Of a stretch of DNA of 64,000 nucleotides, positions 1 through 64,000 are shown in pieces. Every line of letters begins with the position of its first letter. Within the stretch, counting starts at the first letter, position 1. The stretch covers positions 496,001 through 560,000 of the forward strand of contig CATNEN010000002.1 in assembly GCA_950097015.1 (NCBI GenBank), read 5' to 3'. The notes under the pieces are model-generated. The model had not been told where the DNA came from and searched no databases. It worked only from the letters and a program-made list of their open reading frames with translations. This DNA is from Macrostomum hystrix. Lineage: Eukaryota; Animalia; Platyhelminthes. The translations under genes were made by a program, and so were the position numbers.

Positions 1-150
1 CCAGCTAATGCGGTACCCATTTAACATCTGAGTGAATACAGAGTCTTGCAAAAGGATACAAATTGTTCCAGTGGAGTCAGGAATTGAACCCCCGACCTTC
101 AAGTCGTTTGTAAGTAGTTTGTCGTTTGCGCTCCAACCACAAGGCCAAAA
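1..150 (-). mobile_element. tRNA-derived SINE family A, partial copy at window edge
   Basis: Reverse complement contains a tRNA-like head (GGTTCAATTCCTGACTCCACTGGAAC, B-box) and matches the + strand copy at 10514-10790. Confidence 0.7.
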
Positions 151-1227
151 CCTCCCTTTTAGAATCCAAACAGTTATAGAACTGCACTGTCCAAACTCTA
201 CTAGTTGCTAGCCAGAGAAGTCAATGAAACAAACATACACAGAAAAATATACTCAATGTTAATAAAATTATGCAGGAAAATGTTAGCGCGTGGAACAACC
301 ACGAGCCTCAACTTTTGCTGCTGGTCATAGCCCATGTGAAACTGGTTGTGTCTACGTCATGTTCGCTTCTATTATCCTCCGTAACAGGACATGCGTGGGA
401 TTCAAGGGCCATTCAAATGTGATACCAAAAAGCAAACTTATAGCTGACTCTCTTGATCAAACACAAGACCCAAGATCATGTATCGATCAACTATACATTT
501 CATAGCTTCACTGTAACGTTAGGCTCATTGTTGCTACGGTTCCCGTATGATGATTTTTACCATGCAATACTTTTTAGAACACATGCTATTTATCTAAATC
601 TAAGTAGACTTTTTCTTTGGTCCAGCTAGTTGCTTATTTAACTACTTACAGTAGCATGTAAAGTATGCGGTAGCTACGAGCGTATTAGTGATTACCATAA
701 TCGAACACTTCACTGCTCTTGAAAATTTTCTGATCCAGACTGCACTTGTCCTGCAGATTCATTTGTTAATTAACCTGTCACTTAATTGCCTAATACAGCG
801 AAATAATAAAGTTCTAATAAGCTTGTCACAGTCAAGTGGGCAAAAGCAAATTGTTATTTCTAAGAAACACTGCATTCCAAGAAACAGAGAAGGGAGCTAA
901 AATATATTATCAGTTGTCTGCTTGCCCCTCATCAGGTAGATGAATGCTAGTCGACCGAGTGCAGGAAAGTCAACGATGCAAAAAACTAAATCAGATCACT
1001 TGGCGAGTAGCACAGGATAGTTACCGACAAAAACAAAAAGCACTTCGAAAGATGATAGCAAACGAGGAAAGCTGAAACTTGTCACAGGTCAGGCAAGAAG
1101 AGACAAAGAATGACTTGAGTTATCTATACTTAAAAAGTTGTTAATTGCTGCCACGGAAGACAATAAGATGCGAATTTCTGTCTAAACAAAAATTAACTAT
1201 AATAATGAATTTGCTATGTGAAGCCTG

Positions 1228-1435
1228 CGTACGGCTGTACAGTCTATGGACTGGGGAGACGCCACACCCAACCCTTAATTATCCCAGTTGGTACCTTTTC
1301 AACAGCTGGGTGAGCTGAAGCAAAGCAGCGTTAAGTGTCTTGCAAAATGACAAAAATTGTTCCAGTGGAGTCGGGAATCGAAGCCCCGACATTTAAGTCG
1401 CGTGCCCGACGCTCTAACCACAAGGCTACAACCGC
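1228..1435 (-). mobile_element. tRNA-derived SINE family A copy
   Basis: Reverse complement reads GTAGCCTTGTGGTTAGAGCGTC (A-box) ... TTCGATTCCCGACTCC (B-box) ... AAGACACTTAACGCTGCTTTGCTTCAGCTCACCCAGCTGTT (CORE/Meta-like central domain). Confidence 0.8.
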
Positions 1436-3602
1436 CTGTGTCTAAACAAAGAACACCATAGATCGATTTAGGCGCTCTAAGAAATAAGACAATGCACAAG
1501 CATTCGATGAGTGGTCCGAACTGACTGACTGACATCTTGACGCAAGGTCGCCGGATTTCATTGGCTGCAGCAATCTCTCTTGTCAAGCAGCGGTATAGGA
1601 AATTGGTTTTGTCAGCCGTTAGCTACAGTTCCACGAATTTATTATTCTAGCAAGGGCTCGATACTGAACTTAGCTGCTACGCGAGCTAGTTTCATAGTAA
1701 TGCTACAACCCGAAAGAATATTTTTTAGAAAATTTACCTCTTTCTCTTGTCAAGAAAAGTGGAGAATTCAGCTTGGGAACCCCGAATTCTAAAGAGTTCC
1801 TGAACATCAAAATAATCTGAATAGAGCAAAAAACAGAGTTTTCTTCTATGCGTGTGGGGTAACCTCTTCCGTCTTCTGCTGCAGCCACTTACTGCGCTGC
1901 GCTGGCGTATCCCCATACCCCATGCCAAATTCTGCCCCGGAGGAAAGAAGGGCCTGTCAGATGGAATAATGGTGGGGGTGGCTTAGCCAGGCGCATCACT
2001 CAGCCCCATCCTGGAACTCTTATTATCGAGGTCGGGCTGCTCAACTCCTGGTACATTGGTCCGCGTGCTCAATCTAATGAATGAAGTCTGCAATGGAGAA
2101 TAAATGAATGTTCTCCTTGACGGGCCATCTCACTTGCACCTGTTCCCAGTTCCCGTGGAGCCCCCATCTATCCATCCCTGGGGCTAATCCACTGCGCAGC
2201 TGGCAGGTGGCAATTTCTTCTCCACCCCTTTCGTTATGGAAGAATAATTTATTTCGCTTTCCCAAACTGTTCCAGATATTCTCCCATGAAGCGACTGAAC
2301 CTGTTCTGAGAGCATGGGACTGTGGTTTCTCATAAACAATTTTGTATCCATCTATGATTTATAAACTAGCGAGCAACCATCATCGAGATTAACACAAAGT
2401 TTTGATAAGAGTTTCTCTATATTGTATCGCCAGTCCCCGTGTGTCATTGCCTAGGTTATAGGCATCGCCTACTAGTTGAAAACTTGGGCAATATAGCTTC
2501 CAACAGCATCCAATGCCCATCAACATTTGCCATCCTGTTCCCCACGGCTCCGTCATCGAGTGCCGCAATCCCATTTGCTGTCTCATGGCACTTCCATTCC
2601 CATCTCTCTTTCCTGCACGCAGCTCCCTTCCCATGGTCGTCGGGGCCAGGAAAAAAGGTAAGTATTCTGCAATTCACGTTCCTGAAAGCTTTCACCCGCG
2701 TGTGAAATTTATCCCGAATCGCTTCCACTAACAAAGCTAGGAAATCGGCGTTTGTATGTTTTGTGCGGCGGCCTCTTGTCGAAGTGGAAATGCTAATTAT
2801 GCAAGTGGGCTATCTAGCTGGCGACAAAAATGTCTGTCAGAAAAATCCCAGTTGGTAGACTGATTCGTGGGCTCGATTCCGCTATTTAATCACCAAGAGC
2901 CATCTAACCAGGCAGTGCGACCCTCATTCGCTGAATGGTTTGTGGCGGGCATCTATTCGCATTACGGACTTTAACAGCCACCCCAAACACTTGCGAGCCG
3001 CAATCGCTTTGCCAGCACCACTTGTTTGTGCAAACAAGATAAAAAATGGAGAGATTCGGTTTTGAAAAAGTATTACACTACCGTTTCATTATCATATTTT
3101 TTCTGTATTTATCTAATTTGATTGTATTTTTTGCAAGCTTACGTACTTTTATACACAAAACTACGACTATGTAACTAACGTCAACAAAGAGCTAAATAAA
3201 TCTACGTTCCAAATAATGACACGGCTCAAATTACAAATGTATGTCTCCCACAAAAAAGTTGAAACTTTACAAACATTTACAATTACGAGTGTAAGACATG
3301 TGCGGTTAGGAGCCTTTAAAAATAATCACGCTTCAAATATACATTTCTAGCAACTAAACTGTAACTTACAGAAATAAACAAAACCTACTCATTCTGACTC
3401 TTAACGGTCAGACAACAAAAAACAAAATGACAAAAAGGAAAAAAGGAAACAAAACCATTCTTCTGAAACACAGGGAATTTGACCAGAAGATTCGAACCCG
3501 AATCGGTTTCATTTTGGAACAGGAAACATTAACAGGAGTCAATAATCAGTACAGTTCTGTTCCTCTGAAAGTCATATTCATTGGGTAAATTTAGACAACA
3601 GT

Positions 3603-4169
3603 TCAGAAGGCCCTACTAGCTCTTACTGTTCCACCACAGTCAAGCTCCTGCAGCTCCATCAGTTGATACTCTTCGCGCTCGTCCAGGACTAGCTCCCGGT
3701 CTCTGACGGGCATCGCTGTCGCCAGGGTGCTCTCGCAGCGGGTCAGGCAGTCCGCATCGCCAAGGCTGCTGTTTCCAGCGAAGCCGCGCTCTCTGAAGCC
3801 TCCGCCAACGTCTCTGCCACCAGCGCCGGCACTCCCTAGACGTCTCAACTCGGTGCCATGACGTCGATTCAAGTGAGCGCTGCTCTGGCGACGCGAGTCG
3901 AAGCCTTCGGCTGTGATTCTCCAGTCGAAGCAGCAGAAAATTCTCGCTAGAACTCGTTTGTAGCCGAGACGAAAGCGCTGCGACATGAAGTAGTACACCA
4001 CCGGGTTGGCGGTGGAGTTCGCAAAACCGATCAGGTGCAGCAGCACCATGGTGAAACCATAGTTGTGGTTGTACACATTCCTATTGAACAGACCAGCAAT
4101 GTTCACTGCAAACCAGGGTGTCCAGGAGATGAGGAACAGAGCTGCCACGACGATCATCATCTTAGCGAC
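3603..4169 (-). CDS. Neuropeptide-type class A GPCR, exon 3 (TM6, TM7, C-terminal tail)
   Basis: Acceptor attaccag|GTC. Translates VAKMMIVVAALFLISWTPW...FANSTANPVVYYFMSQRFR (NPxxY). Phase 0 junction with exon 2 gives KRK|VAKM. Confidence 0.9.
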   Translation of the reverse strand, partial: VAKMMIVVAALFLISWTPWFAVNIAGLFNRNVYNHNYGFTMVLLHLIGFANSTANPVVYYFMSQRFRLGYKRVLARIFCCFDWRITAEGFDSRRQSSAHLNRRHGTELRRLGSAGAGGRDVGGGFRERGFAGNSSLGDADCLTRCESTLATAMPVRDRELVLDEREEYQLMELQELDCGGTVRASRAF

Positions 4170-4384
4170 CTGGTAATTAGTAATTACGCTTGTAGATAGT
4201 GCTAGGGCTTCCAGACAGCATATTATGGATGTATCTTCGAGAATATCACTGTTTAACTGTCTTACGGTGCTTTCAGTTAACTTAATTTCTAGTGCCATTG
4301 TTGTTTATTCCTAAAATTTTTATCCTTAAAGAGAGAAAATTGAATAATTGGGTGATTATAAAATAATTAAATGAAAAAAACAAA

Positions 4385-4775
4385 GAATGAACAATAAAAC
4401 GAAAAAACGAACGAAAGAACGAACGAACGAAAGAACGAAAGAACGAACGAACGAAAGAACGAAAGAACGAACAAACGAAAGAACGAAAGAACGAACGAAC
4501 GAAAGAACGAAAGAACGAACGAACGAAAGAATGAAAGAACGAACGAACGAAAGAACGAAAGAACGAACGAACGAAAGAACGAAAGAACGAACGAACGAAC
4601 GAACGAAAGAACGAACAAACGAAAAAACGCGCGAACGAACAAGCAAACAAATAAATAAAACGAACTAAGTAGCAGATGGGCAGGCGATCTCTCAGATGGA
4701 TAAAATAATATTATCCGTCGAACGTTCATACGAACGAACGAACGCAAGAATGAGTCAAAGAACGGACGAAGAAAA
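4385..4775. repeat. Compound (GAAC/GAAA)n microsatellite with ~24-bp higher-order period, in GPCR intron 2
   Basis: Repeated AAGAACGAACGAACGAAAGAACGA; produces the spurious ERTKERTN / FVRSF ORFs. Confidence 0.9.
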
Positions 4776-4909
4776 AACAGCTCAAGAACAAATACATGAA
4801 GAAATAAATAATTTTTTCAAGAACAAATACATGAAGAAATAAATAAATTTTTCATCTGCCAATGAACCATTTCCCGATACTCCAAACTGACGATGCCTTA
4901 GCGCCTGAC

Positions 4910-5330
4910 CTTTCTCTTGCTCTCCTCTCGCGACGATTGGCCACCAACGGAGCCGCCCCTGGCACTTCCGGCTGGTCGCCTGGAGCTAAGCACTCGAACG
5001 CTGCTCTCGCTGTGTCCTGGAATCGGGCGGCGCAGTGCGCGGACAATGGAAGCTGACGTAAACACGACAACACAGAGCGGCAGGAGGAACAGCAGGCAGA
5101 ACGCTGACAGCACGTAAGCGTAGCGGCCTCCCTTTGTGAAGCTGTCCAAGCAGTGCTGGCTGCGCATCTCGCCATAGCCGCTGACGCTATGGAATGCTTG
5201 CGCAGCGGGATGCATGGCCTGCACCAGACAGAAAGCCGCCGGCACTGTCCAGGTGAGCAGAATGAACAGACAGGTGCGTCGACTGGATTGAAACAGAAGA
5301 CTGCGCAGCGGATGGACTATTGCCAGGAAC
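4910..5330 (-). CDS. Neuropeptide-type class A GPCR, exon 2 (end of TM3, TM4, ECL2, TM5, ICL3)
   Basis: Acceptor tttctgccag|G completes Arg of E-R-F, giving ERFLAIVHPLRS. ECL2 Cys (QHCLD) and hydrophobic TM5 follow. Donor AAG|gtcagg. Confidence 0.88.
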
Positions 5331-5423
5331 CTGGCAGAAACAAGTATTCAGATTGATATTAGTATCCACGTAAGCGTTACTACAAAAAAGCAGAGCTAAT
5401 TAAAATATAAAATCCTCTAGTAG

Positions 5424-8400
5424 GCTCTTGCTTCGATTCTACATTACACACTTTTGCTTCGATTCTACATTACACACTTTTGCTTCGATTCTACATTACA
5501 CACTTTTGCTTTGATTCTATATTACACTTTTGCTTTGATTCTATATTACACTTTTGCTTCGATTCTACATTACACACTTTTGCTTTGATTCTATATTACA
5601 CTTTTGCTTCGATTCTACATTACACACTTTTGCTTTGATTCTATATTACACTTTTGCTTTGATTCTATATTACACTTTTGCTTTGATTCTACATTACACA
5701 CTTTTGCTTCGATTCTACATTACACACTTTTGCTTTGATTCTACATTACACACTTTTGCTTTGATTCTATATTACAATTTTGCTTTGATTCTATATTACA
5801 CTTTTGCTTTGATTCTATATTACACTTTTGCTTTGATTCTACATTACACACTTTTGCTTCGATTCTACATTACACACTTTTGCTTTGATTCTATATTACA
5901 ATTTTGCTTTGATTCTATATTACACTTTTGCTTCGATTCTACATTACACACTTTTGCTTTGATTCTATATTACACACTTTTGCTTTGATTCTATATTACA
6001 CTTTTGCTTTGATTCTATATTACACTTTTGCTTCGATTCTACATTACACACTTTTGCTTTGATTCTATATTACACTTTTGCTTCGATTCTACATTACACA
6101 CTTTTGCTTTGATTCTATATTACACTTTTGCTTTGATTCTATATTACACTTTTGCTTCGATTCTACATTACACACTTTTGCTTTGATTCTATATTACACT
6201 TTTGCTTTGATTCTACATTACACACTTTTGCTTTGATTCTATATTACACTTTTGCTTCGATTCTACATTACACACTTTTGCTTTGATTCTATATTACACT
6301 TTTGCTTCGATTCTACATTACACACTTTTGCTTTGATTCTATATTACACTTTTGCTTTGATTCTATATTACACTTTTGCTTCGATTCTACATTACACACT
6401 TTTGCTTTGATTCTATATTACACTTTTGCTTCGATTCTACATTACACACTTTTGCTTTGATTCTATATTACACTTTTGCTTTGATTCTATATTACACTTT
6501 TGCTTTGATTCTACATTACACACTTTTGCTTCGATTCTACATTACACACTTTTGCTTTGATTCTACATTACACACTTTTGCTTTGATTCTATATTACAAT
6601 TTTGCTTTGATTCTATATTACACTTTTGCTTTGATTCTATATTACACTTTTGCTTTGATTCTACATTACACACTTTTGCTTCGATTCTACATTACACACT
6701 TTTGCTTTGATTCTATATTACAATTTTGCTTTGATTCTATATTACACTTTTGCTTCGATTCTACATTACACACTTTTGCTTTGATTCTATATTACAGTTT
6801 TGCTTTGATTCTATATTACACTTTTGCTTCGATTCTACATTACACACTTTTGCTTTGATTCTATATTACACTTTTGCTTTGATTCTATATTACACTTTTG
6901 CTTCGATTCTACATTACACACTTTTGCTTTGATTCTATATTACACTTTTGCTTCGATTCTACATTACACTTTTGCTTTGATTCTATATTACACTTTTGCT
7001 TCGATTCTACATTACACACTTTTGCTTTGATTCTATATTACACTTTTGCTTTGATTCTATATTACACTTTTGCTTTGATTCTACATTACACACTTTTGCT
7101 TCGATTCTACATTACACACTTTTGCTTTGATTCTACATTACACACTTTTGCTTTGATTCTATATTACAATTTTGCTTTGATTCTATATTACACTTTTGCT
7201 TTGATTCTATATTACACTTTTGCTTTGATTCTACATTACACACTTTTGCTTCGATTCTACATTACACACTTTTGCTTTGATTCTATATTACAATTTTGCT
7301 TTGATTCTATATTACACTTTTGCTTCGATTCTACATTACACACTTTTGCTTTGATTCTATATTACACACTTTTGCTTTGATTCTATATTACACTTTTGCT
7401 TTGATTCTATATTACACTTTTGCTTCGATTCTACATTACACACTTTTGCTTTGATTCTATATTACACTTTTGCTTCGATTCTACATTACACACTTTTGCT
7501 TTGATTCTATATTACACTTTTGCTTTGATTCTATATTACACTTTTGCTTCGATTCTACATTACACACTTTTGCTTTGATTCTACATTACACACTTTTGCT
7601 TCGATTCTACATTACACACTTTTGCTTTGATTCTATATTACACTTTTGCTTTGATTCTATATTACACTTTTGCTTCGATTCTATATTACAATTTTGCTTT
7701 GATTCTATATTACACTTTTGCTTTGATTCTATATTACACTTTTGCTTTGATTCTATATTACACTTTTGCTTCGATTCTATATTACAATTTTGCTTCGATT
7801 CTATATTACACTTTTGCTTTGATTCTATATTACAATTTTGCTTTGATTCTATATTACACTTTTGCTTCGATTCTACATTATACACTTTTGCTTTGATTCT
7901 ATATTACAATTTTGCTTTGATTCTATATTACACTTTTGCTTCGATTCTACATTACACACTTTTGCTTTGATTCTATATTACACTTTTGCTTTGATTCTAT
8001 ATTACACTTTTGCTTCGATTCTACATTACACACTTTTGCTTTGATTCTATATTACGTTCTTGCTTTGATTCTATATTGCACTTTTGCTTCGATTCTATAT
8101 TACACTTTTGCTTTGATTCTGTATTACACTTTTGCTTCGATTCTATATTACACTTTTGCTTTGATTCTATATTACACTTTTGCTTCGATTCTATATTACA
8201 CTTTTGCTTTGATTCTATATTGCACTTTTGCTTTGATTCTATATTACACTTTTGCTTCGATTCTACATTACACACTTTTGCTTTGATTCTATATTACACA
8301 CTTTTGCTTTGATTCTATATTACACTTTTGCTTTGATTCTATATTACACTTTTGCTTCGATTCTACATTACACACTTTTGCTTTGATTCTATATTACACT

Positions 8401-9970
8401 TTTGCTTCGATTCTATATTGCACTTTTGCTTTGATTCTATATTACACTTTTGCTTTGATTCTATATTACACTTTTGCTTCGATTCTACATTACACACTTT
8501 TGCTTTGATTCTATATTACACTTTTGCTTTGATTCTATATTACACTTTTGCTTCGATTCTACATTACACACTTTTGCTTTGATTCTATATTACACTTTTG
8601 CTTTGATTCTATATTACACTTTTGCTTCGATTCTATATTACAATTTTGCTTTGATTCTATATTACACTTTTGCTTTGATTCTATATTACACTTTTGCTTT
8701 GATTCTATATTACACTTTTGCTTCGATTCTATATTACAATTTTGCTTCGATTCTATATTACACTTTTGCTTTGATTCTATATTACAATTTTGCTTTGATT
8801 CTATATTACACTTTTGCTTCGATTCTACATTACACACTTTTGCTTTGATTCTATATTACAATTTTGCTTTGATTCTATATTACACTTTTGCTTCGATTCT
8901 ACATTACACACTTTTGCTTTGATTCTATATTACACTTTTGCTTTGATTCTATATTACACTTTTGCTTCGATTCTACATTACACACTTTTGCTTTGATTCT
9001 ATATTACGTTCTTGCTTTGATTCTATATTACACTTTTGCTTCGATTCTATATTACACTTTTGCTTTGATTCTGTATTACACTTTTGCTTCGATTCTATAT
9101 TACACTTTTGCTTTGATTCTATATTGCACTTTTGCTTTGATTCTATATTACACTTTTGCTTCGATTCTACATTACACACTTTTGCTTTGATTCTATATTA
9201 CACACTTTTGCTTTGATTCTATATTACACTTTTGCTTTGATTCTATATTACACTTTTGCTTCGATTCTACATTACACACTTTTGCTTTGATTCTATATTA
9301 CACTTTTGCTTCGATTCTATATTGCACTTTTGCTTTGATTCTATATTACACTTTTGCTTTGATTCTATATTACACTTTTGCTTCGATTCTACATTACACA
9401 CTTTTGCTTTGATTCTATATTACACACTTTTGCTTTGATTCTATATTACACTTTTGCTTTGATTCTATATTGCACTTTTGCTTTGATTCTATATTACAAT
9501 TTTGCTTTGATTCTATATTACACTTTTGCTTCGATTCTACATTACACACTTTTGCTTTGATTCTATATTACAATTTTGCTTTGATTCTATATTACACTTT
9601 TGCTTCGATTCTACATTACACACTTTTGCTTTGATTCTATATTACACTTTTGCTTTGATTCTATATTACACTTTTGCTTCGATTCTACATTACACACTTT
9701 TGCTTTGATTCTATATTACGTTCTTGCTTTGATTCTATATTACACTTTTGCTTCGATTCTATATTACACTTTTGCTTTGATTCTGTATTACACTTTTGCT
9801 TCGATTCTATATTACACTTTTGCTTTGATTCTATATTGCACTTTTGCTTTGATTCTATATTACACTTTTGCTTCGATTCTATATTACACTTTTGCTTCGA
9901 TTCCATATTACGTTCTTGCTTCGATTTCATATTACACTCTTGCTTCGATTCTATATTGCGCTTTGATTTA
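5424..9970. repeat. ~4.5-kb minisatellite of 24-bp and 26-bp variants (CTTTTGCTTTGATTCTATATTACA / CTTTTGCTTCGATTCTACATTACACA) in GPCR intron 1
   Basis: Tandem units read directly, with no unique spacers. Confidence 0.97.
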
Positions 9971-10513
9971 ATCTTCGACTCGCGTTTTTCAATTCCATAC
10001 TCTAGCCAGCTTGGATTAGTTATTATTCGACTCCATTTTAGCTCTGGATTATATTCCATATTTTACTTTTGTTCGATGTTATAAAACTATCTAAAGTACT
10101 AAAGTACAGTGCACTACAAACGACAGCTATAATTGTGTGATGCTGTTGCCCAAGACAAATTATTAATCTGTTTCATAAGGCTATCAACCATTTGCTATTA
10201 TAAGTGTAGCAATCGTTCCCCATGTTTCTGATGAACTAACTAGCAGAAGATTCGTGTCTGCTTTGTCGCCTTTGACTAGCAATTTCGCTTAAGTATCCAG
10301 TCATAAAGAACAAAATTAGTTACATTTCTTTGTGCCTCGCCGCCCAAGTTATTAAATTACAGTGATCTTCACTTTTAACTTCCTTTCGCATTATACTAGG
10401 CCGTGTCAAAGCTAATGCTACAACGAAGGCGAAGTCACTGACGGCTGTAAGATTACATCTCGCAGTCAGCTGTTTTTGTGCTATTTGAAGATCAGCATGT
10501 GCTTTTTAGTATA

Positions 10514-10790
10514 GGGGTTTGTAGCCTAGTGGCTAGGGCGTCGGAATCCCGACTTCAAGGTCTGGGGTTCGATTCCCGACTCCACTGGAACAAATTGTTC
10601 CTTTAGCAAGACACTTAACTCTGCATTGCTTCAGTTCACCCAGCTGTTAAATGGGTACCAGCATCAGCTGGGGCAATTGAAGGTGGGTGTGGCGTCCCCC
10701 CAGTCCATGGACTGAACGCAGCCTTCAGATGCGCCGCGCAATAGCTGCGGCTGTGCTGTCAGATGCACATCTGGCCTAATCGAATCTATT
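10514..10790 (+). mobile_element. tRNA-derived SINE family A, near full-length reference copy (intronic)
   Basis: GTAGCCTAGTGGCTAGGGCG (A-box) and GGTTCGATTCC (B-box), then CAAGACACTTAACTCTGCATTGCTTCAGTTCACCCAGCTGTTAAATGGGTACC, which resembles CORE/Meta-SINE central domains. At least six related copies occur in the window. Confidence 0.85.
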
Positions 10791-10833
10791 TTTAGTCTTG
10801 TTTCCAAGCAAAAAAAGCACCGAATTCGATCAC

Positions 10834-11222
10834 CTCTCGATGCAGATGACCACCAGGGTGAACAGGCTAGCAAACACCAGCAGCATCATGCAGAAGGTGA
10901 CGAACGAGCAGCCCAAACGGTCGAACAGTTTAGCGGCTACCGAGCAGGGACCCATGAGCTGCAAGCCCTTCAGCGGCAGCACCAGCGCCGCCGCCAGGAG
11001 GTCCGTGACCGCCAGGTTCAGCACGTAGCAGTTTGTCACAGTTCGCATCGTTCGGTGCAGGCAGATGGTGCAGACGACCATCAGGTTTCCAAAAAACATC
11101 AGCAGGCCGACGCTGATCCAGGCGACTGTCAGGCTGATCTTCACAGCCGGCAGCTGCAGCAGGTCCCAGTACACGGTTGCGTTCACCTCGTGACAGTTGG
11201 AGGTCGAAGCAGTTGGAGGCAT
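10834..11222 (-). CDS. Neuropeptide-type class A GPCR, exon 1 (N-term, TM1-TM3); full model join(11222-10834,5330-4910,4169-3603), 458 aa
   Basis: GN in TM1, MRTVTNCYVLNLAVTDLL in TM2, TM3 ending CIER. Donor AG|gtgatc is phase 2 and joins exon 2 in frame. Motifs resemble orexin/allatotropin, QRFP and CCK-type peptide receptors; the subfamily cannot be assigned by eye. Confidence 0.9.
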
Positions 11223-11754
11223 GACCGCGGATGGGAAATCGCAGGTGCAACAGGTGCGAATCGAATCGATTTTCTTCTCACGATTGATTCCAGGCTGTGG
11301 GAGTTTTATCCCCTCAGTTACATTGCATGGAGGCCCGGCCTTCCATCTGGATAATTGGATGCCAAGCTAATCAGCCAATGGAGGTGAAAGTCGGGGGGAA
11401 GGTGATGATTGGAAAAGAACAGGAAATTCAGCGATCCCTTGGGGTGAATTTGCATGCGTAGTCCGCGTGGGTAGCGGATTTGAAAGGATTTCCGAGGGAT
11501 TTCAACTTCAAGACTTTCCAATCAGAGTGAACATTTTTATTAAAATCGTCAAAAAAACATATTCAAATTAGCGAGATTAGCTTCGAATTAAATGGACAAC
11601 CAAATTTGGTGTCATCATATGCTTCCTTTGGGACAGTTGCCAGATCAAACGACCACCTCAGCTTTCTAGAGTTATTGCCTCACTGGACACAAAAATTTAT
11701 TTTATATCGTCTTGATTAAGCAGTAGAAAATAATTATTCTGTCTTCCTATCTTT

Positions 11755-12760
11755 TTGAGCTCTTGCTTCCATTCTGGTTGCACCTCTTGCTTCGATTCTG
11801 GTTGGTTGCTTCGATTCTGGTTGGTTGCTTCGATTCTGGTTGGTTGCTTCGATTCTGGCAGTGCCTCTTGCTTCGATTCTGGTTGCAGCTCTTGCTTCGA
11901 TTCTGATTGTTTCAATTCGATTCTTGCTTCGATTCTGGTAGCAGCTCTTGCTTCGATTCTGGTCGGTTGCTTCGATTCTGGTTGGTTGCTTCGATTCTGG
12001 TTGGTTGCTTCGATTCTGGTTGGTTGCTTCGATTCTGGTTGGTTGCTTCGATTCTGGCAGTGCCTCTTGCTTCGATTCTGGTTGCAGCTCTTGCTTCGAT
12101 TCTGATTGTTTCAATTCGATTCTTGCTTCGATTCTGGTAGCAGCTCTTGCTTCGATTCTGGTCGGTTGCTTCGATTCTGATTGTTTCACTTCTATTCTTG
12201 CTTCGATCTTAGTTGTTTGCTTCGATTCTGGTTGGTTGCTTCGATTCTGGTTGGTTGCTTCGATTCTGGTTGGTTGCTTCGATTCTGGTTGGTTGCTTCG
12301 ATTCTGGTTGGTTGCTTCGATTCTGGTTGGTTGCTTCGATTCTGGTTGGTTGCTTCGATTCTGGTTGCAGCTCTTGCTTCGATTCTGGTTGTAGCTCTTT
12401 CTTAGATTCTGGTTGGTTGCTTCGATTCTGGTTGGTTGCTTTGATTCTGGTTGTGCCTCTTGCTTCAATTCTGGTTGCAGCTCTTGCTTCGTTCTGGTTG
12501 CAGCTCTTGCTTCGTTCTGGTTGCAGCTCTAGCTTCGATTCTGGTTGCAGCTCTTGCTTCGATTCTGGTTGCAGCTCTAGCTTCGATTCTGGTTGCAGCT
12601 CTTGCTTCGATTCCGGTTGCAGCTCTTGCTTCGTTCTGGTTGCAGCTCTTGCTTCTATTCTGTTTGCAGCTCTTGCTTCGATTCCGGTTGCAGCTCTTGC
12701 TTCGATTCCGGTTGCAGCTCTAGCTTCGATTCTGGTTAGTTGCTTCGATTCTTTGGATTC
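11755..12760. repeat. ~1-kb minisatellite built on TTGCTTCGATTCTGG (19-24-bp variants)
   Basis: Units such as TTGCTTCGATTCTGGTTGG and TTGCAGCTCTTGCTTCGATTCTGG; source of the PESKQ ORFs. Confidence 0.93.
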
Positions 12761-13267
12761 GGTGCTAGAGACTAAACTTCGCGGCAAAATAGCAAAGAGG
12801 TTCACCTGATTGACAGCCATAATTATGAAAATAAAAATAGTAAAGCTCTTAACGAATGGTTTCAGATTAATCAATGTACTAAACCGTACTGCTAGCAGCA
12901 GCTATTGAAATATTTACACTGCCAAGTTGCGATCAAATTCTGCTTGGAAAAGAACTCGAATCAAATTACTTTTTTATGCCTTGACGGTGCCTCTATATGC
13001 GAATGTAATTTAGTGTAGCATTTATATTTCTCCACTTTGTCTGTGCAAAAATATTCTTATCTAAAGCAGTAAATGTGTTGAACTGTTTCATCGAGTCAAA
13101 GTGTCTCTAGGTGGCTACTAATTAGTAGAACTTAGTGCGTGTGTTCAACCAGCAGAAACTAATTTTAGATTTACCGACTACAAGTAGATAAATACGTTTT
13201 TAACACCCTGCAAATAATTGGCAATTTAAGACGGAATATTTTGGATATAATATTCTCAATGAGGTGA

Positions 13268-13866
13268 ATTAGGAATTAGGTAAATTAGGGATTGGGTAAA
13301 TTAGGGATTGTGTAAATTAGGGATTGGGTAAATTAGGGATTGTGTAAATTAGGGATTGTGTAAATTAGGGATTGTGTAAATTAGGGATTGGGTAAATTAG
13401 GGATTGGGTAAATTAGGGATTGTGTAAATTAGGGATTGTGTAAATTAGGGATTGGGTAAATTAGGGATTGTGTAAATTAGGGATTGTGTAAATTAGGGAT
13501 TGTGTAAATTAGGGATTGGGTAAATTAGGGATTGTGTAAATTAGGGATTGTGTAAATTAGGGATTGGGTAAATTAGGGATTGTGTAAATTAGGGATTGGG
13601 TAAATTAGGGATTGTGTAAATTAGGGATTGTGTAAATTAGGAATTGTGTAAATTAGGGATTGTGTAAATTAGGGATTGTGTAAATTAGGGATTGTGTGAA
13701 TTAGGGATTGTGTGAATTAGGGATTGGATAAAATAGGGATTGGGTAAATTAGGGATTGGATAAAATAGGGATTGGGTAAATTAGGGATTGGGTAAATTAT
13801 GGATTGGGTAAATTAGGGATTGTGTGAATTAGGGATTGGGTAAATTAGGGATTGTGTAAATTAGGT
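13268..13866. repeat. 16-bp tandem repeat TAAATTAGGGATTG(T/G)G containing one TTAGGG per unit
   Basis: About 37 head-to-tail units read directly. Confidence 0.95.
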
Positions 13867-14361
13867 TAAAGTATTTTATAAAAGGTTTTACTGTTGAGTT
13901 TTTTTGGCCAAGAATTAACCACGTTTAACAATTATTTTATGGGCGTGAAATAAAAACTTTTATTTCTATTTCTATATAGTGAGTTGCTGAAAAATGAATT
14001 CGTGTCTAAACTAGATTTGGTAGTTGAAAACGAAATATGAAATTTCTTTGAAAAAGTGCCTTGATCGCCGGTTGGCATTCTGGGCTGCTGAATAGGAAAG
14101 GCTTTTTATCACCAACAGCAGCTCGCATAGACAGCGACTCATTGCTGTTAGTTGAAAAAGATTGTGCACACAAATGCTTGAGGTTGAGTTTTATGGCTTC
14201 GAGAGATACTGCACGCATAATCTGGTCATCATATTTGTTTAGTGTCGATGCTGTTTGTTAACTAAATATAGGCACCTTCTTGGGTCTGTGTTTGATCAGA
14301 TTTTCATATATCACCCGTTTGACCTACTCAATACCTGTGCAGTGGCAGTGGCAGTGGCACT

Positions 14362-17300
14362 GCTCTAGCTTCGATTCCTGCTCTAGCTACCATTCCTGCT
14401 CTATAGCTACCATTCCTGCTCTACCTACGATTCCTGCTCTAGTTACCATTCCTGCTCTAGCTACCATTCCTGCTCTATAGCTACCATTCCTGCTCTAGCT
14501 ACCATTCCTGCTCTAGCTACCATTCCTGCTCTAGCTACCATTCCTGCTCTAGCTACCATTCCTGCTCTAGCTACCATTCCTGCTCTAGCTACCATTCCTG
14601 CTCTAGCTACCATTCCTGCTCTAGCTACCATTCCTGCTCTAGCTACCATTCCTGCTCTACCTACGATTCCTGCTCTAGCTACCATTCCTGCTCTAGCTAC
14701 GATTCCTGCTCTAGCTACCATTCCTGCTCTACCTACGATTCCTGCTCTAGTTACCATTCCTGCTCTAGCTACGATTCCTGCTCTAGCTACCATTCCTGCT
14801 CTACCTACGATTCCTGCTCTAGTTACCATTCCTGCTCTAGCTACGATTCCTGCTCTAGCTACCATTCCTGCTCTACCTACGATTCCTGCTCTACCTACGA
14901 TTCCTGCTCTAGCTACCATTCCTGCTCTAGCTACCATTCCTGCTCTAGCTACCATTCCTGCTCTAGCTACGATTCCTGCTCTAGCTACCATTCCTGCTCT
15001 AGCTACCATTCCTGCTCTAGCTACCATTCCTGCTCTAGCTACCATTCCTGCTCTAGCTACCATTCCTGCTCTACCTACGATTCCTGCTCTAGTTACCATT
15101 CCTGCTCTAGCTACGATTCCTGCTCTAGCTACCATTCCTGCTCTACCTACGATTCCTGCTCTACCTACGATTCCTGCTCTAGCTACGATTCCTGCTTTAG
15201 CTTCGATTCATGCTCTACCTACGATTCCTGCTCTAGCTACCATTCCTGCTCTAGCTACCATTCCTGCTCTAGCTACCATTCCTGCTCTACCTACGATTCC
15301 TGCTCTAGTTACCATTCCTGCTCTAGCTACGATTCCTGCTTTAGCTACCATTCCTGCTCTACCTACGATTCCTGCTCTAGTTACCATTCCTGCTCTAGCT
15401 ACGATTCCTGCTCTATAGCTACCATTCCTGCTCTAGCTACCATTCCTGCTCTACCTACGATTCCTGCTCTAGTTACCATTCCTGCTCTAGCTACCATTCC
15501 TGCTCTATAGCTACCATTCCTGCTCTAGCTACCATTCCTGCTCTAGCTACGATTCCTGCTTTAGCTACCATTCCTGCTCTACCTACGATTCCTGCTCTAG
15601 TTACCATTCCTGCTCTAGCTACGATTCCTGCTCTATAGCTACCATTCCTGCTCTAGCTACCATTCCTGCTCTATAGCTACCATTCCTGCTCTACCTACGA
15701 TTCCTGCTCTAGTTACCATTCCTGCTCTAGCTACCATTCCTGCTCTATAGCTACCATTCCTGCTCTAGCTACCATTCCTGCTCTACCTACGATTCCTGCT
15801 CTAGCTACCATTCCTGCTCTATAGCTACGATTCCTGCTCTAGCTACCATTCCTGCTCTACCTACGATTCCTGCTCTAGCTACCATTCCTGCTCTATAGCT
15901 ACCATTCCTGCTCTAGCTACCATTCCTGCTCTACCTACGATTCCTGCTCTAGTTACCATTCCTGCTCTAGCTACGATTCCTGCTCTAGCTACCATTCCTG
16001 CTCTACCTACGATTCCTGCTCTACCTACCATTCCTGCTCTACCTACGATTCCTGCTCTACCTATGATTCCTGCTCTACCTACGATTCCTGCTCTATAGCT
16101 ACCATTCCTGCTCTAGCTACCATTCCTGCTCTATAGCTACCATTCCTGCTCTAGCTACCATTCCTGCTCTAGCTACCATTCCTGCTCTACCTACGATTCC
16201 TGCTCTAGCTACCATTCCTGCTCTATAGCTACCATTCCTGCTCTAGCTACCATTCCTGCTCTACCTACGATTCCTGCTCTAGTTACCATTCCTGCTCTAG
16301 CTACCATTCCTGCTCTATAGCTACCATTCCTGCTCTAGCTACCATTCCTGCTCTAGCTACGATTCCTGCTTTAGCTACCATTCCTGCTCTACCTACGATT
16401 CCTGCTCTAGTTACCATTCCTGCTCTAGCTACGATTCCTGCTCTATAGCTACCATTCCTGCTCTAGCTACGATTCCTGCTCTAGCTACGATTCCTGCTCT
16501 AGCTACCATTCCTGCTCTAGCTACCATTCCTGCTCTAGCTACCATTCCTGCTCTACCTACGATTCCTGCTCTAGCTACCATTCCTGCTCTACCTACCATT
16601 CCTGCTCTAGCTACCATTCCTGCTCTACCTACGATTCCTGCTCTAGTTACCATTCCTGCTCTAGCTTCGATTCCTGCTCTAGCTACCATTCCTGCTCTAG
16701 CTTCGATTCCTGCTCTAGCTACCATTCCTGCTCTACCTACGATTCCTGCTCTAGTTACCATTCCTGCTCTAGCTACCATTCCTGCTCTAGCTACCATTCC
16801 TGCTCTAGCTACCATTCCTGCTCTAGCTACCATTCCTGCTCTACCTACGATTCCTGCTCTAGTTACCATTCCTGCTCTAGCTACGATTCCTGCTTTAGCT
16901 ACCATTCCTGCTCTACCTACGATTCCTGCTCTAGTTACCATTCCTGCTCTAGCTACGATTCCTGCTCTATAGCTACCATTCCTGCTCTAGCTACCATTCC
17001 TGCTCTACCTACGATTCCTGCTCTAGTTACCATTCCTGCTCTAGCTACCATTCCTGCTCTATAGCTACCATTCCTGCTCTAGCTACCATTCCTGCTCTAG
17101 CTACGATTCCTGCTTTAGCTACCATTCCTGCTCTACCTACGATTCCTGCTCTAGTTACCATTCCTGCTCTAGCTACGATTCCTGCTCTATAGCTACCATT
17201 CCTGCTCTAGCTACGATTCCTGCTCTAGCTACCATTCCTGCTCTACCTACGATTCCTGCTCTAGCTACCATTCCTGCTCTAGCTACCATTCCTGCTCTAC

Positions 17301-20300
17301 CTACGATTCCTGCTCTAGCTACCATTCCTGCTCTAGCTACCATTCCTGCTCTAGCTACCATTCCTGCTCTACCTACGATTCCTGCTCTAGTTACCATTCC
17401 TGCTCTAGCTACGATTCCTGCTCTAGCTACCATTCCTGCTCTACCTACGATTCCTGCTCTACCTACGATTCCTGCTCTAGCTACGATTCCTGCTTTAGCT
17501 TCGATTCATGCTCTACCTACGATTCCTGCTCTAGCTACCATTCCTGCTCTAGCTACCATTCCTGCTCTAGCTACCATTCCTGCTCTACCTACGATTCCTG
17601 CTCTAGTTACCATTCCTGCTCTAGCTACGATTCCTGCTTTAGCTACCATTCCTGCTCTACCTACGATTCCTGCTCTAGTTACCATTCCTGCTCTAGCTAC
17701 GATTCCTGCTCTATAGCTACCATTCCTGCTCTAGCTACCATTCCTGCTCTACCTACGATTCCTGCTCTAGTTACCATTCCTGCTCTAGCTACCATTCCTG
17801 CTCTATAGCTACCATTCCTGCTCTAGCTACCATTCCTGCTCTAGCTACGATTCCTGCTTTAGCTACCATTCCTGCTCTACCTACGATTCCTGCTCTAGTT
17901 ACCATTCCTGCTCTAGCTACGATTCCTGCTCTATAGCTACCATTCCTGCTCTAGCTACGATTCCTGCTCTAGCTACGATTCCTGCTCTAGCTACCATTCC
18001 TGCTCTAGCTACCATTCCTGCTCTAGCTACCATTCCTGCTCTACCTACGATTCCTGCTCTAGCTACCATTCCTGCTCTACCTACCATTCCTGCTCTAGCT
18101 ACCATTCCTGCTCTACCTACGATTCCTGCTCTAGTTACCATTCCTGCTCTAGCTTCGATTCCTGCTCTAGCTACCATTCCTGCTCTAGCTTCGATTCCTG
18201 CTCTAGCTACCATTCCTGCTCTACCTACGATTCCTGCTCTAGTTACCATTCCTGCTCTAGCTACCATTCCTGCTCTAGCTACCATTCCTGCTCTAGCTAC
18301 CATTCCTGCTCTAGCTACCATTCCTGCTCTACCTACGATTCCTGCTCTAGTTACCATTCCTGCTCTAGCTACGATTCCTGCTTTAGCTACCATTCCTGCT
18401 CTACCTACGATTCCTGCTCTAGTTACCATTCCTGCTCTAGCTACGATTCCTGCTCTATAGCTACCATTCCTGCTCTAGCTACCATTCCTGCTCTACCTAC
18501 GATTCCTGCTCTAGTTACCATTCCTGCTCTAGCTACCATTCCTGCTCTATAGCTACCATTCCTGCTCTAGCTACCATTCCTGCTCTAGCTACGATTCCTG
18601 CTTTAGCTACCATTCCTGCTCTACCTACGATTCCTGCTCTAGTTACCATTCCTGCTCTAGCTACGATTCCTGCTCTATAGCTACCATTCCTGCTCTAGCT
18701 ACGATTCCTGCTCTAGCTACCATTCCTGCTCTACCTACGATTCCTGCTCTAGCTACCATTCCTGCTCTATAGCTACCATTCCTGCTCTAGCTACCATTCC
18801 TGCTCTACCTACGATTCCTGCTCTAGTTACCATTCCTGCTCTAGCTACGATTCCTGCTCTAGCTACCATTCCTGCTCTACCTACGATTCCTGCTCTACCT
18901 ATGATTCCTGCTCTACCTACGATTCCTGCTCTATAGCTACCATTCCTGCTCTAGCTACCATTCCTGCTCTACCTACGATTCCTGCTCTAGTTACCATTCC
19001 TGCTCTAGCTACCATTCCTGCTCTATAGCTACCATTCCTGCTCTAGCTACCATTCCTGCTCTAGCTACCATTCCTGCTCTACCTACGATTCCTGCTCTAC
19101 CTACGATTCCTGCTCTACCTACGATTCCTGCTCTAGCTACCATTCCTGCTCTATAGCTACCATTCCTGCTCTAGCTACCATTCCTGCTCTACCTACGATT
19201 CCTGCTCTAGTTACCATTCCTGCTCTAGCTACGATTCCTGCTCTAGCTACCATTCCTGCTCTACCTACGATTCCTGCTCTACCTACCATTCCTGCTCTAC
19301 CTACGATTCCTGCTCTACCTATGATTCCTGCTCTACCTACGATTCCTGCTCTATAGCTACCATTCCTGCTCTAGCTACCATTCCTGCTCTACCTACGATT
19401 CCTGCTCTAGTTACCATTCCTGCTCTAGCTACCATTCCTGCTCTATAGCTACCATTCCTGCTCTAGCTACCATTCCTGCTCTAGCTACCATTCCTGCTCT
19501 ACCTACGATTCCTGCTCTAGCTACCATTCCTGCTCTATAGCTACCATTCCTGCTCTAGCTACCATTCCTGCTCTACCTACGATTCCTGCTCTAGTTACCA
19601 TTCCTGCTCTAGCTACCATTCCTGCTCTATAGCTACCATTCCTGCTCTAGCTACCATTCCTGCTCTAGCTACGATTCCTGCTTTAGCTACCATTCCTGCT
19701 CTACCTACGATTCCTGCTCTAGTTACCATTCCTGCTCTAGCTACGATTCCTGCTCTATAGCTACCATTCCTGCTCTAGCTACCATTCCTGCTCTAGCTAC
19801 GATTCCTGCTCTAGCTACCATTCCTGCTCTATAGCTACCATTCCTGCTCTAGCTACCATTCCTGCTCTACCTACGATTCCTGCTCTAGCTACCATTCCTG
19901 CTCTACCTACGATTCCTGCTCTAGTTACCATTCCTGCTCTAGCTACGATTCCTGCTCTAGCTACCATTCCTGCTCTAGCTACCATTCCTGCTCTAGCTAC
20001 CATTCCTGCTCTAGCTACCATTCCTGCTCTAGCTACCATTCCTGCTCTACCTACGATTCCTGCTCTAGCTACCATTCCTGCTCTAGCTACCATTCCTGCT
20101 CTACCTACGATTCCTGCTCTAGCTACCATTCCTGCTCTATAGCTACCATTCCTGCTCTAGCTACCATTCCTGCTCTACCTACGATTCCTGCTCTAGTTAC
20201 CATTCCTGCTCTAGCTACGATTCCTGCTCTAGCTACCATTCCTGCTCTACCTACGATTCCTGCTCTACCTACCATTCCTGCTCTACCTACGATTCCTGCT

Positions 20301-20345
20301 CTACCTACGATTCCTGCTCTACCTACGATTCCTGCTCTAGCTACG
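14362..20345. repeat. ~6-kb minisatellite, 18-bp unit CTAGCTACCATTCCTGCT with sequence variants and a 20-bp variant
   Basis: Tandem units read directly. Identical ORF-track translations at 16429 and 17917 show an internal 1488-bp duplication. Confidence 0.97.
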
Positions 20346-20652
20346 ATTGTAGCTACGGTACTAAGCGGTGCTTTAACCTCTCCCTTTCTCTCTCCCAGTC
20401 TCTGCCTGCCTAAGTAAGTTGCATTCATTTTTTAGGTTACTGTTGGTCACATTTGTTACTATTTTATATGGGCTATTAACTTGGCGCTATAGGCAAATGG
20501 CCGTGGGACTTCTTGTCTTAGAAAATATTTTTCATTTGCATTTCTTTTTGTCAGTCACCTTGCAAACTTCTTTACTGTCCACTAGCTGAGTAGAAAGAAG
20601 ATGAGAAGTGCACAGCCAATGTCTCTGGGGTGGCTGCTGCAATTTTATTCGA

Positions 20653-20660
20653 TATATAAA
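20653..20660 (+). promoter_or_regulatory. Candidate TATA box for prepropeptide gene A
   Basis: TATATAAA about 110 bp upstream of the ATG at 20765, but in AT-rich context. Confidence 0.3.
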
Positions 20661-20764
20661 TATATGAGCTGTGACTTTTAAAGCATTATTCAAACTGACA
20701 AAACGTTGATCGCATTGTCTAGTTTACCTTGCCTTTTAGAGCCTTGTTTAAGCTGCAAGACAAA

Positions 20765-21278
20765 ATGGTCAGCAAGACTGCAATGATACTGCTGTCAATC
20801 ATTGTCATTCTTAATCTCGTCTGTTCCGCGAAGGCTGCCTCTAACGACGAAGATTTTGGTGAGGAAATTTTCTGTTAATATCAGTAAAGACAATTGTTTG
20901 TAGACTTCAATTCTGATCTAAAATTTTCCATTCTGATCTGCAGATTCTGTTGAGGAGCCGGTTGACAAGGAATCAGTCGAGAAAGTTAATGACGCCGATG
21001 CTGCTGAGGACGATGATGTTGAAAAGTGAGATGAAATTTCACGCCAGAGATATTTAATCACTGAAGATTATAACTGGTATAACAAGCTAAAAGCCGATCT
21101 AACAATTGGGTCTAACAAACACTAAAATCGAAACCTGACCTGACGAGATAAAATTACCTGTTAATGCAAGTCTTTTTACAAATGCTACTAACAAGTAGTA
21201 CTTTTTCTATTATATTTCAGACGTTGCCGCTGGTCCTACAGCTCAGCCGTGGGTAGGTATGTGTATCGCTGCGACTGA
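20765..21278 (+). CDS. Secreted prepropeptide gene A, join(20765-20858,20944-21025,21221-21278), 77 aa; predicted mature peptide CRWSYSSAVGRYVYRCD
   Basis: MVSKTAMILLSIIVILNLVCSAKA (signal-like), acidic spacer (13 D/E of 27 residues in exon 2), KR, then a 17-mer with two Cys and a stop. Both introns are canonical GT-AG (phases 1 and 2). Same architecture as paralog B. Confidence 0.85.
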
Positions 21279-21724
21279 TTCCATTCAACGCGAAGCTTCA
21301 AGTCGGTTGTTCACGTTAAAAAACATTAAATAGAACACTTTAAACATTATTTATACAGTAGTTTTACTATTATTAGCACAACTTAAGCGATGTGTTCAAC
21401 CTTAGTCGATATTTTAGTGAATTCCACAAATTTTTGCTGTTTAAAATTGTAAAATTTTCGCTACGAATAAAAATAAATTATTTTTCTATAAATCTTTGGA
21501 CCTCAAACTCAAATAAAAACACTGCGAACGGCACAACAACCTCGAAATTAGTTTTTTTGTCAAACAAAGGCTGAGATATAGGTATTCAAATAATTTTGTT
21601 GATCTCAAAAAAGCCTGTCTTTAAACTTTCTTTACAGTGTCATTTTATTTCATTTTACATATTGTAGATATAATATCTAGAAATAGATAATATCTATCTG
21701 ATTCCGTGTGATAATAATATTGAT

Positions 21725-21905
21725 ATTTGCAGGAGGGCTGTGCCACACTGGCTTGCCTAATGGTTACTGTAGACCCGCAGCCGGCGAGCTGGTAACTGTT
21801 TTGGCAGATACGCACACAGATACCGTACAAATGCAGGAACACTCAAGAACACAAACAGCCTCTGCTGGGCTAGAAGATTCGAACTCTCGACGCCTCGGTC
21901 ATAAG
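21725..21905 (-). mobile_element. SINE family B, degenerate partial copy
   Basis: TTTGCAGGAGGGCTG...TAGACCCGCAGCCGGCGAG matches the family B 3' end. Confidence 0.6.
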
Positions 21906-21932
21906 TTTACATTTTGGTGATTTTGTGTTTAA

Positions 21933-22532
21933 CAGTAAAACTACCAAGCGGGGATTCCCCCCCTGACATTTTTTGCTGCGCCCGTACGGAACAACTCAAG
22001 CACACGAAACTCAAGAACACGGGCTAACTTTTTGTTGCGCATCTTCTGAAACAAAGAATCAAGTCGCCAGTTCTTCAGACCGTCGAGATATTCAATTTTT
22101 CTGGCCGATCAGGTTTTTCCCATAAGCGCTAGTGTATTTCGTACACCACCATACATGAATTAGCACTGCGACTCAGTGCGGCCTTGCCAGGCCTTCAAAA
22201 TTGATCAGCATGTCCCCCGAATGTGCCTGCATTATCTCTGTCTTCGGTGGTCACCTATCTTTATCTAGACGGACTGCTGGACCTTCAAGGGCTACAACAG
22301 GTGGAAATAGGCCACTAACGGACACCCTGACGCGAATTTAAATTTCACTGATCAAGTCTAACTATTAGGCGCAGCTCAACCACAGGACACCATCGTCTAG
22401 TCTGTCAACCAATCAGTCACCACCCAACGCTGCTAGCATGCAGGCGCTGCCAAAAACTTTTCAGGGAGGAGGGGAATTTCCGTTGAAATTTGGAATAAAA
22501 ACGGGCTGCAAAATGGCTAAGTAGTCTTACTG
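21933..22532. mobile_element. 600-bp non-autonomous DNA element (MITE-like) with imperfect ~17-bp terminal inverted repeats
   Basis: Left end CAGTAAAACTACCAAGC versus reverse complement of right end CAGTAAGACTACTTAGC. About 450 bp of the body recurs at 36600-37100. No coding capacity and no clear TSD. Confidence 0.7.
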
Positions 22533-23069
22533 TTGACAACCAGCTCTTTACAGCATGATATTTACAGCATTTCCATATAAAGTAGAACGAATCCTTATAA
22601 AAAGCACCATCATAATGGGTCTAAAAACTAGATCTATGAGTTTGTGCGCTCTACTTGCGAGGCAAATTAATTTTGCTCATTGTTCTTTGCAGCCTTGCAT
22701 CTTCCATTTATAAAATGGAAATTCTCTTAGTTAGCCATTTTTCATTCTCATTCATAGCTTTTCGGTTCATAACACACACTCTGTTGGAAAACAAAATCGG
22801 CACACGCGGGTTTGCAATGGGGTGAAAGCAGTAGAGCTAACAACAATGGGCTCTTTATATTGCAAAGCTCGCACTATAGTGGCTGCCAAGCACAGTCGAA
22901 ACCCATCTAGCTCTATTAAACGAGAATGCGATCTGGCGTTCGTTCTCGTGTCGCGAACACGTGCAGCACTAGCGAGTCTGTTGTCTTTAAATATACACGA
23001 TCCAGCTCTTCAATTCATCTTTAAGCCTTGCTCTTCAATTATTATATCGGCAGTACTCAAAACATAACA

Positions 23070-24199
23070 ATGAACAGTCTCACAGTTCTTCTGCTAATGT
23101 CTATGGCAGTGCTTCTGGTCTGCTCCGTACAGGCCGAGTCAAACCAGGATGATATTGGTGAGTGCAGAAACGTTAAGTTGAGTCTGTTTTAAACTTCTCT
23201 AATCATGTGAACTAGAATGGACCTCATTGTAACTTCAGATGTCGTAGAGGAACCCGCAGCTAATCAGGATTACGCTGAAGATGACGAGGCTGATGCCGAC
23301 AAAGCTGATGCTGGTGAAGATGTGACTGACGATATCGAGAAGTGAGTTGAAAATTATCTGTCTAACAGTGTCTAACACTAATAACTGCATCTAACAGGTT
23401 GATTATGGGTCTAACAGGTTGATTATGGGTCTAACAGGTTGATTATGGGTCTAACAGGTTGATTATGGGTCTAACAGGTTGATTATGGGTCTAACAGGTT
23501 GATTATGGGTCTAACAGGTTGATTATGGGTCTAACAGGTTGATTATGGGTCTAACAGGTTGATTAAGGGTCTAACAGGTTGATTATGGGTCTAACAGGTT
23601 GATTATGGGTCTAACAGGTTGATTATGGGTCTAACAGGTTGATTATGGGTCTAACAGGTTGATTATGGGTCTAACAGGTTGATTATGGGTCTAACAGGTT
23701 GATTATGGGTCTAACAGGTTGATTATGGGTCTAACAGGTTGATTATGGGTCTAACAGGTTGATTATGGGTCTAACAGGTTGATTATGGGTCTAACAGGTT
23801 GATTATGGGTCTAACAGGTTGATTATGGGTCTAACAGGTTGATTATGGGTCTAACAGGTTGATTATGGGTCTAACAGGTTGATTATGGGTCTAACAGGTT
23901 GATTATGGGTCTAACAGGTTGATTATGGGTCTAACAGGTTGATTATGGGTCTAACAGGTTGATTATGGGTCTAACAGGTTGATTATGGGTCTAACAGGTT
24001 GATTATGGGTCTAACAGGTTGATTATGGGTCTAACAGGTTGATTATGGGTCTAACGGGTTGATTATGGGTCTAACAGGTTGATTATGGGTCTAACAGGTT
24101 GATTTAACGTTTAAATAAGAGCAGTTTGCCTTGCATTTCAGAAAGTGCAAGTGGATCTACAGTGCCATCGCTGGCAGATACGTGCATGCCTGCAGCTGA
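23070..24199 (+). CDS. Secreted prepropeptide gene B, join(23070-23157,23239-23341,24142-24199), 82 aa; predicted mature peptide CKWIYSAIAGRYVHACS
   Basis: MNSLTVLLLMSMAVLLVCSVQA (signal-like), acidic spacer (16 D/E of 34 residues in exon 2), KK, then a 17-mer. Intron positions and phases are identical to gene A, and exon 3 has the same 58-nt coding length. Confidence 0.85.
23392..24104. repeat. 20-bp minisatellite GATTATGGGTCTAACAGGTT (~35 near-identical copies) in intron 2 of prepropeptide gene B
   Basis: Read directly; only two variant units seen. Confidence 0.97.
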
Positions 24200-25039
24200 A
24201 ATCCGCTGATGTTCTAACCTAAAACTACATTTTCGATTGCGGAATTTGATTTAAACGAATGATTGCTAAATGTCGTATATTCTAGCACATTTTTTATACC
24301 AACTTACAATGAACTTTAGTATTTGATAGGAATTACGGATTAATCTGTGATCAAGTTAAAGGCCGATATGTGGTTATAATGAAGGAAATAAATAGGTACT
24401 TATATATGACCTGTATGCATTGCTATCTGGTGGAAGACAGTTATTCAAGGTTCTGTTTGTATTTTTAAAGCTTTTTGCTTCATTTCTACTATCGCTCCAC
24501 TGTTTTACATCTATCCTGCCTCATCTCTCCATCTCTTCCCTTTATCATTTCTCTACTCTATTTTTCGATGACTACTTCTTGTTCCACCCTTAAGCCATTG
24601 TTCAGTACACATGGTATTTATAATTTTTTCACAGCAATTCACATTTCGCAAAGTAATGCTTCATTCCATTCCATTTTCAACTCATAAAACTGCCAAAATT
24701 GTATTCTTAAGAAATGTTTCAAAAGAAAATTAATGTTAGCAAGGCTTAGCAATTCTAATGAATAGAAGAAGTCACGTGCTAGCTCGTGCTAGAAACCAAA
24801 GGAACAAAAGCAGCAGCAGCAGCAGCAGATAGTGAAATGCAAGAATTTATTTGAAAAATAGGTAAACGCATTCGGAATCGTAGTAGAGCTACTTTGTTAC
24901 CGAAATTGGCTATAATTAAGATACAGCAATCCGTGGGTTTCTTCGTTAAAGAAGGCTATGCAGCTCCCACACTCAATGGCGCCAAATTATGCATGAATTT
25001 AGGTTTTGATAACTGAGTAACAGCAACAAATTAAATTGT

Positions 25040-25330
25040 TCTCACCAGCGAGGCAGCGCGTCTCTGGGCCAACGAGCTCAAAAAGTCCCGCCCGCCAGCC
25101 TGGTCCAAGGAAAACTGAAATAGTAGCCGTGCTTGTTCGGTCTGGGGCGCCAGCAACACTCAGAAGCCGGGTCAGGGTATCTCGCCGCTCGCCCTTGGCC
25201 TCGCTTCCGCGGGCCTCCGACCGGAGGACAAGGCCAGCTAATCGAAGTCGCGCAGCCGCGCAACAGGTCAAAAAGCCGCGTCAGGTGCGCCCTTGCATTA
25301 AGAGCGGCATAGGTCTCGCTGCCTGCATTG
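25040..25330 (-). mobile_element. Degenerate non-LTR retrotransposon (RTE-like) ORF2 C-terminal fragment
   Basis: GC-rich island. Minus-strand frames give RLRLAGLVLR, GPRKRGQGRAARYPD and LLSVAGAPD, resembling the post-RT 'RRLRxAGHxxR' region of RTE-type LINEs; frameshifted. Confidence 0.5.
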
Positions 25331-28300
25331 GGCCGCTGCGCGCGCCGAACGCCGCAAGTAACTGCATGAGTACATTTGGCAATTAAGCCAATAATTTTAG
25401 GGGATCACGGGGATCACGAAAAATATAGAAAGGCAGGTTACTGTGCACTAGGAGTTGATTCCAAGCGACCTGCAAGTAAGCCATCAGTTTTTTAATTCGG
25501 GGAGCTGTTCGTCCTTATCCTTTGGCGCCTTTGCTTGGACAATATTTCTAAGCATTTTGTCGAGGTTTTAAGAGCATTTACAAAAAATGTACAAAAATCT
25601 GGTTATCGCAAATCAAAAAAATGTACAATTCAAAAATTTAAAAAATGTGAAAGTGCGCATTGCATTAAAGATTGGATACTATATCTTACCTTGCATTTTA
25701 CATTTCTTGCTTTCGCATCTTCATGTCCATGTCCTACGATAATACTAAAAATGCTCGCCTATTTTCTTTGTGCAACATATATATCAGGTGAAATGTGTCT
25801 AAAGCGTTTTAAAAAAAAAAGTTTTTACTGATATAAATAACACAACAGAGATCCTTATTTTCTCATATGTTACAATTTTGATTTACGATTTAGAAGACTG
25901 CGCACTAACACAAACTGTTTTGTTTTCTAATGTGCGCGCACGCATCGCATCTCACGAAACCTTAGTCGTACTTAATAAAGTTAATATTAGTATTAGTCTC
26001 TCTATATAGCGAACAATGTATATAAATATGAGTGTGTTTATATTTATCTATCAAATACCTTTTTAGGGCCTACCTAACTTAAAGACATTAATCTGCAGCC
26101 CAGCCACTACAGTGAGGTTTTTATATTATATTTTAGGAGTATATATGAGTATATGTTATACTCCTTCATAATGTAGGCCTATAAATTTGCTGGTACCAGC
26201 TGGTGTTGCCTACTAACTATTAATAGTGGCATAAGCATTATAGTATGGTTCCAGTCATAATTTAAACTGAAAGTTGTGCAATGAATGAAAGTAACACTAG
26301 CAATATACCTAGATTTAAATTTAAATATTGTTGCACTGGTGGCATAGTCTGTTGCTGAAATAAACCCATGGTCCATAGAAAGTAGTGGCTCTGATGTGGC
26401 ACCCATATTGTGGATGTTTTTTCTGGTTTGCCATAATTTTTTTTGACTTGACACATTCTAGAAATTTATAATGGTGTAGGCCTACATAACAGAAACCCCC
26501 GGTATCCCAAATGTATGTCACACATTCTGCAATATGGCATCATTCAATTCTTGGTAACTTGGGTTTGAGCAGAATTTCTAATTTCGCAACAACTTCAGCT
26601 TCACTCATAGATTCACCCATAATCCAGTAGCATGTTCTCCCTAGCATGCACCCATAGTCAGTAAGGTAGCAGTGTGTGCTGGAAAACAATTTACAACTAA
26701 AAAAATTGTGCACCATGTATGTACCCCATAGTCCAGATCATGCTAAGTGCAGTTAAAACAAAATCATAGAGTTTTCTTTGGCACCCTAATGCCAAGCAGA
26801 TACATGTGAAGATATATTGTGATTACTTTTTGTATGCCATAAAGTTTTAATGTAGGCTCCAATTTCAAAAATTTTTTTAGTTTTAATTTTAACATGTCTA
26901 GCATTTTTTAACTAAGTTATTTAAGCAAATTATATTGCCTATTAGCATTAAATTGTTTCATGAAAAAGTTAATTTATGCAAATATTATATTCCATGATGC
27001 ATTACTTAAGACATTCAACAGATCATACCTTTTTGAACTGAATAAAGTCTTAAGTCTTAGTATTATAATTTTGTAATAGCTACTAATTTTAATTATGAAA
27101 GTTTTTTTCAGTTTTGTGTATACTCATACCACGTTATAGACAAGTAAGGTAAAATGCAACACAAGGGTTTGAGCAATTGTGTTGGTGTGTCTACAGGTTG
27201 CACACTGAACTTTTGCAAAGCTATGTACCAGTTTGTGTTTTTATGTGCCTCATAGATGACAGAAAAGGCCTAGTGTACCATTTCTAACATACATGCACAA
27301 CACCCAGCCAAACCGGCCAGGTGAAATGAGGGCCAAGCAAGGTAAGTCGCAAAAACTAATCGACCAAGCGCAAAAAAACAAAGGAGGGACCAAGGGACAA
27401 AAAAGGAAAGCGTGAAGAAAAGGAAAAGGGGAGAGAAAAAGAGAGCAAATGAGAGGAAACTAAGTCGTAAATAGAGCAATGAAACGAACTAAGTCGCAAA
27501 TGAGAACAAAAACTAAGTCGCACGGCTGGCTAAGATTTGGGAGGTTGTGCATGTATGATTTCTAACCACTTAGTGGTCAATTACTGCCTAACCTATGTGA
27601 ATATATAGGACCCCAATATCCACACAGACCTGATGGAGCTAGAAAAGTACATGTGATTGGCCAATGCTAAGTGCAAGCATCAAAACATCTATTGTATGGA
27701 TGCAGCCACAACATATATATAGGAGTTTTTTGACATAAAAAGTTTTGGCATTCCCTGCACTATATCTCACTGATCATTGATCACTGACCTTTTCAATATT
27801 CCTGTTTCCTTGTTAAGCAAGTTTTTTTCTCTGGACAAATTAGAGCCTAATTATCCTGATCCTGATCCTTTTTATTTATAATTTAGTTTTACACTTTGGA
27901 TCATGTCTGCTGTGCTTATAAGCTATAAAATTGTATGTGTGGCTGCCATGCTTTTGATATTGATTTGTGGCTTGCTTATATAGTAATGGACATGGTGGCA
28001 ATGTCTATAGGCCTAACTAGATTAGTTACTTCTGCAAGCCAATCTAAATTAGGAATTTTGTAATATTTAGAGTTGCACTGGTTGACCCAATCAATTTGTG
28101 GTATAGTAGGCTGCATGTTGTTTTGTATCTTTTCTGGTTTCAGGTTCAGAAGTTGTCAGACATTTTCCTTAATTTTTATAGTATTGGTATATTCTCCTGG
28201 AACTCTCCATTTTCTTTTTGTGGATGTTCCAAGTTGAACATATTATTAAAAGTTTCATGCTTAAACTAAGGTATAATAAATTCCTAAAATGAGGTTGACA

Positions 28301-28419
28301 CCAAATATCCACATTTAATGGCCCCAATACTCTAGTAAAGCAACTTTGTCTGCTAATTATTGCTTATTAATCATACTAGTAAAAATTCTAATGACACTAG
28401 TTTGACTCTAGTTTGACTC

Positions 28420-28670
28420 TAGTTTGACTTATGACTTAAAGGTCAAAGGTTTATTCCACTGGATCACTAGATAAATTTGATTACTCTGCATTGCTTCAGT
28501 TCACCTAGCTGTTAAATGGGTACCAGCATCTGCTGGGTTATTTGATGGTTCGTTTGGCATCTCCCCAGTCCATTGACTGAACAACTTTACACAGGGTTCA
28601 GATGAGCTGTGCATTTGCTGTAGCTGTGCTGTTGGCTACACATAAGGTCTGATTAGGCCAGGTGTAATCA
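28420..28670 (+). mobile_element. SINE family A, degenerate copy
   Basis: TTACTCTGCATTGCTTCAGTTCACCTAGCTGTTAAATGGGTACCAGCATC matches the central domain of the 10514 copy; the head is decayed. Confidence 0.7.
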
Positions 28671-29540
28671 ATTATTTTACTCGTATATTGTCATTATTGA
28701 AGACAACAGACAGTTTTCTGTAGTCCATTTTGTCTGTAGTCCATAGTGGTAGTCCATTTTCTAGACTAAGGCTAGTCTATACTCGCCTAGGCAGCTGGCT
28801 TCAAAAGTAGCAAATGACAATGGATTCTGCAGTAGCCATTGAAATTAATAAAAAAGTCGATTTTAGTTCAATTACTTTTATCTTGCATGCATCTAGACTA
28901 GCTAGCTGCTAGTAACTAGTACAGAATGGGTTTGATGGGTTTGTTTCAGCTTTCATCGGTTATTAGACTATAATTGACAGGTCTTATTGTCGAATTTTGA
29001 AACACATAATGAAATGTGTATAAGTTTTCGCATAAAACATTTCTTGCTACTCTTAAGTAATAGTTCGCTGATTTTTATTTCGTACCTGTTTAGATAGCGG
29101 TTTCAAAATTTACGGCCTTTACTACTGCTATTTCTATAGTATAATCCTTTCAACCCAGCGTGTGCGATAGATTAGTTATTAATGAAAGCTTCATCCCCAA
29201 TCGGTGTCCATAGCAACGCCATCTAGAAATAAATAATTCAACCGAAACATCTGCCTAGTCTAGTCAGATCTTTTCTGCAATCGCTGAACCAGGCCAGTAT
29301 TTTAATATAGCATCCAAATCCGAAATAAAGCAGTCTAGGGCGGATATTCAGCTTATATTAATTGGTACAGGAGAGGTTTTGCCCGCAAGAGTTTTTACAA
29401 CAGCTAAAAATGTCTCAACCCGAGCCGCTGCTTGCGACTCTGCACTACTTTGGTCCACGAATTTATCACGAAGTGCCTGACTGCAGAGGTGGTGAGTGAG
29501 CTAATGGTCCACTACCGACCTTAATAATCATAATAATAAT

Positions 29541-29860
29541 AATTGCAGGAGGGCTGCGGGCAATGGCACATCATTCGGTGACACTAGACCCGCAGCCAGC
29601 GAGGAGGCAATTCTGCACATCTCACTGACTCCTGAGCACACATCCACAGATACCGTACGCAGGCACACAATCATACGGGTGTGTACATCTGCCCTGACTT
29701 TCTCATCGTCAGGCAGTGTACACTCTTAGTGTGGCCCTTAAGTGTGTAAATTGCTCGAAAAGCCCCTAAGCCTTCTCTCCGCGGCTGTGCCTCAAATGGC
29801 CTCGCCACGGATTCGAGCTCAGGAACATAAGCATTAGACCGCTGTCCATGCCACTCACCC
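29541..29860 (-). mobile_element. tRNA-derived SINE family B copy
   Basis: (TAA)n tail then AATTGCAGGAGGGCTGCGGGCAATGGCACATCATTCGGTGACACTAGACCCGCAGC; colinear with the 33646 copy with an internal deletion. Confidence 0.8.
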
Positions 29861-29939
29861 TCGCTACTGCCAATCTTTCTGGCAAGAAATATCTGCTACC
29901 CGTGTTTAAACAATCTTTAACGATTGACTTGTCCTTGAA

Positions 29940-30788
29940 ATGCGAGCAGAATCCCATGGCTATGGACCTGACTGGTTAGCTCAGTCTATGTGCTCAAGCC
30001 GCTGCTGCCAACAGAAGCAAAGACGGCAAGACAGAGCCCGCCGCCACTGCTGCTGCTGCCGCCACTGGCGCTGCAGCTGTCCGTCAGTGTGCTCAACCCC
30101 AGTGCGCCTGTTTCTCAGCATGACCTGCCTGACTGCCACACTGGCCCTAGTTGCCGCTATCCTGCTAATCCTAGGAGCCAAGTTTGCCGATACAGCCAGC
30201 TCCGTAGTCGGCCTAGTTACCATGGCAATGGGTGCCCTAGTCGCCTGCCTAGCCGCTGCTCTGTGGCTAACTTTGCTCTGTCGGTGCGATGGACGCATTT
30301 GTTGCTGTCGCAAGCGGATCGTTGCCCCTGGCAACCAGTGCCCAAGCGGCAGTGATCGAAACGCTATCCTAACGAGTGAAGCTGGCGAACCGCAGCTGTC
30401 TGATTGTCAGCAACGGCAGCAGCAGCCGCATTCAAGATTTCAGCCGCCATCATTTGAGCCAGTCTACCAAACCTCTAACGAAGGTGAAGAAGCTGCTCGA
30501 AATTTGTCGAGGCCTTCAACAGCGGTTGTCAGTATTGTGGCCGAGAAGTCTTACGCCTCTGATTATTCAGCTTCTGGCTCTGCGACTGGTTCTAATTCCT
30601 CTTCTTATTCTTCTTCGACTAGCTCTTATTCCGCATCGGCTTGTTCGCTTACGTCTTCCTGTTCGGCCTCGTCAACTTGTTCCTCGTATTCGAAAACAAA
30701 AACTTGCAGAAGCGATGGTTTCAGCAGCGGCAGCAGCAGAAACAAAAATATAGCTAACAACCGACTGCAGAGTATTCAAGATGCCTAA
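29940..30788 (+). CDS. Hypothetical membrane protein (282 aa): Cys-rich N-terminus, two hydrophobic helices, Ser-rich C-terminus
   Basis: Uninterrupted 849-bp GC-rich ORF with ATG start. Hydrophobic segments TCLTATLALVAAILLILGA and SVVGLVTMAMGALVACLAAALWLTLLC. No family recognised. Confidence 0.5.
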   Translation: MRAESHGYGPDWLAQSMCSSRCCQQKQRRQDRARRHCCCCRHWRCSCPSVCSTPVRLFLSMTCLTATLALVAAILLILGAKFADTASSVVGLVTMAMGALVACLAAALWLTLLCRCDGRICCCRKRIVAPGNQCPSGSDRNAILTSEAGEPQLSDCQQRQQQPHSRFQPPSFEPVYQTSNEGEEAARNLSRPSTAVVSIVAEKSYASDYSASGSATGSNSSSYSSSTSSYSASACSLTSSCSASSTCSSYSKTKTCRSDGFSSGSSRNKNIANNRLQSIQDA

Positions 30789-30866
30789 CCTGAGACAGAC
30801 TTCTGTGTGATTTCCTTATTGCGAGTTTAATCGGCTAGGATATTTCTAAGATTCCTATATTAAACA

Positions 30867-31458
30867 GGTTTTCACTCCTAGATACTATAGGATTTCACTC
30901 CTAGATTCTTTAGGATTTCACTCCTAGATTCTTTAGGATTTCACTCCTAGATTCTATAGGATTTCACTCCTAGATTCTTTAGGATTTCACTCCTAGATTC
31001 TATAGGATTTCACTCCTAGATTCTATAGGATTTCACTCCTAGATTCTATAGGATTTCACTCCTAGATACTATGGGAATTCACTCCTAGATTCTATAGGAT
31101 TTCACTCCTAGATTCTTTAGGATTTCACTCCTAGATTCTATAGGATTTTACTCCTAGATTCTATAGGATTTTACTCCTAGATTCTATAGGATTTTACTCC
31201 TAGATTCTTTAGGATTTCACTCCTAGATTCTATAGGATTTCACTCCTAGATTCTATAGGATTTTACTCCTAGATTCTATAGGATTTCACTCCTAGATTCT
31301 TTAGGATTTCACTCCTAGATTCTATAGGATTTCACTCCTAGATTCTATAGGATTTCACTCCTAGATTCTATAGGATTTCACTCCTAGATTCTATAGGATT
31401 TCACTCCTAGATTCTATAGGATTTCACTCCTAGATTCTATAGGATTTTACTCCTATAT
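30867..31458. repeat. 23-bp minisatellite GGATTTCACTCCTAGATTCT(A/T)TA
   Basis: About 25 tandem units read directly, just downstream of the 29940 ORF. Confidence 0.95.
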
Positions 31459-32164
31459 CCTTTCAGACTACACTGTAACAGCAAATTTTTTGCGGTGGGA
31501 TTTAGTTTTATTTCATTAACCTAATTTTGATCAATTCGTGTGTTTACTTGATTTTATTAGTTAACTGAAGTATTAGATTTTAATTAAAATAATTACGAGT
31601 GTATCATATTCGCACTAGCAAGTCCTAAGGACCAATTTTGATGCACCTTATATGTTCCGTAAGGTAATTGTTAAACAATCATTTCATTGATTATCCTCTT
31701 GTTTGACAGATATTACCCCTGCAAACTGAGTTGAAAATTTGAAATGCGATTCAGTATCAATTGAAGGGAAAGCTAATGTAATTAACACATTATAGGACTA
31801 TCCTTTGAACTAATTATAGATTCGATGATTCGCCCTCAAAGAGATAGTCAGCAAGTCACACATCGTTAAGATCAAAGCTGTTCCACACTTTTGATCAATT
31901 GAGTCTCATTCGCCAGTCACAGTCTAAAATTTCCGGAAGTTGCAATGACTGTCGCTGCCTATTCGCCTTTTTGGCATTGTATCATTAACTGAAACAGCGC
32001 ACAGACTTAAGAATATTATTTATGCACATAAACATATAAACTTCTCTTGTTTGCTTGACTTGGATTCTAAGCACACAAATTATGACAATGAGAATACTGG
32101 AATTAAGGTGACTAAAGACAATGCCGATTTAAATATTAGCTAGCACAGACTAATGTTTGTGCTG

Positions 32165-32945
32165 ACTTGAGGGGTGTATCTTGACTGAAATGAGGTGGTT
32201 GTCTTGACAGGAGTGAGGTGGTTGTCTTGACTGAAGTGAGGTGTTTGTCTTTGCTGGAGTGAGGTGTTTGTCTTGGCTGGAGTGAGGTGTTTGTCTTGGC
32301 TGGAGTGAGGTGGTTGTCTTGACTGAAGTGAGGTGTTTGTCTTTGCTGGAGTGAGGTGTTTGTCTTGGCTGGAGTGAGGAGGTTGTCTTGACTGGAGTGG
32401 GGAGGTTGTCTTGACTGAAGTGAGGTGTTTGTCTTTGCTGGAGTGAGGTGTTTGTCTTGGCTGGAGTGAGGTGTTTGTCTTGGCTGGAGTGAGGTGGTTG
32501 TCTTGACTGAAGTGAGGTGTTTGTCTTTGCTGGAGTGAGGTGTTTGTCTTGGCTGGAGTGAGGTGGTTGTCTTGGCTGGAGTGGGGAGGTTGTCTTGACT
32601 GGAGTGAGGTGGTTGTCTTGACAGGAGTGAGGTGGTTGTCTTGACAGGAGTGAGGTGGTTGTCTTGACTGAAGTGAGGTGTTTGTCTTTGCTGGAGTGAG
32701 GTGTTTGTCTTGGCTGGAGTGAGGTGGTTGTCTTGACTGAAGTGAGGTGTTTGTCTTTGCTGGAGTGAGGTGTTTGTCTTGGCTGGAGTGAGGTGCTTGT
32801 CTTTGCTGGAGTGAGGTGTTTGTCTTGGCTGGAGTGAGGTGGTTGTCTTGGCTGGAGTGGGGAGGTTGTCTTGACTGGAGTGAGGTGGTTGTCTTGACAG
32901 GAGTGAGGTGGTTGTCTTGACAGGAGTGAGGTGGTTGTCTTCGCT
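32165..32945. repeat. 23-bp G/T-rich minisatellite (GGAGTGAGGTG(G/T)TTGTCTTG(G/A)CT variants)
   Basis: Tandem variants read directly; source of the 276-aa repetitive minus-strand ORF. Confidence 0.93.
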
Positions 32946-32957
32946 GGATTGAGGTTG

Positions 32958-35729
32958 ATGGTGCATAAAGTATGTGTCTACTAGGGTGAAATCTGTATTT
33001 TGAGTAGAACTCTAAGAGGCCTATAAAAACGTGTTAATCAGCGGTCTCAGCTTTCCGGCCCTGTCGTGTTCCTATTGCAGTCGCGCCTCTTGTCCCGCTT
33101 ACTCTTCCGCCCGCTGGGCGCATCCAATGTGTGGTGTAACGCAGCGGCCCTGCCAATCGCCTCGGCAATGCCGTGGAAAATCGAGCGGCGTCTGGCGGGT
33201 CACTCGCGCTGGCAGAATGTGCGCTCCGATAAGGAGGCCGGCATGGCCCAGAAGCGGTCACTGATGACCAATTATCTGCGCCTGTTGCGCAAGGCTATTA
33301 TCGATGGCAACGGTAGCACCAGCATGCAGGCCAATGTGCACCTGAAGGCGGTGTTCGACCGAGCCAAGTCTGACAATGTGCCGCTGAAAACTTTAGAAAA
33401 GATGCTGGCCTCCAAGTCCAAAGATGGAGTCGAGCCTTATGTGGTGGAGGTGCGTGGCCGAGGCGGCATTTGTCTACTGGTCCAGTGCAACAGCCCCGCT
33501 AAGACCAAGAGCAGGCAGGATGTGAGTGGGGATTTCACTGCCTTCAATCTGCCTTTTGCTTGAATTGGGATATCATGATGGTTCTAGGCTATTGGGATAT
33601 ACTCGTAGTGGGATAATAATTGGCTATTGTTATAATAATAATAATAATTGCAGGAGGGCTGCGGGCAATGGCACATCATTCGGTGACACTAGACCCGCAG
33701 CCAGCGAGGAGGCAATTCTGCACATCTCGCTGACTCCTGAGCACACACGCACACAGATACTGTACGCAGGCACACGCTCACACAGGTGTGTACATCTGCT
33801 CTGACTTTCTCATCGTCAGGCAGTGTACACTCTCACTGTTCATTGGAGGTTGGCCCTCATGGGCGTAAAATATGCACGACAAGCCCCCAAGCCTTCTCTC
33901 AGCGGCTGCTCCCCATGTAAATGTGGCCTCGCCGTGGAATCGAACTTAGGGACCTTGGTGCGAGAGGCAAACGCGTTAACCGCTCTGCCACTCACCCCCA
34001 GGCTATTTAAATGTCGTGGGATAATAAGAAACGGGATAGATAAGACACAGGAGAGATTAGAAAGGGAAGAGATGAGACACGGGAGAGATTAGAAAGGGAG
34101 AGATAAGACACGGGAGAGATTAGAAAGGGATTATATAAGACAGGATGCTATAGGTGTCGTAAGGGGCAACGGGCCGGATTTTAAGCTTCGAGGGCCGCAT
34201 CTGGCATCCGGGCCAGAGTTTGCCGACCCCAGGGTTTAAGGCTTAGATGCTTGCTATTTTTCCCTTTGAAGTTAAAGTGATTAGCAAATGGAAAATTGGG
34301 AATGAGGATGACGAAGTTAAAAATAAACAGTTTCAACGTCCTCTAAGATTTGGAAAGAAAATATTTTAACTTGACATTTTATTACGAGCTAGAGCTATGC
34401 ATAATTATAAAGTTGCATGTTATGCCTAGTAGGCTTGCATAGGGTATAAAATAGTGTGGATTAACTTTGCATTTGGGGGTTAAAATTCCTTAATTTCGAT
34501 TATATTTTGGGTAGGAATAGTTATTGTAAATTGTATTCTAAATTGCTTCATAATTTATTATAATTCCATGATATATTTAGGGTACCACAATATTCGGAAA
34601 TATTATCCAATTTTATCAGGCATTCGCATCACAAGAAGTGTTTTACGTGACAGTTTTTTTAAGTCCAAACAAATTTGGGGAATAGAACGAAAGTTGTTTA
34701 AAAAAAATTTTGTTGTGATTGTGGGCGTCTTGGGTGAGGCGAGTTTGTAGGTTGAGGTGGGTGTCTGAGGTGAGTTGGTTGTCTGGGTTGAGGTTAGTGT
34801 CTAGATTGAGTTGGTTGTCTGGGATGAGGTGGGTGTCTGGGGTGAGGTGGGTGTCTAGGTTGAGTTGGTTGTCTGGGATGAGGTGGGTGTCTGGGATGAG
34901 GTGGGTGTCTGGGGTGAGGTGGGTGTCTAGATTGAGGTGAGTGTCTCGGGTGAGGTGGGTGTCTAGGTTGAGTTGGTTGTCTGGGGTGAGGTGGGTGTCT
35001 GGGGTGAGGTGGGTCTCTAGGATGAGGTGGGTGTCTAGGTTGAGTTGGTTGTCTGGGATGAGGTGGGTGTCTGGGGTGAGGTGGGTGTCTGGGATGAGGT
35101 GGGTGTCTAGGATGAGGTGGGTGTCTGGGGTGAGTTGGTTGTCTGGGATGAGGTGGGTGTCTGGGATGAGGTGGGTGTCTGGGGTGAGGTGGGTGTCTAG
35201 GTTGAGGTGGGTGTCGAATTATTAATTCATTCTAAGCTAAAAAAATAAGCTAAAATCTCATTAAGTCATGCTTGCCCTTTTACCGCAGATTACAAATCAA
35301 GTGAAACGCATTGGTCTGGAAGTGGCTGGCATAGATTCATCAGTTAGTAAAAGCTTCTTCGATAAGAAGGGCAGCGTTGAGGTGTCGCACGATCCAGTGA
35401 AACTGTCAAACTTGGATCAGGCCACTGAGCTGGCGTTGGAGTTCGACTGCGCTGATGTTCGCTTCGAGGACAGCGACAGCGCCGATGGCGGCGGCGGCAT
35501 TTTCGTGTTCGAATGCGCTCCAACCTCCGTTGACCTGGTAGCCGAGGGTCTTCGGTCTTCCGGCCTGTCTGTCCTGGATGCATCTGTGCGCTACGAGCCA
35601 TTCGAACGAGTCGAATTAGATTCGGAAACTTTGCAATTGTTAAACGAATTAGTTGATCGAATACGCGAACAAGTCGACGGAGTTGTTCAGGTGTTTGACA
35701 ACGTCACAGAGGTTGGCAGCAATTGCTGA
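32958..35729 (+). CDS. TACO1: TACO1 / YebC-PmpR family protein, model join(32958-32969,33081-33521,35289-35729), 297 aa
   Basis: AGHSRWQNVR..K corresponds to the family AGHxKW motif; EVRGRGGICLLV, FFDKKG and a C-terminal D-V-V-Q-V-F-D-N motif are also present. Donor GAT|gtgagt and acceptor ttaccgcag|ATT are in frame. The 12-nt first exon (ATGGTGCATAAA|gtatgt) is inferred and less certain. Confidence 0.85.
33646..33999 (-). mobile_element. tRNA-derived SINE family B, full length, in TACO1 intron
   Basis: Reverse complement head GGTGAGTGGCAGAGCGGTTAACGCG (A-box) and GTTCGATTCC (B-box); (TTA)n tail; possible 7-bp TSD GGCTATT on both sides. Confidence 0.85.
34035..34140. repeat. Short purine-rich ~29-bp tandem repeat (GATAAGACACGGGAGAGATTAGAAAGGGA)
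   Basis: Three to four imperfect copies. Confidence 0.7.
34151..34231. mobile_element. hAT-like terminal remnant
   Basis: Reverse complement TGGGGTCGGCAAACTCTGGCCCGGATGCCAGATGCGGCCC resembles the typical hAT non-autonomous end (CAGGGGTCGGCAAAC...GGCCCGCGGGCC...GCGGCCC). No TSD seen. Confidence 0.45.
34728..35215. repeat. 18-bp G-rich minisatellite GGG(G/A)TGAGGTGGGTGTCT in TACO1 intron
   Basis: Tandem variants read directly. Confidence 0.93.
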
Positions 35730-35794
35730 GATTGTCTGTGTTCGCTGTTTGCTACACAAAGCTTTGTATGTCAGATAATTTGTGTGGGTGCGCG

Positions 35795-36000
35795 GGGTGG
35801 GGTGGATGCACGAAGTGGGGTGGGTACGCGGAGTGGGGTTGGTACCCGGAGTGGGGTGGGTACGCGGAGTGGGGTTGGTACGCGGAGTGGGGTGGGTACG
35901 CGGAGTGGGGTTGGTACGCGAAGTGGGGTGGGTACACGTAGTGTGGTTTGTAGGCGGAGTGGGGTGGGTACGCGGAGTGGGTGGGTGTGCGGAGTAGGAT
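35795..36000. repeat. 18-bp G-rich minisatellite GGAGTGGGGT(G/T)GGTACGC downstream of TACO1 stop
   Basis: About 10 tandem units. Confidence 0.9.
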
Positions 36001-36439
36001 GTTTTATTGGTTGCGCAGAGTGAGGTGTGTGCTTTGATTGAGGTAAGTGTGCTCATTGGGGTTTTCGTTCGCTGAATGATGTGAATCGCTTCTTTCTTGT
36101 GCCTGCTATGGATGCACACAATTTATTGTAGCGAATATTTTACTAAGAGCGTCACAGTTGTGCAGAAACAGTTTTTTTAATTTTTTGTGTTTAATCATCG
36201 CTATCTGCTATCTGTTAGATCAATTGCAAGTTCTCTGCATTCTCAGAAAAATCTTTGTTTCAATGTGCTGACGAAATACACAGATTACTAGCAGTAGCTT
36301 TGATGCTCATTTGCTGCTTCGCTTTATAGTAAAGCGTAATCAACCTGAAGCAGATATTAAGATTGCTTCCTGATATATCTCTTTGACAATATCTCTGCCA
36401 ATCCACACTGGACCAGTCACCAGATTTACAACCAGTGCT

Positions 36440-36560
36440 ACACCCTGCACTTTGAAAGACTGTGTACAGCTGTTCAGTCCATGGACTGGGGAGCCCGCCA
36501 CCGATATAAAATTTCTACATACCCATTCTTCATCTAGGTAATCAAAGCACTTAAGCATCT
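36440..36560 (-). mobile_element. SINE family A fragment interrupted by the MITE
   Basis: GTACAGCTGTTCAGTCCATGGACTGGGGAG matches the family A 3' part; SINE-like sequence (CAAAGGACACAAATT) resumes after 37106. Confidence 0.55.
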
Positions 36561-36568
36561 CGCTTTAA

Positions 36569-37106
36569 CAGTAGAACTTAACGAACTTAACAAAGATTAC
36601 GGGCCAACTTTTTGTTGCGCATCTTCTGAAACAAGAATCAAGTCGCCAGTTCTTCAGACCATCGAGATATTCAATGTTTCTGGCCGAAGGTCTGATTTTT
36701 CCGATAAGCGCTAGTGTATTTCATACACCCCTATACACGAATTAGCACTGCGACTCAGTGCGGCCTTGCCAGGCCTTCAAAATTTATCAGCAAGTCACCC
36801 GAATGTGCCTGCATTATCTGTCTTCGGCGGTCACCAACCTTTATCTAGACGGACTGCTGGACCTTCAAGGGCTACAGCAGGTGGAAATAGGCCACTATAG
36901 ACGCCCTGACGCGAATTTCTCCAATTTCACTGATCAAGTCTAACTATTAGGCGCAGCTCAACCACAGGACACCATCGTCTAGTCTGTCAACCAATCAGTC
37001 ATTACCTAGCGCTGTTAGCATTCAGGCGCTGCCAAAAAATTACAGTTTCTCGAAATTCCCGCCTTGGTATAAAACCGGGCGGCAAAATGGCTCGGAAGTC
37101 TTACTG
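36569..37106. mobile_element. Second copy of the CAGTA...TACTG MITE-like element
   Basis: Body colinear with 22021-22532; ends CAGTAG... and ...GTCTTACTG; about 60 bp missing near the left end. Confidence 0.7.
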
Positions 37107-37667
37107 CAAAGGACACAAATTCCTCCCTCTGGTTAAGACTAGAACCTTTGGACCTCGTGCTCCTCGTTCTCACCTTCCAGTGAAGCTGACTTATTTAGTT
37201 CAATCACTCGCGGCTGAGTTAACAGTGATTTAATTACCAAATAACCTATCTACTGTAAAAAATTAGCTGCTTAGCTACACACTTTCTCAGCCTGAAATGT
37301 CTGAAACAATTGCCTCAACTGTAGTTTGCGATCAGATTTTCTAATACCCTCTGAAAGAATTTGTCCCTTGTCTATGAGGTTGTATCGAATTTGTGCACAA
37401 TTTAAATTGAATTGCCCTCCACATGTACGAGATATTAACGTATGCCATTTATTTATCCATTAGATTCTCACTGACATCGACGAAGCCTAAAAAATCTAGA
37501 TTCTACTCGACATAAAATTAGGATGCAAATAAAAAATTCACAACAGAAACGCCAGCAACCATTACAACAAACAGGTTTTCTTCCGTTCTCAAATCCTAAA
37601 TTATTCAAAATATTTTTTCCTCACACGTCGCAAGATCATCGTGTACTCCAGCAGCGATCAGCGACTT

Positions 37668-40375
37668 TTAAATGGCCCTTACGATGAGATTCGGCGCCTC
37701 TGTTGCGTTACTAGCAGCCGCGGGAGCTGCAGGTGCACAGGCCAGCATGCCTTTGGGGTCGATGATGTTCAGCTCATTGCCCATCTGGCTGGCGTAGGTG
37801 GCAACGCCAACTGTGGCCCGTGTGTTCCACCGCTTGCCGGCGATGCAGCGCAGCAGCTTGACGCAGACGGCGCGATATCCGGCGCGGAACTCCTTGTTTG
37901 TGAGGCCGTAGACGATGAAGTTGACGCTGGAGTTGGTGTGCGCGAACAGGATTGCGTAGGCGTGCGTGTGAATCGGGAAACTGTCGTTCCAGTCGAGCGC
38001 CACGATGACAGCGTACGGAGCCCAGCAGACGGCGAACACAGCGAATACAAAGAACAGGGTGCGGGCGAGCCGAATCGAGTCCAGGCTGCCACCGGGCCGT
38101 TCGCTGGCGCTGGCGGATCCAGAGATCAGGACAGCGCCGGAGGTGCTAACCTGAAGACGGTGCACGCGAGCCGTCACCTGCCTGACGTGCAGGAAGATTC
38201 TGAAGTAGCAGATGAGGATCACGATGCTCGGCGTCACCACGGCGCAGCAGGAGAAGAAGATGGTGTAGGAGCGAGCGGCCATCCGGTTCCACACGCACGC
38301 AAAGTTCTTCCGGTCGTAGATGAAGTCGCCCCAGCCAACGAAGTTGGGGAACTCCAGGAACCAGCTCACGATCCACAGGCCCACACAGAGAGCCAATGTG
38401 CTGCGACGGCTGAACAACCTGGCGTAGCTGGCATTGTGGCAGATGAAGATGCAGCGGTTGACGGCCACCGCGGCGATGCTGAGCAGAGAGCAGTAGCAGG
38501 CCGTGAGGCAGGTCGACGCCACGAACTGGCAGAGGGCGGGCCGCTCGGCGAAGTAGATCTCGCCATCAACAACTCCTTGAGTACATTTAAACCATAGAAT
38601 TGACTTGAATTAGCTCTGCCTCGAAAAAAAATTGGAACTGACTTTTTGCTGACAAGTAGCCTAGTGGTCTAGCTTGTGGCTGACAAGTAGCCTAGTTGTC
38701 TAGCTTGTGGCTGACAAGTAGCCTAGTGGTCTAGCTTGTGGCTGACAAGTAGCCTAGTGGTCTAGCTTGTGGCTGACAAGTAGCCTAGTGGTCTAGCTTG
38801 TGGCTGACAAGTAGCCTAGTTGTCTAGCTTGTGGCTGACAAGTAGCCTAGTGGTCTAGCTTGTGGCTGACAAGTAGCCTAGTGGTCTAGCTTGTGGCTGA
38901 CAAGTAGCCTAGTGGTCTAGCTTGTGGCTGACAAGTAGCCTAGTGGTCTAGCTTGTGGCTGACAAGTAGCCTAGTGGTCTAGCTTGTGGCTGACAAGTAG
39001 CCTAGTGGTCTAGCTTGTGGCTGACAAGTAGCCTAGTTGTCTAGCTTGTGGCTGACAAGTAGCCTAGTGGTCTAGCTTGTGGCTGACAAGTAGCCTAGTG
39101 GTCTAGCTTGTGGCTGACAAGTAGCCTAGTGGTCTAGCTTGTGGCTGACAAGTAGCCTAGTTGTCTAGCTTGTGGCTGACAAGTAGCCTAGTGGTCTAGC
39201 TTGTGGCTGACAAGTAGCCTAGTGGTCTAGCTTGTGGCTGACAAGTAGCCTAGTGGTCTAGCTTGTGGCTGACAAGTAGCCTAGTGGTCTAGCTTGTGGC
39301 TGACAAGTAGCCTAGTGGTCTAGCTTGTGGCTGACAAGTAGCCTAGTTGTCTAGCTTGTGGCTGACAAGTAGCCTAGTGGTCTAGCTTGTGGCTGACAAG
39401 TAGCCTAGTGGTCTAGCTTGTGGCTGACAAGTAGCCTAGTGGTCTAGCTTGTGGCTGACAAGTAGCCTAGTGGTCTAGCTTGTGGCTGACAAGTAGCCTA
39501 GTTGTCTAGCTTGTGGCTGACAAGTAGCCTAGTGGTCTAGCTTGTGGCTGACAAGTAGCCTAGTTGTCTAGCTTGTGGCTGACAAGTAGCCTAGTGGTCT
39601 AGCTTGTGGCTGACAAGTAGCCTAGTGGTCTAGCTTGTGGCTGACAAGTAGCCTAGTGGTCTAGCTTGTGTTTACGAGTACGAGTACTCGTACTCGCGTA
39701 TGTTAGTTTAATTCATTAGTAAACCGACAGCCTTAATTTGTTGAGTAATAAGCTAGGTTCTCACCGGTAATGGCAAATGGATCGATTAAGGTAGTGACGC
39801 ACAGGTCAGCGATGGCCAGATTGACCACAAATAAGTTTCCAACGTGACGCAGCGTCTGCATTGTTCCAGTGAAAACGGAGAACATTGTTTTTACGTAACT
39901 AGTGCGCTGTAGGGGTAAGATAGCTATCACCAAACCACTGATGGTACCCATTTTACGACTGAATGAGCTGAATCAATGGTGAATAATGGGTCTTCTGATA
40001 AAACAGGAGCTTTAAATTAATTTCAATTTGGCGTTCAACTTACCTTGAGTAAGAAAATTGCGCAGATGACCAATATATTGCCGACTGTTCCCACGGTGGA
40101 GCCGAAAACCAACAGGAACATTCCTGGAAACGTGACCTCTGACGAGGAGTCAGGTAGGAATATGTGTGAGTTCGTGTGGGGAATAAGAATAAGGTGGGAA
40201 TATCTATGAGTTCATATGGGGAATATGGTGAGAATAACTGTGAGTTCGTGTGGACGGTAAGGTTTAGTCTTGTATATAGAAAGGTGGGTGAAACTTTGTA
40301 ATACCTACCTGGTACAATATGCAGAAGGCTTTGCATAGAATAGTTAAAACTCGGTGATAAACCAGCAATGTCCAT
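37668..40375 (-). CDS. Melatonin-receptor-like class A GPCR, copy 1, join(40375-40309,40138-40044,39855-39765,38575-37668), 386 aa
   Basis: GTVGN (TM1), GNLFVVNLAIADL (TM2), AVAVNRCIFICH (compare melatonin receptor NRY..ICH), FAVCWAP, NSSVNFIVYGLTNKEFR. All junctions are GT-AG and in frame. Confidence 0.88.
38648..39670. repeat. 31-bp minisatellite GTGGCTGACAAGTAGCCTAGT(G/T)GTCTAGCTT (~33 copies) in intron 3 of receptor copy 1
   Basis: Read directly; a single G/T variant position. Confidence 0.97.
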
Positions 40376-41661
40376 TACTGTTATGATGGTGAACGCTGAG
40401 CCTGATGTAGGACTAAAGCTGTTTGACTTTGAGTCCAAATGCGCGTCTAGCTGAATTAGAGAAAGAGACGGCACTTCAGGTGTGTCAAATCTGACGAAAA
40501 CCAATCGACAATCTGCATGCAATTGGAATTCGACAACTATAGTTGCTAGCCAATCAAAGAATTTCTTCTTGTCAACTAAACTGGGTGAGATTCTCTGAGA
40601 ATTTCCCAATCACAGCTCAGCTGCTAGCTGGATGATGGACAGGCATAACAATCATAGAATAATAATTTACAAACAAAGGTAATTAGCGTATAGGTCAGTA
40701 GTCCAACGATAATAACGCCTATTTTTGTACACGAACGAGTTTTTGCCTAAAAATAAAATGTCAAGCCCGTCACAGATATTCAATGGACAGGGTTGGATAA
40801 AAAACAAATGACCTTGGGATTAAAACTGTAAAATTCTGAGCCTTTTGTATCTAAAGCTAAAGAAAAGATTTAAAGCACACAGTTGGGCGTGAATTGTGCT
40901 CAAACTTTTAAAACAAAGGGTTGTTACTATCGCTGACAAGATTGATGATTGAAATTTTGGACCAACTGAGGAAGTTATTTTGCAGCTAACAAATAATTAA
41001 GCAATATCCAGATTTTGAAATCATTCCACTGTTATTCATAGTGAAGGAATAGGCAGGAAATACTCGTAGATATGACATGTATAATATAATATCCATACAG
41101 GTCATATCATCAAATTGGTGAGTTTCTGTGCGACAGCACTGCAGCACTGAATTGAACGAGAGCTTCGTGTTAACCTGGTTCTACCAGAGACAGCAAATGC
41201 AATCAAATAGCCAATTTGTGAAGCTATGCGACTTTCAAATGACTCTTTAATGTGTGGCATGCCATGTTACACTGTCTGACAATTAGACACTTAAGCTAGT
41301 GTGTACCTCATGAGCAATAGATTCTAAATTTGGTGCACATTGTGGCTTGATTTTCACGGATGCTTCAGTGGTGCAACTCTGTATAAAATCTGATTTTATG
41401 AGTGAACTGTGCTGATGTGAATGCGGAGTTGCGGAAACAGAAAAACATTTTGTGAAAAATATTTGATTACAAGTGCGTCACAATTTTTTCTCTCCAAATC
41501 ATTTTACCGTTTCGGTTTTAAAAATTTGAAAAAGCGTTAAAACAGCTTAAAATCCTCAAAAGATATCGCTACTTCATCATTTTAATTTAAATCTACATCC
41601 TATTCGATAAAATCATCAATAACTCGACTTCGCAGATTCATCTCGAAAAATTGCGCACTGC

Positions 41662-43937
41662 TCAATATTCGCTGTACATAGCCCTCTGCTGCTGGCTCTG
41701 CTGAATGTCGCCGTCTGATTCAGCGCTGGAGGCGGCGGTAGCGACATCTGGCGGACCAGAGGTCTCCTTGTCATTGTTCGTGGCCTCCAAACCCGATTTC
41801 TTGCCGCCGGCTTCCATCTTGACTCTCGGCTGCGGTTTCCAACGATTTCCTGAGATGAGGCGGAAAAACTTGATGATCACCAAGCGATATCCGGCGCGGA
41901 ACTCCTTGTTTGTGAGGCCGTAGACGATGAAGTTGACGCTGGAGTTGGTGTGCGCGAACAAGATCGCGTAGGCATGAGTGTGAATCGGGAAACTATCGTT
42001 CCAGTCGAGCGCCACGATGACAGCGTACGGAGCCCAGCAGACGGCGAACACGGCGAAGATGAAGAACAGAGTGCGGGCGAGCCGAATCGAGTCCAGGCTG
42101 CCACCAGGCCTGTCGCTACCGCCATTGTGGTTTCCTGTGCCGGCATGAACGGTGTTTGATCTGGTGTTGAACCTCAGCTTAAGGGCTCGAGCCATTGATT
42201 CTCTGACGTGCAGGAAGATCCTGAAGTAGCAGATGAGGATCACGATGCTCGGCGTCACCACGGCGCAGCAGGAGAAGAAGATGGTGTAGGAGCGAGCGGC
42301 CGTCCGGTTCCACACGCACGCAAAGTTCTTCCGGTCGTAGATGAAGTCGCCCCAGCCTACGAAGTTGGGGAACTCCAGGAACCAGCTCACGATCCACAGG
42401 CCCACACAGAGAGCCAATGTGCTGCGACGGCTGAACAACCTGGCGTAGCTGGCATTGTGGCAGATGAAGATGCAGCGGTTGACGGCCACCGCGGCGATGC
42501 TGAGCAGAGAGCAGTAGCAGGCCGTGAGGCAGGTCGACGCCACGAACTGGCAGAGGGCGGGCCGCTCGGCAAAGTAGATCTCGCCGTGCATTACACCTGT
42601 GTGGTATAAAACCGTAAGCTCGCTTGGCTGTTCGTTATACAAACGTTTTTGCCAGTCTGGTTGTGTGAAATGAAACCTGGATGCTATCTTATAATAATAT
42701 TGTTATAATTGCAGGTGGGCTGTTGGCAATGGCACATCATTTGGTGACACTAGACACCCAGCCATCGAGGAGGCAATTCTGCCCACTTCGCTGATTCCTG
42801 AGCACACACGCGCTCAGATCTGTGCGCAGGCACACGCTCACACAGGTGTGTACATCTGCCCTGACTTTCTCATCATCTGTAGACAGTGCACATCACCAGC
42901 CTCGGAGGTTGGCCCTCAAGGGCGTAAATTGCACGACAAGCCCCCAAACCTTCACTCCGCGGCTGCGGCCCAAATGAATGCGGCTTCGCCACGGAATCGA
43001 GCTTAGGGACCGTGGTGCAAGTGGCGAACGCGTTAACCGCTCTGCCACCGACCCCCCTTGATTCTATTTTATCGGAACCAATTTAATTTCGTCTGAAATA
43101 CCAAGGCCCGAAGTTATTAAACGAGTTCTTCAATAGCAATCCAAATTTGTGCTGTTTAGAGTTTTTATAGATTATGTTTGAGATATGGTTTGTTTACACC
43201 TTCATGTCTTGGAGTAAATTTTTCTATCTGGGTCCAAACGTCACTGAGCTCGAACCAAGAAGACTTGGGGGGGCTTGTCGAGCAGTTTGCTGTCGTGAAG
43301 ACCAAGCCCCAAGCCAACGCCGCCTGACAATGAGGAGTTATGTTAACATCCATAACATGGATAACATTAGCTAGCTGCTCACCAGTAATCGCCAACGGAT
43401 CAATAATGGTGGTAACGCACAAGTCTGCGATGGCCAGATTAACTACAAACAAATTGCCCACGTGGCGTAGTGACTGCAATAGAAATCGATTTATTTTAGA
43501 TTTGCTTTAAGAAGTAGCCTGTATACTGACGCTGGACTAAAATAAACTTTTTTGTTTTTACCTTCAGCAGGAGAATGGCACAGATGACCATTACGTTACC
43601 GACTGTTCCCACTGTTGAACCGATTGTCAGCAGAAGCAGGCCAGGAAATGTCACTTCTGAAAATTGTGGTCATATTTATTGTGGGACTTTTTTAAACAAG
43701 ATCAGTTGGGCCTGATGTATCGACAGTGGTACAGTTGCAACAACAGCGAGGAGCTTCAAAAGGCTGTGTACAGCTCTTCAGTCTGTGGACCCGAATACAC
43801 GCCAATTTCCACGCTAGCTTCTAACCGCTAGGCTACGATCGCTGTAAAACAGTTTGGTCAAACTATTTACCTGGTAAAATGTGCAGCAAGCTCTGCCTGG
43901 TGTAGTTGAAATTGGACGATAATCCAGCAATGTCCAT
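41662..43937 (-). CDS. Melatonin-receptor-like class A GPCR, copy 2, join(43937-43871,43656-43562,43473-43383,42596-41662), 395 aa
   Basis: Same motifs and the same lengths for exons 1-3 (67, 95, 91 nt) as copy 1; all junctions GT-AG and in frame. Confidence 0.88.
42707..43057 (-). mobile_element. tRNA-derived SINE family B, full length, in intron 3 of receptor copy 2
   Basis: Colinear with 33646-33999; A-box and B-box present on the reverse strand. Confidence 0.85.
43740..43830 (-). mobile_element. SINE family A, internally deleted remnant
   Basis: GTACAGCTCTTCAGTCTGTGGAC (3' part) joined to CTAACCGCTAGGCTAC (reverse complement of the head). Confidence 0.45.
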
Positions 43938-44569
43938 GATCTAATACTTCTGTGTTTCTTTTAATACTGGAATTTTTTATGGAATAAGGATCCCTCTTTG
44001 CTCCAACACCGATGCTGAAGCTTTTGTGGTTAACATTTTCTGGCTTTTATAGCAATCCCAGCACTCATTATGTAGCTTTCAATCATTCAGGCACTTGGAA
44101 AATGACTACATCGTTAGATTGTAGTGCCCGATAATTATTGCTTGCGTCAGAAATTTTAACCTACCTTGTTCGTTTGATTGAAATTCGGGCAAGTGACTCG
44201 AAGGTAAAATTTTTCATTTAGCTTAAACAATTAAAATTAATATAAAACACATTTTGCTGATTAAAAAATTCGTTCGTTTCTTGGCGGTAGGATTTTGTTT
44301 GATCGAATGCTAGTTTGTTATCCGCAATAATTAGCCATTTATCAATTAAATTAATACGCATGTGTCTAAAAGACTACTTATAGTATTAGAGATCTTGGAA
44401 ATTTCATAGCTGGGGCTTAAAAAGGTGTGTCTCCGCATACTGACCATGCAGCTCTCCATTTATTTCTTAACTCCGAGTTGAAAATTGCAAAAGTCTTTAT
44501 TTATTTTCTTCAATACAAGGAATTTTCATCGTCATTCTTTAATTAACAGTTCGAGAAATTTCATCAGGG

Positions 44570-45445
44570 TCTATTTCACATGGGCAACCACTCCGATATT
44601 TTTTTGCTAAAATTTCGCCTGCAAGTCAATTGCATTGTGCCAACAGACAGAATACTACAGAACAGGATGATTATTGCAAGGATACCAGTCTAATACTGCC
44701 TTTGTCCTAAAGTCAAACAATCATTTCATCCGGAGTCTTTGAAGTTGTATTGCCAAACTTTGGGTTTCACTGAGTGCATTGTTGGAATTCATTAATTTTA
44801 TAATCTAGTTTATGGCATGTACAAACAAAAAGAAAATCAACGAACAGGTGGCCCCACTCTGGATACAAATGGAAACAAAATTATATGATTTTAATTTTGT
44901 ATTCAGAGGGATGCAATCGGCTGACATTCCGCAACCGTCAGTCCAATTGACACGAACCATGCTGCAGCTGGGCTGTCTGCCGGAATCCATTGGGCACAGC
45001 AGAGACACGTTCACAAGGACTAGATCACCGAGTCTCAAATGTTTCAGCCCAGGTTTGCATCGCTCAATCTTGTTCGAGACGGCGGCACAAGTAGAAAAAT
45101 AAGCATGGTTTGCTTCTGCACAGGAATGAGAGATGCCCAGTGTTTTAGAGAGAGTAGAACAAGTCCATATTACAAGTCCAAAAATATTCAGTTCGGAATA
45201 TTACGAACGCATAGCAATTTTAAGGCTCAATGAGATCAATGAGATACGAAAGCTCACCTTCTGTGATATCCAAGCCGTTGAAGGATGAGAATGAACTCCC
45301 TCGACGCTGCCGAATGAGAATGTGCTCAGTCGGCTGCAATGTGAGTTGTGATGAATGTACTTTAGAAAACTCATCTGATCAATCTGGACTCTCAGTCGAG
45401 TCAGTGGAGAGTGCAGTTACCAGTGGAATGGCTGTCCTGTTGCAC
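44570..45445 (-). pseudogene. Chimeric, internally deleted fragment of the Ig-like receptor genes
   Basis: 44570-44730 matches the intron at 62205-62352. 44740-45445 matches 54790-54984 plus 55501-55985, with the intervening 516 bp (a donor site and at least one exon) missing. Confidence 0.65.
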
Positions 45446-45460
45446 CGCTTCTGTTGTCCT

Positions 45461-46117
45461 TTCTCCGTCCTGTTTCAACACAAAGAAAAATGGCTTTGAG
45501 AGGCCGAACGCAAAGCTTCGATGCAGCTGATTTCTGTTGAGGTGCTGCGCCTCGTTGCGGGCAGAATCATTGTTTACAATGCACGCTAGCTCTATCCACA
45601 GTGCATTAAAACTGCCAAAATCGGCACACCGATGGACCAAAACGGTATTTAGCAGCAATAGCTGACAGGGCTGCTTTCCATTCCCGACCCTTGGCGGATC
45701 AATATATAAAAGGCAGCTTGACTGAAACACAAACCCGAATTTCTTAATTAGCAGCAGAAGCTCGAGTGCCACCTTCCTTAGCTGCAACAAAAAATGCCGA
45801 GCTTTTGTCAACTGTCTTCTTGGCAGAGCTTCTTGTGGTCCTGGGTCTGCTGCTGCTGCTGCTGCTGCTGCTTGTGTGGTAAGAATGCTGCGATACTGAA
45901 CTCAATCCTCGATCACAAATGCTCAATCAAGTAACGAACGGCAACCTAACAGACTTACAAACCAGCAACTCGTTAAATGGTTTATTAAACAGCTATGTAT
46001 TCTTAGAAATTCAAGAAAAAACTAAATAAAAATTTAGTCTTCTTGCAAAACTTGAAATTCCCTAACCTAATAATGCGACAGCTGTCACAGCCATTTCAGT
46101 TGGCAGTGAGTTCAATT
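45461..46117 (-). repeat. ~660-bp dispersed repeat containing a (CAG)n tract, copy 1
   Basis: Reverse complement of 56595-57258; the paralogous MTKARH... ORFs lie on opposite strands. Confidence 0.8.
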
Positions 46118-47547
46118 ATTAATTTATTCAATCGGTCACAAGCAATCATTGTCACCAGTTGATACGAGCGTATGCCATTTACTGCAGCCCTCCTGCAAAT
46201 ATTTTTAATTCTGAATCCGATTCCAATACTCCAAATGATATTCCAAACTTATAAACTTCGGCTAGCACACAATTTCAGAGCCAAAGTGGCGTGAACTCTG
46301 GCTCTGCATGATCGTTGCCTGAAGCCTGAAGACATGCCTGATTACAGTTGGTGCCACGAATGGCGCAACTTTATTATTTCGCTGTTTATTACACTGAAAA
46401 GTTGCATTGAAAATTGCCCTTTAGACTGCTATATTTAAATATGCTTTCATCAAACGCAACAAATCGATTTCTTAAATAAATGGCTACGCATATTGTAGCT
46501 CGTATCTCTAATAGTTCATTTGAAATCTAATAAAATATGGCAGTGCGCTTAATGCATGCGGAACAGCTCGACCAGAGGAAGATAATTCACTAAACAACGT
46601 AATAAGTAGCTCGATGCATGCAGTACAGCTCAAAAAGATTAGCTCAGAAAGTCTGTTTTCAATTGGAGTTGCCACAAGCATCAGAATATTTCTAATATGG
46701 AATGAAAAATCTCGAATATGGAAGCAAAACTATTGGGATTTCATGGCTGGCATGCACACCGTTTATTGGGATAACTAACAGTCCTATTACTACGAGCTCA
46801 TAGAACAAGTTATTATTGAGGTGCGCACGCCGATTGGGTGCTGATTTTTTTTGTTTATTTTATGTTTGAGGTTAAACAAATCGATTTTTTAAAGAGAAGG
46901 CGATAGGAAAACAGTAGCATGCGTAATTTTAGGTTAATAAAATATCTGAAAAAAACAAATTTTTGAAATAAACAAAGGCATTAAAACAAAAAATGAAATA
47001 TTGACATTTAAAGAGAAAATTAAAACTGACCGAAAGGAGAATAGCTATTGTGTTTTCGCATTCTAACTATGGGCCTCAGGGCGCAGTGGCTTTTTATCTA
47101 GCTTTAATTATGCTTTCTATGTTGTCCAAAAAACTTTCTGTTAATTCTGTGCTTTCCTGTGTCATTAAATACACAATTTTGTCATCAGCTGTTAGGCTTT
47201 CGAAATTTCGAACAGTACCTGCTACTTTCTCTATGAAAGTAGCAAGTGATCGAAGTCCTTTAGTAATAGTGCGGAACAGGAATACGATTGAAGCATAATA
47301 AGCAAGGCATACTTTGATAATAACAATCACACACAGTTTTCAGCTCACTCCACAGGCTGTTTTGGAGCTTAATCAGCACACCAAGAATGGCTACTAGTTG
47401 AACCCAGTCTCATAACCTCAGTCACTAGAAAAAATTCAGAGTCTAATAAGTGCTAACTGCAGCACTCAATGTAATTTTTCAATTTCTTTCTTCAATGACA
47501 GTTAGCAGACCTCATGAACCAGCACGTCACTGCGAGCTTGACGAAAG

Positions 47548-50500
47548 TCAGTTCACGTAAGTCCCAGTCGGTCCTCCATCAGCATATTCGTACCTGGTCT
47601 GAAATGCGGAAAAGACCAGACATTGTGGAAGCAGATTGAATCTCGCCGCTGCACTGCAGCTTCGGAAACGGTTCGATTTGCAGACACTCACGTTTCTCTC
47701 TGCAGTCGAAGTCACACCTGTCGGAGCCGGACCTTGCTGAGACGAGTTCTCCTCATAATAGACGGTCTGAAATGCCTCACAATGGCATGAATTGGTCACA
47801 TGCGGAAATATGTACCGACAAAATGAGCTTCCGTACTCACGTTCGGGTCTCTGAAAGCCGTGGCAGGTGCCAGTGGTGGCTGAGAAGAGTTTTCCTCGTA
47901 GTAGATGGTCTGGAATCGCAGTTTAATGTGGTCTGTCGCGTCACGACTTATTAAAGTTGAGGATCAAGGTAACATTTTACAAACTGCTTTGGTATCGCTT
48001 AATGCTGAGACAGAAACTACGTCTGTCTGAATGCATAATCTGGTTTCGTAAAAAATGAAAACAGTTTCAAGACATGTGCTTGCATTGGGGTCTCTCTCAG
48101 CTCCGCAATGGGGCAGACCAGGTCTCACTGAGTTCAGCTCGCTTGGCATACTCTAAAATGTGAGTGGAATTGAGCAATGAGAAGGGTGAGAAAAATGCCT
48201 CAGAAATTCTATGAAGGCAGAGCATAGACCTACAATCGGATTTCTGTCAGCTGGCGTTGAAACAAGCGGAATTGCTGCCGGATGACTTTGGGATTCCTGA
48301 GTCGCAGCAGCACAGGAGCAGCTCCGCCTACAGACAGAAATCGAGACAACGACGCCAAGCCCAATTGAGAGCAGCACGGCAGCCACCAGCAGGAGTCGAT
48401 GCAGCTCTGGCACTGAATCATCAGATTTGACAATCACAGAGTAGATTCCGATCGTCCGATGGCGCTGCTCCACGGAACACGAAACATTGACTGACTGCTC
48501 AGGCCTTCGCAGGTCAAATAGTGCGTAGCGACGTCCAGTTGATGTGGGGTCACAGTTGCAGATGCTCACATTCTTAAAATTTGCGATTCGTTATCCAATA
48601 ATTAGATTGAGTATCAGGCACCTGAATGAAATGATTTAGCTCACATGCCGGGTCCCAGAGCTCGTGAGCAGCGAGCATTTCATTCCTGATATCCAGCCCT
48701 CTTCTTTCACACGGATGCTGATGACAAGCAGTGTTCCCGAGATCTTTGAGTCAGACAGATCCAACAAGTCCACCGTCGAATGAGCTGAAATGAGAGTTGC
48801 TTTGACATTTGCGTTGAGAGCACTTTGATCTCATAGTTCGGAGTATAGCTAATTATGGCTGCTTAGACAAAAGATAAAGACAAAAGACAAAGATAAACAA
48901 GCGCTTGTGTTCGCCGAGCGGAAAGAAGGCTTGGCGGCTTGTCGCGCAATTTACGATGATAGCCAGCTCCCTAAACATAATTGGATTGTATACTGTCTTC
49001 GGATGAGAAAGTAATGGCAGATGTGTTCACAATGAGAAGTGAGCACATCGGCATTTGTGTGTTCGTGTTTGTGTTGTGACGCACAAGCCTGGGAATCACA
49101 ATTTCTATGAAAATAAGGCTGCGTCCCAATGGGTGGTTAGACGAAGGTCTGAATCCAGTCAGGATAATGAGAGAGTAATGTATGATGGATGGAGGTCTAC
49201 TGTTACTAAATGATGCGCCAGTGCCCACAGCCCTCCTGCAAATGCTGATTAAGATTTGAGACTTGTTCGAGTGTCTCATAAAGTCCGATAGACCTATTTA
49301 CTAGCGTAGAAGTAGAAACTCTCCACCTAGTCTATCTTCCACCTAGTGACGGATGGACCAGCTAAGAAAAGTCACCAAGGCCACGGCCTAGTCACGCGTG
49401 AGATTTTTCCAGGTTCTTAAACCCTGACACTGGGCAAGAGCTTACTCAAATTTTCAATCGATATCTGCAGCAAAGCACCACAGGCGAGAACGAAAGGACC
49501 ATGATGCATGGAAATAGCAGACTGCGACATACATCCAGCTGCTACACAGACGGATTAGAGAGCCTCTTGATTGCTAAATTGTCCCAACAGGAACGCACTC
49601 AACAGAACGTTTATGGGCTGCTGGAGTACATTCCGAATTAGGCTCGAAATCAGTCAATTAAGAAGACAACTCACGACAATCAAAAGCAGAGGCCATAGGA
49701 AAATTTTTTTTTGCAATGAGACCTCTGTAACAGCCCTAATTCGAAAAATTAATTTGTCGAACGGATGTACTTTTAAGGGGTCTCAGAGAGCGCTGACGTG
49801 CGTAAACTGACCAAGGTCATGACCGAAGTTTCCATATTGTCAATACTTCGCCCTTTCTATCTGCCTCTGTGTTGGTTTTTGCGCGCCCTGTTACTCCGCT
49901 TTATCCTCTATCCATCAGTCTGTCTAACTTATTTCTCTCTTCTCTATCTCGTCTCGGATTGGCTCGCTGTGCGTCCCTTTCTCACCCTCACCCTCCTCCA
50001 TTCTTAATTATTAATAACTCTCGTGTTATTTTAATATATGGACTTGGCCTAGGGACTCACACAAGGTCTTCCACGTGTTCAGAGTCGTTCATCTATTGCG
50101 GGATATCCAACAGAAAACAAGTTCTTTTAAGAAGAAAAATACAATCGACAATTGAATGAACTGGTCAATTGTTAGATAAACTAGCTAACCTTGTCTGCAC
50201 TCAATTGAATAATCTAGCTCGTATGAGTATTCAATGTCTACACAAAATTGAATATGGAAATTACGAGTAGCTCGTGAGTCGGAATGCGCTAGATAAGCTA
50301 TTGATAAGCTACGAGCTAGCACTGCCTTTACTCAACTGAATAATCTATGACGACTCAAAAGCAACACAAATTAAAAAGCGATCGCAATGAGCTTAGCTTA
50401 GCATTTCGCATATACAATGTACTTACTTAACTCACTGCAGTTAAATGAATGCTCTGTTCGATTGAGCACATTCTTGCCAGCTGCAGTTTGATTAACGTGG

Positions 50501-53500
50501 CAGACTATCCGGACATGGCTTGGAGCTTGGCATTGCTGCAGTGAAATCTTGAGAATCGTACCATTTTCAACTGGTAAAAGTTTCGGCACTGACACACTGG
50601 AATCGCTCTGCAAAGTTGGGGTAGCGCTTTGAATTTCGGAATACTTGTGAAGGGATGGACACGTCAGGCACGTCAGAAGCGCATGGATGCTTAAGAATTT
50701 GTGAAGAAATAACACGAGCGAAAGTCAGGAAGGAAGCAGAAGACGGAAATTAGGGAGCTCTTCTTAGACGATAGAATATGCTTGTATTGACATTACAAAG
50801 CTGATACGAGCGAATCTGACAAGGGCAATGGTGGGATGATTGACAAAGTGAACTATTGCATTAGAGTATTTCAATCAATATAAGCAAAACTAGTAGCATG
50901 TTAATAATAATAATATTCCAGGAGGGCTGCGGGCAATGGCACATCATTTAGTGACACTAGACCCGCAGCAACCCCGAAACTTGTAGCGTAAAAGGACAAC
51001 GAATTTCCAAACCTATATGAAGAAATGGACTCACTAAATTCATCGAACACATTTTACTTGGCTTTGGATTCGCTTCCGAAACTGAAACTTCAACAAACGC
51101 GTGACTTTGGTTCGGTCCATGAAGCTTGAAGGTAACCTGAGGCTGATCTACAAAGAAATAAATCAATAGCAGAAACTGGTGATTGGATGATGATGAAAAA
51201 TTGATGAGAACTATTCTGTATCTCTCACAAAATACGCTGACGTTTTGAACAAGCTGATCAGCTCTGCTTGAGCACGGGTGATTGGCGATGCACACCAGTT
51301 TGGACCCGTGCATCGATCGACGCGCTGTGATGCGGAACGCGGACTGGCCGTTCGATTCAGAAATATTTTCTAGTGAGATCTTCTCCTGCAAAGCAGTTTG
51401 TTCAGTTATTTTGTGCTTATGTGATTCTTATATGCCAATAAAGATATTGAAAAGATACAGATTGGAGTTTAGTCTTGAGCTGCAGCCAGCATTGGTGCTT
51501 CACTTGAGGGCTGTCACTGACTGAGCTGACATTGACAGAAATGACGTCGCCCTCCCAAACACCGACAGTCTGCGTTGCTGTCCATGTGCTTTCTGGCTGC
51601 TCTAAAACGGAATAATTGTATCATTAAGAACACTAAACGTAAACGAATCAGTGCGCAGTGTCATCAGGCGAGACGCTGGGTTGTGTACTATTTTCCGTCA
51701 GTCTAATTATTGATTCCGGCTTCCGTTTCGACTACCTCTTCCACTTCCATCTGTTGCTACCCAAACCTCTTATTGGTCAAATCTCAAAAAATCAATCCGA
51801 TTGATACAGATTGAAGTCTCGCTGTTTTGCGCTACTAAACAGAAAATTTCCGCAACCCAACCACAATGACTCCTGCAAGGCTTTGAAAGCAGCCGACATG
51901 TGCTCAATGGAGCTCATTCACAGTGCATGCGAATCTTTTCCTAAGTTCTCTGAGTGCAATAGTTCGACACACTAGCGGATACTTTTCACCTGCTCCCAAG
52001 GCATACGATCAAAATTATTAGGACACGGCCAATGCCGCACGTCGCAACGAATACATACAGCACTATCGAGCTGTTTTGGCCGGGGTCGGTGGCAGAGCGG
52101 TAAACGCATTTGACTCTCGCACCAAGGTCCCTAAGTTCAATTCCACGGCGAGGCCACATTTATTTGGGTCGCAGACGCAGAGAGAAGGCTTGGGGTGTAA
52201 CGCACTGAAACACTAAGTGCACTAAAACGCATATGGTGGGATTGGCTACATCTCAGGGGCTTGTAAAATGCACAATCAATGACAATTCACACCATTGAGG
52301 GCCGACCTCCAAGGCACAGTGAAGGGTACACTGCTTGACGATGAGAAAGTCAGGGCAGATGTACACACCTGTTTGGGCGTATGTCTGCGTACGGTATTTG
52401 TGTGCGCGTTTGCTCAGAAGTCAGCGAATTGCCTCTTTGCCGGTTGCGGGTCTAGTGTCACCAAATGATGTGCCACTGCCCGCAGCCCTCCCGCAATTCT
52501 TATTTTTCTAATCAGATGTTTTGACTTACAATTCAACCCATGCAGTCGCAACATACAATTCAGGCTTAACTTGTTTCTGTTCATTCCAAATATAATATGT
52601 TTGCATGTATAAAGTCAAACAGAAGCTCAAGTTTCTCTAACAGTGTGGGCATGTCAGAGCAATGAACGAGAAGTACTCACTTTGCAGGTTAATTATGCTG
52701 CTGTTAAACTCTGCCGCATCGGCACCCGATAAATTTTGCTTCATTCTGCAGCTAATCACCTTCCCACTGTCCTCCAATGTCACGTTGAAACTGAAGGCAA
52801 AGCCACCCTGGACCACTTTCTGCAAAAATGTAACCATGGTATCTTAAGACTTCGCTTTAAGCAATCCCAGTCACATATGGGATAGCTGATGTCGGGGCTA
52901 AAGTGATTTAAGCATTTTGTACTTGGCCTCACATTGCGTGACTCTGAAAATGTGCCAGCGAAAGTGCAGCTGACAAATGAGGCTTCAGGATTTCCAAGGT
53001 CGGTCACATTGAGGCGGAAATGTGCAGTGAAGCCGTGACACAAGACTGGGGACAGCTGCTGTACTGTTGCAGCTGGCCGGTCTACAATGGAATAACATTC
53101 GTATTTAGCTTGTGTATGACACTTGCAATCTGTTCTACACAGCTTATTTTGAAAGACAGAATGCCAGTTTAAACTTTTCGGTAAATTCAGGGAGGAAAAA
53201 CCTCAGTAAAAACGGAGACTATTGACCAAGTCCGAGGGCATTGAGTAGATATACTCTAGGAATATACATCTAGAAGTGTTAGTTGGACTCAGAGTCAGAG
53301 TCTGAAATTTAATAAAGAATTTGAATAGTGTCTGTATATACTCGCATGCGCATTGACCGCTAACACAAACTGCTCAGAAACAGTTTTTCTTACGTTGAAT
53401 GGCTTCTTGGTAAGTCACGTGACTGGGACACGTCACTTGTACCACTCATGCGGAGGGTAGGAAATTAACATTCTTGGGGTTCGCTTCCAGCCCAGTTGCT

Positions 53501-56460
53501 ATGCCAAATATCCATTAGCAACCAGCTAAGGGAAAGAGAAATTAGAAGTACAGAAGCAAATAAAGCAGAGAATAGAGCACCATCATGAGACAGGGAACGA
53601 CAGAAAGGGGAGGGACAGGAGATGGTAAGAAATAATTGTGCAAACAAACAATATTTCCAAAATGGAATTTGCTAGCAATCTACAAGCCTTTGGGTTTCCA
53701 TGAAACTGATCAGCTTCTTCCAACCAGAGAACAGACCCAGGCTACTCACAGTACACAGGTGGAGCATTTATAGACTCGTTCCTTTCACAGCCGAGTCCCG
53801 GCTGGCTCACAGAGCACCGGATGCGGGCTGAATGGCCCCATCGTCTGGATGCGTGTCCGGTGAAAGACTCGCTTGCGACTGACTTCTGCAGAAATGAAGC
53901 CGGGAATTCAGCGACCATTTCTCATGAAATTAGCTCAAAATGTCCAACTAAAGAAGGCATGTGCCTTCAAATCTTCCAATTTTTCTTAGAAAGCTGCTTG
54001 CGATAGAATTATTAGACATTCTAAAATATTTTATAAACTACTTACAGAGAGGCTTCTCATTGTTTCTTCTCCTTGCTGGGTGAGCACTGAGCAATGATAG
54101 CTGGTGTGAAACGGCCAGTTGCTGCTTGTTGAGTTCACTGTGACACTGACGACTGATCCTTCCAGCCAGTAGCTGCCGGGTGACAGTGAGATGCGAGCCT
54201 CACAGGGGTCTGAAGTGCACGCAGGTTGTAAGCAAAGATAATGATTCGCTTGTCACAAGTGTTTCAAATATTTCTATCTAAGATTTTGTAGCATATCAGC
54301 TTACAAACTAACGGAGGAATTTTCAGTGTTTGCTTTGTAGTTTCAGATTTGGTATTGTACGCAGAGTGGCTCTCATTTGAACTTAATTCTTGTCCACAAG
54401 AGATACAGCTGTTCTCGAGGGATGAGCTCACATCCAACCTGAACTCGTAGACCACGTTTAGACAGAAGTGGCACGAGCTGGTGCTTTTGGTTTCCAATTT
54501 CTGAAAATGTCGGCAATTGCTTGTTTAGTCCGACTCATTGCCAAATATGACTGCCATGTGCTAGCTGTCTTACATTCACTCACCACGAGTTTCCTTTTTA
54601 TTTCGTATGTTGAGTAGTTCTGACATTTGTAAGTAACTTGTTGTTCTCCAAGTCCAATTTTCTGCTCCAAGCAGTTGCAAACTCTACAGGCAATCAATGT
54701 CACAGGAAATCCGCCATCACTGGTGACGCTGAAGTTGACGGATCTTCCTTCTACCCAGAACTGGCGCCCACCGATTTGAAGACCGGAATCATTGAAGTTT
54801 AATTGCAAGTCCTTGGGTTTCACTGAGTGAAATGTGGGCATTCATTTATTATATAATTCTGTTTACGGCAAGCACAGACAACAAGATAATCATATTATTT
54901 AAAAAATTATATTATTTTGTTTTAGTATTCAGAGGGATGCAATCGGCTGCCATTGCGCAACCGTCAGTCAAATTGACCCGAACCTAGCGGGGCCGCAGCA
55001 TGAAAAATGTAGTGAGAATGGATCTGGACCCTTGATGTGTGAGTCTCATCAGATATCCTAATACGGTGGAATGCCAGACTGCATGATCGCACAGCTGACA
55101 CTGTTGAAGGCAGCTAATCTGAGAGCTCTCTGATTCGGAGAGCTAATCTGAGGTGAGCAACGATTTGATCCGCTGAGTTCATTCAATCTCTCTTGTTTTC
55201 ATCACGATCAAAGGAAACAAATCAGTAAAATGCATATCGAGTACCATCGAATTGCAGCCTTGTCGAGGCACTGCGGGTTGAGTTGTGGCAGCTGAATTCG
55301 CACAGGAGAATCCAATCGAACAGACTGTTCATTGGTTTGAGTTCCAGCAAAAAGTTCCATGCCTCAGGCTTCAAAACTCTCTGGAATAAGAAAATATCAC
55401 CACTCCGTGCTTGCTCACAGGCAAAGCTGATCAACCAAGGTGAAAGGTCAGCTCAGGACTCACCAAGTTCCCATTCCACTGCTCGCCAGCCTGAGATGTG
55501 ATCCTGCAGCTGGGCTGTCTGCCGGAATCCATTGGGCACAGCAGAGACACGTTCACAAGGACTGAATCACCGAGTTTCAAATGTTTCAGCCCAGGTTTGC
55601 ATCGCTCAGTCTTGCTCGAGGCGGCGGCACAAGTAGAAAAATAAGCATGGTTTGCTTCTGCACAGGAGTGAGAGATGCCCAGTGTTTTAGAGAGAGTAGA
55701 ACAAGTCCATATTACAAGTCCAAAAACATTCAGTTCGGAATATTACGAGCGCATATCAATTTTAAGGCTCAATGAGATCAATGAGATACGAAAGCTCACC
55801 TTCTGTGATATCCAAGCCGTTGAAGGATGAGAATGAACTCCCTGGACGCTGCCGAATAAGAATGTGCTCAGTCGGCTGCAATGTGAGTTGTGATGCATGA
55901 GCTTAGAACAGTCATCTGATCAATCTGGACTCTCAGTCGAGTCAGTGGAGAGTGCAGTTACCAGTGGAATGGCGGTCCTGTTGCACTGCACGAAGAACTC
56001 CGCAGTCGAGCCGGCTGAGACGCCTGCCCAGCCACAGGAGGACAGAGTGGTCGAGTTGTGTCTGAGCACGGCGCGGCAGTTCGAGTCAGCCGCGAACGCT
56101 TCGGGTGGCAACCAGCTGCCGAGGAGAACCTGCAAGCCGCTGCCTCCAGCTGAAATTGCAAAGCGGCTGCCTTGACAACAACGAACTGACTCTGAGCTCA
56201 GCTGCGACTCACCTGCGTGCACAGTGACAGACAGCACTCGGACTTCTCTGACCAGCTTCAGCAGCAGCCAGTGGAAGCCGTCAGAGTCAGCGACTCTCCC
56301 GAGGCTCCAGGGCCGCTCGCTGAACTGGGACTCGCTGACGCAGCTCGAAGAACTGGCTCCGCCGGACTGCCAAGCGGCAGCCACGTCCGCGATGGAGACG
56401 CGGAACGTCCGGCTGTCAGCCGCGCCTGCCAGTAGGCCTGAGGGTGGTGGGATTGGGTCG
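47548..56460 (-). CDS. Multi-exon Ig-like single-pass receptor gene X (5' exon boundaries approximate)
   Basis: Ig/C2-like exons (FSFNVTLEDSGKVISCRMK; ARRSMHGSKLVCIANHP; VRIVCHVN). In-frame 3' chain: exon ending 50436, then 48784-48645, 48572-48234 (TM: LLLVAAVLLSIGLGVVVSISVC), 48152-48084, 47909-47841, 47766-47692, 47598-47548 (stop). Upstream exons around 52.6-56.5 kb were only partly joined. Confidence 0.6.
50290..51839. repeat. Segmental duplication, copy 1 (near-identical to 62451-64000)
   Basis: Three ORF pairs are offset by exactly 12,161 bp; only two substitutions seen by eye. Confidence 0.95.
50917..50972 (-). mobile_element. SINE family B 3'-end fragment (also at 63078-63133)
   Basis: (TAA)n tail plus CAGGAGGGCTGCGGGCAATGGCACATCATTTAGTGACACTAGACCCGCAGC. 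Confidence 0.7.
52082..52498 (+). mobile_element. tRNA-derived SINE family B, full length, plus strand
   Basis: TGGCAGAGCGG A-box at about 52090, GTTCAATTCC B-box at about 52135, 3' end GGGTCTAGTGTCACCAAATGATGTGCCACTGCCCGCAGCCCTCCCGCAATT. Confidence 0.85.
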
Positions 56461-56594
56461 AATTATGTAGAAAAAGCATGCAGAAATGTAGCAGGCAGTC
56501 ACGGTACATTAATGGTCATTTTGGAGTGATAAAAATGGCTCCGGTCTGAAATCTCCTCTCCAAAGATTTTATGCGACCGATTGAATAAATACAG

Positions 56595-57258
56595 AATTGA
56601 ACTCACTGCCAACTGAAATGGCTGTGACAGCTGACGCAATACGAGCTATTAGGTTAGGGAATTTGAAGTTTGCAAGAAGACCAAATTTTTATTTAGTTTT
56701 TTCTAGAATTTTTAAGAATACACAGCTGTTTAATAAATCATTTAACGAGTTGCTGGTTTGTAAGTCTGTTAGGTTGCCGTTTGTTTCTTGATTGAGCTTT
56801 TGTGATCGAGGATTGAGTTCAGTATCGCAGCATTCTTACCACACAAGCAGCAGCAGCAGCAGCAGCAGCAGACCCAGGACCACAAGAAGCTCTGCCAAGA
56901 AGACAGTTGACAAAAGCTCGGCATATTATGTTGCAGCTAAGGAAAATGGCACTCGAGCTTCTGCTGCTAATTAAGAAATTCGGTTTTGTGTTTCAGTCAA
57001 GCTGCCTTTTATATTTTGATCGGCCAAGGGTCGAGAATGGAATGCAGCCCTGTCAGCTATTGCTGCTAAATACCGATTTGGTCCATCGGTGTGCCGATTT
57101 TGGCAGTTTTAATGCACTGTGGATAGAGCTAGCGTGCATTGTAAACAATGATTCTGCCAGCAACGAGGCGCAGCACCTCAACAGAAATCAGCTGCATCGA
57201 AGCTTTGCGTTCGGCCTCTCAAAGCCATTTTTCTTTGTGCTGAAACAGGACAGAGAAA
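56595..57258 (+). repeat. ~660-bp dispersed repeat containing a (CAG)n tract, copy 2
   Basis: Inverted relative to 45461-46117. Confidence 0.8.
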
Positions 57259-58099
57259 TAAGAAATGCAGGAAGAGACAATGCAAAGACTGAAACACTTC
57301 ACATCCTTGCTGATGTATATTTCATTTAGCTATTCATAAAGTATTCTTGTCTTTCCTTTTTGCCTAAAATTATTCACTCTAACAATTCCTGTGTAAGCAA
57401 ACAGGCAAACATCACTGATTCAACTTTAACTAAGAATAAGCTATACAAATTAAATACATTGAATTGGTGATTGTAGTGTTTGCACTAGCCATATATAGAA
57501 TGCGCCTGACACTTTACCTGCGTCCATCTTGTAAAATAAATTCTCACTGATTAACCAGATAATTATTCATCTGCTGTCAGACTCGGATAAAGTTTCATCC
57601 AACAACTGAATGGTTATTGACAAGTTTAAATTGGAATTTTACATGGCTTAGGACAAGGACCAGTGGAATAGCGGTCCTGTTGCACTGCACGAAGAACTCC
57701 GCAGTCGAGACGGCTGAGACGTTCAGTGGTCAAATGACAAAATGACAACGCAATAGTCAGTTACATAGTCAAGCGCCCGCCCCAGCCCTCGTCAAGGCCT
57801 GGGTGCCGGCCGCGCCGCTTGTTCTTCTGCCAGGTCGACCCTGCCGGTTTAACGAACTGGCTGCTGATTGGCCCGGCCCGGGGTATCGCGCTTAAGTCGG
57901 CTCGTATCAAATTGGCTAGCCGCCCTTCTATTAGCTGGGCCCACCAGACCGGGGTTAGTCCGATGCCTTGGCTGTAGAGCAGGGTGACCCGCCGGTCGCG
58001 TGCGTAGGCCTGGCGGGGCGCGCTTGTACGAGTATAAACAACTAACCTATAACATACATTATAGCGTCTGACTTCGGGGCGTCCGTTGGAGCTTCAAGC

Positions 58100-59340
58100 G
58101 GCTTGGTCAAAGGCTCAACTGTCGACTTGCTTACTTTCTGAGCATCCGATAGGGAGGTTCTTGAGATGCCGTCGGCAGCTACAGTGGAAGCAATGCTATC
58201 GGCGGCAAAGCCAATGTGCAAGTCAGCTCCCGTGGTCTCAGTCGAGGTCTTTTCGATGGCTAAAATGGTGAGATCGTTCGACAGTCGTTGCAATTACGAT
58301 CGGAATTGTGATATTTGAGTGTATTCTCTAATTTCCACTCACTGTAGTTTGCCTGAAACATTTTCGAGTTTCTCGATGGACCGAAAACTCGGTCTCCATC
58401 TCCGTGAACTGGCTGACCTTACAGGTGACGCTTACTGCAGCCTGAGGCTCCAGGAGCCGTTGGAGCAGCTGGGCTCTTCGGACCCAGCCAGAATTGGAAT
58501 CAGAACTCGGACTGCAGCCTCACGATTGAGCAGACATCTGTGAGGCTGACAGTTGCCAGGGGTTAGCGATATGGGCGGCTTCAGCCGCCTCCTCGCTGCG
58601 TCCGTCATGGAGGCTCCCTGCCGCTAAGTCAAGAAGAGGCTGACAGTTCGAGTCGGTGGCCGTTGCTGCTGACCAGCGAGCAGGAATGCCGCGGTGCGGG
58701 CAGGGCGAAGTCCGTACTGTAGCTGAAGTGCGCCGGCTTGCCCACCAGCCAGTGAGCGGCGCCATTCAGGCTGAGCTTCACCGACCGCGAAGGAACTGCG
58801 TCTGCGGGTGTGGAGGCGAGACTAAATTTTTCCTCACTAGCTTCAAACCGTTTCAAAAGAGTGTAGCTTTTCCTTAAGAATGATACTCGAATGAAAACTT
58901 CGATCAACCTCATGCTGACAGTTTATTAAGATGAAACTGAGCGAAAATCGGATCGCACCAACGAACTCGAGCGTCTCATAGACAGCCTGGCTTCCGCCGT
59001 CCGAGCACCTGTAGCTAAGAGTGAGCACTGCTCCCTGCATCCATAAATATCCGATCAGCGAGAACCTCAGCTGGTTGTCTGACAACTAAAGTGAAAAAAA
59101 CAAGCTGAAATGTGTTTTCGGCTAAACAGACAGCAAAGAGAAGCGGGATGATTACCCTGTGGAATTCATTGGTCGGATTCGGTAGCACTGGAGTGCCGTT
59201 CGGAAGCTTCATAGTCAGAGTCACGTGACCTGGCTGTTTTGTACAGGGCAGATGCGCCAGCACCGTGACGCCGCGACCATCGGTGAGAAGCCGCAGGCCG
59301 CCATAATGACACTCGGTGGATTCAGATGTGCACACTGAGA
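58100..59340 (-). pseudogene. Further exons of a receptor-like gene (Z), probably truncated or degenerate
   Basis: Exon-like GC-rich segments with splice sites (VCTSESTECHYGG...EFHR|gtaatc; LSDNQLRFSL...; AIEKTSTE...DAQK|gtaagc). In-frame stops occur in 58450-58640, and no transmembrane exon follows. Confidence 0.35.
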
Positions 59341-59819
59341 ACTTTCCAGCCTCTATGGCTGAAAGCGATCAAGTTGCTCTTCATCAGGGATAGCGTCTAC
59401 ATAGAAAGTATCATGGATACTAGTATCAGAAAGTAACTGGATCGGAGCTGTCAGTCACTAAAAAAAGATTTATTGAATGATTTGGCTGTAGGAATGGTGC
59501 AAGTTTCTGTATACAATGCCCGAAAATATTACTCAGAATTGCCAAGCCGACGAAGCTCATGTTCGCGTAATGGTCGGCCAGCTTACTCAGCAGGATGACG
59601 GACGCTCTGGTCTGCAATGCCGGACAGCTCAAATTGGAAATCAATTCTTGGGACCTAGGAAATCAATATCGAATATTTTTTTAATTCTAAATTCCTAAAT
59701 CAGGACGCCCACCTGACTGGCCAGTGAGCAGCAGGAGACTGTGAGCCGCTCCACGACTGCGATCCCCGCAGCCTTGGCGGAGCCGCACAGTGAGAAGTGC
59801 TCTGATGGCTCGGCGCATC

Positions 59820-60058
59820 TGATGGCAGCGTACAGCTGTTCAGTCCAAGGACTGGGACTCCCCACCCTAAATTACCAAAACTACCAATCACCCCAGCTAA
59901 TATTGCTATCCATTTAACAGCTGGATGAACTGAAGCAGTGCAGATTTTTGTGTTTTTCTAAATGACACAAATTGTGTCATGTCACAGTGGAGTCGTGAAT
60001 CGAACCCCCGACCTTCAAGTCGGGAGTCCGACGCTCTAACCACTAGACCACGAGCCCA
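59820..60058 (-). mobile_element. SINE family A copy
   Basis: Reverse complement GTGGTCTAGTGGTTAGAGCGTCGGACTCCCGACTTGAAGGTCGGGGGTTCGATTCACGACTCCACTG followed by the central domain. Confidence 0.8.
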
Positions 60059-61143
60059 CTCGGAGTCCAGCAACACCTATAGCTCTAAGCAAATTTCACT
60101 CACAATTCAATGTTTTGTGACCCACAGAGGTGCAGTAGACGGTGATAGCCATGTACTATAATATAGGATTTCGGAAATCGGAACCTGTGCTACTCATACA
60201 CTTTATTGCTATATTCATGATAACAAACTTCAAATAAGAAAATACAATAATTGTACGGCCACGTGTTTCTCATACTCTGAGCGTAAATTTTTGTTTATAC
60301 GCTCGTATTAAGTAGTTAGCACATTTATTTAAATGCTTGAATAAATAAGCAAATAAAATGACTTCACAATTTTGATAAACATTTTAGCGTAAAAGTACTG
60401 TCAGAAAATAGCTCCGCATATTATAAACTATAAGAAATTTTATAGGAATTAAAAATGTTCATCGCTTTATTAAAAGCTGCAATATTAACACTCAAAATGT
60501 CAGTCGGTTATCATTAAGGATTCTAAAGCTTGAAATAGAATATCTTGCTGTGTAGCTCTTAACAGGAATAAACAACGAGATAACTTCCGGATTCATTCTA
60601 GGCATATGTATAACTTATTCGTGAGCACCGACTGCGGTTCAACCTGTGCTTCACCAGGGCGCAACTCTAAATATAGAGAAACTAAAGTATTGATAGATAA
60701 ATTGATTGATACACTGGAAATTCAATCCTTATATTAAGAATATTTCACAATTTAAACACAGGATTATAAACAAAAAATGTCTAATTATAGCGAGTCATCT
60801 AGAATAAGTTCTAAATACAGGAAGAATTTCTGAATATTTACTTTTGATAAATTTCGACAGCTAATAGAATGTGTTTATTAAAAGGAAGACAGCCATCGAT
60901 GACGAACTCAGCAAGAAGGATAACAGTTTCCTGAACAATTCTTTGAAGTCAAGTCTTGAACGTGAGAACTATAGTACAATTTCTTACACTGACTACTCTA
61001 AAGCACTTAGAACTACATTTAGTGCACTTCAGTATGCTCAGCAACTTCCAGTTGAAATAAAAGAAAGTCCATGTCCGTATTTTATCCGTGACTCGTCGAT
61101 GGATAAAACAAAACTCGATTTTCTAATTTTAAAGCACTCGCCA

Positions 61144-63780
61144 CTATATCTGGCCCTCTTGATGGACACCTTCCATCGAATCAAGCGGCTGGCGTATGAC
61201 TTGTCCATTGCAGTCGCAGCTGACAAATGTCCTACCGTCGGTGTCAATGTGACCCACAATGTCTGTGTACAAGGTGAGGCTGCTCTCGGAGAGCTCTGCT
61301 GGCGGAAACTGACTAGATGCCCCCGGTTCTGGTTTCACCACTTGCAAGTAAACATCACCGGAGTCTGCGTAAGAGGTACCAGGCATGATTAGTGGCAGGG
61401 CAGGTGCTACAGACTTGGCCGCATTGTCATGCGTCGCTAGTGTGCCTGTTTTGCTAGGTATTGCCAGCTTTGTAGATTTGTCATTTGAGCCACATTTGGT
61501 TGGCTTAGCAGTTTTGCTGAGAGAAGCACGTTTAGCATTAGAGGCTCGATCAGATCTGGGGCGCGAGGCGGATTTGGCCGTTGACAGCGGTCGGACTCGT
61601 CTCCCAACAGCCAGTTCAGAGACTCTGCGGCCAGTGGCGCCCGTCGGCTTGCGGCGGCTGCGCACGATGCAGAGAGCCACAATGAGACCCAGGGTGAGCA
61701 GCGAGGCCGTTGTTGCCGAGATGCCAATTCCCACTGATATGAAGAACAGATGGGTGGGCTCAGTTGAAGAGCCTCCTGGAATCGAAGTGGTGGTCCATTG
61801 ATTTTCAGTAACTGAAAGTTTACATCGAGCAATGAGTATTTTAAATTTTATTTCAGCTTTTGTATGGCAGAAAAAAAACTGAATAAAATCAAAATATATA
61901 AAATTAATCAGTGTCGAATCATTCTAAATGTTGGAAAAAATAGGATACAAATGATACGTAAATTACTGTATGATATAAAGGCTAAGACAAAAATTAAACA
62001 TTTTTATTTTGGCTTGCCTGTAACTCCCGTACGAATACGGCAGTTTTATCAGTCAATTGACTTACTTATCAAACTACTGAATGCAACACTATGCGCTCAC
62101 AATCAGCTGTGAGGCTTTCTACGAGCGTAAATTCAAAACAAGGCCTAAACTTTTCTCTCCGTGGCAATGGCTGGCTGGATTAGAATATCTATGGTCTATC
62201 ACATAGGGAACCACTCCGATTATTTTTTTGCAAAAATTTCGTCTGTTAAGCCTGCATTGTGCAAACAGACAAAAGACTACAGAACGGGATTTTTATTGCA
62301 AGGATACCAGTCTAATACAGCCTTTGTCGAAAAGTCAAACAATCATTTCATTGGGTCTGAGGCAGAGCATGCGTCAACTTACAACCGTCAAAACGGAAAT
62401 TAGAAACTAGAAAACTGTTCAACCGACAATCGCATGAACTGATTAGTTGTTAGATAAGCTATTGATAAGCTACGAGCTAGCACTGCCTTTACTCAACTGA
62501 ATAATCTATGACGACTCAAAAGCAACACAAATTAAAAAGCGATCGCAATGAGCTTAGCTTAGCATTTCGCATATACAATGTACTTACTTAACTCACTGCA
62601 GTTAATTGAATGCTCTGTTCGATTGAGCACATTCTTGCCAGCTGCAGTTTGATTCACGTGGCAGACTATCCGGACATGGCTTGGAGCTTGGCATTGCTGC
62701 AGTGAAATCTTGAGAATCGTACCATTTTCAACTGGTAAAAGTTTCGGCACTGACACACTGGAATCGCTCTGCAAAGTTGGGGTAGCGCTTTGAATTTCGG
62801 AATACTTGTGAAGGGATGGACACGTCAGGCACGTCAGAAGCGCATGGATGCTTAAGAATTTGTGAAGAAATAACACGAGCGAAAGTCAGGAAGGAAGCAG
62901 AAGACGGAAATTAGGGAGCTCTTCTTAGACGATAGAATATGCTTGTATTGACATTACAAAGCTGATACGAGCGAATCTGACAAGGGCAATGGTGGGATGA
63001 TTGACAAAGTGAACTATTGCATTAGAGTATTTCAATCAATATAAGCAAAACTAGTAGCATGTTAATAATAATAATATTCCAGGAGGGCTGCGGGCAATGG
63101 CACATCATTTAGTGACACTAGACCCGCAGCAACCCCGAAACTTGTAGCGTAAAAGGACAACGAATTTCCAAACCTATATGAAGAAATGGACTCACTAAAT
63201 TCATCGAACACATTTTACTTGGCTTTGGATTCGCTTCCGAAACTGAAACTTCAACAAACGCGTGACTTTGGTTCGGTCCATGAAGCTTGAAGGTAACCTG
63301 AGGCTGATCTACAAAGAAATAAATCAATAGCAGAAACTGGTGATTGGATGATGATGAAAAATTGATGAGAACTATTCTGTATCTCTCACAAAATACGCTG
63401 ACGTTTTGAACAAGCTGATCAGCTCTGCTTGAGCACGGGTGATTGGCGATGCACACCAGTTTGGACCCGTGCATCGATCGACGCGCTGTGATGCGGAACG
63501 CGGACTGGCCGTTCGATTCAGAAATATTTTCTAGTGAGATCTTCTCCTGCAAAGCAGTTTGTTCAGTTATTTTGTGCTTATGTGATTCTTATATGCCAAT
63601 AAAGATATTGAAAAGATACAGATTGGAGTTTAGTCTTGAGCTGCAGCCAGCATTGGTGCTTCACTTGAGGGCTGTCACTGACTGAGCTGACATTGACAGA
63701 AATGACGTCGCCCTCCCAAACACCGACAGTCTGCGTTGCTGTCCATGTGCTTTCTGGCTGCTCTAAAACGGAATAATTGT
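61144..63780 (-). CDS. Ig-like single-pass receptor gene Y, 3' part (5' end lies beyond the window)
   Basis: Same Ig exons as gene X. Donor at 62597 (TGC A|gtgagt) joins acceptor tttcag|TT at 61811 in frame, giving stalk ITENQWTTTS, TM (FFISVGIGISATTASLLTLGLIVALCIV), RSRRK and a cytoplasmic tail ending at 61144. Confidence 0.65.
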
Positions 63781-64000
63781 ATCATTAAGAACACTAAACG
63801 TAAACGAATCAGTGCGCAGTGTCATCAGGCGAGACGCTGGGTTGTGTACTATTTTCCGTCAGTCTAATTATTGATTCCGGCTTCCGTTTCGACTACCTCT
63901 TCCACTTCCATCTGTTGCTACCCAAACCTCTTATTGGTCAAATCTCAAAAAATCAATCCGATTGATACAGATTGAAGTCTCGCTGTTTTGCGCTACTAAA
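62451..64000. repeat. Segmental duplication, copy 2 (runs to window end)
   Basis: Base-for-base match to 50290-51839 apart from two substitutions seen. Confidence 0.95.

What the first reader, a model, noticed from the sequence alone, without database searches (positions are those of the whole stretch)
20765..24199. Tandem pair of cryptic prepropeptide genes defining a possibly undescribed cyclic-peptide family
Seen in sequence: two 3-exon genes, both missed by the ORF track, with identical intron positions and phases (1 and 2). Exon 1 encodes a signal-like peptide, exon 2 an acidic spacer (about half D/E), and exon 3 completes a dibasic site (E-KR, E-KK) followed by a 17-aa peptide and a stop. 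The mature peptides CRWSYSSAVGRYVYRCD and CKWIYSAIAGRYVHACS share 9 of 17 positions (C-x-W-x-Y-S-x-x-x-G-R-Y-V-x-x-C), while signal, spacer and introns have diverged. Established: signal + acidic propiece + dibasic convertase site is the standard architecture of neuropeptide, toxin and antimicrobial peptide precursors. Inference: these are processed, secreted, disulfide-cyclised effectors under purifying selection. I do not recognise the family.
Basis: partly seen in the sequence, partly recalled or inferred. Interest (0 to 1): 0.92.

Follow-up and report, generated by a model that had tools for sequence, protein, structure and literature searches.

The report
Two expressed orphan flatworm peptide-precursor genes
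Two neighbouring small genes in a Macrostomum flatworm genome are really transcribed and spliced as predicted, and encode secreted precursors that probably release a 17-residue disulfide-looped peptide with no detectable relative in any database searched; what the peptide does is untested.

Summary
Two 3-exon genes lie on the + strand (CDS 20765-21278 and 23070-24199). All introns are GT..AG, at homologous positions, in phases 1 and 2. They encode 77- and 82-aa proteins: signal peptide, acidic propiece (46-47% D/E), a KR or KK site, then a 17-aa C-terminal peptide with Cys at positions 1 and 16 (9/17 identical).

Spliced contigs from four public runs of two studies show three junctions directly. 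The fourth shows as a loose end at 23341 that continues with the first 30 bases of exon 3 at 24142.

The genome (220,453,370 bases, 42 contigs) matches the published Macrostomum hystrix assembly. The motif occurs only at these two places in it.

No relative was found by phmmer against 1.84 billion proteins, a word-based protein search, PDB, full-text paper search or the planarian prohormone supplements. MCH-, somatostatin- and urotensin-II-type criteria are not met.

Cleavage, the disulfide and function are inferred. A beta-hairpin is predicted confidently for gene 1 only. My best reading is a lineage-restricted signalling peptide; a defence peptide is a close rival.

The scan noted this stretch twice (s1-384922, s1-384946).

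The parts
20704..21569 (+). Gene 1 transcript, minimal extent covered by a spliced RNA-run contig
   Evidence: Run X5 record 14 (608 nt, 0 mismatches) lies on 20704-20857, 20943-21025 and 21221-21569. TATATAAA at 20653-20660 is about 45 nt upstream. AATAAA stands at 21466, 21472 and 21512.
20765..20858 (+). Gene 1 exon 1 CDS: signal peptide (residues 1-24, likely cleaved after AKA) and start of the propiece; ends in phase 1
   Evidence: translation. Kyte-Doolittle peak of 3.3 over residues 6-16. AlphaFold helix 4-23. Joint 20857/8 to 20943/4 seen in X1, X3 and X5.
20944..21025 (+). Gene 1 exon 2: acidic propiece; ends in phase 2 inside the first codon of the KR site
   Evidence: Joint 21025 to 21221 seen in X1, X2, X3 and X5.
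21221..21278 (+). Gene 1 exon 3 CDS: completes K, then R, then the 17-aa peptide CRWSYSSAVGRYVYRCD (21225-21275) and the stop (21276-21278)
   Evidence: Six-frame protein search of the genome: E = 4.2e-7 at this place.
22995..24450 (+). Gene 2 transcript, approximate extent
   Evidence: Contigs start at 22995 (X3), 23003 (X2) and 23047 (X5). 291-309 letters hang beyond 23341, which would reach about 24432-24450 if they follow exon 3. AATAAA at 24387. Only the first 30 hanging letters were checked against the window.
23070..23157 (+). Gene 2 exon 1 CDS: signal peptide (residues 1-22, likely cleaved after VQA) and start of the propiece; ends in phase 1
   Evidence: Joint 23156/7 to 23238/9 seen in X2, X3 and X5.
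23239..23341 (+). Gene 2 exon 2: acidic propiece; ends in phase 2 inside the first codon of the KK site
   Evidence: All four runs end their fit at 23341 and continue with the first 30 bases of exon 3.
23390..24104 (+). 20-bp x 35.8 minisatellite that fills most of gene 2 intron 2 (23342-24141)
   Evidence: Tandem Repeats Finder: 99% matches, score 1416. The unit resembles the intron's own 5' end.
24142..24199 (+). Gene 2 exon 3 CDS: completes K, then K, then the 17-aa peptide CKWIYSAIAGRYVHACS (24146-24196) and the stop (24197-24199)
   Evidence: The loose-end consensus matches a single place in the window, 24142-24171, preceded by TTTCAG.

Best explanation
This is a tandem pair of old paralogous genes in a Macrostomum flatworm, most likely M. 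hystrix. Each is transcribed on its own and spliced from three exons into a small mRNA of about 0.55-0.6 kb. Each mRNA encodes a prepropeptide.

Shown: transcription, the four splice junctions, the reading frames, the presence of only two copies in the genome, and the lack of detectable relatives.

Inferred, in order:
1. Signal peptidase cuts after AKA(24) in gene 1 and VQA(22) in gene 2.
2. The strongly acidic propiece (net charge -14 and -18) carries the precursor through the secretory pathway.
3. A kexin/PC2-type proprotein convertase cuts after KR or KK. The site is not a furin RxxR site.
4. This frees the C-terminal 17-mer directly. It ends at the stop codon, so it needs no carboxypeptidase trimming, and it has no Gly for amidation.
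5. Cys1 and Cys16 close a 16-residue ring, probably a two-stranded hairpin. W3, Y5, Y12 and Y/H14 would lie on one face and the conserved G10-R11 at the turn.

My preferred function is an extracellular signalling peptide (neuropeptide or hormone-like) of a lineage-restricted family. The two paralogues may have diverged in receptor preference.

Confidence by layer:
- genes real and spliced as stated: about 0.95
- processed to a disulfide-looped 17-mer: about 0.65
- signalling role rather than defence or another role: about 0.4-0.45
For: - Splicing and expression: spliced contigs in 4 runs of 2 studies, with the fourth junction verified.
- Coding: the precursor is the longest ORF in each mRNA, with A at -3 of each ATG.
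- Architecture: a hydrophobic N-terminus with small residues at -3/-1, 46-47% D/E in the propiece, and a single dibasic site placed directly before Cys1 in both paralogues.
- Processing enzymes: the genome has at least six loci with the proprotein-convertase P domain above the Pfam cut-off.
- Conserved positions: the paralogues keep both Cys, W3, Y5, S6 and the contiguous G-R-Y-V. Four of these nine residues use different codons.
- Constraint: a close relative has 0/226 CDS changes against 7/220 3' UTR changes in gene 1 (p = 0.007).
- Fold: AlphaFold2 on gene 1 alone gives a hairpin (residues 61-66 and 71-76) at pLDDT about 90.
- For signalling rather than antimicrobial action: net charge is only +2; the propiece charge far exceeds what would neutralise the peptide; the KR/KK site is not a furin site; and a single C-terminal disulfide-loop peptide after a dibasic site is the layout of somatostatin-, MCH- and urotensin-type precursors (PMC4772807, PMC3493602).
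Against: - There is no peptide-level evidence. Cleavage, the disulfide and secretion are untested.
- The tissue of expression is unknown. The published positional RNA-seq table could not be mapped to these genes.
- AlphaFold2 on gene 2 gives a low-confidence helix (residues 51-80, pLDDT 61-74), not a hairpin.
- Conservation is not focused on the mature peptide. The signal peptide and the propiece N-terminus are just as conserved, so the propiece or the whole proprotein might be the functional part.
- No receptor is known.
- 9/17 identity is low for neuropeptide paralogues.
- Tandem duplication, fast divergence and taxonomic restriction are also typical of defence peptides.
Confidence: 0.45

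Rival explanations
1. Host-defence or toxin-like effector. The 17-mers would be amphipathic, disulfide-stapled beta-hairpin peptides released from gland, epidermal or gut cells. They would act on microbial or prey membranes or targets, like arenicins, thanatin or ranacyclins. The acidic propiece would keep them harmless inside the cell.
For: - They fit the descriptive criteria of the beta-hairpin AMP class in PMC13001179: length 11-25 (here 17), net charge +1 to +8 (here +2), and at least one Cys pair more than 3 residues apart.
- A hairpin is predicted for gene 1.
- Alternating aromatic/aliphatic and polar/basic residues are present.
- An anionic propiece is classical for cationic defence peptides.
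- Tandem duplication, deep paralogue divergence and the absence of relatives outside the lineage are typical of defence genes.
Against: - Net charge is at the low end.
- Asp and His are present, which the same review finds rare in this class.
- The propiece charge (-14/-18) is far out of balance with +2.
- Specific contiguous residues (GRYV) are conserved, rather than just charge and hydrophobicity.
- No hairpin is predicted for gene 2.
- There is no BRICHOS or other known AMP pro-domain.
- No activity data exist.
- The immune-gene neighbourhood suggested by other first-stage notes was not confirmed in my Pfam scans.
Confidence: 0.3
2. A secreted product with a reproductive or other non-signalling role, for example a seminal-fluid or gland secretion component. 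Alternatively, the acidic proprotein itself, or its conserved N-terminal SNxxDxDxVEEP segment, is the functional part, and the C-terminal loop is only a tail.
For: - The propiece N-terminus is conserved 8/13, at least as well as the 17-mer.
- Macrostomum reproduction-related secreted genes evolve fast and are hard to find homologues for (PMC10468722).
- These are short, abundant-looking transcripts.
Against: - The dibasic site directly before Cys1 is conserved in both paralogues, together with DD[VI]E before it.
- The transcripts are held by all four listed runs of the 2020 study and by runs of a second study. That does not suggest a narrowly staged product, although the sample types are unknown.
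Confidence: 0.15
3. A highly diverged member of a known bilaterian cyclic neuropeptide family (MCH, somatostatin/allatostatin-C or urotensin II type), unrecognisable by sequence search.
For: - The precursor layout is the same: a single C-terminal disulfide-loop peptide after a dibasic site.
- There are local look-alikes. G-R-aromatic/aliphatic residues with Cys six positions after Gly resemble vertebrate MCH. C-x-W-x-Y resembles the urotensin II core CFWKYC.
Against: The published criteria are not met.
- MCH-type needs a ring of 10-12 residues, Met or Ile after Cys1, and a basic residue two before Cys2 (PMC4772807). Here the ring has 16 residues, Arg/Lys follows Cys1, and Tyr/His stands two before Cys2.
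- Somatostatin-type needs CxxxFxxxxxxC. Urotensin II needs a six-residue ring.
- MCH-type peptides are so far reported only from deuterostomes.
- The matches of 3-4 residues are within chance for a 17-mer.
Confidence: 0.07

Closest known systems
C-terminal disulfide-loop neuropeptide precursors (somatostatin/allatostatin-C, MCH and urotensin II types)
   Same: A small precursor with a signal peptide and a spacer, and one bioactive peptide at the extreme C-terminus after a dibasic site. The peptide has two Cys that form one ring and is not amidated.
   Different: The ring has 16 residues, against 6 (urotensin II), 10-12 (MCH) or 12 (somatostatin). None of the family motifs is present. No sequence relative is detectable.
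Beta-hairpin antimicrobial peptides with one disulfide (arenicin-1/2, thanatin, ranacyclins)
   Same: A 17-21 residue peptide closed by one disulfide near its ends. It is rich in aromatic and aliphatic residues plus Arg, and is cut out of a larger precursor (PMC13001179).
   Different: Net charge is only +2. There is no BRICHOS pro-domain (arenicins) and no C-terminal amidation (ranacyclins). The hairpin is predicted for one paralogue only. Antimicrobial activity is untested. This is a structural class, not a homologous family.
Planarian 'secreted peptide prohormone' (spp) and npp genes, including tandem expanded sets such as the Planarins (Collins et al. 2010, PMC2953531)
   Same: Flatworm-restricted small prohormone genes without relatives outside the phylum. 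Some sit as neighbouring duplicated genes, and they are processed at basic sites.
   Different: No GRYV-like string (six variants tried) occurs in the supplementary tables of that paper. Those peptides are mostly linear and often amidated.

Membership tests
MCH-type neuropeptide | Two Cys forming a ring of 10 (vertebrates) or 12 (ambulacrarians) residues | tested here: not met
   The ring here has 16 residues, Cys1 to Cys16. Criterion from PMC4772807.
MCH-type neuropeptide | Met or Ile directly after the first Cys, and a basic residue penultimate to the second Cys | tested here: not met
   Arg or Lys follows Cys1. Tyr (gene 1) or His (gene 2) stands two before Cys16. Criterion.
MCH-type neuropeptide | [quoted passage not shown] | tested here: met
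   This feature is shared with several unrelated families.
Somatostatin-type neuropeptide | CxxxFxxxxxxC motif | tested here: not met
   No Phe is present, and 14 residues lie between the Cys. Motif from PMC4772807.
Urotensin II-type neuropeptide | Cyclic hexapeptide core CFWKYC | tested here: not met
   CRWSYS and CKWIYS share only C, W and Y, and there is no Cys at position 6. Core from PMC3493602.
Beta-hairpin antimicrobial peptide (structural class) | Length 11-25, net charge +1 to +8, at least one Cys pair separated by 3 or more residues | tested here: met
   17 aa, net charge +2, Cys1 and Cys16. Criteria from PMC13001179.
Beta-hairpin antimicrobial peptide (structural class) | Folds as a single beta-hairpin | tested here: inconclusive
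   Gene 1: strands 61-66 and 71-76 at pLDDT about 90. Gene 2: helix at pLDDT 61-74. Both are single-sequence predictions.
Beta-hairpin antimicrobial peptide (structural class) | Antimicrobial or membrane-disrupting activity | not testable with these tools
   Needs synthetic oxidised peptide and MIC assays.
Prohormone / neuropeptide precursor (generic kind) | Signal peptide, convertase site(s) flanking a short peptide, and convertases encoded in the genome | tested here: met
   P_proprotein domain loci in the genome.
Prohormone / neuropeptide precursor (generic kind) | Expression in neurons or endocrine cells, and detection of the mature peptide | not testable with these tools
   Only whole-run contigs were available. 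The positional RNA-seq table could not be mapped.

The most novel reading that the evidence does not exclude
These two genes would found a previously undescribed, Macrostomum-restricted family of cyclic peptides: a 16-residue disulfide ring with an aromatic face (W3, Y5, Y12) and a conserved GRYV turn/strand. The peptides would act either as new neuropeptide ligands with their own receptor or as the first beta-hairpin defence peptides known from flatworms.
Probability: 0.5. Interest if true: 0.5.

Novelty: new member of a known kind. Interest (0 to 1): 0.42.

Why it matters
Free-living flatworms such as Macrostomum are models for regeneration, reproduction and nervous-system evolution. Their peptide repertoire is known mainly for linear amidated peptides.

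This is a validated, expressed gene pair for a disulfide-looped peptide with no relatives. It offers two short peptides that are easy to synthesise. They can be tested directly by receptor deorphanisation, antimicrobial assays, RNAi and in situ hybridisation in a tractable animal.

The pair also shows how such short multi-exon genes escape ORF-based detection. The scan flagged several other orphan disulfide-loop peptide genes in this genome, so this class may be larger than is recognised. This single locus does not overturn anything. Orphan secreted-peptide genes are expected in fast-evolving flatworm genomes.

Tried and rejected
- Full-text search for four substrings of the peptides: 0 papers.
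- The search for homologous proteins with the gene 2 propiece plus peptide (53 aa): no candidate. The two paralogues share no 5-residue word, so this tool is weak here.
- phmmer of the 77-aa gene 1 precursor against 1.84 billion representatives: 0 hits at E <= 0.001.
- PDB phmmer with both peptides at E <= 10: nothing.
- Six GRYV-like strings in the supplements of the planarian prohormone paper: none.
- Three searches of the window's own genome (two degenerate DNA patterns and a 20-aa protein): only the two known places, against 0-1 control hits.
I therefore laid 20650-23389, so the last acceptor is supported only through the loose-end sequence.
- Rfam on 18000-27000: nothing.
- Positional RNA-seq Table S5 of Wiberg et al. 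2023 lists transcript ids without coordinates, and the stored copy is cut. The genes could not be mapped to a body region.
- The GPCR ORF 17 kb downstream has only unnamed relatives; the best named one is a Capitella hypothetical protein at 42% identity. I draw no ligand-receptor inference from it.
- I could not confirm the cGAS-like receptor neighbours named in other first-stage notes with Pfam scans of the larger ORFs. I do not use an 'immune locus' argument.
- Orthologues in diverged Macrostomum species (M. lignano, M. cliftonense) could not be sought.
- The ESM Atlas search was not run, because it takes only references and a spliced protein has none.
Full report
**What is in the sequence.**
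I read 20400-24600 and rebuilt both gene models.
- Gene 1 has CDS exons 20765-20858, 20944-21025 and 21221-21278 (234 nt, 77 aa).
- Gene 2 has CDS exons 23070-23157, 23239-23341 and 24142-24199 (249 nt, 82 aa).
- The four introns (85, 195, 81 and 800 nt) all begin with GTGAG and end with a pyrimidine-rich tract plus CAG.
- Intron 1 is in phase 1 and intron 2 in phase 2 in both genes.
- Both introns interrupt homologous codons: the Asp after F/I, and the first Lys of the dibasic pair.
- Each ATG has A at -3.
- In each spliced mRNA the precursor is the longest ORF.

**The proteins.**
- The N-terminus is hydrophobic, with small residues at -3/-1. Cleavage after AKA24 in gene 1 and VQA22 in gene 2 is inferred from the -3/-1 rule. 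No SignalP was available.
- The propiece has 16/34 and 19/41 Asp+Glu, giving a net charge of -14 and -18.
- There is one dibasic site, KR in gene 1 and KK in gene 2.
- A 17-residue C-terminal peptide with Cys at positions 1 and 16 follows, then the stop codon.
- The two 17-mers share 9/17 residues, and 0 of 100,000 shuffles reached that.
- Four of the nine identical residues are encoded by different codons.

**Are the genes used?**
One search for sequencing runs gave eight runs from two studies.
- Contigs skip exactly 20858 to 20944 (3 runs), 21025 to 21221 (4 runs) and 23157 to 23239 (3 runs), each with GT..AG ends.
- In all four runs the fit ends at 23341. The contig then goes on with 30 letters that occur once in the window, at 24142-24171, directly after TTTCAG.
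- All four predicted junctions are therefore supported.
- Because they skip the introns, these contigs must come from RNA, although the run type was only guessed.
- Run X5 is identical to the window. Runs X1-X3 carry other organism labels and differ by a few percent.
- In X3, gene 1 has 0 differences in 226 covered CDS bases and 7 substitutions plus 2 indels in 220 bases of 3' UTR (one-sided Fisher p = 0.007).
- Gene 2 shows one synonymous change (Thr5) and one Asp-to-Gly change in the spacer.
- Gene 1 mRNA spans at least 20704-21569. A TATA box lies at 20653 and AATAAA signals at 21466-21512.
- Gene 2 mRNA starts at or before 22995.

**Organism.**
- The window is contig 2, positions 496001-560000, of a genome of 220,453,370 bases in 42 contigs.
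- The published Macrostomum hystrix assembly is described as about 220 Mb in 42 contigs (PMC10468722).
- Earlier agents of this scan also call the genome a macrostomid flatworm.
- I take M. hystrix as very likely, but I did not test it by sequence.

**How many copies, and how old.**
- Two degenerate DNA patterns for the motif and a 20-aa six-frame protein search find only these two places in the genome, against 0-1 control hits.
- At DNA level the loci align only over exon 1 to exon 2 (61% over 214 nt) and exon 3 (65% over 65 nt). Flanks and intron 2 do not align.
- This is an old tandem duplication, not a recent one.

Conservation is not confined to the mature peptide. Along the global alignment the identities are:
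- signal peptide 11/24
- first 13 propiece residues 8/13 (SNxxDxDxVEEP)
- middle of the spacer 5/24
- DDxEKx 4/6
- mature peptide 9/17

Only the middle of the spacer has really diverged. The paralogue comparison alone therefore does not show selection aimed at the 17-mer. The conserved start of the propiece might be a sorting signal or a second product.

**Relatives.**
None was found.
- Full-text search for peptide substrings gave 0 papers.
- The word-based protein search found no candidate.
- Exhaustive phmmer of the gene 1 precursor against 1.84 billion representatives gave 0 hits at E <= 0.001.
- PDB returned nothing at E <= 10 for either peptide.
- The planarian prohormone supplements held none of the six GRYV-like strings I tried.
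- These searches have little power for a 17-residue motif embedded in low-complexity sequence.
- The protein collections evidently do not hold even these proteins themselves. Absence of hits is therefore weak evidence of true restriction.
- I could not search other Macrostomum genomes.

**Comparison with known families.**
- The layout is that of somatostatin-, MCH- and urotensin-type precursors: one C-terminal disulfide-loop peptide after a dibasic site.
- The published criteria are not met. MCH-type needs a ring of 10-12 residues, Met or Ile after Cys1 and a basic residue two before Cys2. Somatostatin-type needs CxxxFxxxxxxC (PMC4772807). Urotensin II needs the six-residue ring CFWKYC (PMC3493602).
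- The local look-alikes (GR..., Cys six residues after Gly, C-x-W-x-Y) are within chance for so short a peptide.
- The peptides do satisfy the descriptive criteria of the beta-hairpin antimicrobial class: 11-25 residues, charge +1 to +8, and a Cys pair more than 3 residues apart (PMC13001179).
- That class is defined by shape and activity, not by descent. Its Arg-richness and avoidance of Asp and His fit these peptides poorly.

**Structure.**
- AlphaFold2 without an alignment gives, for gene 1, a signal helix (4-23), a disordered propiece and a hairpin (61-66 and 71-76, loop S-A-V-G) at pLDDT about 90.
- That hairpin would pair Cys1 with Cys16. It would put W3, Y5, Y12 and Y14 on one face.
- For gene 2 the same method gives a low-confidence helix (residues 51-80, pLDDT 61-74).
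- The hairpin idea (also first-stage note s1-384946) is thus supported for one paralogue only and remains a prediction.

**Mechanism.**
- The genome carries several proprotein-convertase P-domain loci, so the needed enzymes exist.
- The sites VEKR|C and IEKK|C lack Arg at P4. They look like PC2/kexin-type sites rather than furin sites (my knowledge of convertase specificity, not tested here).
- The peptide ends at the stop codon, so neither carboxypeptidase trimming nor amidation is needed.

Weighing the function:
- For a receptor-directed signalling peptide: low net charge, a propiece charge far beyond neutralisation, a contiguous conserved GRYV, and the precursor layout.
- For a defence peptide: hairpin-like amphipathic chemistry, tandem duplication, fast divergence and lineage restriction.
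- I put signalling at about 0.4-0.45, defence or toxin-like at about 0.3, another secreted role or a functional propiece at about 0.15, and a hidden member of a known cyclic neuropeptide family at about 0.07.

**Verdict.**
- The family is unrecognised in everything I could search.
- It is a new member of a well-known kind of gene, not a new kind of system.
- The scan has flagged several other orphan disulfide-loop peptide genes in this same genome. That makes this one less singular, and it suggests a class worth a systematic look.

Noticed in passing
window 23390-24104: A 20-bp x 35.8 minisatellite (99% matches) fills intron 2 of gene 2. Its unit (GTTGATTATGGGTCTAACAG) resembles the intron's own 5' end at 23346-23368, and each unit carries AG|GT and a TCTAAC branch-point-like motif. 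Gene 1 intron 2 also has two TCTAACA motifs. RNA still joins 23341 to 24142. This looks like the 'splice-site minisatellites' reported elsewhere in this genome.
   Followed up: partly
window 19000-20348: An 18-bp x 73.9 minisatellite (91% matches) lies a few hundred bases upstream of gene 1. It produces long spurious ORFs on the minus strand (MVARAG repeats) and weak collagen/LED Pfam hits in similar arrays at 14461-18429.
   Followed up: no
window 22013-22456 and 36593-37038: An interspersed repeat lies between the two peptide genes, with a 91% identical copy 14 kb downstream. Many contigs of run X5 lie partly on it at high depth, so it is a transcribed or multi-copy element.
   Followed up: partly
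window 3603-4298, 10830-11222 and 41662-42642 (all - strand): Rhodopsin-type GPCR (7tm_1) ORFs lie on both sides of the peptide gene pair. The downstream one has only unnamed relatives; the best named one is a Capitella teleta hypothetical GPCR at 42% identity. There is no evidence of a link to the peptides.
   Followed up: partly
window 33066-33563 (+): This ORF has a TACO1/YebC N-terminal domain hit (E = 1.7e-9), probably an exon of the mitochondrial translational activator gene.
   Followed up: no

What the first reader, a model, noticed from the sequence alone, without database searches (positions are those of the whole stretch)
21221..21278. Mature peptide pattern predicts an aromatic beta-hairpin
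With C1-C16 closed, antiparallel register (i+j=17) pairs W3 with Y14 (H14 in B), Y5 with Y12 and S6 with R11 around a four-residue turn ending in the conserved G10. The aromatic pairs and the disulfide would fall on one face. Both peptides carry about +2 net charge, offset by the acidic propiece. Established: single-disulfide beta-hairpin antimicrobial peptides such as arenicin and thanatin have this layout. A weaker alternative is a hormone-like role, since GRYVYRC echoes the GRVYRPC of melanin-concentrating hormone, although the ring size differs. Both functions are inference.
Basis: inference. Interest (0 to 1): 0.75.

Follow-up and report, generated by a model that had tools for sequence, protein, structure and literature searches.

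The report
Orphan flatworm cyclic-peptide gene pair
The stretch is the last exon of a small, apparently real gene (with a diverged twin 2.3 kb away) for a secreted 17-residue, one-disulfide peptide whose sequence fits a beta-hairpin well, but nothing yet shows whether it kills microbes, signals, or does something else.

Summary
Window 21221-21278 is exon 3 of a three-exon gene (A). It encodes K-R followed by a 17-residue peptide (C1...C16-D17) and a stop. A diverged tandem twin (B, 23070-24199) has the same exon layout and intron phases.

Nine of the 17 mature residues are identical: C1, W3, Y5, S6, G10, R11, Y12, V13 and C16. Silent sites are saturated. These are the only two copies in the 220-Mb genome.

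The hairpin reading is geometrically self-consistent. A C1-C16 bond forces the i+j=17 register. A four-residue loop ending in G10 puts the disulfide and the W3/Y14 and Y5/Y12 pairs at non-hydrogen-bonded sites on one face. The same four cluster positions and a similar loop occur in the classic GB1 41-56 and HP7 hairpins.

It remains inference.

Function is open. The antimicrobial reading passes the loose sequence criteria of the class, but the charge is only +2 and amphipathicity is not conserved in B. The MCH and somatostatin-type readings fail their defining features.

No relatives were found, but the searches open to exon-sized pieces were weak. Another first-stage note on this window (s1-384922) flags the same gene pair.

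The parts
20765..20858 (+). Gene A exon 1: start codon (context GACAAAATGG), signal peptide, first acidic residues; ends in phase 1
   Evidence: n/h/c regions and A-K-A|A fit the -3,-1 rule (inference)
20944..21025 (+). Gene A exon 2: acidic propiece, ends with ..D-D-D-V-E and two bases of the Lys codon (phase 2)
21221..21278 (+). Gene A exon 3 (the finding): last base of Lys, Arg, 17-residue peptide, TGA
21225..21275 (+). Predicted mature peptide A, 17 aa, C1-C16 ring, net +2, oxidised monoisotopic mass 2067.904
21325..21471 (+). Candidate polyadenylation signals of A (ATTAAA at 21325, AATAAA at 21466)
23070..23157 (+). Gene B exon 1: start codon, signal peptide, first acidic residues; phase 1
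23239..23341 (+). Gene B exon 2: acidic propiece ending ..T-D-D-I-E and two bases of Lys (phase 2)
23390..24104 (.). 20-bp x 36 minisatellite filling intron 2 of B; its TCTAACA seed is also in intron 2 of A (21098-21117)
24142..24199 (+). Gene B exon 3: last base of Lys, Lys, 17-residue peptide, TGA
24146..24196 (+). Predicted mature peptide B, 17 aa, C1-C16 ring, net +2, oxidised monoisotopic mass 1924.908

Best explanation
The stretch is the last exon of a real three-exon gene. That gene and its old tandem twin encode secreted precursors of 77 and 82 residues.

Proposed steps:
1. A signal peptide is removed.
2. A very acidic spacer is cut off at a conserved [V/I]-E-K-[R/K] site that straddles the exon 2/3 junction. 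The cut is probably made by a prohormone-convertase-type enzyme in a regulated secretory cell, because Lys-Lys is not a furin site.
3. The only two cysteines left close a 16-residue ring.

The ring is best read as a beta-hairpin with strands 1-6 and 11-16 and a four-residue loop 7-10, with the invariant Gly10 at the left-handed position. This puts the disulfide, W3-Y/H14 and Y5-Y12 at non-hydrogen-bonded sites on one face. That aromatic face, together with the G-R-Y-V block, is what the two copies keep, so it is probably the surface that binds the target.

I lean towards a specific extracellular target (a signalling or otherwise receptor-binding peptide) over membrane lysis.

Shown: exons, splice sites, phases, paralogy, which residues are conserved, and the absence of any family match. 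Inferred: signal cleavage, dibasic cleavage, disulfide, hairpin and function.
For: **Gene model.** Canonical GT-AG introns with phases 1 and 2 in both copies, an A at -3 before each ATG, and poly(A) signals downstream.

**Paralogy and constraint.**
- Collinear exon matches.
- pS 0.64-0.86 against pN 0.21-0.37 in all three exons.
- No DNA-level similarity in flanks or introns, except the shared TCTAACA seed in intron 2.
- Only these two copies in the genome.

**Conserved residues.** Nine invariant mature residues, including both Cys and Gly10.

**Register statistics.**

**Hairpin model peptides.**
- GB1 41-56 is a 16-residue hairpin. Its cluster W43/Y45/F52/V54 falls at positions 3, 5, 12 and 14 of the same numbering.
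- HP7 carries the loop N-P-A-T-G-K, compared with S-S-A-V-G-R here.
- Both sequences were checked. Their structural roles are recalled established knowledge.

**Against lysis.** Charge +2, and a strand hydrophobic moment at 180 degrees of 0.71/0.80 in A but 0.28/0.16 in B.
Against: - There is no transcript or protein evidence. Exon-1 open frames of A and B found nothing in the 5.8-billion-protein collection. A control GPCR exon from the same window also had no hit above 48% identity, so that blank says little.
- No structure prediction was possible.
- The loops S-A-V-G and A-I-A-G are poor turn formers by classical propensities, apart from Gly.
- With only two sequences, face-specific conservation (5 of 6 against 3 of 6 positions) is anecdotal.
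- The mature peptide is no more conserved than the propiece, so the usual neuropeptide signature is absent too.
- There is no amidation signal.
Confidence: 0.5

Rival explanations
1. Beta-hairpin antimicrobial or host-defence peptide. The cationic, aromatic hairpin binds and disrupts microbial membranes, and the acidic propiece keeps it inert until cleavage.
For: - It meets the sequence criteria of the class in PMC13001179: 11-25 aa, charge +1 to +8, and a Cys pair at least 3 residues apart.
- In A, Arg outnumbers Lys 3 to 0, and the aromatic and cationic faces are separate.
- The signal / acidic spacer / KR / C-terminal peptide layout is that of many defence-peptide precursors, such as those of amphibian skin (recalled knowledge).
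- The genes form a tandem pair.
- Other first-stage notes place cGAS-like and Ig-type receptor genes nearby. I did not check them.
Against: - The charge is only +2, and A ends in Asp.
- His14 in B and Asp17 in A are residues the class lacks.
- The amphipathic pattern is lost in B.
- The mature region is not hypervariable relative to the signal and propiece.
- No BRICHOS domain, so it is not arenicin-like.
- The propiece charge of -14 and -18 is far beyond neutralisation.
- No family of this class is known from flatworms.
Confidence: 0.25
2. Orthologue of a known cyclic neuropeptide family (MCH type, or somatostatin / allatostatin-C / urotensin-II type) acting on the matching GPCR.
For: - A small precursor with a single disulfide-ring peptide at the extreme C-terminus after a dibasic site, as in the 88-residue starfish MCH-type precursor.
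- Three exons with the ring on the last one, as in spiralian SSRP-like genes.
- G10, R11 and C16 align without gaps with human MCH (sequence checked).
- C-x-W-x-Y recalls the urotensin core.
Against: - The ring has 16 residues, against 10 or 12 in MCH types.
- R/K rather than M/I follows Cys1.
- There is no basic residue penultimate to Cys2 in A.
- The intron phases are 1 and 2, not 0 and 1, and there is no W-K motif.
- Pfam found nothing at E up to 10, including Pro-MCH, Somatostatin and Urotensin_II.
Confidence: 0.04
3. A secreted cyclic peptide that is not a stable hairpin. It could be a flexible or partly helical loop, or a dimer of two chains linked by intermolecular disulfides.
For: - The central segments S-A-V and A-I-A favour helix or strand rather than turn (classical propensities, recalled).
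- Two-Cys peptides can form homodimers or heterodimers, as noted for starfish candidates.
- Two co-located paralogues could pair with each other.
Against: - The aromatic pattern is in exact register with the disulfide.
- Gly is invariant at the one loop position that needs a positive phi angle.
- Beta-branched and aromatic residues are dense in both arms.
Confidence: 0.3
4. Gland product used outside the body (seminal-fluid, adhesive, repellent or prey-directed peptide) rather than an internal signal or an antimicrobial.
For: It is a lineage-restricted, small, secreted, tandemly duplicated gene with no relatives found. Such genes are common among flatworm reproductive and gland transcripts (recalled knowledge).
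Against: There is no expression data of any kind. Purifying rather than diversifying selection is seen between the copies.
Confidence: 0.15
5. Not functional genes: chance open frames or decaying relics.
For: No transcript, annotation or homologue was found. The precursors are very short.
Against: Two copies with saturated silent sites still keep all of the following:
- the start codon and signal peptide;
- both splice junctions and phases;
- the dibasic site;
- both Cys and the stop position.
Confidence: 0.07

Closest known systems
GB1 41-56 hairpin and its designed relatives (trpzip4, HP7)
   Same: Both are 16-residue units in the i+j=17 register. The stabilising side chains sit at positions 3, 5, 12 and 14 (W, Y, F, V in GB1; W, Y, Y, Y/H here). 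The loop is four residues (six by the 4:6 count). HP7's optimised loop N-P-A-T-G-K has Ala, a beta-branched residue, Gly and a basic residue where A has A8, V9, G10 and R11 (sequences).
   Different: This is a structural analogy only, with no homology (PDB sequence search blank). GB1 has no disulfide and is a bacterial protein fragment. Here a terminal disulfide closes the hairpin.
Single-disulfide beta-hairpin antimicrobial peptides (arenicin, thanatin, lactoferricin B, bactenecin)
   Same: Short, cationic, one ring-closing disulfide, aromatic and beta-branched strands, released from the C-terminus of a precursor.
   Different: Charge is +2, against about +6. Arenicin has an 18-residue ring with a two-residue turn and a BRICHOS precursor. 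No BRICHOS domain is present here. No flatworm family is known. Activity is untested.
MCH-type precursors (vertebrates, echinoderms, hemichordates)
   Same: Short precursor, with the Cys-ring peptide at the extreme C-terminus after a dibasic site. G-R lies in the ring.
   Different: The ring size and the residues after Cys1 and before Cys2 do not fit. There is no Pfam match.
Somatostatin / allatostatin-C / urotensin-II-like (SSRP-like) genes of molluscs and annelids
   Same: Three exons: signal peptide on exon 1, and the disulfide loop on exon 3.
   Different: Intron phases are 1 and 2 rather than 0 and 1. There is no W-K motif. The ring is much larger. The whole mature peptide lies on exon 3.
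Amphibian skin peptide precursors (dermaseptin/brevinin superfamily)
   Same: Signal peptide, 20-40 residue acidic spacer ending ..E-K-R, and a single C-terminal peptide. Some have a C-terminal disulfide loop (recalled knowledge).
   Different: The lineage is unrelated. In those families the signal and spacer are conserved and the mature peptide is hypervariable, whereas here all three parts diverge alike.

Membership tests
Beta-hairpin antimicrobial peptide class (criteria of PMC13001179) | Length 11-25 residues | tested here: met
   17 residues in both
Beta-hairpin antimicrobial peptide class (criteria of PMC13001179) | Net cationic charge +1 to +8 | tested here: met
   +2 in both, at the low end
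Beta-hairpin antimicrobial peptide class (criteria of PMC13001179) | At least one Cys pair separated by three or more residues | tested here: met
   C1 and C16, 14 residues between them
Beta-hairpin antimicrobial peptide class (criteria of PMC13001179) | Arg enriched over Lys; His, Gln, Glu and Asp nearly absent | tested here: inconclusive
   A has 3 Arg and 0 Lys, but Asp17. B has 1 Arg and 1 Lys, and His14
Beta-hairpin antimicrobial peptide class (criteria of PMC13001179) | Experimental evidence of the hairpin (CD/NMR), of the disulfide (MS) and of antimicrobial activity | not testable with these tools
   The review requires experiment beyond modelling.
Arenicin-type (BRICHOS-precursor) peptides | BRICHOS domain in the propiece | tested here: not met
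   Pfam scan of all exon pieces found none. The propiece is only 34-41 residues
MCH-type neuropeptide | Peptide at the C-terminus of the precursor after a dibasic site, with a Cys pair | tested here: met
   K-R or K-K, then C1...C16 and a stop
MCH-type neuropeptide | Ring of 10 (vertebrate) or 12 (ambulacrarian) residues | tested here: not met
   16-residue ring
MCH-type neuropeptide | Met or Ile after the first Cys; Lys or Arg penultimate to the second Cys | tested here: not met
   R2/K2 after Cys1. Position 14 is Tyr (A) or His (B)
MCH-type neuropeptide | Match to Pfam Pro-MCH | tested here: not met
   No Pfam family at E up to 10 for the exon-3 frames. Power is low for 26-28 residues
Somatostatin / ASTC / urotensin-like (SSRP-like) | Three exons separated by a phase-0 and a phase-1 intron | tested here: not met
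   Three exons, but phases 1 and 2 in both copies
Somatostatin / ASTC / urotensin-like (SSRP-like) | W-K motif inside the disulfide loop | tested here: not met
   W-S in A and W-I in B

The most novel reading that the evidence does not exclude
A and B are the first beta-hairpin host-defence peptides of a flatworm. They would be made from a short acidic-spacer precursor without BRICHOS, adding a sixth phylum and a new precursor type to a class with only about 25 natural families.
Probability: 0.2. Interest if true: 0.55.

Novelty: new member of a known kind. Interest (0 to 1): 0.3.

Why it matters
If expressed, this is a lineage-restricted, unannotated family of disulfide-cyclised secreted peptides in a regenerating flatworm model genus, and it is small enough to synthesise and test at once.

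A natural 17-mer carrying the GB1-type aromatic cluster plus a closing disulfide would be a compact, stable scaffold. It would also give either a new ligand for receptor deorphanisation in flatworms or the first hairpin defence peptide of the phylum.

As it stands it is a well-formed candidate with no functional evidence.

Tried and rejected
1. **Word search of the 5.8-billion-protein collection.** I used the exon-1 open frames of A and B, chosen so that 77-82-residue precursors fall in the length window. No candidate came back. A control with the 326-aa GPCR exon gave a best hit of only 48% identity, so the collection does not hold this genome's proteins and the blank is weak.

2. **Pfam and PDB.** Pfam at E up to 10 and PDB sequence search on every exon piece gave nothing meaningful.

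3. **Own-genome searches.** Searches with exons 1 and 3 of both copies, and with a degenerate W-x-Y-x4-G-R-Y-V pattern, found only A and B. The extra exact hit is a CLK-type kinase motif, and the counts equal the reversed-pattern control.

4. **Metagenome scans.** The back-translated N-terminal half found nothing confirmed. None had Cys1, a dibasic site and a stop together.
   - One look-alike, L114 (..D-I-E-K-E-C-K-R-W..G-R-Y-V-H-I-C-stop), lies between genes on a dense bacterial-type contig.
   - Its G-G-G-R-Y-V is a Shine-Dalgarno box plus a start codon read out of frame. I rejected it as chance.

6. **Steps I left out.**
So full-length searches (word search, HMMER, Atlas, exact-sequence look-ups), a whole-precursor fold and a signal-peptide predictor were left out.
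   - The only pieces of 30 residues or more are a signal peptide and a low-complexity acidic spacer, which cannot test for relatives of the mature peptide.

7. **Literature.** Motif strings gave no relevant paper. They are absent from the planarian prohormone supplements of PMC2953531.

8. **Neighbouring GPCRs as possible receptors.** One is melatonin/aminergic-like and the other weakly peptide-receptor-like. Neither is somatostatin/MCH-like by its best PDB matches. There is no case for a ligand-receptor cluster.

Full report
**What is there**

The window is eukaryotic. It has short GT-AG introns and many minisatellites. The best named relative of a neighbouring receptor gene is from the annelid Capitella. 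Earlier notes of this scan call the genome a Macrostomum flatworm. I did not verify that. It is not human.

The finding's 58 bases are exon 3 of a three-exon gene, A:
- Exon 1, 20765-20858, encodes a start codon in a good context, a hydrophobic signal peptide ending C-S-A-K-A, and the first acidic residues.
- Exon 2, 20944-21025, encodes an acidic spacer.
- Exon 3, 21221-21278, completes a Lys codon, then gives Arg, a 17-residue peptide and TGA.
- The donors are GTGAG and the acceptors TGCAG and TTCAG. The phases are 1 and 2.

A second gene, B, lies 1.8 kb downstream (23070-23157, 23239-23341, 24142-24199). It has the same phases and the same split codons, GAT and AAA. It ends in K-K followed by a 17-residue peptide. 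The precursors are 77 and 82 residues by exon arithmetic.

**Is it more than chance?**

- The three exon pieces of A find those of B collinearly, at E 2.3e-4, 0.19 and 1.6e-5 within the window.
- Silent sites are saturated (pS 0.64-0.86), while replacement differences are 0.21-0.37 in every exon.
- Flanks and introns no longer align.
- One relic remains. Intron 2 of A holds TCTAACA-ATTGGG-TCTAACA, the seed of the 20-bp unit that has expanded to 36 copies in intron 2 of B.
- An old duplicate pair that still keeps the start, signal peptide, both junctions, the [V/I]-E-K-[R/K] site, both Cys and the stop position is very unlikely to be noise.
- The 220-Mb genome holds no third copy.

Every stated residue and pairing is correct, and the net charge is +2 in both. 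The propieces carry -14 and -18, so 'offset' understates them.

Nine mature positions are invariant: C1, W3, Y5, S6, G10, R11, Y12, V13 and C16.

**The hairpin**

A C1-C16 bond in an antiparallel hairpin fixes i+j=17, which allows only an even-numbered loop.
- A two-residue turn would be A8-V9 or I8-A9, which are poor turn residues.
- A four-residue loop 7-10 puts the invariant Gly at the fourth loop position, which in such loops adopts a left-handed conformation (established hairpin statistics, recalled).
- It makes 6-11 the hydrogen-bonded closing pair. Then 5-12, 3-14 and 1-16 are all non-hydrogen-bonded pairs on one face. Those are the sites preferred both by cross-strand disulfides and by aromatic pairs, as in the trpzip peptides.

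This is the layout of the classic autonomous hairpin GB1 41-56. It is also 16 residues long, and its W43, Y45, F52, V54 cluster falls at positions 3, 5, 12 and 14. Its stabilised derivative HP7 has the loop N-P-A-T-G-K, compared with S-S-A-V-G-R in A. Both sequences were confirmed.

For A's composition, two aromatic pairs in register occur in 2% of shuffles, and both on the disulfide face in 0.3%. This is a post-hoc test. B matches only if His counts.

The aromatic face is identical at 5 of 6 positions between A and B, the other face at 3 of 6, and the loop at 1 of 4.

All this makes the hairpin the most economical fold, and I put it at a little over one half. AlphaFold needs 30 residues, and the only longer sequence is the spliced precursor, which I left unjoined. 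So no prediction was made.

**Function**

*Antimicrobial reading.* The peptides pass the published loose sequence criteria for the class. Against it:
- They sit at its lowest charge.
- They contain Asp and His, which the class avoids.
- They lack a BRICHOS precursor.
- They lose the cationic/aromatic two-face pattern in B. The strand moment at 180 degrees is 0.71/0.80 in A but 0.28/0.16 in B.
- The mature region is not hypervariable.
- No such family is known from flatworms.

*Hormone reading.*
- MCH-type features (ring 10-12, M/I after Cys1, a basic residue penultimate to Cys2) are not met.
- SSRP-like features (phases 0 and 1, a W-K motif) are not met.
- Pfam finds nothing.
- The general design is shared with those families: a small precursor with one C-terminal ring peptide after a dibasic site. 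A Lys-Lys site points to convertases of regulated secretion rather than furin (inference).

I lean to a specific binding role, but the margin is small. A gland product used outside the body remains possible.

**Relatives**

None were found in the word-indexed protein collection, Pfam, PDB, two metagenome scans, or the planarian prohormone supplements.

These searches are weak for exon-sized pieces. A control shows the protein collection lacks close relatives even of a 326-residue receptor exon from the same window. The apparent absence of relatives is therefore not established.

**Verdict**

The hairpin is plausible and sharpened, but untested. The antimicrobial role is open, and the MCH link is rejected. 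This is a probable new, lineage-restricted member of the familiar class of convertase-released, disulfide-cyclised secreted peptides. Interest is moderate to low until expression is shown.

Noticed in passing
window 23390-24104 and 21098-21117: The 20-bp x 36 minisatellite in intron 2 of gene B shares its TCTAACA...GGG-TCTAACA seed with a 13-bp-spaced doublet in intron 2 of gene A. Two of the only five TCTAACA heptamers outside B's intron lie there. The seed therefore predates the duplication and expanded in one copy only.
   Followed up: partly
window 14360-20348: A 6-kb array of an 18-bp unit (about 329 copies) ends about 400 bp upstream of gene A's start codon. It produces long artefactual open frames (M-V-A-R-A-G repeats) on the minus strand.
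   Followed up: no
window 3603-4298 and 10830-11222 (minus strand), with 5428-9964 between: Two exons of a rhodopsin-family GPCR. The first exon is closest to neuromedin-U, NPY, kisspeptin and NPFF receptors in PDB, at weak E-values of about 1e-9. The exons are separated by an intron holding a 4.5-kb 24-bp minisatellite. This peptide-receptor-like gene lies 10 kb from the peptide genes. No link is shown.
   Followed up: partly
window 41662-42642 (minus strand): A large GPCR exon (326 aa) whose best PDB matches are melatonin and aminergic receptors. Its best relatives in the 5.8-billion-protein collection are only 42-48% identical (Capitella among them), so this genome's proteins seem absent from that collection.
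   Followed up: partly
window 50880-51366 versus 63041-63527, and 45288-45314 versus 55830-55856: Identical short translated matches recur at offsets of about 12.2 kb and 10.5 kb. This indicates recent segmental duplication in the 45-64 kb part of the window, the region another note describes as a paired Ig-receptor arrangement.
   Followed up: no
window 5428-9964, 11787-12737, 13267-13865, 30866-31455, 32179-32955, 34721-35995, 38648-39670: Minisatellites with periods of 16-31 bp are unusually dense. Together with the two arrays at 14360-20348 and 23390-24104 they make up about 15 kb, roughly a quarter, of the 64-kb window.
   Followed up: no
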